This document shows positions 1 to 32,000 of a stretch of 32,000 bases of DNA, piece by piece. A program made the translations under genes and the position numbers. This stretch comes from an uncultured bacterium (GTDB lineage Bacteria; Babelota; Babeliae; Babelales; Babelaceae), in the NCBI GenBank assembly GCA_963824495.1, contig CAWGPQ010000006.1, forward strand, positions 10,596 to 42,595. Direction: 5' to 3'. Numbering within the stretch: the first letter of the stretch is position 1; every line of letters starts with the position of its first letter. Under the pieces are notes generated by a model that worked only from the letters and a program-made list of their open reading frames with translations, made no database searches and had not been told where the DNA came from.

Positions 1-152
1 GTTTTTTCTATGCTATACCCATTCGTCCAGCCCATTACACCAATGTACTACAAGTAACCAAGTGGATCAGGCCCGAAACAAAAGCGTTACATTATTGGGC
101 CAATAGTTGGGCTGGGCCTGGTGGAGTCGTAAAAAAACAAAATTCGCATTAA
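1..152 (+). CDS. GT32-type (DXD sugar-binding region) glycosyltransferase, 3' fragment; the gene runs off the left edge
   Basis: Frame 3 reads FFYAIPIRPAHYTNVLQVTKWIRPETKALHYWANSW... This is colinear with the C-terminal 'FFYP.P...WIRPET.A.HYW..SW' block of the downstream paralogs. TAA stop at 150-152. Confidence 0.75.
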   Translation, partial: FFYAIPIRPAHYTNVLQVTKWIRPETKALHYWANSWAGPGGVVKKQNSH

Positions 153-162
153 GGATATAGGT

Positions 163-1095
163 ATGCATTATATACCATTAGGTCTTAAGTTTACTCTTAT
201 GGTGGCCATAGCAGGTTCACCGATCGTTAGCGCAAAGCAACATGATGGCTCATTCGTTTATGTTGATTTTGATATTGCTATGAGCAATCACCTTACGCCT
301 GGTAAGCGAAGTAGTCGATTAGATTACTCAAGTAACCTAAAGCTGATCAAAATTTGCAAAAAGTTATACACAACGTATAACCCCCAACGAATGCAAGCTG
401 CTTTATCTCAACCATTAAAAATCCCTAAAATTATCCACCAAATTTGGCTAGGTGGTCCTGTTCCTGAAAAATACACTAACTATCGCCAAAGCTGGATTGA
501 TCATCATCCTGACTGGGAATATAGGCTTTGGACTGATGCTGATGTGGAGAGCTTTCAGCTTCAAAACAAAGAACTTTTTGATAAAGCTCGTAACTATGGA
601 GAAAAAGCAGATATTTTTCGTTATGAGATTCTCCATCGCTACGGTGGCCTCTACGTTGATATTGATTTCGAATGTCTTAAGCCTTTTGACGCATTACATC
701 ATTTTTACGATTTTTATGCGGGATTTGAACAAGAGGGACGCCATATGGAGCTGTGTAACGCAATTATAGGTACGTCACCCGGTAATGCCATAATCAAATT
801 ATGTAACAAGTCACTTAAAGAAGAAGGTGATTATAATGATGTCTTAAGTACCATTAAGCGAACAGGGCCCTATTACTTTACCGAATGTTTCATGAAAGCA
901 ATACAAAATTATAAAGGCAAAGCTCTGATTCTGCCCGTTAGTTTTCTCTATCCTGTTCCCATTAAACCAAAGGTTTATGTTACATTAGAAAGCGTTAAGC
1001 AGTGGATAAGGCCAGAAACTCTTGCTGTTCACTATTGGGCTGCAGGTTGGACAAAATCACCTAAATTAAGCAACTTTTATGAGGAGCACCTATGA
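163..1095 (+). CDS. GT32-type glycosyltransferase paralog 1 with N-terminal signal/anchor
   Basis: 310-aa ORF with AAGGA 8 nt upstream of the ATG. Motifs IPKIIHQIWLGG, HPDWEYRLWTD and YGGLYVDIDFECLKP (DXD) are typical of the Och1/Sur1/A4GALT-like 'Gly_transf_sug' region. Hydrophobic N-terminus ...MVAIAGSPIVSA. Confidence 0.85.
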   Translation: MHYIPLGLKFTLMVAIAGSPIVSAKQHDGSFVYVDFDIAMSNHLTPGKRSSRLDYSSNLKLIKICKKLYTTYNPQRMQAALSQPLKIPKIIHQIWLGGPVPEKYTNYRQSWIDHHPDWEYRLWTDADVESFQLQNKELFDKARNYGEKADIFRYEILHRYGGLYVDIDFECLKPFDALHHFYDFYAGFEQEGRHMELCNAIIGTSPGNAIIKLCNKSLKEEGDYNDVLSTIKRTGPYYFTECFMKAIQNYKGKALILPVSFLYPVPIKPKVYVTLESVKQWIRPETLAVHYWAAGWTKSPKLSNFYEEHL

Positions 1096-2030
1096 AGAAG
1101 CTATGTTTTTTTGTAAATTTAGTATATGTGCTCAATACACTACCGCATACCAACGATCTGCCCGAAGCTCATAGGAATTATTTACGACCATGGGTAAACT
1201 TTGAAAAATCAATGTACCACTATTTTACCACGCAAGATCAAAAGACTCCTTATTCCTCACAAGTCACTCCTGAATGGCACATCGTTAAAATGCTCTATGA
1301 GCGTAATAACCTTGGCACTATACAGCCCTCACCACAACCGAAAATTCCTAAAATCATTCACCAAATCTGGCTTGGTAGTCCATTGCCTAAACAATACAAA
1401 AAATATCAAAAAAGCTGGCGACATCACCATCCTGATTGGGAATATAAGCTTTGGACCGATGCCGATGTAGAGGCCTTCCAACTCCACAATAAAAAACTCT
1501 TTGATGAAGCAAAAAATTATGGTGAAAAATCAGACATCTTTCGTTATGAAATTTTGCACCGCTATGGCGGAGTCTATATAGATACTGATATTGAGTGTCT
1601 TAAGCCTTTTGATATTTTTCATCATTGCTACGATTTTTATGTTGGAACAACCAATCCTGGAACGCTAGAAATAAATAATGCACTTATTGGCTGTGCGCCT
1701 GGACATCCCATCATACAGCTTTGCATCGACTCACTCGGACAAGAAGATGACGCTAATAAATATAGTAATAACTATATTGTCAGCACATTTCAGCGAACTG
1801 GGCCTGCTTATTTTACAAACTGCTTTATGCAGCTAGCGGTGCAATGTGGTGGTACCGTTATAGCTTTCCCTGTGACATTCTTTTATCCCGTACCTAATCT
1901 TCTTGAAGGCTTAACAACTTTGCACAGTGTTAAAAAATGGATTAGACCTGAAACATGGTGTGTACATTATTCAGCACGAAGTTGGCAGAAGAAAGCAAAA
2001 AAATTACGATCACATCGCGGAAACTCATGA
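1092..2030 (+). CDS. GT32-type glycosyltransferase paralog 2
   Basis: 312-aa ORF. The start overlaps the upstream stop as ATGA (1092-1095). Motifs IPKIIHQIWLGS, HPDWEYKLWTD, YGGVYIDTDIECLKP. Confidence 0.85.
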   Translation: MKKLCFFVNLVYVLNTLPHTNDLPEAHRNYLRPWVNFEKSMYHYFTTQDQKTPYSSQVTPEWHIVKMLYERNNLGTIQPSPQPKIPKIIHQIWLGSPLPKQYKKYQKSWRHHHPDWEYKLWTDADVEAFQLHNKKLFDEAKNYGEKSDIFRYEILHRYGGVYIDTDIECLKPFDIFHHCYDFYVGTTNPGTLEINNALIGCAPGHPIIQLCIDSLGQEDDANKYSNNYIVSTFQRTGPAYFTNCFMQLAVQCGGTVIAFPVTFFYPVPNLLEGLTTLHSVKKWIRPETWCVHYSARSWQKKAKKLRSHRGNS

Positions 2031-2980
2031 TACACCTACAGCATACCACAATACGCACTCCATTAGTATGCGCATACCTCGGACTCACACTTGTATACTG
2101 TTGTGTAAGCGCACGCGACCATACCACCAGGAACACTGCTATGGTTGACGTTGTTGACTTTGATGTTTCAATGAGTAATCATATAACTCCCGGTGCATTG
2201 GCAAGAAACCCTTACAAACCTGAAGATTTTTCTCAATGGGAAATACTCAAAAGACTTTATATTACTTACAATCCTAACAATGTTAAGCCATCATCAGAGT
2301 TACGTATACCCAAAATTATTCACCAAATATGGCTTGGTAGCCACTTTCCTAAACACTATGAAAGATACCAAAAAAGCTGGCTTACTTATCATCCCGGCTG
2401 GCTTTATAAACTTTGGACTGACGCAGATGTTAAAAACTTTACCTGGTCCAACCAAAACAGCAAAAAGCTCTTTGACGATGCCCAAAATTACGGCGAAAAA
2501 TCTGATATTTTACGCTATGAGCTTCTCTATCGTTATGGCGGGCTCTACGTCGATGTTGATTTTGAGTGTCTCAAGCCTCTTGATGACTTACATTACTGCT
2601 ACGATGTATATGTTGGTATTGAGCAAGCTCAGCGATTAGAAATTAATAACGCGCTTATTGGCGCAGCACCTGAACATCCATTTCTTAAATTTTGCATCGA
2701 ATCGTTACGAGATCAAGGATCAAAGCGAGACTTCATGGCAATCATGCAACGCTCTGGTCCTGTATTCTTTACCAAGTGCTTTATGCATTGTATCGCATTA
2801 TACGAGGATAGCATGTTTGCCTTCCCTGTAAGCTACTTTTACCCCATACCTATAAAAACAGGAGCATATCATACGCTTAATCAGGTGGCTAACTACATAC
2901 AACCTGAAACGTATGCAGTTCATTACTGGAATTCAAGCTGGACATTACCAAGTGGCTTTGTAAAAGGATCGAAGAAGTAA
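2027..2980 (+). CDS. GT32-type glycosyltransferase paralog 3
   Basis: Track ORF 1955-2980. I place the start at the in-frame ATG at 2027, which forms an ATGA overlap with the upstream stop (2027-2030). That gives a signal-like N-terminus MIHLQHTTIRTPLVCAYLGLTLVYCCVSA. Motifs IPKIIHQIWLGS, HPGWLYKLWTD, YGGLYVDVDFECLKP. Confidence 0.8.
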   Translation: MIHLQHTTIRTPLVCAYLGLTLVYCCVSARDHTTRNTAMVDVVDFDVSMSNHITPGALARNPYKPEDFSQWEILKRLYITYNPNNVKPSSELRIPKIIHQIWLGSHFPKHYERYQKSWLTYHPGWLYKLWTDADVKNFTWSNQNSKKLFDDAQNYGEKSDILRYELLYRYGGLYVDVDFECLKPLDDLHYCYDVYVGIEQAQRLEINNALIGAAPEHPFLKFCIESLRDQGSKRDFMAIMQRSGPVFFTKCFMHCIALYEDSMFAFPVSYFYPIPIKTGAYHTLNQVANYIQPETYAVHYWNSSWTLPSGFVKGSKK

Positions 2981-2983
2981 TTT

Positions 2984-3829
2984 ATGCTCTGTGTCACCCT
3001 TATCTTTTGTATGCTCGGCTTAATCCAGCCTATACTGCTCTGTGCCGATTTTAATACTTCAGACTTTGAATCTCTTAAAGACAACTATAACTATATCTAT
3101 AAGCACAATAGTTCTAGTTCTTTACAAGTGCGCATACCCAAGATTATTCACCAAATATGGCTTGGCAGTCCCTTGCCGAAACGTTTTAAAAAGTATCAAA
3201 AAAGCTGGCTTATACATCACCCTGGCTGGCGCTATAAACTCTGGACTGATGCTGATATTAAAAACTTTACCTGGTCCAACCAAAAGAGTAAAAAGCTCTT
3301 TGACGATGCCCAAAATTACGGCGAAAAATCCGATATTTTACGCTATGAGCTTCTCTATCGTTATGGTGGGCTCTATATCGATGTCGATTTCGAATGCCTC
3401 AAGCCTTTTGACAATCTACATTGTTGCTATGATTTCTATACAGGCATATCTAACACAGCATCACTCGAGCTTAATAACGCGCTTATAGGCTCTGCTGCCG
3501 GTCACCCTATTATGAAACGTTGTATAGAAGATCTTGAAGATACAGGCTCAAAAACCGACCTTATGGCTATTATTGAGCGTACTGGTCCCTTATACTTTAC
3601 ACGCTGCTTTCTTAATTATGCCCAAGAAGCAGATAAAAAAATGCACGAAAAAATAATAGCTTTTCCGCAGAGCTTCTTTTACCCAATACCTAATACTATT
3701 TCTAAAATATGCACGCATGATGAGCTCGAGCATTGGCGCCAACCGGAAAGCTATGCAGCTCACTATTGGGCATGCAGTTGGCAAAAACCTTCCGCTTTTA
3801 TATCAAAAAAAAGGAATATCTTATCATGA
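2984..3829 (+). CDS. GT32-type glycosyltransferase paralog 4
   Basis: 281-aa ORF starting 3 nt after the upstream stop. Hydrophobic N-terminus MLCVTLIFCMLGLIQPILLCA. Motifs IPKIIHQIWLGS, HPGWRYKLWTD, YGGLYIDVDFECLKP. Confidence 0.85.
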   Translation: MLCVTLIFCMLGLIQPILLCADFNTSDFESLKDNYNYIYKHNSSSSLQVRIPKIIHQIWLGSPLPKRFKKYQKSWLIHHPGWRYKLWTDADIKNFTWSNQKSKKLFDDAQNYGEKSDILRYELLYRYGGLYIDVDFECLKPFDNLHCCYDFYTGISNTASLELNNALIGSAAGHPIMKRCIEDLEDTGSKTDLMAIIERTGPLYFTRCFLNYAQEADKKMHEKIIAFPQSFFYPIPNTISKICTHDELEHWRQPESYAAHYWACSWQKPSAFISKKRNILS

Positions 3830-4713
3830 AGAATTATGGACCTTTTATCACACTCTGTTGTATGGTACTTTTAGCGTATACCCATGAAATTGCACAGGCT
3901 AGGCCACGAGTAAGCATTATAACATCGGTTAAATTTGGCGGTGACTTTATCAAGGGATTCATGGAAGATATTACACGTCAGACTATCTTTGATGACTGTG
4001 AACTTATTATGATTAATGCTGATTCCCCTGATAATGAAGAAGATACTATTAAAGAGTATGTGAAACGCTATCCCAATATTATTTACAAAAAACTTTCCTA
4101 TGATCCCGGCCTGTATGGCGTTTGGAATTTAGCAATCAGCATGTCAAAAGCAAACTTTATTACGAACGCCAATCTTGACGATAGGCTTGCCCCCCATTCA
4201 CTTGAATATCGAGCTCGAGAACTTGAGAATAATCCACAAGCTGATCTGGTCTATTCAAATGCATACGTTACCTACAAACCGAATGCAACATTTGAAGATC
4301 CTGCCGTCGCATGGGTATGGGTAAAGGAAGAATTTTCCCGATCAGCAATGTTCCATTGCCTACCAGGAAGCTATCCTATGTGGCGCACATCATTACATAC
4401 AAAAGCTGGCCTCTTTAATGCAGCATTTAAGCATTCTGGTGATTATGAAATGTGGTTACGAGCTGTAAGCAAGGGATGTGTATTTAAAAAATTGCCAGAG
4501 GTTACTGGTCTTTATTACTTTAACCCCAAGGGTTTATCAACTAATCCAGCATATAAGAAAGCAGAAGTTGAAACTGCTCTTCTACGACAAAAATACAGTT
4601 ATTTCTGGGAACCGCCAAAGAAACAGTCCCCTAAAAAGCCATCCAAGCAAAAGCCTATTAAGCAGAGCAATAATCACCCTATAAGTTTACGCTTTTCTGC
4701 TAAGAAGACGTGA
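3826..4713 (+). CDS. GT2-family (GT-A fold) glycosyltransferase with signal/anchor and a Lys/Pro-rich C-terminal tail
   Basis: Track ORF 3733-4713. I use the ATG at 3826 (ATGA overlap with the paralog 4 stop; AAGGAA upstream). N-terminus MKNYGPFITLCCMVLLAYTHEIAQA. Then VSIITSV...ELIMINADSPDNEEDTI...NANLDDR, a typical GT2 nucleotide-sugar binding core. Tail PPKKQSPKKPSKQKPIKQ. Confidence 0.75.
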   Translation: MKNYGPFITLCCMVLLAYTHEIAQARPRVSIITSVKFGGDFIKGFMEDITRQTIFDDCELIMINADSPDNEEDTIKEYVKRYPNIIYKKLSYDPGLYGVWNLAISMSKANFITNANLDDRLAPHSLEYRARELENNPQADLVYSNAYVTYKPNATFEDPAVAWVWVKEEFSRSAMFHCLPGSYPMWRTSLHTKAGLFNAAFKHSGDYEMWLRAVSKGCVFKKLPEVTGLYYFNPKGLSTNPAYKKAEVETALLRQKYSYFWEPPKKQSPKKPSKQKPIKQSNNHPISLRFSAKKT

Positions 4714-5658
4714 ACCCCAATCAATATCCCAAATATCTAAATCAGCAAAATGCTTTCGCCCGTACTGGTTAAACCATGAAAGTATCTGCTTTTCCCGCCA
4801 GCGCTCTGCACTGGCAAAGACTTTTGGTGCAAAAAATGTATAACCTTCAAACCAAGCTCGAGGGGCAGGCTCAAGATGAATATCCCGTTCATCCTTGCTA
4901 GGGGCATATCTTTTGTTAATTGCACGAGCTGATTTTTTTGGATCACGTATGCGTTCTAGGCAACGATACCATGCTTGTTTAACCAATAGATTGCGCCAAT
5001 TAACAAACTGAAAGTGTATAAGACCATGCGTATATCCCTCAATAACGTGTCGTTTGCCATTAAGAAAATTTGGTACACGTGACGTATGAATAAAACCAGA
5101 ATCATAGCGTGCTTTTGTATCATCACAAAAGATAATATCTTTGTAATTCCACGTCCAAACAGACCCATCAAATCGATAATAATCAATGCTGCGCCATAAA
5201 TGAATCCAATTAACCATCAGAATATCACCTGGCTTTAGGCTCAGGATACGTTTTCTTAAGAACTGCTGATCGAGGCAATTAGAGGTAAACATCTCATCAG
5301 CATCAATAACGATAAAATGAGTTCCTCCAAGCTTACGCCCTGCTTGCAATAAAGCGTTTCTATCGCCCGGTTCGTCACGATACCAATGAGACTTAGTGAT
5401 AACATGCTTTACTTTACAGTCTTTAGCACATCTCTTAACAATCTTCACCGTATTATCAGTTGATGCATCATCCAAAACAACGATAGCGTCAGCATACAAA
5501 GCGAGAGCTTTTAAACTCTGCTCAATAATTGGTGCTTCGTTTCTCACCGGCATAAGGCCAATAATTTTGGCAGCCGACGCTTTTACTCGAGTAAAAGCTT
5601 GAACATTCATAGCACCCATCCAACAAGACAAGAAAAAAATTAAGAATATATGCCCCAT
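4687..5658 (-). CDS. GT2-family glycosyltransferase with signal/anchor
   Basis: Track ORF 4687-5682 begins at a GTG. The ATG at 5658 is preceded by AAAGGAG. N-terminus MGHIFLIFFLSCWMGAMNVQA. Then GLMPVRNEAPIIEQSL...VVLDDASTDNT...FIVIDADEMF (GT2 DxD-type core). The 3' end overlaps the convergent GT2 by 27 bp. Confidence 0.75.
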   Translation of the reverse strand: MGHIFLIFFLSCWMGAMNVQAFTRVKASAAKIIGLMPVRNEAPIIEQSLKALALYADAIVVLDDASTDNTVKIVKRCAKDCKVKHVITKSHWYRDEPGDRNALLQAGRKLGGTHFIVIDADEMFTSNCLDQQFLRKRILSLKPGDILMVNWIHLWRSIDYYRFDGSVWTWNYKDIIFCDDTKARYDSGFIHTSRVPNFLNGKRHVIEGYTHGLIHFQFVNWRNLLVKQAWYRCLERIRDPKKSARAINKRYAPSKDERDIHLEPAPRAWFEGYTFFAPKVFASAERWREKQILSWFNQYGRKHFADLDIWDIDWGSRLLSRKA

Positions 5659-5808
5659 AACTTTAGCTCCTTTCTTTATCACATGATTATGTTAAAAAGA
5701 TAAAATATCCTTTAGCACATCGTCAACCTATCAACCTAAGAATTTGACACTTCAGTGTGATTTGTGGTTTTCTAAAAAAAATTATCTAATAAGAAGAGGA
5801 AAAAAGAT

Positions 5809-6753
5809 ATGGAGCACATACAAAAGATTACGTCAGGCATTCAGCGTTATGTCATACTGTTGTTTATAGTACTTGAGTTGTTTAGTGTTACACATGTACG
5901 GGCAGCTTGGGTCGACTTTGATCAAGCGATGGGAAAACATCTTAAGATTAACCCAATGGTCCCTCTGGACGAATATCAAAGAAGAAAGCAATTTTATAAA
6001 GCACTTTATAATAAAAATAATTTAGCAAAAGTTAAACCTCAAAACAACCCCAAAATACCCAAAATCATTCATCAAATCTGGCTTGGAAGTCCTTTTCCTG
6101 AAAAATTTAAGCCACTGCAAGAAACCTGGATTACAAAACATCCAAGTTGGAAGTATATTTTATGGACTGACGAATCGGCCAAGCAACTTAAGCTGTGGCA
6201 CAAAACATGGTTTAAAAAAATTAAGAATCTAGGATTTAAGGCTGACCTATTACGCTGCGAAATACTTTACCAGTATGGCGGACTCTATATTGATGTTGAC
6301 TTTGAATGCGTAAAGTCATTTGACCTATTACATCATTGCTACGATTTTTATGCTGGTTTGCCTCGTAATCAAACTGATATGGATATCGCTAATGGTTTAA
6401 TTGGTTCTAGAGCAGGACATCCTATTTTAAAAAATTACTTAAAGACTGTTGGCGTGCATCTTGAAAAATACTTTAAGACTCATTCTCGGCAAACAAATGA
6501 TCTTATGAACGTTGTTGGATCCCCTGCCTTATCCAATTCTGTACGAAAAGTAACTAAACTTAACGATCCAACAAGTATCACCGTCATTTTTCCCGTGAGT
6601 TTCTTTTACCCGTGGTTTCATATGTATGGTATTGAAGCCAAGCATTGGCAAGGAGCACTTGGTATACACAAGCGCAAAGATATTTATCGTATCCTTAAAC
6701 CTGAATCGTTTGCACTTCATTACTGGGGAGGGACCTGGGAAAACAGCTGGTAA
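5809..6753 (+). CDS. GT32-type glycosyltransferase paralog 6 (more divergent)
   Basis: 314-aa ORF with AGAGGA upstream. IPKIIHQIWLGSPFP, HPSWKYILWTD, YGGLYIDVDFECVKS. Hydrophobic segment YVILLFIVLELFSVTHVRA. Confidence 0.85.
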   Translation: MEHIQKITSGIQRYVILLFIVLELFSVTHVRAAWVDFDQAMGKHLKINPMVPLDEYQRRKQFYKALYNKNNLAKVKPQNNPKIPKIIHQIWLGSPFPEKFKPLQETWITKHPSWKYILWTDESAKQLKLWHKTWFKKIKNLGFKADLLRCEILYQYGGLYIDVDFECVKSFDLLHHCYDFYAGLPRNQTDMDIANGLIGSRAGHPILKNYLKTVGVHLEKYFKTHSRQTNDLMNVVGSPALSNSVRKVTKLNDPTSITVIFPVSFFYPWFHMYGIEAKHWQGALGIHKRKDIYRILKPESFALHYWGGTWENSW

Positions 6754-6812
6754 TCCTGGATCTCCCGTAAATTGGAAAAAGTTCCTTAGTTCGCCACAAG
6801 AGGAAAATTACG

Positions 6813-8186
6813 ATGATAGTAACGATTAATACACCAAACATATCCATAACAAGCATATTACTCTTACTAGTCTTTTCTATAGCATATACACTTCAGCCAA
6901 TCCCTCCTCTACCTCAACCTTTTGATAACACACTAAGACGTTCCGATACTCCTGCCATCATTACTTATAAAGCTATTGATTTGGTCAATAAATTTAGATT
7001 GGATATAATGGCTAAGTACATTTATGCAAAGCATAGAGAAATGAACGTAAAAAGTGATTGGGGTCTGCGAGTATACAGCGAGCATCTTCATGTTTGGAAT
7101 AATTACTACGAAGCAAGTAATCCTGCCAAGAACAGCCTTAGTGCATATCTTAGAGCATTTCACAAAACACTTGATTCAGTAAAAGCCCAGGGATTTTCAG
7201 CAACTACATCACTTGTTCCATTAGGCCTGCGATCTATCGATGATGGTGCGCATAGAGTAACTGCGTGCTTACTCTATAACAAAGATGTACTTTGCAAGCA
7301 AACTGATAATCCAGGACACGATGCTTCATCACACTTTTTTAGAAATAAGCGAGATTACGTTCCAACCGGTCTTGCTGAAAAATATCTTGACGCAATGGCA
7401 TTAACCTATTGTGAACTCAAGGAAAATACTGCTATCGTTGTAATTTTCCCTCGGGCTATTAAAGACAATCAACGAATTAAAAAAATACTCCAAAACTATA
7501 TGCATAGCATATATGAAAAAGAGATTACGCTGAAAGCTTCAGGTCCCCGTAATTTTATTAGGAACTATCTGGAAGCCTCCAGCAAAGTAAACCAATGCTT
7601 TACTCAGAACCGTACTCATTCGTGGACTATTCATGTATTTCTTGTTGAAATACTTAACCAATCACTTATGCAGAAAGCCAAACAAGAAATTAATGACGCT
7701 CTCGGTATTTCGCAAGCAGTGCATGTAACAGATGGTCATGATGACACTCTAAAATTAGCACGGGCTGTTTTTAACCAAAATAGTATACATTTTCTTAATA
7801 ATGCCAACTCTAAAGATTTTAAAAACTTCAATGATTTTTTTACTATTTATAAAAACTGGCTTGATAGAAACTCTTTTGATAAAGAGTGCTTTTGCATAAC
7901 TGGTGATGCTGTACTGGCAGCATATGGTATACGTGACTGTCAACAACTTGGTTTTATACATCACGGTTACAATAACCAATGCTCGATCGAAATAAGCTCA
8001 ATAACTGACAACAATAGCGATGCTTATTATCGTACAATGAGTAAAGACAACATACTATTTAACCCAGAAAATTATTTTTATTATCGTGATATAAAATGTG
8101 CTGCTTTGCATGTCGTTAGAAACATGAAAGCCCGACAGACCAACTTCCGATATTTTCAACCTTATGGAGACCCTCAAGAGGGATAA
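6813..8186 (+). CDS. Hypothetical 457-aa protein, N-terminal TM/signal segment, possible ParB/sulfiredoxin-like 'DGxHR' motif
   Basis: Long ORF with GAGGAAAATTACG before the ATG. N-terminus ISITSILLLLVFSIAYT. Motif SIDDGAHRVTACLL resembles the ParB/Srx-fold DGxHR signature. I recognise no family for the rest. It sits between glycosyltransferases and the flippase. Confidence 0.55.
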   Translation: MIVTINTPNISITSILLLLVFSIAYTLQPIPPLPQPFDNTLRRSDTPAIITYKAIDLVNKFRLDIMAKYIYAKHREMNVKSDWGLRVYSEHLHVWNNYYEASNPAKNSLSAYLRAFHKTLDSVKAQGFSATTSLVPLGLRSIDDGAHRVTACLLYNKDVLCKQTDNPGHDASSHFFRNKRDYVPTGLAEKYLDAMALTYCELKENTAIVVIFPRAIKDNQRIKKILQNYMHSIYEKEITLKASGPRNFIRNYLEASSKVNQCFTQNRTHSWTIHVFLVEILNQSLMQKAKQEINDALGISQAVHVTDGHDDTLKLARAVFNQNSIHFLNNANSKDFKNFNDFFTIYKNWLDRNSFDKECFCITGDAVLAAYGIRDCQQLGFIHHGYNNQCSIEISSITDNNSDAYYRTMSKDNILFNPENYFYYRDIKCAALHVVRNMKARQTNFRYFQPYGDPQEG

Positions 8187-8260
8187 GATAGCGTACCATA
8201 CACGACCGTGAGCTTAAGCCTCACCTGACCTGCAAAACTAACACAAAATACAAATCAACT

Positions 8261-9577
8261 ATGGGTATTACAAAGCCTGCTTGTGCTCGATATTTTCACA
8301 TACATGATAGCGTAAAAAAATTTGCTATTTACTGCTTGAGCTCAGCAGTACTCAAAAGCACGTCTGTTATGTTACTGCCTCTCACGCTCCACACATTAAA
8401 CCCTCAAGATATGGGTATTCTTTCGCTTGCCAATAGCTTTATAAGTATTGTCTCAGTACTTATGGGATGTGGTTTACGCCAGGTATTCTGGCTCGATTTT
8501 TTTCACCTCAATCAGCACAATCGTAATGAGCTGCTTGTCGATATTATAGCAGTTTATTGCGTACTCAGTCTTACAAGCATGCTCCTATTAATACTCAACA
8601 TAAGTTTTATTAATAGCTATATTTTTTTACTAAGTGCTTCACCTTTACTTATCATGCTCATTCTTACAATCTGCTTTTTCAGTTTTTTTGCTGAATTATT
8701 ATATCAAGTGCTTATATATCAGGGGCAAGCATGGGCGCTATCACTTGTTCAGCTTGCTGCCACTCTTATTTCAACAAGTACTATCCTTATAAGTCTACGC
8801 TATTTCGCTGGAGGTGTGATGCTCATTCTTATGGCAAACTTGCTCGGTACGCTTTTCGTGTCGATCATTGCTCTTGGGCTATTTCTCAAAACATCACTTA
8901 TTAGCTATTATAGCATTGGTCGATTACGCACAAGTTTTTTTTCATATATCAAGCGTGGACTGCCCTTTATACCCTCGGTATTGAGCGGATGGATACTAGC
9001 ATCAAGTAACCGATGGATGCTTGCTCATTATACTTCGCTCGCTGATGTTGGTGTCTATTCTCTTACAGAAATGCTCACAAGCATTTTTCAGGTTTGTATT
9101 CTTTACCCAATCAGCGGAGCATATTTACCCTCCCTCATGCAAGCTTTTGCTCAACACCCCAATAATATACATAACATCGACGCCTATAACAAAAAAATTA
9201 TGGCTACAAGCATGCTTGGCTTGAGCACAGGTGCCTGCTTGGGCTTTGTTGTAGGAAAAAGCTTACTATACCACTTTTTACCAAAAGCTTATTATCAAGC
9301 AATACCCTATCTTCTTATTACTGCGCTGGGCAATATATTTCTTATGGGTACGTATTTTAGCTCATGTAGTATTCAATTCTATAAAAGAACTACTTTTTTA
9401 GCTGGATCGTTAACATCCTCTGCAATGCTTACCCTTACACTGAGCGCTCTGCTTATCCCCCGGTACGGCTTGGGGGGTTCAGTAATTTCGCTTACATCGG
9501 CCTATACAGGTTATTTTTTTATAACGCTTGCATATAACCAATGGCTCCACATAGAAAATAAAAATTACTATATATAA
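8261..9577 (+). CDS. Wzx-like polysaccharide/oligosaccharide flippase (MOP superfamily) membrane protein
   Basis: 438-aa ORF that is hydrophobic throughout, with about 12 predicted TM stretches by eye. The N-terminal pattern (K.STSVMLLPLTLHTLNPQDMGILSLANSF) and its location in a sugar locus fit Wzx-type transporters. Confidence 0.6.
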   Translation: MGITKPACARYFHIHDSVKKFAIYCLSSAVLKSTSVMLLPLTLHTLNPQDMGILSLANSFISIVSVLMGCGLRQVFWLDFFHLNQHNRNELLVDIIAVYCVLSLTSMLLLILNISFINSYIFLLSASPLLIMLILTICFFSFFAELLYQVLIYQGQAWALSLVQLAATLISTSTILISLRYFAGGVMLILMANLLGTLFVSIIALGLFLKTSLISYYSIGRLRTSFFSYIKRGLPFIPSVLSGWILASSNRWMLAHYTSLADVGVYSLTEMLTSIFQVCILYPISGAYLPSLMQAFAQHPNNIHNIDAYNKKIMATSMLGLSTGACLGFVVGKSLLYHFLPKAYYQAIPYLLITALGNIFLMGTYFSSCSIQFYKRTTFLAGSLTSSAMLTLTLSALLIPRYGLGGSVISLTSAYTGYFFITLAYNQWLHIENKNYYI

Positions 9578-9660
9578 GTAGTATTGCAATTATATATTTA
9601 CAAATAGTAAACTAATAATAGAGCAAAATAAACTCAAAAAGTAACATTAAAGGAGATAGC

Positions 9661-10299
9661 ATGAAAAATATACGTATTGCCTTAGGCATCGCAATTCTTA
9701 CAAGTTTTAGTCAGTATTGTAGCGCTTATACCTGGAATGTAATAAATCTGACTGGTCAATCTGCAAACATTAAAATTAAGCCTGCATGTGTGGGAGAGGG
9801 TCCTTGGTCAAACGTGCCACCTTCGCCCGACTTGAAGCATCCTGTGAGAGTTCCCTTAAAGGCTCAGGAGGGTTGCTGTATTGCTGGTGTACAAGTAGAT
9901 GGAAAAGATGTTGATCTTAGGGCAATAACGAATGATCAATTGGCTAAGCTTATGTATATCTCTCCACTCCTGGGCATTGGAGGCGCTACTGCCGGTGCCA
10001 CTGCTGAGATTGTAGCTGGCTTTACGGCTGGAGCTGGTGTAGCAAGTGCAGCTGCCCCTATTGTAGCTGCAGTTCCTCCTATCGCAATAGGAGCAGCCCT
10101 AGCCGTAGTGGGAGCGGGAGCAGCAATTGGCATAACTGAAGCCATCGATAGATGCAAGAGCCGTGATCTTGTTGTAGGAACCGATGGTGCCTATCTGGTA
10201 ATAGAATCAGCTGAGGCAGTGGCTCACAAGGCAGTAAGCGAAACTCGTGAGTTTTTTGGGAAAATGAGAGGAAAGGTTCAAAGCCTTTTTCATGAATAA
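9661..10299 (+). CDS. Secreted Gly/Ala-rich protein, tandem family member 1 (long C-terminal variant)
   Basis: AAAGGAG RBS. Signal peptide MKNIRIALGIAILTSFSQYCSA, then YTWNVINLTG, CCIAGVQVDG, a variable G/A/P-rich hydrophobic tract, GITEAIDRCKSRDLVVGTDGAYLVIE, and the tail SAEAVAHKAVSETREFFGKMRGKVQSLFHE. Confidence 0.8.
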   Translation: MKNIRIALGIAILTSFSQYCSAYTWNVINLTGQSANIKIKPACVGEGPWSNVPPSPDLKHPVRVPLKAQEGCCIAGVQVDGKDVDLRAITNDQLAKLMYISPLLGIGGATAGATAEIVAGFTAGAGVASAAAPIVAAVPPIAIGAALAVVGAGAAIGITEAIDRCKSRDLVVGTDGAYLVIESAEAVAHKAVSETREFFGKMRGKVQSLFHE

Positions 10300-10756
10300 A
10301 CTAGAGTTCCCGCTCAGACCTATGACGAGATATTAAAGAAACGTGGAATTCACTGGCAATAGAGGCACTTCTAGCTGCCGCAGGCATAGGTACAGCATTT
10401 GGCATAACAGAGGCCATTGATAGGTGCAAAAGCCGTGATCTTATTATAGCAAGTGACGGTTGCCTATCTTGCGGTAGAAAAGAAACAAGAACAGGACCAA
10501 GGAACTGAATAATTACGATTAGATAAATCTTAAAAAAATAATATTTTACTATTATTTAGCTAAATTAAAACTTATTATTGCAGTTCAGCATAAATATTTG
10601 TTATTGTAGTATTAAGTAAATCAAAATAAAAGAAGGAAAGTAAAATGAAAAATACACGTATTGCTTTAGGTATCATAATTCTCACAGGTTTTAGTCAGTA
10701 TTGTAGCGCTTATACTTGGAATGTAATAAATCTGACTGGTCACCCTGCAACTATTA
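10120..10756 (+). repeat. Direct repeat copy A (637 bp, 100% identical to 11140-11776)
   Basis: Base-by-base comparison of the two blocks. The first mismatches are at 10119/11139 and 10757/11777. The repeat spans the 3' end of member 1, the relic, the AT-rich spacer and the first 112 nt of member 2. Confidence 0.95.
10326..10512 (+). pseudogene. Frameshifted 3' relic of a family member (short 'VVEKKQE' C-terminal type), copy 1
   Basis: No start codon. Reads ...IEALLAAAGIGTAFGITEAIDRCKSRDLIIASDG. An extra T at about 10461 then shifts the frame. The corrected frame gives AYLAVEKKQEQDQGTE*, matching the ends of members 3 and 4. Confidence 0.7.
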
Positions 10757-11319
10757 CGATTAAGCTTGTAGGATGCAAGGGCGACGGCATTTCGCAGCAA
10801 GTTCCACCCGCTGATTTGAAACATCCTAGTGGGAAAGCCTTTACCCCAACCAAAGAATACCAGCAAGTTTGCTGCATTGCTGGCGTACAAGTTAATGGAC
10901 ACGATATACCCTTTAAAGCACTAACGGACGAGCAGTTCGAAAAGCTAAAAACCGTCACGTTACCCGCAGGTTTGCTTGGTGGTGCAGCAGTTGGTGGTCC
11001 TGCTATTATCAGCGGTCTTTCTGTGCTTACCGGTGCGACTGCTGCGGCTGCAGTTGGACTTTCGGGTATTGAAACTGCAACTACGTTTGTAGCACCACCG
11101 GTTGCGATAGCAGGGGCTCTTGTCCTGGCAGGCGCAGGGGCAGCAATTGGCATAACTGAAGCCATCGATAGATGCAAGAGCCGTGATCTTGTTGTAGGAA
11201 CCGATGGTGCCTATCTGGTAATAGAATCAGCTGAGGCAGTGGCTCACAAGGCAGTAAGCGAAACTCGTGAGTTTTTTGGGAAAATGAGAGGAAAGGTTCA
11301 AAGCCTTTTTCATGAATAA
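10645..11319 (+). CDS. Secreted Gly/Ala-rich protein, tandem family member 2 (long C-terminal variant)
   Basis: AGAAGGAAAG RBS. Same signal peptide/YTWNVINLTG head and an identical 3' module to member 1. The unique variable core is 10757-11139. Confidence 0.8.
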   Translation: MKNTRIALGIIILTGFSQYCSAYTWNVINLTGHPATITIKLVGCKGDGISQQVPPADLKHPSGKAFTPTKEYQQVCCIAGVQVNGHDIPFKALTDEQFEKLKTVTLPAGLLGGAAVGGPAIISGLSVLTGATAAAAVGLSGIETATTFVAPPVAIAGALVLAGAGAAIGITEAIDRCKSRDLVVGTDGAYLVIESAEAVAHKAVSETREFFGKMRGKVQSLFHE

Positions 11320-11776
11320 ACTAGAGTTCCCGCTCAGACCTATGACGAGATATTAAAGAAACGTGGAATTCACTGGCAATAGAGGCACTTCTAGCTGCCG
11401 CAGGCATAGGTACAGCATTTGGCATAACAGAGGCCATTGATAGGTGCAAAAGCCGTGATCTTATTATAGCAAGTGACGGTTGCCTATCTTGCGGTAGAAA
11501 AGAAACAAGAACAGGACCAAGGAACTGAATAATTACGATTAGATAAATCTTAAAAAAATAATATTTTACTATTATTTAGCTAAATTAAAACTTATTATTG
11601 CAGTTCAGCATAAATATTTGTTATTGTAGTATTAAGTAAATCAAAATAAAAGAAGGAAAGTAAAATGAAAAATACACGTATTGCTTTAGGTATCATAATT
11701 CTCACAGGTTTTAGTCAGTATTGTAGCGCTTATACTTGGAATGTAATAAATCTGACTGGTCACCCTGCAACTATTA
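11140..11776 (+). repeat. Direct repeat copy B (637 bp, 100% identical to 10120-10756)
   Basis: See copy A. This copy spans the 3' end of member 2, relic copy 2, the spacer and the 5' end of member 3. Confidence 0.95.
11346..11532 (+). pseudogene. Frameshifted 3' relic of a family member, copy 2
   Basis: Identical to 10326-10512 because it lies inside the 637-bp repeat. Confidence 0.7.
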
Positions 11777-12189
11777 AAATTAAGCTTGCAGGGTGCAAGG
11801 GCGACGGAATTTCAAATCCTGATTCACCTCACAAGAACCCTATACCACCTTCACCTGATTTGAAGCATGCTGTAAAGATCCCCTTCACCGCAGAAAAAAG
11901 GTACCAAAAAAATTGTTGCATCGCGGGAGTCCAAGTTAATGGAAAAGATGTTCACTTTAGTGCCATATCAAAAGAGCAATTTCGCTTAGTCCCATCTATC
12001 TCTGGCCCAACCTCATTTGTTGCTGGTGTTGCAGCGGAGGCAGAGGCGGCAGCGATTCCATTAGCGACTGCGGGCGTAGGCGCAGCATTTGGCATAACAG
12101 AGGCCATTGATAGGTGCAAAAGCCGTGATTTAATTGTCGCAACTGATGGTGCCTATCTTGTGGTAGAAAAGAAACAAGAAGCTGCCTAA
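11665..12189 (+). CDS. Secreted Gly/Ala-rich protein, tandem family member 3 (short C-terminal variant)
   Basis: The 5' 112 nt are identical to member 2. YTWNVINLTG, CCIAGVQVNG, GITEAIDRCKSRDLIVATDGAYLVVEKKQEAA*. Confidence 0.8.
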   Translation: MKNTRIALGIIILTGFSQYCSAYTWNVINLTGHPATIKIKLAGCKGDGISNPDSPHKNPIPPSPDLKHAVKIPFTAEKRYQKNCCIAGVQVNGKDVHFSAISKEQFRLVPSISGPTSFVAGVAAEAEAAAIPLATAGVGAAFGITEAIDRCKSRDLIVATDGAYLVVEKKQEAA

Positions 12190-12229
12190 TATTGGGAACA
12201 AAAACTGAATAACTTAAAAGGTTAATACG

Positions 12230-12814
12230 ATGAAGATAAACTTATTAATGACGCTCGTCATCGCAACTCTTATAGGTTTTAGTCATTACTGTAGCGCTTA
12301 TACTTGGAACGTAATAAACCTAACGGGTATACCTTTAAATATTAAGATTAAGCTTGATCGATGTAAGGGCGAAAATCCTTGGAAAAACGTTCAGCCTTCA
12401 TCGCTAGCTAATCCAAAGGGGATTCTTATAACTCCAAGTAAACCATACCAACAAGGTTGCTGTATTGCTGGTGTACAAATAGGTATACCAGAAAAAGGCA
12501 CAAATACGATAAGGTGGAAAGACATTGAGTTTAAGGCTATATCACATGATCAATTGACTAGGGTCATGGCTTTACCTGGGGGTATTACTGGAGCCACAAC
12601 TATTGCAGGTCCAATAGAACTTGCAGCACTAGCTGAAATACCTGTTGCAGCTGCCGCTTTACCTGTAGCTATGCTAGGGACACTCCTATTTGCTGCAGGC
12701 GCAGGCGCAGCATTCGGCATAACAGAAGCAATTGATAGATGCAAAAGCCGTGATCTTATCGTCGCAAGTGATGGTGCCTATCTTGTTGTAGAAAAGAAGC
12801 AAGAAGCTGAATAA
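12230..12814 (+). CDS. Secreted Gly/Ala-rich protein, tandem family member 4 (short C-terminal variant)
   Basis: Signal peptide MKINLLMTLVIATLIGFSHYCSA, YTWNVINLTG, CCIAGVQIG, G/A-rich hydrophobic tract, GITEAIDRCKSRDLIVASDGAYLVVEKKQEAE*. Confidence 0.8.
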   Translation: MKINLLMTLVIATLIGFSHYCSAYTWNVINLTGIPLNIKIKLDRCKGENPWKNVQPSSLANPKGILITPSKPYQQGCCIAGVQIGIPEKGTNTIRWKDIEFKAISHDQLTRVMALPGGITGATTIAGPIELAALAEIPVAAAALPVAMLGTLLFAAGAGAAFGITEAIDRCKSRDLIVASDGAYLVVEKKQEAE

Positions 12815-12833
12815 TACCGTCAAGAAATACAGA

Positions 12834-14621
12834 TTATTTTGTACTTTTCTTATCGTGATCTTCGGGCATAAGCTGAAGACGATAGTCAGCAAGTTTACGA
12901 GCGTTAACAGGTGTAGGAGCATTCATAAGAGGATCATAGCCTGTTTGCGTCTTAGGAAATGCAATAACATCACGTATCGATGGACACTTCAGCAAGAGCA
13001 TGATTAAGCGATCAATGCCTAATGCAATACCCCCATGCGGAGGAAAACCAAGTTCTTGTGCTTCTAAAAGAAAGCCAAAATGATCACGCATTTCAGTCTC
13101 ATTAAAACCAAGAAAATCAAATACTTTGCGTTGCGTTTCAGGGTTATAAATACGTATAGAGCCACCACCTAATTCTACGCCATTAAGCACAATATCATAA
13201 GAGCGAGCCTTTATATCTTGGGGTTTCTTAAGCTCCCAATCTTCTTGTGGTGCAGTAAAAGGATGATGAACAGAGGCCCATCTCTTAGTTTCAGTGTCAT
13301 ATTCGAGTAATGGGAAGTCAGTTATCCATAAAAGCCGTAGCTGGTCATGAGGTATCCGATTAAGTGCATGAGCAAGCTGTAGACGCAGGCGGCCCAAATG
13401 TGTCCAGGCTTCTTTATAGGGGCCGGCGACTAAGAATAACGTATCGCCTGGTCCAACGCCAGGGAGAACTGTTGTAACCAATTCTAAAAAATGAGCGGGA
13501 AGGAAACGCGCTATCGGTGCTTCAGCGTGACCTTGCTCGTTAAAGCGAATCCAGAGCAATCCCTGTGCACCATTTTTACGTGTTTTTTCTACCCATGACT
13601 CAAGTTCTGAGCGGCTAAAGGGATGCTTTTGTATATGTAGAGCACCTATAATACCACCCTGATTAAGAACAGAGCGTAAAAAGCTTATATTCGTATCGCT
13701 AAATACTGTACTCAAATCATGAATTTTCATCTCAAAGCGCACATCAGGCTTATCTGATCCATATAGATTAAACGCTGTATCATAGGTCATACGTTGAAAG
13801 GGCGCGTGAATTTCGATATTAAAAATTTTCTTAAAAATATAGACAAGTAAGCGCTCAATAAGTACTTGAATATCAGCTTCGTTTATAAATGACATTTCAA
13901 GGTCAAGCTGGGTGAACTCAGGCTGTCGATCCGCACGTAAATCTTCGTCACGAAAGCAACGAGCAATTTGAAAGTAACGTTCAATGCCCCCAGCCATTAA
14001 AAGTTGTTTATAGAGCTGAGGTGATTGCGGTAGTGCGTAAAACGAGCCTTTAGCTATACGCGAAGGAACTAAAAACTCACGTGCTCCTTCGGCAGTATTT
14101 TTCGTAAGAATAGGCGTTTCTACCTCGTAGAATCCCTCATGAGTTAAAAATTCACGTATCGCAAATACCAAAAGATGGCGTGTTTTTATGCGGTACTGCA
14201 TAAGAGGTCTGCGCAAGTCCAAATAACGATATTTTAATCGTAGCTCTTCATCGACAGCGTCAGCATCTTCAAGCGCAAAGGGGAGAGTTTTTGACTTATT
14301 ATATATTGTAAGTGTTTGCACTTGTAGTTCAAGAGCACCTGTGGGAATCGTAGGATTAATAGTGTCAAGTGGTCGCAGAGCAACGGTACCGGTAACGCCT
14401 ATAACATATTCTGAGCGTAAGGTGTGAGCGAGTGCACGAGCATCAGCTGAAAAATCTTTGCTAAACACAACCTGCATAATACCGCTACGGTCACGCAAAT
14501 CGACAAAGATAAGGCTACCATGATCACGTCGCTTTTGAACCCAACCGACTAATGTAATTGCCTGACCTAACATCTGCTCAGTAACTGTACCGCAGCCCGT
14601 AGTGCGCTCAAAGTAGTCCAT
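12834..14621 (-). CDS. aspS: Aspartyl-tRNA synthetase
   Basis: GWVQKRRDHGSLIFVDLRDRSGIMQVV (OB domain), FRDEDLRADRQPEFTQLDLEMSF (class II motif 2), GGGSIRI, GIALGIDRLIMLL (motif 3). I place the start at MDYFERT (ATG 14621, AAGGGAA upstream) rather than the track start at 14657. Confidence 0.93.
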   Translation of the reverse strand: MDYFERTTGCGTVTEQMLGQAITLVGWVQKRRDHGSLIFVDLRDRSGIMQVVFSKDFSADARALAHTLRSEYVIGVTGTVALRPLDTINPTIPTGALELQVQTLTIYNKSKTLPFALEDADAVDEELRLKYRYLDLRRPLMQYRIKTRHLLVFAIREFLTHEGFYEVETPILTKNTAEGAREFLVPSRIAKGSFYALPQSPQLYKQLLMAGGIERYFQIARCFRDEDLRADRQPEFTQLDLEMSFINEADIQVLIERLLVYIFKKIFNIEIHAPFQRMTYDTAFNLYGSDKPDVRFEMKIHDLSTVFSDTNISFLRSVLNQGGIIGALHIQKHPFSRSELESWVEKTRKNGAQGLLWIRFNEQGHAEAPIARFLPAHFLELVTTVLPGVGPGDTLFLVAGPYKEAWTHLGRLRLQLAHALNRIPHDQLRLLWITDFPLLEYDTETKRWASVHHPFTAPQEDWELKKPQDIKARSYDIVLNGVELGGGSIRIYNPETQRKVFDFLGFNETEMRDHFGFLLEAQELGFPPHGGIALGIDRLIMLLLKCPSIRDVIAFPKTQTGYDPLMNAPTPVNARKLADYRLQLMPEDHDKKSTK

Positions 14622-14675
14622 TGAGTTCCCTTTATCAAGAGCTAGAGATAAACACATAATAGTTTATCATGAAAG

Positions 14676-16790
14676 TTAAAACTTGTATTCAACACCTATA
14701 CTTAACGTAAACGCTGGATCATGACCTAATATAGCAACTCGCTCTGCAGGCTTACGCTTATCTTTCTCGATATTGTTTTTTCCACCATCCAAATACTCGA
14801 TATACTTCTCCTGAGCTTTATTAAGCGGAACATGCCTCATATCTCTAAAATGAGAGCCAGGAATAAAGAGCGATCCAACAAAAAAGAACTTAAGATCATC
14901 AAGCAATAAACGTTCAGCAAATAAGTTAAGCTCTGTGCCCAAAAATTTTCCTGCAGTTTTAACTGGTGATGCTCTTTTATGATCACTATGTGCATCAGCT
15001 TCAAGAAGATCAAATCTTCTGGTAGGAGCATATTGCCAATAAGCAAGAATATTAGGATTAACTTCAAAGGGATACTTGCCTGCAGGTAATTTAAAGTAAA
15101 GCCCAGCGCCCGTAAAAATTAAATTCATAAAGCGCACAACGACGGTAGGAAAATGATCATCAAGTTTTCCTACGGGAACCGAGAGTAGTCGTGGAACTTT
15201 GCCACTTCCACTCAAGAAGAAAGCACTTTTTACGCGAAGACCGGTATATAATTCCTGTAGGCTAATAAAGCCCTTAAACTTTTTGTCTTCATGGGAATCA
15301 TGTAAATCTTTATGATCTTTATTAGGATGATCATCGCCTGTGGCAAATCCTGCTGTTACAGCAAGCTTAAGAGCCCGCTTATAAAGCCAATACGATATAT
15401 CACCAACAAACATTGCGCCGTGAAATGTATTACAATACGAATCAGTAAACCGGTGCTCAGCATTTTTAATGTGATCATGCCCGTACTCGGGGATTTTTTT
15501 CGCATTATGCTCTGTATCTTGAGGGGCGTTATTAATTACTTCCTGGCGCTCTTTTTTAAATATTGCTTTTTCACCCGGCTTATCTGGTTCAAGAGCATGG
15601 TCGGTGGCTAAAACGTGACTATTGACAAAGAAATCGGCGCCATCTCTGATCTCTTCGATAATAGTATTTCTATCGCGCTTCTTTACCTCTTGATTACCAA
15701 CATTAAAAGCAGTATCAAAACCAAATTCCCAGTTACCAAATTCTGCTTCAACAGCCAATCCAAGTGTACCTAACTTAGAATGTGCATCGCCAATAAATTC
15801 TATTTTTTGCTCACGTTGTTCTGTAAAAAGAGCATACGGTTCAAATGAAAGCTTTTTACCTGGTTCAGTAAACGGAAGCCAAAATAAACGTCCTGCAATA
15901 ATATAGTTAATTTTACCAAAACCACGTGCTGGATCAAACCGGGATCCAACTATTTGTGTTCTTACCCTCTCAGCTATATTATCAAGTGTATCGGCTCTAT
16001 TAAGCGCTATCTCTGCGTAGATATCGTATTTTATATTATATTTTTTCCAAAGATCGCCTGAGATCTTAAATCCTGGAGCAAACTGATCAATGGCATTAGG
16101 AGAATAATACCCAATAAAATCAGGATCGACACCGTAGGCAGATCCAAGTGCTATACCTCGCCCAAGTTCAAAAGGAAAGTATCCCATCGTTAACCGGTGC
16201 TTAGGCTCGCACGTAAGCCCTAGTATGTCATTAATAGATATCTCAAGCCATAGTTCACGAATCCAGAGCAAGTGTCGTGGTAAGAAGTGAAAGTGCTCAC
16301 CGCTGGTAGCCTCAAGATGTCTTATGCCCGTAAAGCTTGTAGCAAATATTTCAGGTGCTCCCCAATTAGCTTTGTTACGTATTGTACTCTTAAAGACAAG
16401 AACATCGCATCGATGCGACGCCCGACCGTAAATATACTGAAAATTAAAATCAAGAGTGTGACGACCGGGTATAAGTATGCGGTCAAGAATGGGCGATTTT
16501 ATGTTATTTTCATGATTTAAAAATTTAAGATTATTGGCATAAAGCCCATCAATGCGCAATTTCGTATAAAACTCCCAGCAGCTATCTCCCAAAACGCCTG
16601 AAAGTGGCATCTTCTTAATAGGATCTTTCGTTAGACTCAGAGCTGTCTCATCAGTAGTAAAAGGAGGTTTAATTTCCTCTTCGGTTACTGAAAGACGTTG
16701 ATTCTTGTCTGATGTTTGAGCACGCAATGAGCTTGCTAAAAAAACTCCACAAGTCACCGTGAATAGCCACAGTGACATACGCCTAATCAT
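14676..16790 (-). CDS. Outer-membrane beta-barrel protein (porin or alginate-export-like), family unassigned
   Basis: GAGGAGAATTT before the ATG. Signal peptide MIRRMSLWLFTVTCGVFLASSLRAQT. Alternating amphipathic/aromatic-rich sequence. The C-terminus ...LSIGVEYKF ends in Phe, as in BAM substrates. Confidence 0.6.
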   Translation of the reverse strand: MIRRMSLWLFTVTCGVFLASSLRAQTSDKNQRLSVTEEEIKPPFTTDETALSLTKDPIKKMPLSGVLGDSCWEFYTKLRIDGLYANNLKFLNHENNIKSPILDRILIPGRHTLDFNFQYIYGRASHRCDVLVFKSTIRNKANWGAPEIFATSFTGIRHLEATSGEHFHFLPRHLLWIRELWLEISINDILGLTCEPKHRLTMGYFPFELGRGIALGSAYGVDPDFIGYYSPNAIDQFAPGFKISGDLWKKYNIKYDIYAEIALNRADTLDNIAERVRTQIVGSRFDPARGFGKINYIIAGRLFWLPFTEPGKKLSFEPYALFTEQREQKIEFIGDAHSKLGTLGLAVEAEFGNWEFGFDTAFNVGNQEVKKRDRNTIIEEIRDGADFFVNSHVLATDHALEPDKPGEKAIFKKERQEVINNAPQDTEHNAKKIPEYGHDHIKNAEHRFTDSYCNTFHGAMFVGDISYWLYKRALKLAVTAGFATGDDHPNKDHKDLHDSHEDKKFKGFISLQELYTGLRVKSAFFLSGSGKVPRLLSVPVGKLDDHFPTVVVRFMNLIFTGAGLYFKLPAGKYPFEVNPNILAYWQYAPTRRFDLLEADAHSDHKRASPVKTAGKFLGTELNLFAERLLLDDLKFFFVGSLFIPGSHFRDMRHVPLNKAQEKYIEYLDGGKNNIEKDKRKPAERVAILGHDPAFTLSIGVEYKF

Positions 16791-16857
16791 AAATTCTCCT
16801 CAATGCACGTACCCTGGGATGATCTGGATCATTTTAAAGTTAATGTTTTTGTTTAAT

Positions 16858-16886
16858 TTGTCAATTAACACATCATTGAGTATCTT
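16858..16886 (+). promoter_or_regulatory. Candidate sigma70-type promoter for nfo
   Basis: TTGTCA (16858-16863), 17-nt spacer, TATCTT (16881-16886). It overlaps a tandem 12-bp repeat. Confidence 0.25.
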
Positions 16887-16964
16887 CAAGAGTATCTTCA
16901 AATACTTATGTTAGATGCACAAGACAGTTATTTTTTCAGCTTGTTTCTAGAAGGGTATTATTTC

Positions 16965-17870
16965 ATGAAATATAAAAAATCACAGTTACTTATTGGTGCA
17001 CATATGTCAATTCAAGGTGGCCTTGAAAATGCTCTTATAGAGGGTGAGCAACTTGATTGCACCGCTATTCAAATGTTTACCCATAGTAACAGACAGTGGT
17101 CCATGCGAGAGCTTACCGAACGTCAAATAGAACAATTTAGACAAACTGCAGAACGTTCAACTATCGAAAGTATTGTTGCACACGCAAGCTATCTTCTTAA
17201 CTTAGGCAGCCCAAACGCTGAAACACGTGCTAAGTCAGCTTACGCTGTTGGACAAGAATTACAACGCTGCGACCAATTGGGCATACCATATTTAGTTATA
17301 CACCCGGGAGCACGCCTGACATCTTCACCATCTGATTGTATAGCGCGGATTGCCGATAGTGTTAACGTGATACTTGCAGCAATCAAAAACACAACACTCT
17401 TGGTATTTGAAAATATGGCAGGTCAGGGAAGCACGATTGGGGATCGGTTTGAGCAACTTGCTTTAATTCGTGAAAAAATTGAACACAAAGAACGTATAGG
17501 GTTTTGCTTTGATACCTGCCATGGCTTTGCTGCAGGCTATAATTTCAGCACGCCTGATTCTTATGAGCAGCTATGGCACGATTTTGATCGTATACTTGGC
17601 TTACAGCACCTAAAAGTTATACACATGAATGACTCGAAAAAAGCTCAAGGATCACATCTCGATCGCCATGAGACCATTGGTCATGGTTTTATTGGCCTTG
17701 AGGCATTTCGGCTTATTATGAACGACTCACGATTTTTTACCATACCCAAGATTTTAGAAACACCAAAAGGTACAACACATGAAGAGGCTATGCGTTATGA
17801 CCAGCGTAACCTAGCGACGCTTAAAAGTCTTCTATCAGAGAGAACACGTGTGCTTCTTCATGTAGCTTAA
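16965..17870 (+). CDS. nfo: Endonuclease IV (AP endonuclease, TIM-barrel)
   Basis: IGAHMSIQGG, AHASYLLNLGSP, VIHPG, FENMAGQGS, CFDTCH, HMNDSK...DRHETIGHGFIG are the canonical Nfo metal-site motifs. I place the start at MKYKKSQ (16965) rather than the track start at 16908. Confidence 0.92.
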   Translation: MKYKKSQLLIGAHMSIQGGLENALIEGEQLDCTAIQMFTHSNRQWSMRELTERQIEQFRQTAERSTIESIVAHASYLLNLGSPNAETRAKSAYAVGQELQRCDQLGIPYLVIHPGARLTSSPSDCIARIADSVNVILAAIKNTTLLVFENMAGQGSTIGDRFEQLALIREKIEHKERIGFCFDTCHGFAAGYNFSTPDSYEQLWHDFDRILGLQHLKVIHMNDSKKAQGSHLDRHETIGHGFIGLEAFRLIMNDSRFFTIPKILETPKGTTHEEAMRYDQRNLATLKSLLSERTRVLLHVA

Positions 17871-17927
17871 TATTAGCTTAATATGAGCACGAAAAGGCAA
17901 GCACATCTTGACAGAACTAGTACTACA

Positions 17928-19169
17928 CTAGTACTGCAGTACTTCTAATTGACTAGCAGAAAATAGCGAACTATATAGTGTCATAAGCCTATCAAGCTCA
18001 GTCTCGATTCTTGGAAGGTCAAGCTCTGTACTTGCATATCGCCCTTCGTTATTGGCAAATAATGGATCGCGAAGCTTTTGTATGTCCTCTGTAGCTATAC
18101 TAAGAACGCAAAAGTGTCTGAGACCTAATTGTTGGCTTATGGTCCAAAATGTCTCATCCAAGTGATATTGAAAGATTTCAATAACCATAGTCCCAGGACG
18201 AGCAAATAGTAGATTGGTAAGTCCTGCCCCATGAGCTGCAATAATTAAATCCGCATGAGCAAAAATCTGAGCTTGTTCTTGTATCGAGTAATCTTCAAGT
18301 ATAATTGGCTGAATACCATAAGTATCTTTTAAAAGATTGACGAACGTAAGTTCGTTAGCAATTTTTCTTAATGGCGCGTTTTTCCGGGAGATAAAAATTT
18401 TATTAAAATTAGAGCACTTTTGCGTATTGATTTGCGTATTGACATGATTATTCAAAAAAGAATCCCTTAAAAACTTAATAACCCAATAGGGTGACACCGT
18501 CGAAAAAGAGGGAACAGAGGGAATAATTAAGAGATCGGGCTCAATACACGTTTCGTCGTTTCCTTCTAGTATTTGATCCGTAGTTATTCCCAAAGCATAC
18601 AGACTATCTTTTTGAAACGTATACTTAAGCTCCGGTACGTAAATATAGTCATAGCTTATATTTTCTTGCTCAAGTAGAGCAACGCGTGGTAGGATCTCTG
18701 TCATCCAGTGATAATAATTTCCTGACCCCGATTGCGCTATCACAGCTACACTACCCTTAATTTTTTTAGCGACTGGTAAAGCTAGATCTCTGCTAAAGAG
18801 GGGTTTAGTGAGATCTTCCCAATCCCATATTGTGTCAAGAAAGAATTTTTTCTTTCTATGTTCCTCCAGTAATATATAGCCCTGGTTTCCGAAAACTTGT
18901 GCATTTTCTAAGCTTATTATAAATGTTTCGGGGAAAACACCCTCAATATCAGCGGGAGATCTATCGTCTAAAATAACTTCTCTATCAAGGGGGAATGCAA
19001 GATAACGAAAATATTTTCTCTCATTAAGCAATCGATATTCTTTTGAACAAGGGATAAGCTGGTTTACAGAAAGAAAAAGTGAGTTAGGATTAAGCTTAAG
19101 CAATCGTGGATATCCCCAGCTATTGCTAAAACATACTACCATAACAATCATTAACCAGACTGGTATCAC
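17928..19169 (-). CDS. GT61/DUF563-like glycosyltransferase (EOGT/xylosyltransferase-like) with N-terminal signal/anchor
   Basis: 413-aa ORF (GTG start, GAGGCGGA upstream). N-terminus MIPVWLMIVMVVCFSNSWG. NYYHWMTEILPR and AAHGAGLTNLLFARPGT resemble GT61 family signatures. Confidence 0.6.
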   Translation of the reverse strand: MIPVWLMIVMVVCFSNSWGYPRLLKLNPNSLFLSVNQLIPCSKEYRLLNERKYFRYLAFPLDREVILDDRSPADIEGVFPETFIISLENAQVFGNQGYILLEEHRKKKFFLDTIWDWEDLTKPLFSRDLALPVAKKIKGSVAVIAQSGSGNYYHWMTEILPRVALLEQENISYDYIYVPELKYTFQKDSLYALGITTDQILEGNDETCIEPDLLIIPSVPSFSTVSPYWVIKFLRDSFLNNHVNTQINTQKCSNFNKIFISRKNAPLRKIANELTFVNLLKDTYGIQPIILEDYSIQEQAQIFAHADLIIAAHGAGLTNLLFARPGTMVIEIFQYHLDETFWTISQQLGLRHFCVLSIATEDIQKLRDPLFANNEGRYASTELDLPRIETELDRLMTLYSSLFSASQLEVLQY

Positions 19170-19513
19170 TATTGTATCCGCCTCGTAACAAATTCCGGGA
19201 GCTATCTATCAAGACAGCAATAGTTAAAGATTCTTGGTAACGCCTCCTTGAACCTTTAACTATTACTTTCTTAAAAGCAGTGCTTCGTAACCAATACTAC
19301 CTTTGCGTACCACGTAAAGGAGTAAGAAGGTTAGGGTATTTTTTAAACCACCTTCATAATGAAGCCTCTTTAGCTTCGCCGCATAAGCAAAAAAAAACAA
19401 TCGTATTACGAGAGCTAAAAGGGCAACAACAAGAAAAAGAATTCGCCGTATTATCAAATATAGGACATTATTGTTGCTTTAAAGGCAATGTTCCTCAAAA
19501 AGCAACTACCCAC

Positions 19514-20530
19514 TTATGCCTTTTTATCTTTACATACAGCAACACCGCCAAGCAAACCATACCAGAGTAGTATGAAGAACAGTAGGTGTACCACGCTATA
19601 TGCAAATGTAATGCTTTTAATAGCTAGCAAAAGAGCATACAAGCCTAAGATAGCTGTTGCGCCTATAGTATAGAGCACGATAGAAGATTTAGACCAGCCA
19701 TTCTGCTGCAAATATATAGAAAAGTGGTCGGGACTACCGTAATAAAAGGGAATATCTTTATAGAAGCGTATGAGTACAAGTGTCCCTACTTCAAGAAAAG
19801 GAATCAAGGCTATATATGAAGGTGCAGCGTAGCCATAGCTCGTATACGTAGCCCATGGAATACTTATTGATATACCGGCTAACAGTCCTCCTATATATAA
19901 CGATCCAGCATCGCCAAGATGTATACAGGCCGGCGGATAATTAAACCATAGAAACCCCATTAATGCCCCAATAAAAGCAGCAAGCACAATAGCTAATGGA
20001 ACATTGTTAAATAGAAGGGCACCAATAAGAAGATAGAAAGCATTACATGCAGCTAAAGCTGTTGCAAGACCATCCATAACGTCAACTAAGTTATAGGCAT
20101 TTATAAGTGATACCATCCAAAAAAGCACAAGCAGAACGATACCACTCTGAGCTATCCCTGTTTGGCTCATCAAAAAACTTACCGTTGCGATTACCTGGCC
20201 TAAAAATTTTTGATAAGGTTTTAAAACGTATAGATCGTCAATAAGACCGAGAAGAAGTAACGCTGTCGCATAGTACCAGAGCGTACAAAGATTTTGCGAG
20301 AGAGAGAGAGTTCTACTGCAAACGAGAAGTATTAGTGAAAATGTGAAAGCGCCATGAACAGCAATGCCTCCCAAATAGGGAACTGCTCGTGTATGTCTTT
20401 TAAGATATCCGTCAGGTATATCCAGGATATTAAGCCTATGTGCTAGACGAGCACAGATTGGTACAAGAGCTCCAGCACCTACTAAGCCACCAAAGCTGGC
20501 TAGAACTATGATGCTCTCAGAATCACCCAT
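19514..20530 (-). CDS. Polyprenyl-phosphate HexNAc-1-phosphate transferase (WecA/WbpL-like, MraY superfamily)
   Basis: AGGAAAG RBS. Starts 12 nt after the infB stop. Polytopic membrane protein with LGLIDDLYVLKPYQK, NAYNLVDVMDGLA and HLGDAGSLYIGG motifs. No MraY-type HHH(F)E motif. Confidence 0.75.
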   Translation of the reverse strand: MGDSESIIVLASFGGLVGAGALVPICARLAHRLNILDIPDGYLKRHTRAVPYLGGIAVHGAFTFSLILLVCSRTLSLSQNLCTLWYYATALLLLGLIDDLYVLKPYQKFLGQVIATVSFLMSQTGIAQSGIVLLVLFWMVSLINAYNLVDVMDGLATALAACNAFYLLIGALLFNNVPLAIVLAAFIGALMGFLWFNYPPACIHLGDAGSLYIGGLLAGISISIPWATYTSYGYAAPSYIALIPFLEVGTLVLIRFYKDIPFYYGSPDHFSIYLQQNGWSKSSIVLYTIGATAILGLYALLLAIKSITFAYSVVHLLFFILLWYGLLGGVAVCKDKKA

Positions 20531-20542
20531 AAAAATGCTTTC

Positions 20543-22510
20543 CTATGGTGTCTCAGCTACTTCAAGATAACACTCTACACGATCATCAACTTGCCAATCG
20601 TCGAATCCTTCAATAAGAAAGGCACACTCAAAACCTGCATGAACCTCTTTGACAGATTTTTTTTCTCGCTGAAGACTTTTAATAGGTCCTTCACCTATTT
20701 TATATTTACCCCGCCAAACTGTTACTTTACCATCTCGAGAGCATCGCCCAGATTTAACGTGAGCCCCTGCAATAGTACCCAAATTTTTGATAACGAATAC
20801 TTTAACAACAACCGCCTCACCAGTTTTTTTAGTAACTTTTTTAGCTGGTTTTCCTTGTTCAACAAGAAAAGCAAGATCATCAAGAAGCTGATAGATAACG
20901 CCAAATGTTTTGGTGCTAACGCCCAGCTTTTGAGCTAATGCGGCTGCTGTTGGCTCAACTTTACTATGCAGCGTATAAATAAGGGACTTGGTATCATGTG
21001 CTAAAATAACATCACCTTCGGTTACCATCCCGACGGCGGCATGAACAACATACAGCTCCTTAAAAGCCTTGCCACCCATTTTGCCAATTGCCTCTAACAA
21101 GGCTTCTTGTGATGAGATCGTATCAGTTTTTATAACAAGATTAAGAGCATTCTCATGAAGTACTTGTCGAGCAAGAGCAGGCTTTTGCTCACGAGTACGT
21201 TCTCGCTTAAGCTCTTCTTGAGGGATAATTTCAAAAGGATCGCCAGCAGGTGGTAATTGCGTAAATCCCGAAACTTGTACGGGCTTTGAAGGGTAGGCTG
21301 CATCGATACGCTTGCCCATATAATCAGTTAGAGAGCTCACACGCCCATACATATCCCCAGCTCTAAAATAATCTCCAACATGCAAAATACCATCATGTAG
21401 TATAACGGTAGCTACTGACCCTCGCCCTTTCTCCATGCGTGATTCAAGAACGTAGCCACGAGCTAATACTTCAGTGTGAGCAGTTAATTCCATAAGCTGT
21501 GACTGCAAAATAATAAGATCAAGCAGTTCGTTAACACCTTGGCCAAGTTTAGCAGAAATAGGAACAACAACGGTTTGACCACCCCATTCTTCAGGTACAA
21601 GATCGTATTGTACTAAACCTCGCTTTACTGCTTCAATTTGCTGCGCTGTGGCCTTGTCAATTTTATTGATAGCAACAATAATCGGTAGTCCAACTGCTTT
21701 TGCATGTTTAATAGCTTCTATTGTTTGTGGCATAATGCCATCATCGGCGGCAACAACAAGAATAGCTATATCAGCTACTCGTATGCCACGCTCTCGCATA
21801 CGAGAGAATGCTTCATGGCCTGGCGTATCGAGAAACACAAGATTACCGTGAGGTGTATAGGCTTCATAAGCACCCAAGTGCTGTGTTATGCCACCTTTTT
21901 CTTTAGCTGCTACGCGCGTTTTTCGAATAAAATCAAGAAGTGTTGTTTTACCATGATCAACATGGCCGATAACTACAACAATAGGAAGTCGCGATTCTCG
22001 AGCTCCTTGCTCTATTTGTGCATGAGTATGATGGCTCAATGCTTTTTTCACAGCAGGTTCACTCGTTTTAATACCGTAATGCTGGGCTATTTGGCTAACA
22101 ATTTTTTCTGATACTACCTGATTTTTATTGGCAGCAAAACCTTGGCGAAGAAGCATCAGAATGATTTCGCTAACAGGCTTACTTACGTGTGCTGCAAGGT
22201 CGGCTATGGTCATGGGTTCAAGCGGCATAGCCACAGGCTCTAAAGGCTTAGCTTGGGACCGTGATGCCTCAGGAGAGCGTGAAGACGGCTGTGATGGAGT
22301 TGCTGTGACGGGAGCAGGCTCTTGAGCTGTGCTTATATGAGGAGTGCTAGGCTGATTGCTGTTCAGCTTTTTTTCAAGAAATGTTTGAGCATCTGGTGAG
22401 AGCACAGACATATGACTTGCAATATCAAAGCCACCTTCTTGAAGTAGTTTGACAAGCTCTTTCGTGGGAAGCCCATATTTTTTAGAAAATTCGTATACGC
22501 GCATTGTCAT
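20543..22510 (-). CDS. infB: Translation initiation factor IF-2
   Basis: N-terminal [13 protein letters not shown]-domain [12 protein letters not shown] / DTPGHEAF / NKID, conserved C-terminal domains. The track ORF begins at a TTG (22540). ATG 22510 or 22504 is more plausible. Confidence 0.93.
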
Positions 22511-22558
22511 GTACGTTATGCCATTCGTGCTTTGTAGCAATAGCTCATTAATAGCTCA

Positions 22559-23638
22559 TTAAATTTGTTCGTTATGAGGCTGCTGGAGCTCTCCTGATTC
22601 TTCTACTTCTTCTATTAGATCGAGTGGCTCATGTTTCATCAAATGAATGTTAAGCCCTGTTAACTGACAAGCAAGTGCTATATTTTGACCCATTTTACCT
22701 ATGGCAAATGATCGTTGATCTTCATCAAGCCAGACTTCTACGTTTTTGTTATCGATCATTTCAACACGATTAATCTTTGCGGGTTTTAAAGCATCTCTTA
22801 CTAATTCTTCAATTGAGCTGCTAAATCTAATAATATCAATTTTTTCACCACCTAATTCACCAAGAATTGGCTGGATTCGGGTACCTCCAATGCCAACGCA
22901 GGCTCCTACAGGATCAATGTTCTTACCGTGTGATACTACCAAAACTTTTGATTTATATCCAGCCATACGGACAACTTTATTGATTTCGACGATTTTCTCG
23001 TAAATTTCCGGGATCTCAAGCTTAAAAAGCTTTGCCAAGAATTCGGGGGACACTCGATCAAGAATGAGTTGATTTTCGTTACGTGGTTCAGGTAAAACTT
23101 CTTTAAGCAGAGCTCGAATAGTATATCCTACCGTGCACTTATCACCAGGTATAGTAAGCGACTTTGGCAAAAATGCAAGGGTATCACCAATTTTTACGGT
23201 AACTCCCATACGTTCGCATTTGTGTATAACACCTTGAACAATTTCGCCTTCTTGAGGTTTAAATTCGTTGTAGATAGCTGCAGCTTCAATGCTACGGATC
23301 TTTTGGGCAATGATCTGTTTTGCTTTTAAGATCTCGATACGACCGATGGGCCCCTCAAAAGGAACCTCGATGCTATCGCCAAGCTGGACATCTTCTTTTA
23401 TCGAGCGAGCCTTACGCAGGCTGACTTCTTTGTCTTCATCAGTTACGCTGCTTACTACACTTTTTACAGCGAAAGTCTCAATTTCATCGGTTTTTTTGTT
23501 GTAATGCACTGCAAACGTTATAGTGGGATATCTTTTTTCATAAGCAGCAAGCATGCCTTCGCACATGATGGTGCTTAATACAGCACGATCCAGGCCTTTC
23601 TCTTCAACGAGTTCTTCTATGACATTCGACAGTTTCAC
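22559..23638 (-). CDS. nusA: Transcription termination/antitermination factor NusA
   Basis: N-terminal domain, an S1 domain (GEIVQGVIHKCERMGVTVKIGD) and KH domains (DPVGACVGIGGTRIQPI; AIGKMGQNIALACQLTG). There is no in-frame ATG at the N-terminus. A GTG at 23638 follows AGGAAAAGTT. The track uses a TTG at 23653. Confidence 0.9.
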   Translation of the reverse strand: MKLSNVIEELVEEKGLDRAVLSTIMCEGMLAAYEKRYPTITFAVHYNKKTDEIETFAVKSVVSSVTDEDKEVSLRKARSIKEDVQLGDSIEVPFEGPIGRIEILKAKQIIAQKIRSIEAAAIYNEFKPQEGEIVQGVIHKCERMGVTVKIGDTLAFLPKSLTIPGDKCTVGYTIRALLKEVLPEPRNENQLILDRVSPEFLAKLFKLEIPEIYEKIVEINKVVRMAGYKSKVLVVSHGKNIDPVGACVGIGGTRIQPILGELGGEKIDIIRFSSSIEELVRDALKPAKINRVEMIDNKNVEVWLDEDQRSFAIGKMGQNIALACQLTGLNIHLMKHEPLDLIEEVEESGELQQPHNEQI

Positions 23639-23814
23639 AACTTTTCCTAGCAAAATTAAGAATCATTTACACCAGCACGCTTAGATAGCATAACAAAAAA
23701 ATGAGCAGATTGAAAGCCGGAGTATACACCTTTTGGGTAATCGTAAAAGTTGATAGTCCCAAAAAAGGTTTCAGTCTGTGTAAACACCTACTATTACTTT
23801 ATTATTAATACCGA

Positions 23815-23855
23815 TAGGTATAGTAGTAGTAGGTGAGGCACTTTTTTGTGGATAA
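23815..23855 (-). promoter_or_regulatory. DnaA box + GC cluster + trinucleotide (CTA)n 'DnaA-trio'-like unit
   Basis: The minus strand reads TTATCCACA (23855-23847), aaaaa, gtgcctcac, CTA CTA CTA CTA TAC CTA (23832-23815). An AT-rich tract follows: tattaataataaagtaatagta (23810-23789). Confidence 0.55.
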
Positions 23856-23904
23856 CTGGTCTAAAACGCACTCAATATATCGATTCAGTCGACCTTTGTT
23901 CATT

Positions 23905-23946
23905 TGTGGATAACTGGTGGATAACTGGTGGATAATTTGTGGATAA
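23905..23946 (-). promoter_or_regulatory. Array of four DnaA boxes phased at 11 bp (left arm)
   Basis: The plus strand shows TGTGGATAA (23905), GGTGGATAA (23916), GGTGGATAA (23927) and TGTGGATAA (23938). These are reverse complements of TTATCCAC[A/C]. Confidence 0.75.
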
Positions 23947-24058
23947 CTTTTTTGACGTGCTGTAATCTAGCGCTATCAGCTTATTCTCGACATGTTTAAT
24001 CTTGAGAAAATCGATAGCATCGATCAATGCTAAAAAAAAGAGCTTGACGTTTTTTGAG

Positions 24059-24100
24059 TTTTCCACATCGTTTCCACCAGTTATCCACCAGTTATCCACA
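24059..24100 (+). promoter_or_regulatory. Array of four DnaA(-like) boxes phased at 11 bp (right arm, opposite orientation)
   Basis: TTTTCCACA (24059), GTTTCCACC (24070, weak), TTATCCACC (24081), TTATCCACA (24092). Confidence 0.7.
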
Positions 24101-24163
24101 TTTTGCACGTTTAAACTTTTTGTTTTTGTTTCAATGAGGGATTTTGTCTTTTTAAATACAAAC

Positions 24164-24799
24164 TTATATTTTTTTTAGGTGGTGAGTTATCGTCAAAAGA
24201 TCGTGCTGAAAGTCTTTCTCAGCGGGTCGGTTACGTAGCACATAAGCAGGGTGATACGTGGGAATAAGCAGTATACCGTGATAATCAAGAGGCTTGCCTC
24301 GTACTTGAGTTATAGAAATGGGGCGTTCTAGTAATCCCTGAAGCGCTGATGAGCCTAGGGTGCATATAATCTTGGGTCGCACAATCTTAATTTCATCTAA
24401 AAGCAGCGGTTTATAGGCCTTTACTTCACTTGGTGTCGGTGTTCTATTCTCCGGAGGCCGACATTTAACAAGGTTAGTAATGAATACATCTTTCCTATCG
24501 AGATGAGCGTTCTTAAGAAGCTCAGTAAGAAGCTTGCCAGAGCGGCCAACAAAGGGTCTACCTTGTTCATCTTCATCTTTACCAGGGGCTTCTCCTATGA
24601 ACATAACCTCGGCATCAGCATTGCCTTCGCCTGTTACAAGCTGTGTGCACGCCAGAGTGTCGACTAGGCAATTCGGACAATGACGATAGGGTGCATAGAG
24701 CTCATTGAGCAGCTTTTGCTTGAATTCTTTTTTATCCATTTTTACAATTTGAGTTAGGGTGTTGCTTTTGATAACTGTCATGGTGTTTAAGCTTACCAT
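24164..24799 (-). CDS. Family-4 uracil-DNA glycosylase (4Fe-4S type)
   Basis: CPNC...C Cys cluster, [35 protein letters not shown] and HPAYVLR motifs. The start is ambiguous, with in-frame ATGs at 24799, 24781 and 24739. MDKKEF (24739) best fits the usual family length. Confidence 0.85.
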
Positions 24800-24952
24800 T
24801 ACGCAACTGAAAAATACAGCTTACATAAGATTATTTTTGTATGTGCTTGTTGCTCGGTGCTAAGAATTAGGTATAAGCGCAACAGTATATGCAACAAGAT
24901 ATGCGATAAGAATTTGTTGCGATTATAGTATAACTGAAAAAATAAAACAAGC

Positions 24953-26092
24953 CTAGCGCTTAGTATGATTAAGCCATGCAAGTCCAAAAGTAAGAACAAA
25001 ACTTAACTGGAAGTCGAGAAAGAAAAGTTGAAGGGGGTTAGTCAGAAGTATGCAGCAACATGCCAGGCACAAAACATGTAATGGATGAATGGCGATGTTA
25101 AGCAACATACAAGTCTTATAGAGAGCATAGGTAAGCAAAGCGCGGATAAATGACACACTTGACCATGATAAAAGTGAATATATTGCCGTAAGAGCTATGA
25201 TAAGAAGTTGCTTTATACTAAAATGGCAGGGTATATAGCTCATAATTATTCCACATATAAGTGCAAAGATGACCACATGTAGTCCCGATCGTGCAAGATA
25301 ATGTGTTATGCCCCACGCTTGAAAGTATTTTCTCATGCTACTCATATTATTAAGAGAGTCAGGCTTTTTACCCAAAAATAACGGGCAAAATAACGTGTAC
25401 GTTTGAGCTGACATTTTGTTTTTTAAGCTTTCTGCTACATGCATGCGATGAAAGGAGAGCCATCTCTTGATTAACTCCCTCAATGATTGTCCTCGTTTAA
25501 GCACGCTATAGCGTGGATTTTTCATAAAAACTGTTGCGGCATAACCTTCCTTAAAAAGATACTTTTGATATGAGGCGTTGGTACTTGGCCTAAAAAATAT
25601 GTCTTTTACTTCAAGAGTATCGCCTACGTTAGCGCTCAAGGGCATCGGCGTGTACAGTTTAATTAACTTCCCCTGAGCGTTTTGACTGTTATGCCCCTTT
25701 ATAGTTAGTCGATTAATTTTAAGAGTATGGGCATATGGTTGTTGTCTGTTACTTGTTTTTTCAGCATCTTCAAGCGTAGCTTGTATATCTGCTTTACAGA
25801 GGTTTAGTTGCTGCGTGAGCTCTTTATAAGAGCTCACTTGCTGATAATAACGCAAAGCTCCTGCAAAAAAGAATAAGAGAGCCAAGCATGCAAGCCGATA
25901 AACCTGGGCAAATAGTTCACGACTACTTATTAAGCCACTGATTGCCAGAGCAACTGCTACACCAACTATGAGCGGTAGTATAAGCAGGCTGTTAAAAGCT
26001 TGCCAGAGTATTCCTGCTATAAGAGAGAGCGTAAAAATAAGAAAGGGTGGAATATGAAACGGAAGAATTATGTACACTTGAAACTTATGCAA
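24953..26092 (-). CDS. ComEC/Rec2-like membrane protein, N-terminal portion only (truncated relative to canonical ComEC)
   Basis: TM-rich N-terminus, OB-like insert (DUF4131-like), then GITHYLARSGLHVVIF, resembling the Competence-domain HLLAISGLH motif. The ORF ends about 110 aa later. There is no metallo-beta-lactamase domain and no room for one before the UDG gene. Confidence 0.55.
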   Translation of the reverse strand: MHKFQVYIILPFHIPPFLIFTLSLIAGILWQAFNSLLILPLIVGVAVALAISGLISSRELFAQVYRLACLALLFFFAGALRYYQQVSSYKELTQQLNLCKADIQATLEDAEKTSNRQQPYAHTLKINRLTIKGHNSQNAQGKLIKLYTPMPLSANVGDTLEVKDIFFRPSTNASYQKYLFKEGYAATVFMKNPRYSVLKRGQSLRELIKRWLSFHRMHVAESLKNKMSAQTYTLFCPLFLGKKPDSLNNMSSMRKYFQAWGITHYLARSGLHVVIFALICGIIMSYIPCHFSIKQLLIIALTAIYSLLSWSSVSFIRALLTYALYKTCMLLNIAIHPLHVLCLACCCILLTNPLQLFFLDFQLSFVLTFGLAWLNHTKR

Positions 26093-26182
26093 AATAAGAA
26101 ATATAAGAAATTTTATAGCATAATTACTAGCATAATTAAATATATAAATGTGTCAAAGATTGCTCTATTTGATATAGCAGAA

Positions 26183-26947
26183 TTATTGCCAGATTTTTAC
26201 CTCATCTACATGCATATAAGGTGGTGGATTAACTGTTGTCTCCGCTCCTTTTTGAGCATTGACTGTTATGTAGCCTTTCCGTCCGCACATGTTTGCCAAC
26301 CAATCAGGTTTTTGAATGGTGCAACTCATATAGTCATAGGTAACCGGATCTAGTAATTCGATGAGAAAATTACCGTTCTCCAGGACTTTGATATTCCAAT
26401 AACGATATATAGCTGGGTTCTTTAAGGCCTCTTCTACTTTGAAACAGTCACCCATAGCTTTGCAGGTACTTTCGCTATTAGGATCACCTGGCCATTGGCA
26501 CCATTTTTGTGTTGGTTGGTTACAGTCACCACACAAATAAAAAAATCCTGTATAACTGTTCTCCGGAAATACCCAACCATATTCTCCACCGCCATTATAA
26601 CATCGTTTTTCATGGAAAAATAGCGCAAATTCATTCTCACGTTTGCCAAGAACATTCTTATAAACCAATCCCTTGAAGGAGATACCCTTTACGTTGTAAA
26701 GCTTATCACTTATCCAACGCTTACTCGTCATTCTATATTCACCTGAACAATCTGGTTCAGGAAACCAAGATTTACCCTCGGTGGGAAAGCGTGTCGAATA
26801 AACATGTGTACTCAAGTTGCCACAAGGTGGATTTTTGCAGGGATAGATATACGTGTGAGGCAATGATATCTGATTCCAACTACCATTAGCACATGCTATT
26901 CCCGTTACAATAAAGGTCAAAATATAGCAGAAATAAGTTAATCTCAT
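26183..26947 (-). CDS. Cys-rich secreted hypothetical protein
   Basis: 254-aa ORF. Signal-like MRLTYFCYILTFIVTGIACA. Eleven further Cys residues and many Trp/Tyr/Pro. I recognise no family. Confidence 0.6.
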   Translation of the reverse strand: MRLTYFCYILTFIVTGIACANGSWNQISLPHTYIYPCKNPPCGNLSTHVYSTRFPTEGKSWFPEPDCSGEYRMTSKRWISDKLYNVKGISFKGLVYKNVLGKRENEFALFFHEKRCYNGGGEYGWVFPENSYTGFFYLCGDCNQPTQKWCQWPGDPNSESTCKAMGDCFKVEEALKNPAIYRYWNIKVLENGNFLIELLDPVTYDYMSCTIQKPDWLANMCGRKGYITVNAQKGAETTVNPPPYMHVDEVKIWQ

Positions 26948-27011
26948 ACATCGCCTCGTTAATTCAAACTAATTTAACAACTCAATTTAATTATATTATG
27001 CAATTATTATA

Positions 27012-27041
27012 ATCATATAAATAATTAATTACATTTGTCAA
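27012..27041 (-). promoter_or_regulatory. Candidate sigma70-type promoter for the Cys-rich protein gene
   Basis: Minus strand: TTGACA (27041-27036), 18-nt spacer, TATGAT (27017-27012). This lies about 65 nt upstream of the ATG at 26947. Confidence 0.3.
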
Positions 27042-27241
27042 TAGTTGATATGGCGATTCAGGTCAATCGCACGAACTAAGCCAACTTCGCCGAGGGCTAC
27101 GACGGTCAAGGGCAGCAATAACAGAAAGAAAGCAGTCAACCGTTAGGCCATATGAGCACACAGGTGCAAAACGTGCTGGAAACGTTTAGTGGGATTAAAC
27201 TTCGTGATGTCTGTCCCTAATTTCTTGAGGGTAATTTTGCC

Positions 27242-28057
27242 CTAATCCAAATATATAGAATAATATTTATTTAATAATTGTTTCAGTATATACAGTTCAT
27301 TTTGATACTCATGCTCTGGTCTACGTAGATCGTATAGAGCCTTAGCTCGAAAATGATAGGCATGTGCCGGTATCGCATCTTTTTTACTTTCGTACTCTTC
27401 ACGTGTAAAAAAATCCACACGCTCTGCATTAATAATAGGTATATTTCTTTTCTGGAAAAATAAACCAATCAGAACATCATCAGGTAAATCAGAACTATAT
27501 AGAAAGATATCTTCTTTTTCTTTTACCATCATTTCAACTAAATCAGGTGATACTATAATCCCCGCCCCTGAACCAAAATAAATCCTGCCAAACTTTGGAC
27601 ACGCGCTCTCGGGGATATACATAGAAATCGCACAGTAGCATTTTTGTTTTGGGAGCTTATTAAGAAATTTTAACAAGTTAGGGAAGTAATAAAATGAGGA
27701 CAAATTTGTTCGAATGACATAATCGAATTCTTTCAGCCTCGGCTGTATTGCTTCCATAGATAAAACTGTCTTATTGGCGATTCCGGGGCTATAATTTTCT
27801 GCTGCTTTAATAGTAATGGTATCGTTGCTGATCTCGTAATCTTTGGATAAATTTGGATCCCCTCTAATAAAATAAACTTCAAAGTGTTCCGGATCTCTAT
27901 GCATGTAGGATTTCCATACCCTTTGGAGTTCGAGATAGGCTGGCACACCATCTGAAGCTATTATTAACACAAGTGTTTTCTTGGGTGGGACTTCATTTGC
28001 ACCTATACTATCTTGAAAGCACATTAATGTTAGCGAGAGCAGCAAAAATTTTTTCAT
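27242..28057 (-). CDS. Secreted Fringe/GT31-like (beta-1,3-glycosyltransferase-like) protein
   Basis: Signal peptide MKKFLLLSLTLMCFQDSIGA. FGSGAGIIVSPDL and DLPDDVLIGLFF resemble the GGAG..LS and (E/P)DDV..G motifs of Fringe/beta3GalT enzymes. The position where the DDD/DXD motif is expected reads VIRTNLSS. Confidence 0.5.
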   Translation of the reverse strand: MKKFLLLSLTLMCFQDSIGANEVPPKKTLVLIIASDGVPAYLELQRVWKSYMHRDPEHFEVYFIRGDPNLSKDYEISNDTITIKAAENYSPGIANKTVLSMEAIQPRLKEFDYVIRTNLSSFYYFPNLLKFLNKLPKQKCYCAISMYIPESACPKFGRIYFGSGAGIIVSPDLVEMMVKEKEDIFLYSSDLPDDVLIGLFFQKRNIPIINAERVDFFTREEYESKKDAIPAHAYHFRAKALYDLRRPEHEYQNELYILKQLLNKYYSIYLD

Positions 28058-28320
28058 CTTTAAATTTCTTTAACCACGTTTACGCTTTCTCCTGCCCTTA
28101 CTCAAGTAATGGGTTTGTGAAAGCACAATAATCTATTAAAGCTCAAGCATGTTCGCTTGTATGGTAGTCTGTTTATTCCGTGGTTATATTACCAAGAATG
28201 CGTGCTAAAGCAAGAGAATTTGTAAGGGTAGACGAAAATAGTTTATTAAGCTAAGCGGAAAACCCCATTGGCTTATCCGAGTCTGGGGATGAATGCTTAT
28301 ACCTGCGTGAGGTGTGACGG

Positions 28321-28656
28321 TTAGTAAAATTGGAGCCTAGTCAAGAGCAGTTTACTCTCTCTGCTGGCAATGACATGGGTCACCCTGTGCAGCAAGAACC
28401 CATGGCCTTTGGGCCATGTGAGCGTCAATACAGCGATAGTTAATGGGGCTACGCCAGCTTCGTTCATAACATTAACGTTTGCACCTTGATTAAGTAAGCT
28501 CTCAGCCTCTAATGTGTCATCATTTTCGACAGCTTCAAGTAGAGCGTAACCAGGTGATTGTCGCTTGCTTGGTTGCAGTTGCTCAATACTATATGTGTTA
28601 CAAGATAGGCAGGTGACAAATAAGCTAAAAGTAGCGAAGCTTTTGCAAGATATCAT
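28321..28656 (-). CDS. Small ankyrin-repeat protein with N-terminal signal-like segment (possibly a truncated remnant)
   Basis: MISCKSFATFSLFVTCLSC..., then GYALLEAVENDDTLEAESLLNQGANVNVMNEAGVAPLTIAV, which matches the ANK consensus (G..LL.A......LL..GA.VN..D..G.TPL..A). The tail after that has no ANK pattern. Confidence 0.5.
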   Translation of the reverse strand: MISCKSFATFSLFVTCLSCNTYSIEQLQPSKRQSPGYALLEAVENDDTLEAESLLNQGANVNVMNEAGVAPLTIAVLTLTWPKGHGFLLHRVTHVIASRESKLLLTRLQFY

Positions 28657-28688
28657 GAGTTAATTCCCCCAAGGGAGGTGAATTTAGT

Positions 28689-30548
28689 CTAACTATCTAT
28701 AACGTCATTAAGGCCGCACGTGACTGCTTCTTTCTCATTAAGATATTCACGCACTTTGAATATCAATAACGAGAGTGCTGCAGGTGTCATGCCTTGAATA
28801 AGCGATGCTTGCGCAATAGTAGTTGGTCGGTACTTCATGAGTTTTTGCTGTAACTCAATTGATAACCCTGGCATTCCAGTATAATCAAAGTCTATCGGTA
28901 TTACCAACGATTGATAATGCTGCAATTTTTCGACTTCACGTTCTTCTCGCTTAAGGTATGGTCCATAGAGAAGTTCTGCATGAATCGATGCAAGAGCTCG
29001 CTCTGATAATCTTGTAGTGCTTGCGTTAATAATCTTGTGTTTGACGGTACCGATATCACCCTGTGAGAGCAGGCGCATGAGCTCAACGCCCTCTTTGCCA
29101 CTTTTAAGTTTTGCTGCAAGTTCCTCTATAAGCTTTTTTTCTTGTTGTATATCGTTATAGCATTGCTCGTTTATAAGACCTAACGTGTAAGCACGTTCGC
29201 CAAGTCTGCTAAATACGTTATCTTGACGCAGAAGCAGACGTCGTTCTGCTCGTGATGTAAACATACGGTATGGCTCATCGACACCGAGGCTGACCAGATC
29301 GTCTATCATAATACCAATATACCCTTGGGTTCGATCTATAATAAAAGGTTCTTTGCCTGTGTGCTTAAGATGGGCATTAATACCAGCTATAATACCCTGG
29401 CCGGCAGCTTCTTCGTAACCGGTTGTACCATTAATCTGTCCAGCAAGAAATAAACCTGAAATGGCTTTGAGCTCAAGGGTAGGGTGTAACTGGTTTGGTG
29501 CTATAAAATCATACTCCACGGCGTAGCCAGGTCTGACGATTTGTGCACTCTCAAAGCCGGGAATTGTCTGTATAAATTCACGCTGTGCTTCAAGTGGTAG
29601 TGATGTTGAGAGCCCGTTTGGATAGATCTCTTCACTACTTGCGCTTTCAGGTTCAACAAAAACGTGATGGCTCGTTTTATCAGGAAAGCGTGAAATCTTA
29701 TCTTCGATTGATGGGCAATAGCGTGGTGGCGTGCCCTTGATGTGCCCCGTAAATATAGGCGATAGATTAAAGTTTTTTTTGATAACATCATGAGTTTCTT
29801 GCGTCGTATGTGTTATATAGCAGGCCATCTTGTGCTCTACTTTATGGGGATAGAACTCAAAAAGATACTCAAGCTCATCTGAACCTTGCTCTTCCATTTT
29901 TGAAAAATCGAGACTTGATCGTAATAAGCGGGGTGGTGTGCCTGTTTTAAGGCGTCCCATGCTCAAGCCAAGGCTTTTGAGGAACCCGGAAAGGCTCGAA
30001 ACTGCTTCTTCGCCCTGTCGGCCTGCAGCGTAATTGGTTTGTCCTACATGAATAAGACCGTTAAGAAATGTACCTGTTGTTAAAATAACGGTTGAAGCAT
30101 TATAACGTGCTCCTTCACGTGTCCGAACTCCACGAACTCTCTTGTGCTCATCAAGAATAACCTCATCAACCATGCCCATGCTGAGCGTCAAGTTGGGAGT
30201 TTTTTCTAATACTTGTTTGCTGATTTTATTATAGGCGTGCTTGTCTATCTGAAGTCGGAGTCCTTGAACTGCTGGTCCCTTACGCGTATTAAGCATACGT
30301 GCTTGTAAATAGGTTTTAGTACAGAGTTGAGGCATAAGCCCCCCCAGTGTGCTAATCTCAAAGACGATATGACCTTTGCCTATTCCGCCTACGGCCGGGT
30401 TACAGGGCATATGACCTATACGATCAACATTCAGGGTAATCATAAGTGTTCGTGAGCCCATGCGTGCGGCAGCGTAGGCTGCTTCTATTCCTGCATGTCC
30501 ACCACCGACAACAATAACATCAAAATCTTGCCAAACGTGAGAACTCAT
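28689..30548 (-). CDS. mnmG: tRNA uridine-5-carboxymethylaminomethyl modification enzyme MnmG (GidA)
   Basis: [19 protein letters not shown] motif, [11 protein letters not shown]-like [27 protein letters not shown], full length. I place the start at MSSHVWQ (ATG 30548) rather than the track TTG at 30587. Confidence 0.93.
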
Positions 30549-30792
30549 AGCTATTAATAAAAAACCTGAAAATGAGTGATAAAGCAAAGCGTAACTACAT
30601 TACAGTTTATTCAAAAAGATAATAAAAATCAATGGCGAATGGCGATATGAGCACAAGCCTTCAAAAGATCCTATGATCCCTAGCGGAATATAGTACGGCT
30701 TATGTATACTTCTTTTTATCAATCACAAGCGAATTCAAGATTACGACTTGAGCAGCTCTGATTGAGTTTCGTGTTATGAGGAAGGGAAGTGC

Positions 30793-32000
30793 ATGACAAG
30801 TTATACGAAGCTCGTATTATTAGGCATCGCAACCTATTTTTGTAGTATGGGCGGAATGGATAGTCCTAACACCGCGCGTACCCGAAAGCAGTTTGAAGAC
30901 ATGTTCGCAAATGACCAGGAACTTGAGGATTCGTCAAAGCCTAGCGCTCCAGTGTTCATTGAAACAGCTAATGATGAAGTGATTAAGGTGCCGAAAGAAG
31001 TTCTTCCCCTCTCGCAAACCTTATTGAAAGCACAAGAAGCATGGGGGCAGATTAGACAGGATCTATTTACTGGAGGCGTAATCAAGATAAAGAATATATC
31101 AAAAAACATCTTAATCATCTCTTTGAACTTGCTCTAAATCTTCGAAACAAAACGGTGATTCAAGCGTACCAAGAGCTTAGGGAAATTCTTCCTGGAGACG
31201 CGTACGAGCCTTCACATATTGAGGTCATTGAAGGCTTACTCTATGCTGCTCAAAAGCTTAGCTTGCAATCACTTGCCATAAACATAGCAATTATTGAAAA
31301 ATACAGTATCTTAAATTCTCAATTTAAATATCGGCTTACTGAACCCATTACTGAACCTCATAATGATGATGAAATTAATACAGCGTTTATTCGAGAGACT
31401 ATCAAGAATTTTAAACAGGTAACGGGACAGTCAGCTCAGCTCAATATAGGTCCCATTGATCAACAGCTTTGTGAAGGCAAACGCTTTGACGTTAAGCGTG
31501 ATGGTGATAATGGTAAAAGTAAACTTGATTTAGCTAGATCAAATTATACGAGCTTACTAGGTATTCACAATGTTCCTGATATAGAACAAGTACAAAGTTT
31601 AGATGTATCCAATAATGCTCTGCCTAGTCTTACGCCTTATATTGAGAAACTTGGTCAGCTTGAGGAGCTTATTGCTTCCGATAACAACCTTCGGGAAGTG
31701 TGCCGTCAGATCGGTGCGTTGGTTACTCTAAAAAAGCTTGATCTTGCGCGCAATCAATTGGAGAAACTTCCTGAAGAGATCGGAAATTTAACCGAGCTAG
31801 AAGTACTTAATGCTTCGGGAAATAAACTCAAGAATGTATTCTCATTGATAAAAAACTTAACTAAATTACGTGAACTTAATCTTACAACAAATAGGATTGA
31901 AACGATTCCCCCAGAAATTGGCAGCTTGACAAATCTTCAAAGGCTTTTCATGTCAAACAATACAGTTAGTGGTGTTGCGGCCGAAGTAGCAGCATTATTT
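30793..32000 (+). pseudogene. Leucine-rich-repeat protein gene interrupted by a -1 frame change (pseudogene, assembly error or frameshifting); runs off the right edge
   Basis: ORF 30793-31137 (GAGGAAGGGAAG RBS) stops at 31135. A second frame is open from 31056 to the window end with no ATG near its beginning. It encodes LRRs (LDLARNQLEKLPEEIGNLTELEVLNASGNKLKNV...LNLTTNRIETIPPEIGSLTNLQRLFMSNN). The 82-nt overlap contains A_AAA_AAC at 31101-31107. Confidence 0.65.

Follow-up and report, generated by a model that had tools for sequence, protein, structure and literature searches.

A positionally conserved array of GT32-type glycosyltransferase genes in a probable Babeliales glycan locus

Glycosyltransferases of CAZy family GT32/PF04488, such as yeast Och1 and Sur1/Csg1 and human A4GALT and A4GNT, share the motifs IPKxIHxxW, DxxR, and GGxYxDxD (containing the DXD) and a GT-A fold; in the eukaryotic members, a linker joins an N-terminal hydrophobic anchor to the catalytic domain. 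SetA from Legionella pneumophila, a glucosyltransferase of 644 aa, is a type IV effector that lacks a signal peptide, binds PI3P through its C-terminal domain, and glucosylates Rab1; its DXD (D134/D136) binds Mg2+ and UDP-Glc (PMC13037854). GT44 toxin domains (TcdA/TcdB, TcsL, and TcnA; also PaTox, YeGT, and lymphostatin) carry the W of IHxxW, DxxR, and Y/GG-x-Y-x-DxD in a domain of ~540 aa. Giant viruses with protist hosts (Klosneuvirinae, Marseilleviridae, Fadolivirus, Pithovirus, and Pandoravirus) encode GT32-like enzymes, mostly uncharacterised and many fused to other domains. Finally, Wzx-dependent polysaccharide and O-antigen clusters combine a coupled run of glycosyltransferase genes, whose products are soluble or peripheral cytoplasmic proteins, with a MOP-family flippase.

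The window, meaning the whole 32-kb stretch of DNA analyzed here, belongs to a Babeliales (Dependentiae) genome and not to a typical free-living bacterium; its AspRS is 65–70% identical to Babeliales (Dependentiae/TM6) sequences. Babeliales are obligate intracellular bacteria that parasitize protists. A preliminary description of this DNA was made without this intracellular context, without SetA as the nearest solved structure, and without the export-type N-termini reported below. It had claimed at least six GT32-type paralogs with shared motifs, and we indeed found six GT32-type (PF04488) DXD glycosyltransferase genes, listed here with the two adjoining GT2 genes:

3..152, plus strand: GT32 copy 0, C-terminal 49 codons (full length 299 aa), first gene of the run
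163..1095, plus strand: GT32 copy 1, 310 aa (PF04488 E 6e-17)
1092..2030, plus strand: GT32 copy 2, 312 aa (PF04488 E 6.6e-17)
2027..2980, plus strand: GT32 copy 3, 317 aa (PF04488 E 2e-15)
2984..3829, plus strand: GT32 copy 4, 281 aa (PF04488 E 8.5e-18; Gb3_synth E 6e-7)
3826..4713, plus strand: GT2a, GT2 glycosyltransferase, 295 aa (PF00535 E 3e-13)
4687..5682, minus strand: GT2b, GT2 glycosyltransferase, 331 aa (PF00535 E 1.5e-11; PF13704 E 3.4e-10)
5809..6753, plus strand: GT32 copy 5, 314 aa (PF04488 E 2e-16), divergent lineage

Copy 0, partial in the window, was recognized from its frame-3 translation (FFYAIPIRP...WIRPETKALHYWANSW), which lines up with the C-terminal ends of the other copies, and is complete in an overlapping public contig (L078, 350–1249, 299 aa), where a gene on the opposite strand precedes it. 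A 10-nt gap separates its stop codon (150–152) from the ATG of copy 1 (163). The ATGA overlaps described before were confirmed between copies 1 and 2 (1092–1095), copies 2 and 3 (2027–2030), and copy 4 and GT2a (3826–3829), as was the 3-nt gap between copies 3 and 4 (2981–2983), and SD-like motifs are present alongside the coupled junctions. A longer ORF from 1955 also exists for copy 3, and we set its start at 2027, an ATG that yields both the ATGA overlap and an N-terminus resembling a signal peptide. A promoter and terminator scan found nothing above chance. The proposed coupled operon fits the five GT32 genes, which run tightly into GT2a and would be expressed together, judging from the gene arrangement, but not copy 5, which opens a second plus-strand unit beyond GT2b, itself convergent with GT2a (3′ ends overlapping by 27 nt) and divergent from copy 5.

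The five full ORFs matched the PF04488 Gly_transf_sug profile well over its gathering score (E 2e-15 to 8.5e-18), and all six copies pass that score, in line with the family assignment made earlier. IPKIIHQIWLG, WxYxLWTD, and (S/A)DxxRxxxLxxxGGxYxDxDxEC were found in every copy; none of the six has lost the DXD or another donor-site residue, and none is a pseudogene. The AF2 model of copy 1 (pLDDT 90) has a GT-A fold, an assignment backed by fold and profile matches to SetA, YeGT, Och1, PaTox, and TcdB, and its DXD (D166/D168) aligns with D134/D136 of SetA. The donor core is conserved among the copies while the N- and C-terminal thirds are variable, a pattern that fits the diversification of acceptor specificity suggested in the preliminary description.

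Unexpectedly, the GT32 enzymes and nearly all the neighbouring glyco-enzymes have signal-peptide or anchor N-termini, which is odd for bacteria. By heuristic signal-peptide and topology calls, 88 of 103 GT32 family members (85%) carry a hydrophobic N-terminal segment (median uncharged run 18 aa; mean N-flank charge +2.8; N-flank more positive than C-flank in 90% of cases), compared to 0 of 119 AspRS controls. In the window, such segments are encoded by all GT32, GT2, and GT61 genes and by ORF457, described below, and not by the housekeeping genes. Cleavage sites of the AXA-like kind can be made out (VSA↓K, VSA↓R, LCA↓D, VRA↓A, AQA↓R, and VQA↓F), and signal-peptide-like N-termini are found in copy 1 (…IVSA↓KQ), GT2a (…AQA↓RP), and GT2b. 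Because every copy has an export-type N-terminus, soluble domains in the bacterial cytoplasm are not the obvious reading; the sequences predict extracytoplasmic GT32 enzymes, possibly fed by host nucleotide sugars.

Overall identities between the copies of the coupled run are 45–58%, whereas copy 5 is 36–39% identical to the other copies and grouped with them in 0 of 50 bootstraps. Copy 5 is thus of separate descent and not a close paralog of the other five. Another Babeliales contig (L080) carries a five-copy array whose members the window copies match in order, with bootstraps of 51–59% for copy 0 and B1 (W0+B1), 92–94% for copy 1 and B2 (W1+B2), 57–67% for copy 2 and B3 (W2+B3), and 81–98% for copy 3 and B4 (W3+B4). 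This copy-by-copy orthology, despite an AspRS identity of only 68% between the two lineages, argues for the long-term keeping of every paralog. The ordered five-gene run is hence old and common to two Babeliales lineages, and the deep tandem amplification does not hold as a recent in-situ event. Arrays of 3–5 GT32 copies recur in relatives, so that the locus is unusual in degree only, and the array clade has as its sister the GT32 of L020, located in a GT32–GT2b–ORF457 module.

The sole recent event in the run is a short gene conversion of about 250–300 nt joining copies 3 and 4:

2303..2602, plus strand: conversion tract in copy 3, spanning the donor-binding core including the DXD (partner in copy 4)
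3131..3430, plus strand: partner tract in copy 4, pairing with 2303..2602

The two tracts share 86% nucleotide identity across 300 nt. The fraction of identical codons between copies 3 and 4 is 0.73–0.90 inside the tract versus ~0.45 outside, and their grouping as sisters fell from 18% to 1% of bootstraps once the tract was removed.

Further glycan-related genes of the window are the following:

6813..8186, plus strand: ORF457, uncharacterised, 457 aa, anchored at the N-terminus, carrying a DGAHR (ParB/Srx-like) motif, and weakly NDK-like in its middle domain
8261..9577, plus strand: MOP/Wzx-type flippase-like membrane protein, 438 aa (PF01943 29.1 bits, cutoff 28.2)
17928..19169, minus strand: GT61-family glycosyltransferase with a hydrophobic N-terminus (PF04577 E 2e-27)
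19514..20530, minus strand: polyprenyl-phosphate sugar-1-phosphate transferase of the MraY/WecA (GT4-family) type (PF00953 E 2e-27)

Homologs of GT2b adjoin a GT32 gene in L007, L014, L020, and L038 and lie elsewhere in the locus in L044. ORF457, for which no match was found in Pfam or NCBIfam, is a conserved partner of GT32–GT2b, with a homolog after these genes in L020; some members of its family are fused to a GT2 or an FkbM methyltransferase, and its AF2 model (pLDDT 90) has a best PDB fold match of only E 4e-3. The flippase-like protein also matched NCBIfam HfsF (E 6e-9) and has a homolog (E 1e-87) downstream of the L080 five-copy array. The GT61 gene may belong to the same glycosylation system, to which it is loosely linked, and the polyprenyl-phosphate transferase, which scores under the equivalog cut-offs of MraY and WecA alike, is a candidate initiating enzyme. 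Across the window and its relatives, the glycan neighbours include GT2b, ORF457, Wzx, UDP-sugar dehydrogenase, GMD/epimerase, NTP-transferase, sulfotransferase, and the GT10, GT6, GT77-like, and GT47-like families.

We consider it fairly probable that the locus is a Babeliales glycan-assembly cluster, in which six non-redundant GT32 enzymes build a defined multi-sugar glycoconjugate together with two GT2 enzymes, the uncharacterised nucleotide-binding-like protein ORF457, and the MOP-type flippase. Each GT32 would bind a nucleotide sugar in a GT-A donor site through its DXD and a divalent cation, and the mechanism is probably retaining, giving alpha-linkages. Each paralog would catalyze a distinct step, most likely with its own acceptor or linkage, because the copies share the donor core but differ in the N-terminal helical region and the C-terminal third. 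The five coupled GT32 and GT2a may be made from one transcript in fixed stoichiometry. The array would have arisen by duplication of a single GT32 in a GT32–GT2b–ORF457 module in the ancestor of this Babeliales sub-lineage, with its order kept ever since. Counting against this assembly reading, profile searches found no Wzy polymerase, WaaL ligase, or oligosaccharyltransferase in the 32-kb window, and LPS and waaL are reported absent from Babeliales (PMC4776705). The N-in/C-out topology predicted for all the glycosyltransferases misfits classical undecaprenyl phosphate assembly at the cytoplasmic face, the closest solved relative, SetA, is a host-protein-modifying effector, and the Wzx assignment is barely over the Pfam threshold.

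A sub-variant of the assembly reading differs in the site of the chemistry. In such an extracytoplasmic, "Golgi-like" glycosylation, Sec would export the GT32 enzymes and the other enzymes of the toolkit, or an anchor would hold them with their catalytic domains outside the cytoplasm, and they would act in the periplasm, at the cell surface, or in a host compartment on host-derived nucleotide sugars, perhaps elongating a primer that the MOP flippase has flipped. The hydrophobic segments of the family and of the window glycosyltransferases and ORF457, set against AspRS and the housekeeping genes, point this way together with their cleavage sites, as do signal-peptide-like extensions, conserved in character, on the UDP-glucose dehydrogenase and GDP-mannose dehydratase of related loci. 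Dependentiae effectors, e.g., ankyrin proteins, are reported with signal peptides (PMC6561590), and nucleotide-sugar-dependent synthesis outside the bacterium has a precedent in the Chlamydia inclusion lumen (PMC4829429). However, the topology comes from heuristics, some extensions might be mis-called starts (the L007 GMD has an internal MKKKVALITG start), the bacterial periplasm is not known to supply nucleotide sugars, NAD(P), or PAPS, and the nearby flippase and polyprenyl-phosphate transferase have the look of a normal cytoplasmic pathway. We regard this variant as possible, at somewhat less than an even chance.

It seems unlikely that the paralogs are secreted effectors glycosylating different host proteins (small GTPases etc.) like SetA, Lgt, TcdB, and PaTox. 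The top PDB matches, to SetA (profile E 6e-20; Foldseek E 2e-10) and toxin glycosyltransferase domains, would fit such a role, as would the export-type N-termini, the ankyrin genes near the loci in L080 and L076, and the near confinement of the subfamily, among named records, to obligate intracellular Chlamydiota and Dependentiae. PF12919 and LifA/Efa1 motifs are matched as well, but the PF12919 matches span ~40 and ~25 of 382 profile positions, and the glycan-building Och1 matches about equally well. The proteins, moreover, are single domains of ~300 aa that lack the extra helical, membrane-targeting, and translocation domains of the toxins. Translational coupling to GT2 genes and recurrent adjacency to nucleotide-sugar synthesis genes, sulfotransferases, fucosyltransferases, and a flippase point to glycan building, and five paralogs that keep their positions so strictly look more like a pathway than like a fast-evolving effector family. 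A recent redundant amplification, either a young expansion without differentiation or one including decaying copies, is very improbable: the high-identity stretch of copies 3 and 4 that suggests it is a local conversion tract, while overall identities stay low, all ORFs and motifs are intact, and another lineage has positional orthologs of the copies.

Compared to Wzx-dependent clusters, the glycan-assembly cluster that we favour likewise has a coupled glycosyltransferase run accompanied by a MOP-family flippase, with a polyprenyl-phosphate transferase near the run and nucleotide-sugar genes beside the orthologous arrays. It differs in the export-type N-termini of its glycosyltransferases and in its lineage, reported without LPS, and neither a chain-length regulator nor the polymerase, ligase, and transferase named above were seen in the window. 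The GT44-type toxin domains resemble the window proteins (profile E ~1e-9 to 1e-10; Foldseek probability 1.0; TM-scores ~0.4), which match PF12919 in short motif stretches only and lack the toxins' N-terminal four-helix bundle and helical insertions. The SetA glucosyltransferase domain (PDB 8x4j/8x4k/8x4m) is the closest solved structure, with 25% identity over ~207 columns of the fold match and the same DXD and flanking donor-site residues, including a Cys three residues past the DXD; unlike SetA, the window proteins are ~300 aa long, begin with a Sec-type N-terminus, lack a targeting domain, and are encoded within a glycan gene cluster. Fold matches to the giant-virus enzymes beat every PDB entry (E 2e-19 to 1e-15, TM about 0.55–0.6, 22–26% identity), and these viruses, like Babeliales, have protist hosts. 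The eukaryotic GT32 enzymes share the anchor, linker, and catalytic domain layout, and the Och1 structure 9n3s gave a profile match of E 2e-14; in contrast, the window proteins are bacterial, ~16% identical to Och1 along the fold alignment, carry a ~50-aa conserved helical region (VxFDxSM…W…K.LY) ahead of the Rossmann core, and form a conserved five-gene array. The enzyme family is already known, and the variant seen here is unusual.

The array of GT32-type DXD paralogs reported at the start of the window is real: five complete ORFs (163-1095, 1092-2030, 2027-2980, 2984-3829 and 5809-6753; copies 1 to 5) match PF04488 (Gly_transf_sug) at E-values of 2e-15 to 8.5e-18, and bases 3-152, in frame 3, encode the C-terminus of a further GT32 copy (copy 0), for which PF04488 is also among the precomputed matches. 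With scores of 57.7-65.3 bits against a curated cutoff of 23 in all five complete copies, the assignment to GT32 stands; weaker local matches of these ORFs are to PF12919 (TcdA_TcdB) and PF05704 (Caps_synth). Copy 0 is a complete 299-aa gene in L078, a public 3.6-kb Logan contig identical to the start of the window, and an opposite-strand gene precedes it there; the run therefore starts at copy 0, and the GT32 total is six. The motifs IPKIIHQIWLG, WxYxLWTD and (S/A)DxxRxxxLxxxGGxYxDxDxEC are kept in all copies, the full donor-site motif is found in all six, and the DXD residues D166 and D168 (numbering of copy 1) are invariant among 73 family members. With these catalytic motifs intact, none of the copies is a pseudogene.

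The gene junctions were also borne out, with ATGA overlaps at 1092, 2027 and 3826 and a 3-nt gap (2981-2983) between copies 3 and 4; copies 0 and 1 are separated by 10 nt (stop at 150-152, ATG at 163). SD-like motifs lie upstream of most starts, and a promoter and terminator scan gave nothing above shuffled expectation. The preliminary description saw one tightly coupled unit, which is true of the five run copies, leading directly into a GT2 gene (GT2a). The sixth (5809) lies outside the run, behind a minus-strand GT2 gene (GT2b) that converges on GT2a and diverges from copy 5.

Genes of the window 3' of the GT32 run
3826-4713 (+), GT2 gene, GT2a
4687-5682 (-), GT2 gene, GT2b
5809-6753, GT32 copy 5
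6813-8186, 457-aa protein, ORF457
8261-9577 (+), MOP/Wzx-type flippase
9661-12814, four tandem small signal-peptide proteins
14676-16790 (-), 704-aa protein
17928-19169 (-), GT61-family glycosyltransferase, signal-peptide-bearing
19514-20530, PF00953 polyprenyl-phosphate sugar-phosphate transferase (MraY/WecA-family)
26183-26947 (-), unannotated 254-aa Cys-rich protein, signal-peptide-bearing
27242-28057 (-), weak Fringe-like (GT31-type) protein, signal-peptide-bearing
28321-28656 (-), small ankyrin-like protein, signal-peptide-bearing

The flippase matches PF01943 marginally (29.1 against a cutoff of 28.2) and HfsF at E 6e-9. The PF00953 protein, 10 kb off, fails to reach the equivalog cut-offs of MraY and WecA and could be the cell's MraY-like enzyme instead of a pathway initiator. 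No window ORF had a Pfam or NCBIfam match to a Wzy polymerase, a ligase or an oligosaccharyltransferase. As families, GT61 and Fringe belong mostly to the eukaryotic Golgi/ER.

Several genes of this region have no Pfam match. ORF457 has no Pfam, NCBIfam or PDB sequence match, carries a ParB/sulfiredoxin-like DGAHR motif, and belongs to a family of about 124 members from Dependentiae, Bacillaceae and cyanobacteria, some of which have a fused GT2 or FkbM methyltransferase domain. To find a function for ORF457, its structure was predicted and searched for related folds; the AF2 model (pLDDT 90) gave a weak NDK-like match of the middle domain as its sole fold match, which yielded no functional assignment. 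The four paralogs directly 3' of the flippase (212, 224, 174 and 194 aa) have no Pfam match, and each has a signal peptide; they have in common the motifs CCIAGVQV and YTWNVINLTG (the latter invariant and with an N-x-T sequon), a hydrophobic stretch rich in Ala/Gly and the C-terminal module GITEAIDRCKSRDL, of which two extra degenerate copies occupy the gaps at 10378-10521 and 11398-11541. Possible roles for these paralogs are those of surface proteins or of substrates for glycosylation. The 704-aa gene product, which clearly bears a signal peptide and matches no Pfam family, may belong to the outer membrane of this LPS-less lineage.

To place the family, one genome per species was scanned, which returned 437 matches, and the best 80 of these, in 77 loci, were examined. 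The closest relatives among these species representatives reach 43-47% identity at most, and the named records among the best 80 of 437 are almost all Chlamydiota and Dependentiae/Babeliales MAGs. The window aspartyl-tRNA synthetase (AspRS) shares 65-70% identity with proteins carrying the annotation Candidatus Dependentiae, Babeliaceae or Babela massiliensis, which places the window in Babeliales (phylum Dependentiae/TM6). A chlamydial origin, to which the top GT32 matches, the gene content and the GC content had pointed, was given up on this evidence. A few records are labelled Pseudomonadota/Hyphomicrobiales (L004, L022, L024 and L069) or Verrucomicrobia (L009, L019, L052 and L077), and some of these share GT32 neighbourhoods with Dependentiae or Chlamydiales loci (the gene set of L024 is that of L027, L031, L051 and L065), so these records may be taxonomically mislabelled. 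At E ≤ 1e-10, a search at the protein level gave more than 1,300 cluster representatives, and one homolog (P0099, 49% identity) is named 'glycosyltransferase family 32 protein' by NCBI.

When a profile of the 73 members was compared with solved structures, the best matches were the Legionella SetA glucosyltransferase domain (E 6e-20) and yeast Och1 (9n3s, E 2e-14), followed by the Vibrio and Photorhabdus toxin domains, YeGT, lymphostatin and TcdA/TcdB (about 1e-9 to 1e-12). The AlphaFold (AF2) model of copy 1 (pLDDT 90) comprises an N-terminal helix, a low-confidence linker, a three-helix region and a GT-A core, and Foldseek recovered the same relatives with it (Och1 9n3s at E 1.3e-9), while predicted structures of giant viruses of protists outscored any PDB entry (E to 2e-19, TM about 0.6). 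In SetA, Mg2+ and UDP-Glc are bound by the DXD residues D134/D136 (PMC13037854), and these align with the invariant D166/D168. The family lies in the GT-A region common to Och1-type glycan builders and toxin/effector glycosyltransferases. As members of GT32, the enzymes would be expected to act by a retaining mechanism, giving alpha-linked products from nucleotide sugars.

The run at first looked like a lineage-specific amplification, and this reading did not survive wider sampling. In a tree with GTDB species representatives only, the five run copies were mutually nearest (49-61%) and grouped in 36/50 bootstraps, with copy 5 joining them in none. Their closest relatives sit on two metagenomic contigs that both carry GT32 arrays: L079, with at least five copies directly 3' of WecB, WecC, an oxidoreductase and an epimerase/dehydratase, and L080, with five copies, WecB and WecC upstream, and a sulfotransferase, a GT2 and a homolog of the window flippase downstream. 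Once these arrays were added, the monophyly of the run fell to 0/100, and the window copies paired by position with the L080 copies B1 to B4: copy 0 with B1 (bootstrap 51-59%), copy 1 with B2 (92-94%), copy 2 with B3 (57-67%) and copy 3 with B4 (81-98%). Since the AspRS of the L080 contig is only 68% identical to that of the window, the ordered array is older than a deep split, with every position retained. Copies 3 and 4 seem close because of a conversion tract: bases 2303-2602 share 86% identity with bases 3131-3430, and the tract has an identical-codon fraction of up to 0.9 against about 0.45 elsewhere, and the sister grouping of the two copies is lost when the tract is taken out. Recent redundant amplification and pseudogenisation are accordingly excluded by the intact motifs, the positional pairing and the confinement of the close stretch to this tract.

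The nearest singleton relative, L020, lies inside a GT32-GT2b-ORF457 module, and GT32-GT2b pairs also occur in L007, L014 and L038, which suggests that the array grew from such a module. As for its size, described as unusual, six copies are at the top of the observed range (within ±10 kb, 54 of the 77 loci from the best 80 of 437 matches had one copy, 12 had two and 11 had three), but arrays are not unique in kind. Nine Chlamydiales-type MAG loci (L049, L052, L053, L057, L058, L066, L067, L072 and L077) contain a conserved triplet of longer GT32-like genes (about 360-390 aa), which in most of them adjoins an ABC exporter whose membrane and ATPase domains are fused; this triplet seems to be another, separate conserved GT32 array.

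Across 80 loci, the neighbourhoods of GT32 genes are glycan-building ones, not typical effector islands. The most frequent neighbour is an unannotated GT-A-like family (22 loci), followed by ABC exporters (12), GDP-mannose 4,6-dehydratase (GMD)/epimerases (10), Sulfotransfer_1 (9), UDP-glucose dehydrogenase (9), GT2b (6), a GT77-like family (6), GT10 fucosyltransferases (5), GT6 (4) and a GT47/RXYLT1-like family (4); NTP-transferases also recur, and the flippase homolog is conserved beside the orthologous L080 array. The unannotated GT-A-like family (L048 3549-4484 and 47 further genes in the 22 loci, e.g. L004 2867-7052 and L008 10835-13554) consists of proteins of about 300 aa with a signal anchor and the motifs …SYNN/SFNRP… and DD, often in tandem runs of 3-4, and has no Pfam or PDB sequence match.

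An N-terminal hydrophobic segment was found in 88 of the 103 family members with complete N-termini (median uncharged run 18 aa, mean N-flank charge +2.8), and in none of 119 AspRS homologs used as a control. Of the segments, 90% have more positive charge on the N-terminal than on the C-terminal flank, so that by the positive-inside rule an exported or N-in/C-out anchored catalytic domain is predicted; the call comes from a heuristic combining hydrophobic run and flank charge, not from a dedicated predictor. By the same heuristic, every glyco-enzyme of the window has such a segment with a positive N-flank, many with AXA-like sites, which predicts N-in/C-out for all the glycosyltransferases, and the housekeeping genes have none. 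The sulfotransferases, GT6, GT10, GT77-like and GT47-like enzymes of related loci carry the same type of segment. UDP-glucose dehydrogenase and GMD are expected to be cytoplasmic. In several loci they carry signal-peptide-like extensions, e.g. MFRRIVIVQFLFLSMFLNAQSD-RVVTIIGTGYVGL, that vary in sequence and keep their signal-peptide character; such homologs adjoin GT32 genes in L024 (11728-13209), L027 (12656-14176), L031 (10953-12479), L051 (10983-12476) and L065 (11837-13336), and further ones in L007 (7778-9010), L008 (8733-9905), L025 (2237-3466) and L028 (12040-12828). One GMD has an internal canonical start, and some called starts may be wrong. A re-entrant PglC-like helix holding a cytoplasmic enzyme was rejected, as the hydrophobic runs (median 18 aa) are short for it and inspection found no conserved Ser-Pro break. 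Nor does the conserved Cys pair C171/C214, considered as a disulfide sign of export, decide the matter, since SetA, a cytosolic effector, shares the Cys that follows the DXD.

The locus probably encodes a conserved glycan assembly line with a distinct step for each GT32 paralog, which would work together with the two GT2 enzymes, ORF457 and the flippase. That the paralogs are instead pure effectors acting on host proteins is improbable. Their similarity to SetA and the toxins speaks for such a role, but the proteins are single-domain, their genes are coupled to GT2 genes, the neighbourhoods are made of glycan genes, and the array is strictly conserved by position. Compared with the GT44 toxin domain of about 540 aa, the window proteins have about 300 aa, of the 382 positions in the PF12919 profile their matches span only 1-40/56 and about 169-194, and the TM-score to TcdB is about 0.4; PF12919 and Foldseek found in them no full-length TcdA_TcdB catalytic domain with its helical subdomains. 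Nor did these proteins, with a Sec-type N-terminal segment and no C-terminal domain, show a delivery or targeting module (translocation, T4SS/T3SS features or lipid-binding).

Where such an assembly line would act is a separate question. Classical assembly on the cytoplasmic face fits in part: the flippase and the nucleotide-sugar genes agree with it, but the predicted N-in/C-out topology conflicts, as does the reported lack of LPS and WaaL. According to published comparative genomics, Babeliales are without most LPS genes and waaL (PMC4776705), and Chromulinavorax is without LPS genes and has signal peptides on many putative effectors, including ankyrin proteins (PMC6561590). An extracytoplasmic pathway fed by host nucleotide sugars, which the export-type N-termini would fit and which has a precedent in the Chlamydia inclusion (PMC4829429), is possible but unproven, and we hold it only tentatively. 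More doubtful is the general case, that Babeliales and many environmental Chlamydiota export a eukaryote-style glycosylation toolkit and build or remodel glycans outside their own cytoplasm on host pools. This toolkit would include GT32 arrays, GT2, GT61, GT10, GT6, GT77-like and GT47-like enzymes, sulfotransferases and even UDP-glucose dehydrogenase and GDP-mannose dehydratase, drawing on host nucleotide sugars, NAD(P) and PAPS, and the glycans would be made on the bacterial surface or in a host compartment. The conserved six-member GT32 set could then be the core of a 'Golgi-like' extracytoplasmic pathway in an LPS-less energy parasite.

Runs of glycosyltransferases are ordinary in glycan loci, and GT32 enzymes are a known family. 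What is new is the five-plus-one set of paralogs with its ancient conservation, the export-type N-termini found systematically (by heuristic) across the whole toolkit and, apparently, a Dependentiae/Chlamydiota-specific GT32 subfamily undescribed in the searchable literature, where searches on Dependentiae and Chlamydiae gave nothing relevant to it. The phylum Dependentiae, widespread and almost uncultured, consists of obligate intracellular parasites of protists; the conserved, ordered six-GT32 set and its partner genes mark a defined glycan in which the cells invest, a candidate host-facing surface layer. To our knowledge, very few GT32 structures have been solved, and the array offers a natural series for mapping determinants of acceptor specificity. 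Should the export-type N-termini prove real, glycosylation in these bacteria would depend on nucleotide sugars and take place beyond their own cytoplasm, with the host bearing the cost; the only such synthesis outside a bacterial cytoplasm that we know to be documented so far is that of glycogen in the Chlamydia inclusion. It would, if true, also give a mechanistic link from these bacteria to giant viruses and to SetA/TcdB-type effectors.

Follow-up and report, generated by a model that had tools for sequence, protein, structure and literature searches.

How did four consecutive genes of an uncultured bacterium come to encode small proteins with nearly constant ends but variable centers, and what might such proteins do? 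The initial annotation of this locus, which lies within a 32,000-nt stretch of DNA (termed here the window), likened its layout to that of recombination-driven variable surface-protein families. The reading favored here, at a probability of roughly 55%, is that the four genes (G1-G4) belong to a rare family of exported, cysteine-braced beta-sandwich proteins, which carry a fast-changing hydrophobic insert and are encoded by an array evolving through birth and death. Their products are most likely extracytoplasmic proteins that interact with membranes, a function that we infer from the features described below.

Open reading frame (ORF) calling places four same-strand ORFs, of 212, 224, 174 and 194 aa, exactly where the tandem family had been annotated:

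9661 to 10299, + strand: G1, 212 aa (ORF call, alignment and AF2 model), with a signal peptide (aa 1-22), a beta-sandwich N-domain, a Gly/Ala-rich insert (aa 102-156; nt 9964-10128), a C-module and, at the C-terminus, a 30-aa predicted helical tail; its ortholog P0005, on contig L013, likewise lies 3' of the same Wzx gene.
10645 to 11319, + strand: G2, 224 aa, with the architecture of G1 and an insert at aa 107-168 (nt 10963-11148); its ortholog is P0003 on contig L012.
11665 to 12189, + strand: G3, 174 aa, which lacks a TM-like segment, terminates in a short KKQEAA and has the smallest insert of the four (aa 113-140; nt 12001-12084).
12230 to 12814, + strand: G4, 194 aa, the most divergent copy, starting 40 nt past G3; its insert occupies aa 116-160 (nt 12575-12709), and its N-domain carries an additional 10 aa.

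Each of these has its own ATG, leader and purine-rich (Shine-Dalgarno-like) stretch just 5' of the start, and that these are real genes is borne out by orthologs on two metagenome contigs, against which the N-domain dN/dS is 0.03-0.12.

Alignment bears out the architecture first described, namely a Sec-type leader ending in YCSA, a YTWNVINLTG head, a CCIAGVQ motif, a Gly/Ala-rich core and a ...GITEAIDRCKSRDL.V..DGAYLV.E module; the leader end, head, CCIAGVQ and module are invariant in all four proteins. (The invariance of the module stands, but the residue preceding its (I/F)GITEA is Ala, as in GAA[IF]GITEA, not Gly as originally given.) Among the paralogs, amino acid identity is 59-100% in the signal peptide, 51-63% in the N-domain (which outside its two motifs is only moderately conserved), 23-36% with many indels in the core, and 84-100% in the C-module; hence the variable core between constant ends is confirmed. 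The core likewise diverges more than its flanks between orthologs: over two ortholog pairs, core dN/dS is 0.6-0.85 and orthologous cores are 73-84% identical. An independent five-gene array on contig L011 shows the same pattern of variability. Across a 21-member family alignment, N29, C84, C85 and C151 (G3 numbering) never vary, and conservation of C44 reaches at least 90%.

The view that no characterised family is involved was likewise upheld, inasmuch as profile, sequence and structure searches--of Pfam, NCBIfam, PADLOC, PHROG, PDB sequences and, using AF models, Foldseek--gave no confident match to any known family. A Pfam scan at E ≤1 returned only two noise matches, to a phage holin family and to Indigoidine_A. 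A cluster search found seven proteins among 5.8 billion clusters; when 1.84 billion representatives were searched exhaustively with hmmsearch, 21 matches emerged, of which about 16 are small proteins sharing this layout. Further tandem arrays, of five genes (L011) and three genes (L016), lie in unrelated gene neighborhoods. Nothing comparable was found described in the literature searched; G1-G4 represent a very small, previously undescribed protein family. Based on synteny, the window and its closest relatives--as distinct from the distant members (L011, L014-L016), to which this assignment does not extend--are placed within Candidatus Dependentiae (TM6): a single 10-kb contig from a Candidatus Dependentiae MAG gave tblastn matches to IF2, a GT4 protein, an AP-endonuclease, a 704-aa protein and AspRS, the last being 61% identical to the copy in that MAG. 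The bacterium carrying the array is probably an inhabitant of protists. In the Dependentiae isolate Chromulinavorax destructans, signal peptides occur on 44% of CDS, a set that is enriched in ORFans (PMC6561590).

The leader has the n-, h- and c-regions and other features expected of a Sec/SPase-I signal peptide, as had been proposed, and in the 21-member alignment an Ala or Gly at position -1 and a Y-x-W mature N-terminus are at least 90% conserved. These sequence features point to Sec export and signal-peptide cleavage; the proteins may be located at the surface or in a membrane. An AF2 model of G3, built from 17 sequences (pLDDT 72.7; pTM 0.65), predicts with confidence a beta-sandwich (pLDDT 80-93) closed by a C-terminal helix and hairpin (pLDDT 85), into which the core is inserted as a low-confidence loop (pLDDT <50, about 25-40) that is modeled without helices over most of its length. 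Packing of the C-module onto the sandwich, and the pairing of the four conserved cysteines into what are probably two disulfides, are suggested by the pTM, by conservation and by short-form relatives. Foldseek gave no significant match (best E 0.2-2; probability ≤0.13; TM ≤0.25).

Residues that are hydrophobic or small account for at least 85% of the core, which ranges from 28 to 62 aa across G1-G4; in G1, G2 and G4 about 90% or more of it is Gly, Ala, Val, Ile, Leu, Pro or Thr, as against about 80% of the short G3 core. The glycine-zipper-like character ascribed to it turned out to be an effect of this composition, since small-xxx-small counts in all four cores are no higher than the means for shuffles of the same residues. 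The proximal half of the insert is conserved and only marginally hydrophobic (P-x-A-I-x-x-x-L-x-x-A-G-x-G-A-A-[IF]-G-I), whereas the distal half varies in length and sequence. G1, G2 and G4 each contain one 19-residue segment near the threshold for membrane insertion (Kyte-Doolittle 2.07-2.25; additive dG about +0.7 to +0.8 kcal/mol), which is followed by an R-C-K-S-R cluster; by the same two measures, G3 has no segment near that threshold. The three short-form paralogs that stand in tandem on L016 pass from the sandwich to the C-module through no more than about 20 residues, none of them forming a hydrophobic stretch, and the existence of these forms marks the insert as an accessory element.

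These properties bear directly on the possibility that G1-G4 are periplasmic proteins anchored in the inner membrane, either with the segment before the C-module acting as a stop-transfer helix or with the insert forming a two-helix hairpin, so that the sandwich is tethered to the cytoplasmic membrane as part of the envelope. The near-threshold segments and the basic cluster that follows them fit such an arrangement, a hairpin could be accommodated within inserts of 45-62 aa, and the conserved Pro or Pro-Pro that precedes the proximal segment could mark its turn. However, a stable second helix would require more hydrophobicity than the distal half of the insert offers (dG ≥ +2), and AF2 places no helices in most of the insert. 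Moreover, G3 lacks such a segment and the L016 short forms lack any hydrophobic segment while keeping the C-module and the invariant Cys, so that a single-span topology with a cytoplasmic C-module is hard to square with a shared fold. Because the short forms lack the hydrophobic insert, the sandwich and the C-module must share one side of the membrane; and because G3 lacks a TM-like segment, membrane insertion, judged from these sequences, cannot be universal in the family. Anchoring of this kind is accordingly considered unlikely.

Under the favored reading of an exported sandwich with an accessory insert, a cleavable Sec signal peptide would direct export across the inner membrane; about 85 residues would then fold into a compact beta-sandwich, with the 'invariant module' (the C-terminal helix plus beta-hairpin) closing it, and C44, C84, C85 and C151 would probably form two disulfides that staple the fold. 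Between sandwich and closing module, the 28-62 residues of the insert would most likely project from the folded domain as a hydrophobic loop or helical hairpin, which after export would dip into a membrane or other hydrophobic surface--of the bacterial envelope or of the host--and which is unlikely to serve as a stop-transfer anchor. Equally possible roles for the insert are those of a disordered linker, of an element for oligomerisation and of a true transmembrane hairpin kept in the inner membrane.

A bolder version of membrane interaction would make these proteins secreted effectors that damage or target host membranes--pore-former-like proteins or analogues of chlamydial Inc proteins--whose sandwich binds the membrane and whose hairpin inserts into it. 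A Sec leader combined with a marginally hydrophobic hairpin that could pass the translocon would suit this role, as would the biology of the Dependentiae, which are intracellular parasites with many secreted ORFan proteins and apparent outer-membrane vesicle release; and the top, though non-significant, Foldseek neighbors are membrane-binding beta-sandwich modules from pore-forming toxins, namely aegerolysin IP-1A and OlyA, domain 4 of cholesterol-dependent cytolysins and the actinoporin FraC. Structural matches at E >0.2, probability ≤0.13 and TM ≤0.25 are, however, not evidence; no secretion system that crosses the outer membrane is encoded nearby, nor is there a partner or immunity gene; and G3 and the short-form relatives lack the hairpin. 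An effector function of this sort is therefore regarded as rather improbable.

The history of the array is recorded in a long repeat and in two gene remnants:

10120 to 10756, no strand assigned: perfect 637-bp direct repeat, copy 1 (an exact-match run at offset 1020), spanning the G1 C-module and tail, a 345-nt spacer with a relic, and the first 112 nt of G2.
11140 to 11776, no strand assigned: perfect 637-bp direct repeat, copy 2, running from the 3' end of G2 across the spacer into the 5' end of G3.
10347 to 10512, + strand: relic 1, the remnant of the 3' part of a G3/G4-type paralog, broken by a frameshift (..LAIEALLAAAGIGTAFGITEAIDRCKSRDLIIASDG / AYLAVEKKQEQDQGTE, then a stop), belonging to repeat family D1.
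11367 to 11532, + strand: relic 2, an exact copy of relic 1 at offset +1020 nt.

Correspondingly, the 3' 180 nt of G2 are identical to those of G1 and its 5' 112 nt to those of G3. Three-frame translation and tblastn show that relic 1 has one extra nucleotide, at 10461, and lacks both a start codon and the variable core. Frameshifted relics are present in both lineages: on L012 the ortholog of the relic carries another indel (+2 nt) at this very site, and its nucleotide identity is 92.8%, as against 85-86% for the flanking spacer. Because the corresponding two 5' ends on L012 are only 86% alike, the homogenisation must be recent in the window lineage, although the perfect 637-bp identity could be exaggerated by consensus collapse during metagenome assembly. 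The G1 ortholog on L013 differs in its tail and is not followed by a relic.

Non-allelic recombination has thus clearly acted on the array, and to this extent the recombination-driven layout that had been proposed is correct; the conversion tracts detected homogenise the ends and spacers and leave the cores unshuffled. This distinction is critical for the idea of variable surface proteins, in which the 5' and 3' blocks guide segmental conversion and core swaps vary an exposed antigen or adhesin. A divergent core between conserved ends, non-allelic recombination with truncated copies, array content that differs between close relatives (as on L013) and a probable life inside protists are all features that such a system might show. 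But all four copies are complete and separately translatable, there are no promoterless core cassettes, and the relics consist of the conserved C-module only; the conversion tracts detected fall on ends and spacers rather than on cores; and orthologous cores remain 73-84% identical with dN/dS <1. Nor are there switch elements: no SSRs or inverted repeats occur within the array, and the window ORFs that were scanned yielded neither a recombinase nor a reverse transcriptase that Pfam recognises. The core itself, being hydrophobic, Gly/Ala-rich and of low complexity, is unlike an exposed epitope region. Antigenic variation thus seems a doubtful explanation, and the comparison with variable surface-protein families is not supported. 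The birth-and-death reading, by contrast, would have the locus gain copies through tandem duplication and lose them through partial deletions that leave C-module relics, with recent gene conversion evening out gene ends and spacers while the cores keep paralog-specific sequences under a relaxed, composition-preserving constraint. What sequence comparison suggests is an array that duplication, gene conversion and decay have reshaped, not one that operates as an antigen-switching or glycosylation system.

Glycosylation enters because the array starts 83 nt past a Wzx-like flippase gene that follows seven glycosyltransferase genes; Pfam confirms this 5' island, which comprises five GT32-like genes, two GT2 genes and the flippase, and which had been noted as lying directly upstream. 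G1-G4 might accordingly be glycoprotein substrates of the island's enzymes, modified at the N-L-T sequon of the head: the Wzx-G1 adjacency is kept in the close relative L013, N29 is invariant, and 15 of the 21 members have N-x-T. The remaining six, however, have N-x-L, and position -2 of the sequon is V, I, T or H, never D/E. Among the large window ORFs scanned there is neither an STT3/PglB-type oligosaccharyltransferase nor a GT41 N-glycosyltransferase, and the 704-aa neighbor looks instead like an outer-membrane barrel (a signal peptide and a C-terminal ..VEYKF). The distant arrays sit beside unrelated genes (MreC, MutS, ABC transporters and an M23 peptidase). The suggested link to glycosylation is thus not supported, and a substrate role is highly improbable.

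Anaplasma Msp2/P44, Neisseria pilE/pilS and Borrelia vlsE are antigen families that vary by segmental gene conversion. The array resembles them in its divergent center within conserved 5' and 3' blocks, its truncated copies and its gene conversion; it differs in lacking an expression site with silent cassettes that carry alternative cores, in having relics without the variable center, in conversion tracts that, where detected, homogenise ends instead of diversifying cores, and in a hydrophobic, low-complexity core with dN/dS <1. PglB-type N-glycoproteins carry an extended D/E-x-N-x-S/T sequon, whereas the family head, W-N-V-I-N-L-T, has Val at -2; they also depend on a locus-encoded oligosaccharyltransferase, and no large window ORF has an STT3 match. 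A Gly/Ala-rich class II microcin or bacteriocin was considered and rejected: the leader is of the Sec type rather than double-glycine, and the array contains neither a C39-peptidase ABC exporter nor a small immunity ORF.

SlyB/Pcp and the Rickettsia 17-kDa antigen (PF05433 and related families), which are glycine-zipper 2TM outer-membrane lipoproteins, are small envelope proteins in which a small beta domain accompanies a Gly-rich hydrophobic hairpin, a combination that G1-G4 would share. However, the SlyB/Pcp and Rick_17kDa_Anti HMMs do not match G1-G4 at E ≤1; no structural match was found in the PDB; its zipper periodicity (GxxxG, small-xxx-small) is not enriched in the cores; and its hairpin precedes the domain instead of being inserted within it. 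SlyB/Pcp lipoproteins have a lipobox with Cys at +1, whereas the G1-G4 leader has an SPase-I site and no lipobox: it ends in ..SQYCSA, with predicted cleavage before YTW, so that its Cys stands at -3 after S-Q-Y, and distant members lack a Cys there.

Chlamydial Inc proteins are characterised by a bilobed hydrophobic domain. G1, G2 and G4 have a comparable hydrophobic stretch of about 45-62 aa split by a putative turn, and the clustering of rapidly diverging paralogs in an intracellular bacterium is also shared; relative to an Inc-type bilobed domain of about 40-60 residues, only one lobe is TM-like in these three proteins and none is in G3. Inc proteins carry a type III signal, whereas G1-G4 have a predicted classical n-h-c cleavable Sec leader, and no T3SS genes turned up when window ORFs were scanned. 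The hydrophobic region of G1-G4, moreover, lies near the C-terminus inside a folded, Cys-containing domain, and it is missing from G3 and the short-form relatives. To the beta-sandwich modules of pore-forming toxins (aegerolysins, CDC domain 4 and actinoporins) there is no significant structural similarity (best E 0.2-2).

The lineage-specific tandem families of small secreted ORFans in obligate intracellular bacteria, for instance the ORFan complement, rich in signal peptides, reported for Chromulinavorax destructans (PMC6561590), share with G1-G4 a Sec leader without an annotated domain, a restricted taxonomic range, tandem expansion and evolution faster than that of neighboring genes; here the Wzx ortholog is 89% identical at the amino acid level, versus about 74-79% for G1. 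What sets the G1-G4 family apart from them is a defined architecture (sandwich, inserted loop and closing module) with four conserved cysteines, and its recurrence as arrays on several unrelated contigs.

Four consecutive open reading frames on the forward strand make up the array, and the ORF table places them exactly where the initial annotation had put them:

G1: 9661-10299, + strand, 212 aa
G2: 10645-11319, + strand, 224 aa
G3: 11665-12189, + strand, 174 aa
G4: 12230-12814, + strand, 194 aa

An alignment of the four products upholds the shared plan described for them: an N-terminal leader ending in YCSA, the invariant motifs YTWNVINLTG and CCIAGVQ, a Gly/Ala-rich hydrophobic middle of varying length (termed here the core or insert, lying between the N-domain and the C-module), and the invariant C-module ...GITEAIDRCKSRDL.V..DGAYLV.E. 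The description's sole slip concerns the residue preceding [IF]GITEA, which had been given as Gly and is Ala. The alignment also reveals a 30-residue tail, SAEAVAHKAVSETREFFGKMRGKVQSLFHE, that is identical in G1 and G2. Antisense ORFs of 73-145 aa within G1-G4 were rejected as genes because they mirror Ala/Gly-rich (GCN/GGN) coding runs, and a lipoprotein reading of the family was rejected because the leader is missing a lipobox. A promoter and terminator consensus scan did no better than shuffles.

When the four proteins and distant members were scanned against Pfam, NCBIfam, PADLOC and PHROGs, noise alone came back and no curated profile matched. Searching 5.8 billion clusters by word index retrieved seven proteins: the four in the window, two orthologs located on short JGI contigs (JGI 3300079084) of close relatives (P0003, the G2 ortholog, on L012; and P0005, the G1 ortholog, on L013), and one protein (P0007) from another genome, where it lies on a 269-kb contig. 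Broader profiles, used in two more searches of this kind, added nothing beyond other paralogs on L011, a contig with distant members. An exhaustive hmmsearch of 1.84 billion representatives yielded 21 matches at an E-value of 1e-3 or below, about 16 of which are small proteins (59-216 aa) with the family layout--that is, a leader, A-Y-T-W-x-V-x-N, a Cys, the CC motif, an [ND]-G turn, a variable stretch and a Cys-containing C-terminal module. Five repeat proteins from the same search (P0017, P0018, P0020, P0023 and P0024; 538-1182 aa, each with 5-9 copies of the ~37-aa repeat 'ARFKAECCLRGLALNGQQVTPDAVVKDY') were rejected as members, and are left out of the member count, because their match is limited to a short, many-times-repeated CC..G..NG mini-motif. 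A metagenome scan gave a single match, an unrelated 294-aa protein (contig L010, 78-962) having only the GGCCISGIQVDGK mini-motif in common. The mini-motif CC[IL]xG[IVL]x[VL][ND]G is common to the family, the five long repeat proteins and this 294-aa protein, through either homology or convergence. Scans of GTDB species representatives with family patterns and of viral contigs (IMG/VR) each found zero relatives.

Across the contigs that carry the family, tandem arrays recur and neighbouring genes never do: L011 has five tandem paralogs; L016 has three tandem paralogs of a short form that is without the hydrophobic stretch; L014 has one full and one truncated copy adjoining mreC; and L015 has a single copy beside mutS. 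In a 21-member alignment (G3 numbering) N29, C84, C85 and C151 are invariant, and A22 (the -1 residue of the leader), Y23, W25, C44, P55, G93 and D161 are at least 90% conserved. The family can be recognized by a signature consisting of a mature N-terminus Y-x-W-x-[VI]-x-N, the CC motif, the [ND]-G turn and, in the closing module, an invariant Cys. L011 also carries, at 7158-8532 (- strand) upstream of its five-gene array, a 137-aa ORF and two paralogous small proteins of 163 and 156 aa, with signal-like N-termini, both of which carry '..DICGFAQ[VI]P..VVCSSG..F.N.GS'; they apparently represent another tandem ORFan family.

AlphaFold2 (AF2) modelling from seven sequences gave low overall confidence (pLDDT 52), although the N-domain and one hairpin at the C-terminus were confident. 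When 17 sequences were used and the target was the short G3, pLDDT rose to 72.7 and pTM was 0.65; the G3 model comprises the following:

Residues 24-106: beta-rich domain (the N-domain), pLDDT 80-93
Residues 115-142: unconfident stretch
Residues 139-152: helix running into the invariant Cys
Residues 155-167: beta-hairpin, pLDDT 85

Two AF2 models searched with Foldseek against PDB and BFVD gave no match below an E-value of 0.1 (best 0.14-0.2), and a sequence-profile search of PDB found nothing significant, riboflavin synthase alone appearing at an E-value of about 1. The core fold is a confident model without a recognised relative. In the short forms about 20 polar or aromatic residues link the sandwich to the C-module, from which we infer that the C-module belongs to the same extracytoplasmic fold as the sandwich and that this fold has the Gly/Ala-rich region inserted into it. 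The C-module would then pack on the sandwich, with cysteines presumably paired as disulfides.

The core is 28-62 aa long across G1-G4, and residues G, A, V, I, L, P and T account for about 90% or more of it in G1, G2 and G4 and for about 80% in G3. In G1, G2 and G4 the proximal half, which leads into the C-module, is conserved and of borderline hydrophobicity, with Kyte-Doolittle peaks of 2.07-2.25 and an additive dG of about +0.7 to +0.8 kcal/mol on scale values attributed to Hessa et al. 2005; hydrophobicity is lower in the distal half, and the G3 core contains zero TM-like windows. The glycine-zipper character attributed to the core was not borne out, inasmuch as small-xxx-small motifs are not enriched relative to shuffles and composition suffices to account for them. 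This segment, accessory and rapidly evolving, would most plausibly form a loop or hairpin that contacts a membrane or a hydrophobic surface. Two rival readings are that the family proteins may be anchored in the inner membrane, and that they may target a host membrane. Because the insert is present, short or absent depending on the paralog, the family provides natural variants for tests of membrane interaction.

Rates of change by segment. Paralog values are amino acid identities among G1-G4; dN/dS values (Nei-Gojobori) are for orthologs, the window versus L012/L013, at about 88-90% nucleotide identity.
Signal peptide: paralogs 59-100%; dN/dS about 0.2
N-domain: paralogs 51-63%; dN/dS 0.03 and 0.12
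Core: paralogs 23-36%, with many indels; dN/dS 0.85 and 0.62
C-module: paralogs 84-100%; dN/dS 0.12 and 0.33
G1/G2 tail: 100% (G1 versus G2); dN/dS 0.62 and 0.82

The core is the fast-evolving part of these proteins, and the dN/dS values do not show positive selection. The five-gene array on L011 displays the same pattern as the window (N-domain 68-87%, insert 21-51%, C-module 52-81% identity). Its leaders are divergent (27-59% identity), and hence the near-identity of the 5' ends is local to the window rather than a family trait.

Two segments, 10120-10756 and 11140-11776, are identical over 637 bp and spaced 1020 bp apart, an identity that may in part reflect consensus collapse in a metagenome-type assembly. 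The tract takes in one gene's C-module and tail and the whole of the 345-nt spacer, and extends 112 nt into the gene that follows. The two corresponding 5' ends are just 86% alike on L012, from the related strain, and at its 5' end the window's G2 looks like the G3 lineage; together these comparisons indicate a recent conversion, or duplication of a 1020-bp unit, in the window lineage. A perfect repeat of 637 bp at 1020-bp spacing is unusual for a short-read-type assembly, and the 1020-bp unit, made up of the G2 core and the repeat, could be present in fewer or more copies than called.

Decay is evident in the spacers, two of which contain relics, that is, frameshifted C-module fragments:

10347-10512: relic of a G3/G4-type C-module, one-base frameshift, in a spacer
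11367-11532: relic of a G3/G4-type C-module, one-base frameshift, in a spacer

The orthologous relic on L012 (about 760-960) is longer and carries an indel of +2 nt at the site where the window has +1 nt; it directly follows the stop codon of the upstream gene, in that gene's reading frame. The relic at 11367-11532 is 92.8% identical to it at the nucleotide level, as compared with 85-86% for the neighbouring spacer, and this better preservation might mean either that intact copies continue to convert the relic or that the relic is put to some use. The G1 ortholog on L013 differs in its tail and lacks a relic, and the paralog that follows it (about 1560-1820) is without an in-frame ATG, GTG or TTG, the sole nearby ATG being in another frame; this may be a pseudogene or a sequencing frameshift. 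Taken together, the repeat, the relics and the L013 differences point to a locus that is evolving by duplication, conversion and decay. The array thus offers a worked example, in a reduced genome, of conversion reaching across one gene's 3' end, the spacer and the next gene's 5' end, with relics besides.

Constant ends around a divergent core had suggested a recombination-driven variable surface-protein family. This antigenic-variation model is not supported: silent core cassettes are absent, the conversion detected acts at the ends, and the core dN/dS is below 1. The array also has no simple-sequence, tandem simple or inverted repeats able to drive phase variation, and the window ORFs that were scanned yielded no recognisable recombinase or reverse transcriptase.

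Upstream of the array lie the following:

163-3829 and 5809-6753: five paralogous GT32-like glycosyltransferase genes (Pfam: Gly_transf_sug with DXD motif)
Interleaved with these: two GT2 genes and a Wzx-like flippase (Pfam)
6813-8186, likewise interleaved: 457-aa protein without a Pfam match

The GT32-like genes, which match the TcdA/TcdB catalytic domain weakly, constitute a second tandem paralog expansion within the window. This proximity had prompted the idea that the array encodes glycosylation substrates, which is not supported: an oligosaccharyltransferase is absent from the window, the sequon is unconserved and is without an acidic -2 residue, and the neighbourhood itself is unconserved.

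Downstream, and convergent with G4, are genes for AspRS, a 704-aa protein, AP endonuclease, GT61, GT4, IF2, NusA, UDG, ComEC and MnmG. The AspRS is 61% identical to that of a Candidatus Dependentiae MAG, and a single 10-kb contig of the same MAG gives tblastn matches to IF2, GT4, AP endonuclease, the 704-aa protein and AspRS. These matches assign the window to a Dependentiae (TM6) bacterium. The 704-aa protein (14676-16790, - strand) has zero Pfam matches even at an E-value of 1 and has a 38% identical ortholog on the Dependentiae MAG contig (L006), beside matches to four other window genes. From its signal peptide and its C-terminus (..GVEYKF) it looks like an outer-membrane beta-barrel; as a candidate oligosaccharyltransferase it was rejected on the same features. 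The window gave no match in Rfam or tRNA scans. IF2 (665 aa) and NusA (364 aa), within 20543-23653, are short, which fits a reduced genome, and a 111-aa ORF (28321-28656) has weak ankyrin-repeat matches (E-values 0.05-0.1).

Dependentiae (TM6), most of which are uncultured, are widespread parasites that live within protist cells, and their manipulation of hosts is presumed to be driven by secreted ORFan proteins, almost none of which, to our knowledge, has a defined architecture. In Chromulinavorax destructans, the single Dependentiae isolate considered, 44% of CDS have signal peptides, a set in which ORFans are enriched (PMC6561590); hence an exported ORFan family is to be expected in the phylum.

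On the best-supported reading, these are small beta-sandwich proteins, Sec-exported and braced by disulfides, whose lineage-restricted family has undergone both expansion and homogenisation in tandem arrays. The initial annotation's observation stands, and its interpretation does so in part. A more speculative proposal, which we consider rather improbable, is that the family is an unrecognised class of Dependentiae host-interaction proteins: the sandwich would carry a 'just-sub-threshold' Gly/Ala hairpin that passes the translocon and inserts into a host-derived or vesicle membrane, hairpins would differ between paralogs to suit particular membranes or hosts, and gene conversion of the ends would keep the array evolvable. 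This is an uncharacterised, new protein family of a generally familiar kind, whose function is inferred rather than demonstrated, and its new elements are the defined architecture and the locus dynamics. Were insertion into host membranes true, these proteins would be a Sec-dependent counterpart of the inclusion-membrane proteins delivered by type III secretion; were it not, they would be just another lineage-specific envelope protein family.

Follow-up and report, generated by a model that had tools for sequence, protein, structure and literature searches.

A recent non-reciprocal transfer between neighbouring genes probably accounts for a 637-bp identical repeat in a tandem array of an uncultured Babelaceae bacterium

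Two 637-nt segments with a period of 1020 bp, located where four paralogous genes for small signal-peptide proteins (g1 to g4, Table 1) stand in tandem, were identical, and this identity is best explained (probability about 0.8) by one recent intragenomic non-reciprocal homologous recombination, that is, by gene conversion or gap repair. The array lies in a 32,000-nt stretch of contig CAWGPQ010000006.1 (assembly GCA_963824495.1), which was analysed as a whole and is hereafter called the window. The initial annotation had described a perfect direct repeat with mismatches right outside it, and this was borne out: direct comparison gave 0/637 mismatches, a perfect identity that may be a slight overestimate should near-identical copies have been merged during assembly, and this stretch, the longest without a mismatch at offset 1020, was bounded by mismatches at 10119/11139 on the left and 10757-10758/11777-11778 on the right. 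The layout that it proposed for each copy (180 nt of a gene end, the spacer and 112 nt of the next gene start) matched the ORF coordinates of g1, g2 and g3. Its further statement that only the cores differ was right for the cores, but incomplete, as the head of g1 (12/112 nt different from the repeat head) and the tail of g3, both outside the repeat, differ too. The 637-nt pair was the sole exact repeat of at least 50 nt within 9500-12900, where the next-longest exact repeats were one 47-mer, common to the spacer relic described below and the 3' end of g3, and two of 26-28 nt.

Table 1. Features of the array and of the repeat (window coordinates).
Feature	Position	Strand	Description
g1, 212 aa	9661-10299	+	ORF; putative chimera: own head and core, last 59 codons from g2
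g2, 224 aa	10645-11319	+	ORF; putative chimera: RBS region and first 37 codons from g3, own core and tail
g3, 174 aa	11665-12189	+	Short tail EKKQEAA; head and upstream region are the putative donor
g4, 194 aa	12230-12814	+	40 nt 3' of g3; outside the repeat event
Repeat copy 1 (putative recipient, derived)	10120-10756	+	Last 180 nt of g1, 345-nt spacer, first 112 nt of g2
Components of copy 1	10120-10299; 10300-10644; 10645-10756	+	g1 end (stop included); spacer; g2 start (ORF map)
Repeat copy 2 (putative donor, ancestral)	11140-11776	+	Last 180 nt of g2, relic-bearing spacer, first 112 nt of g3
Unique g2 core, 383 nt	10757-11139	+	Bracketed by both identical repeats
Relic of a dead family gene (3' end), in copy 1	10356-10512	+	...AAGIGTAFGITEAIDRCKSRDLIIASDG, +1 frameshift, AYLAVEKKQEQDQGTE*; three-frame translation and repeat family D1
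Same relic, in copy 2	11376-11532	+	Ancestral location; the relative also has a relic 3' of g2'

The proteins of this family are built from a Sec signal peptide and a cysteine-containing beta domain, into which a Gly/Ala-rich stretch of hypervariable sequence is inserted; four cysteines are conserved. The family was always found in tandem arrays, among them a five-copy array (L004) without identical tracts, and accounted for about 20 of the sequence clusters in a set of 1.8 billion representatives. All four genes of the window were complete ORFs, each with a start codon and a signal peptide, and, judged from substitution patterns, they are functional and under purifying selection, because omega was 0.2-0.3 for the array genes with respect to their orthologues (0.28 for the portion of g1 before the repeat). 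The aligned cores were highly diverged (dS 1-2): g1 and g2 were 57% identical (dS about 2), and g2 and g3 63%. In the other paralog pairs, the conserved motifs showed dS values of 0.4-1.2, and the 3' ends of g4 and g3 were 85% identical. No match above threshold was obtained for g1-g4 in Pfam, NCBIfam, PHROGs, PADLOC or with a PDB sequence profile, and Foldseek against PDB gave nothing significant (best E = 0.47). Scans of genome contigs and metagenome contigs with the family alignment returned no related locus. AspRS was at about the same distance from the structures of Thermus, Pseudomonas, Mycobacterium and E. coli, which speaks only against a placement within these well-sampled groups.

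Within the spacer, a frameshifted 3' relic was the only truncated family copy at the locus. An RBS-like AAGGAAAG could be read straight from the sequence 5 nt 5' of the ATG. A promoter and terminator scan of 9400-13000 performed no better than on shuffled sequence, so that the repeat is not credited with a promoter; searches of the window for Rfam families and tRNAs found none.

The history of the repeat could be read from comparison with the only relative found, represented by two short contigs of JGI metagenome 3300079084 (L001 and L002, 1.3 and 1.8 kb), whose linkage and single-strain origin were assumed from their similar divergence (about 9% at the nucleotide level, dS about 0.2). Genes of the relative are marked with a prime. 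The orthologue of g1 (P0005, on L002) was collinear with g1 only to window position 10199; its C-terminal tail, EPIEGPKALARRALSGAQQLLGKIK, differs from and is unrelated to the repeat tail. In the relative, g1' is followed by a further paralog, gX, which is absent from the array studied here, and the g1'-gX' spacer measures only 55 bp (vs. 345 nt here). Given the diverged cores and a 345-nt spacer without a counterpart 3' of the relative's g1, a chance origin of the 637-nt identity is excluded on the sequences compared.

Copy 2, by contrast with the g1 end, was collinear with L001 522-1195 across its length (579/636 aligned positions the same, 91.0%). The repeat tail was 91.7% identical to the g2' tail, the repeat spacer 89% identical to the g2'-g3' spacer, and the g2 core 92.2% identical to the g2' core; the cores inside the two 1020-bp units each have their own orthologue of about 92% identity. 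L001 784-916 matched the 3' ends of the family, with the same frameshifted ...CGRKETRTGPR reading as in the spacer relic. The orthologue of g2 (P0002, 86% identical to g2) has its own, different head: the g2 head differed from the g2' head at 18/112 positions (83.9% identical) vs. only 5/112 (95.5% identical) from the g3' head.

The direction of the transfer could thus be resolved at the level of sequence, with 11140-11776 as donor and 10120-10756 as recipient, because copy 2 keeps the ancestral g2'-relic-g3' context and copy 1 took the place of a tail of g1' type and a head of g2' type. The donor appeared unchanged and the recipient overwritten, with one ambiguous site: at 10125/11145, g2 has Ile (ATT), as do g1 and g1', whereas g2', g3, g4 and the relic have Phe (TTT), which breaks the one-way pattern. 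According to diagnostic sites, the transferred tract starts between 10120 and 10136, in the conserved C-terminal motif, and stops between 10745 and 10757, in the conserved N-terminal one; in the g2 head, the diagnostic sites were of g3 type up to 10744 and of g2 type from 10757. Both ends therefore fall within pre-existing homology, next to outer cores with dS 1-2. The two copies were closer to each other (0/637 differences, 95% upper bound of divergence 0.47%) than copy 2 to its orthologous interval (57/636), and the counts therefore place the event within roughly the most recent 5% of the divergence from the relative.

The events would have run as follows. In a gene conversion, or in the repair of a double-strand gap off a misaligned sister copy, the interval 11140-11776, comprising the g2 tail, the relic-bearing spacer and the g3 head, would have been copied over the interval one gene upstream. 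The transfer would have started in the conserved C-terminal motif of g1 (GITEAIDRCKSRDL...) and ended in the conserved N-terminal motif of g2 (...YTWNVINLTG HPATI). In this way g1 would have gained the last 59 codons of g2, predicted C-terminal helix included, and g2 would have gained from g3 its upstream region, ribosome-binding site, signal peptide and first beta-strand. The paralog gX may have been lost in the same event, and RecA-type gap repair is the presumed molecular route. Gene conversion of this sort is a well-known, ordinary event, and nothing points to a new mechanism.

These results support the very recent recombination, by crossing-over or conversion, that the initial annotation had put forward; its remarks on a substrate for copy-number change and on an assembly hazard are reasonable. 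The counter-evidence that it had named, the same repeat with accumulated differences in a relative, was searched for, and the repeat was absent from the relative's g1/g2 position; the identity thus arose recently, in this lineage only, and gene conversion or gap repair is the form of recombination that fits. Plain unequal crossing-over does not fit, as the two 1020-bp units are wholly different in their cores, and ongoing or pervasive concerted evolution did not emerge from the data: the motifs of the other paralog pairs, with dS values of 0.4-1.2, argue for a single recent event and not for frequent homogenisation. From these sequences, the repeat looks like an isolated recent event in an array which otherwise evolves divergently.

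Among the alternatives, an assembly artefact, in which a single 637-nt segment (or two merely similar ones) was threaded twice or variants were collapsed, is improbable. The source contig is indeed a 171-kb fragment from a metagenome- or MAG-type assembly, the full-length g1, g2 and g3 proteins were recorded only from the NCBI/ENA assembly and not from Logan, and the independent Logan k=31 assembly of the same run (ERR11596056) fails to cross the region. Its contigs, however, break off precisely 30 nt into each of two repeats, the 637-nt one (at 10149) and the 47-mer (at 12100), as would be expected of genuine branch points in the read graph; one of them continues from the g1 core without interruption and ends at that very point of the 637-nt repeat. 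The contexts of the two copies differ on the left (g1 core, g2 core) and on the right (g2 core, g3 core), so that core1-R-core2-R-core3 is the sole path through the repeat graph using all three cores. No g1'-type tail or gX-type protein from this sample was present in a collection of 5.8 billion proteins, and duplication artefacts usually copy whole units, not chimeras. Classical unequal crossing-over, in which a 1020-bp unit was duplicated in tandem and its core later diverged or was replaced, would account for a period equal to one gene plus its spacer, and tandem arrays of the family recur elsewhere (five copies in L004); it is nevertheless very improbable. Of the 1020-nt period, 383 nt were only 57-63% identical, with saturated dS (1-2), vs. 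0 differences in the other 637 nt, and no clock fits both; the cores are ancient and predate the event, as both have orthologues of about 92% identity in the relative, which rules out a plain duplication.

It is also quite unlikely that the repeats represent maintained, programmed variation, kept identical by selection or frequent conversion for the shuffling, deletion or amplification of cores in a surface or secreted repertoire. Several features resemble such a system: the genes pair a hypervariable Gly/Ala-rich middle with conserved ends, the dead gene fragment in the spacer implies earlier rearrangements, the gene content is unlike that of the relative with its gX, and the family constantly occurs in arrays. 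Against it, all four genes are complete, with their own start codons and omega values of 0.2-0.3; truncated silent cassettes were missing apart from the one relic; the motifs of the other paralog pairs (dS 0.4-1.2) indicate infrequent homogenisation; the five-gene L004 array has no identical tracts; and no recombinase, reverse transcriptase or invertase was found in the window. In its broadest form, the array would be a recombination-driven variation locus of a new secreted or surface family in an uncultured, possibly host-associated bacterium, with repeats repeatedly regenerated and cores looped out, amplified or swapped. This is a long shot; if true, core repertoires would differ between cells. 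More specific candidates were rejected: a diversity-generating retroelement (no RT domain in window ORFs of at least 110 aa, and identical repeats), a silent-cassette antigenic variation locus (four complete ORFs, omega 0.2-0.3 and one frameshifted relic only) and a mobile element, integron cassette or phage-related origin (transposase and integrase genes were absent, and the unit is not bordered by terminal inverted repeats).

In Neisseria pilE/pilS, Anaplasma msp2 and Borrelia vlsE, conserved flanks around a variable middle provide the homology for segmental recombination, and g1-g4 have a similar build; unlike those systems, this array consists of four intact genes and is not organised as one expression site accompanied by silent cassettes that lack promoters, and conversion affected the spacer and the conserved ends but left the variable middle alone. 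In tufA/tufB and the rRNA operons, gene conversion is kept up in the long term across whole genes. The likeness lies in a non-reciprocal, homology-dependent transfer leaving an identical, sharp-ended tract in diverged copies; here, however, divergence prevails in the rest of the array (dS 0.4-2) and the tract would be a one-off. Gene conversion between duplicated bacterial genes has been reviewed (Santoyo & Romero 2005, as cited in PMC2795765), and a close parallel, as far as that article describes it, is Helicobacter pylori babA/babB and homA/homB, where an end segment is homogenised between paralogs and the allele-defining middle is diverged, a pattern attributed to intragenomic gene conversion (PMC2795765, citing Pride & Blaser 2002 and Santoyo & Romero 2005). 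Unlike the dispersed H. pylori outer membrane protein (OMP) genes of that account, g1-g4 are adjacent, and the tract crosses a spacer, joining one 3' end to the next 5' end and copying an upstream region and RBS; compared with the same account, only one event, with 0 differences, is seen here, and the proteins are unrelated to the Hop/Hom porin-like OMPs.

For the assembly of such genomes, the region is a repeat trap in which short-read and k-mer assemblies break, and the number of g2 cores that the deposited contig shows is to be taken as provisional. Recombination between the two repeats would delete or amplify this core. Annotation and phylogeny of g1-g4 must allow for chimerism, as the C-terminus of g1 and the N-terminus and upstream region of g2 have histories different from those of their own cores. 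The gene family, with about 20 clusters, always in tandem arrays and with no matched fold or function, may merit study itself. For the array, the repeat would represent a cleanly polarised and dated conversion tract spanning an intergenic region, which rewires the regulatory and signal-peptide region of one gene and the C-terminus of its neighbour at once.

The two repeat copies were identical at 637 of 637 nucleotides when compared base by base, with mismatches directly outside both edges, as the initial annotation had described for a perfect direct repeat with a period of 1020 bp. No exact run at offset 1020 was longer, and 9500-12900 contained no other long exact repeat. Each copy began with the final 180 nt of one gene, crossed a spacer of 345 nt and took in the initial 112 nt of the next, an anatomy which matched the ORF coordinates of g1-g3 (the first three of four tandem paralogous genes encoding signal-peptide proteins). 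Each spacer included a relic, i.e. a dead 3' fragment of a family gene. The next longest exact matches were a 47-mer, common to g3 and the relic, and two runs of 26-28 nt.

Window coordinates of the repeat, the gene array and neighbouring features
Feature	Position	Strand	Description
Repeat copy 1	10120-10756		upstream copy
Repeat copy 2	11140-11776		downstream copy
g1	9661-10299	same as g2-g4	ORF, 212 aa
g2	10645-11319	same as g1, g3, g4	ORF, 224 aa
g3	11665-12189	same as g1, g2, g4	ORF, 174 aa
g4	12230-12814	same as g1-g3	ORF, 194 aa
Relic	about 10356-10512 (copy 1) and 11376-11532 (copy 2)		frameshifted 3' end, short-tail family gene
DXD glycosyltransferases	163-3829 and 5809-6753		five paralogous genes (Gly_transf_sug, weak TcdA/TcdB-like)
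457-aa protein	6813-8186	+	ORF
Flippase	8261-9577		Polysacc_synt-type
AspRS	12834-14657	opposite to array	downstream of array
704-aa protein	14676-16790	-	signal-peptide protein
nusA-like	22559-23653	-
DnaA-box cluster	23847-24100		tandem runs at 23905-23948 and 24057-24100
UDG	24164-24799	-

The window, derived from a 171-kb contig in NCBI/ENA, was compared with independent Logan contigs (k=31) of run ERR11596056, which matched it at 100%. One of them covered window 3337-10149, beginning inside the glycosyltransferase paralog array and stopping exactly 30 nt (k-1) into copy 1; a second covered 12100-16657 and stopped exactly 30 nt into the 47-mer. Breaks of this kind are the behaviour of real repeats in a de Bruijn graph, and they confirmed that the g1 core (the gene part outside the repeat) leads straight into the repeat start in reads, the full 637-nt passage and the copy number being beyond the reach of these contigs. 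With two left and two right contexts, core1-repeat-core2-repeat-core3 is the only path using each core once, and the deposited arrangement is therefore parsimonious.

Orthologues were present in two short contigs of JGI metagenome 3300079084 (L001, 1328 nt, and L002, 1820 nt) from a relative, whose genes are marked here with a prime. L001 was collinear with window 10633-11909 (88%) and included g2', the relic-bearing spacer and the start of g3'; the relic, being present in the relative as well, therefore stems from an earlier rearrangement of the array. L002 was collinear with 8825-10199 (90%) and included the flippase end and g1', after which homology to the window sequence downstream of g1 ended. 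Rather than the same repeat with accumulated differences, L002 had a g1' tail (EPIEGPKALARRALSGAQQLLGKIK) different from that of g1 and, after a 55-bp gap, an extra paralog (gX'), whose best window match was just 78% (g2) and which therefore has no orthologue in the window. The start of gX' (L002 1504-1620) looked degenerate, with the MKN... signal-peptide reading broken and an ATG ORF crossing in another frame; gX' may be a pseudogene, or L002 may contain errors. Between the window and the relative, dS (0.18-0.24) and omega (0.2-0.3) were uniform over the g1, g2 and g3 parts and the flippase, supporting a single source genome for both contigs and indicating purifying selection on these genes.

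The repeat head (the initial 112 nt of coding sequence) was 95.5% identical to the g3' head (5 differences) vs. 83.9% to the g2' head (18 differences), these two heads differing at 15 positions within the relative. The repeat tail was 91.7% identical to the g2' tail but alignable with the g1' tail in the conserved motif only, the repeat spacer was 89% identical to the g2'-g3' spacer, and the whole repeat was 91.0% identical to L001 522-1195. Copy 2 therefore lies in its ancestral context and copy 1 was overwritten; judged from these alignments, the downstream copy is the donor. Tract ends were narrowed with four-way alignments: on the left, g1 had g1-lineage characters through 10119 and g2-lineage characters from 10135-10136; on the right, the g3-lineage characters of g2 extended through 10743-10744, and those of its own lineage resumed at 10757-10758, where g2 and g2' have ACG and g3 and g3' have AAA/AAG. 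Both ends fell inside motifs conserved by all paralogs, the expected places for homologous recombination to start and resolve. Position 10125/11145 (ATT, Ile, in both window copies and g1'; TTT, Phe, in g2', g3, g4 and the relic) misfits a purely one-way transfer; one substitution may have produced it, or a small patch where a heteroduplex ended.

The absence of differences between the copies (divergence below about 0.47% at the 95% upper bound), compared with 57 of 636 differing positions (9.0%) between copy 2 and the orthologous interval of the relative, dates the event to approximately the final 5% of the time that has passed since the two lineages separated, and the very recent origin initially proposed was upheld. 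The cores enclosed by the repeats are old: identity was 57% between g1 and g2 (dS about 2) and 63% between g2 and g3 (dS about 1.1), and the relative had a separate ~92% orthologue of each core. Unequal crossing-over as a plain tandem duplication predicts identity of the whole 1020-nt unit and was rejected on these core values; the 637-nt repeat lacked the defining features of a simple tandem duplication. Of the origins first suggested, gene conversion stood. The transfer would most simply have been a single non-reciprocal event, either gene conversion or double-strand gap repair from a sister copy shifted out of register by one gene. Had a counterpart of gX' separated these two genes, g1 and g2, in the ancestor, its absence from the window would be explained by that gap repair as well.

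The suggestion that conversion is ongoing was not borne out. In paralog pairs outside the repeat, dS of the conserved N- and C-terminal motifs was mostly 0.4-1.2 (10-19 synonymous sites); these motifs are therefore kept mainly by protein-level selection in an array that evolves divergently, and the 637-nt tract appears to be an isolated recent event, though with so few sites short older tracts are conceivable.

The g1-g4 proteins (mean column identity 64%) had a common layout. A Sec-type signal peptide at the N-terminus (ending ...YCSA|YTWNVINLTG) was followed by a region that contains cysteines and the invariant motif CCIAGVQ; a hydrophobic, Gly/Ala-rich stretch, highly variable in length, then preceded the invariant GITEAIDRCKSRDL..DGAYLV motif and a variable tail. 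No match was found in Pfam, NCBIfam, PADLOC or PHROG models, nor in a PDB sequence profile search with the family. An AlphaFold model from a 17-sequence alignment (mean pLDDT 68) had a confident beta domain (residues 23-105) completed by two C-terminal strands (181-193), a low-confidence Gly/Ala-rich insert (107-151) and a predicted C-terminal helix (196-222) corresponding to the tail carried by the repeat; Foldseek of the model against the PDB gave nothing significant (best E-value 0.47). The family is very rare: 7 proteins were found among 5.8 billion searched, and the profile had 21 matches among 1.84 billion representatives, about 15 of them small proteins with the same layout. Five other matches (P0019, P0020, P0022, P0025, P0026) were large proteins (538-1182 aa) with 5-9 tandem repeats of an about 55-residue module (...ARFKEECCLRGLxLNGQQVTPE...) matching the CC..G..VNGK part of the profile (E 1e-4 to 1e-6); the similarity may reflect a small domain in common or a motif alike by chance. 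They had no significant Pfam match, with sub-threshold DMAP1 in P0025 only. A distant member occurred in a five-gene tandem array (JGI metagenome 3300066487, contig L004, 8687-11738) whose paralogs (60-79% nt identity) had no identical tracts between them; the family is therefore typically arranged in tandem, whereas perfect tracts are not typical of it. Two more paralogous small signal-peptide proteins, of another uncharacterised family, adjoined that array on the opposite strand (L004 7158-8088).

The g1-g4 array is chromosomal. Directly upstream was a large polysaccharide or glycosylation cluster, in which the DXD glycosyltransferase paralogs adjoined GT2, GT4 and GT61 enzymes and the flippase, and whose internal repeats showed 63-86% identity, none perfect. 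Downstream, AspRS was followed by the 704-aa protein, IF-2, NusA, UDG, ComEC and MnmG. The 704-aa and 457-aa ORFs, flanking the array plus its neighbours, had no significant match in Pfam, NCBIfam, PADLOC or PHROGs. Between nusA-like and UDG, eight TTATCCACA-like DnaA-box consensus sites (4 of them perfect) formed a dense cluster, arranged as two tandem runs inverted relative to each other. Cumulative GC skew across the window had its minimum at about 21-24 kb, and the cluster may be an origin of replication or a site that titrates DnaA.

The defining features of a silent-cassette antigenic variation locus and of a DGR were absent from the array. Among described cases, the nearest is found in paralogous OMP genes of H. 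pylori, whose end segments undergo concerted evolution: in babA/babB and homA/homB, gene conversion homogenises the 3' segment inside each strain and the middle stays allelic (PMC2795765); unlike these, the present tract lies between adjacent genes, crosses an intergenic spacer, and is a single event with 0 differences. The evidence supports very recent gene conversion, a new instance of a familiar process, in a rare and uncharacterised family. As a consequence, g2 and g3 now have the same upstream region, RBS-like AAGGAAAG and first 37 codons (no promoter is claimed, because promoter/terminator scanning did no better on this sequence than on shuffled controls), and g1 and g2 have the same predicted C-terminal helix. 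The 383-nt g2 core, lying between 637-nt direct repeats, would therefore be prone to RecA-mediated deletion or amplification.
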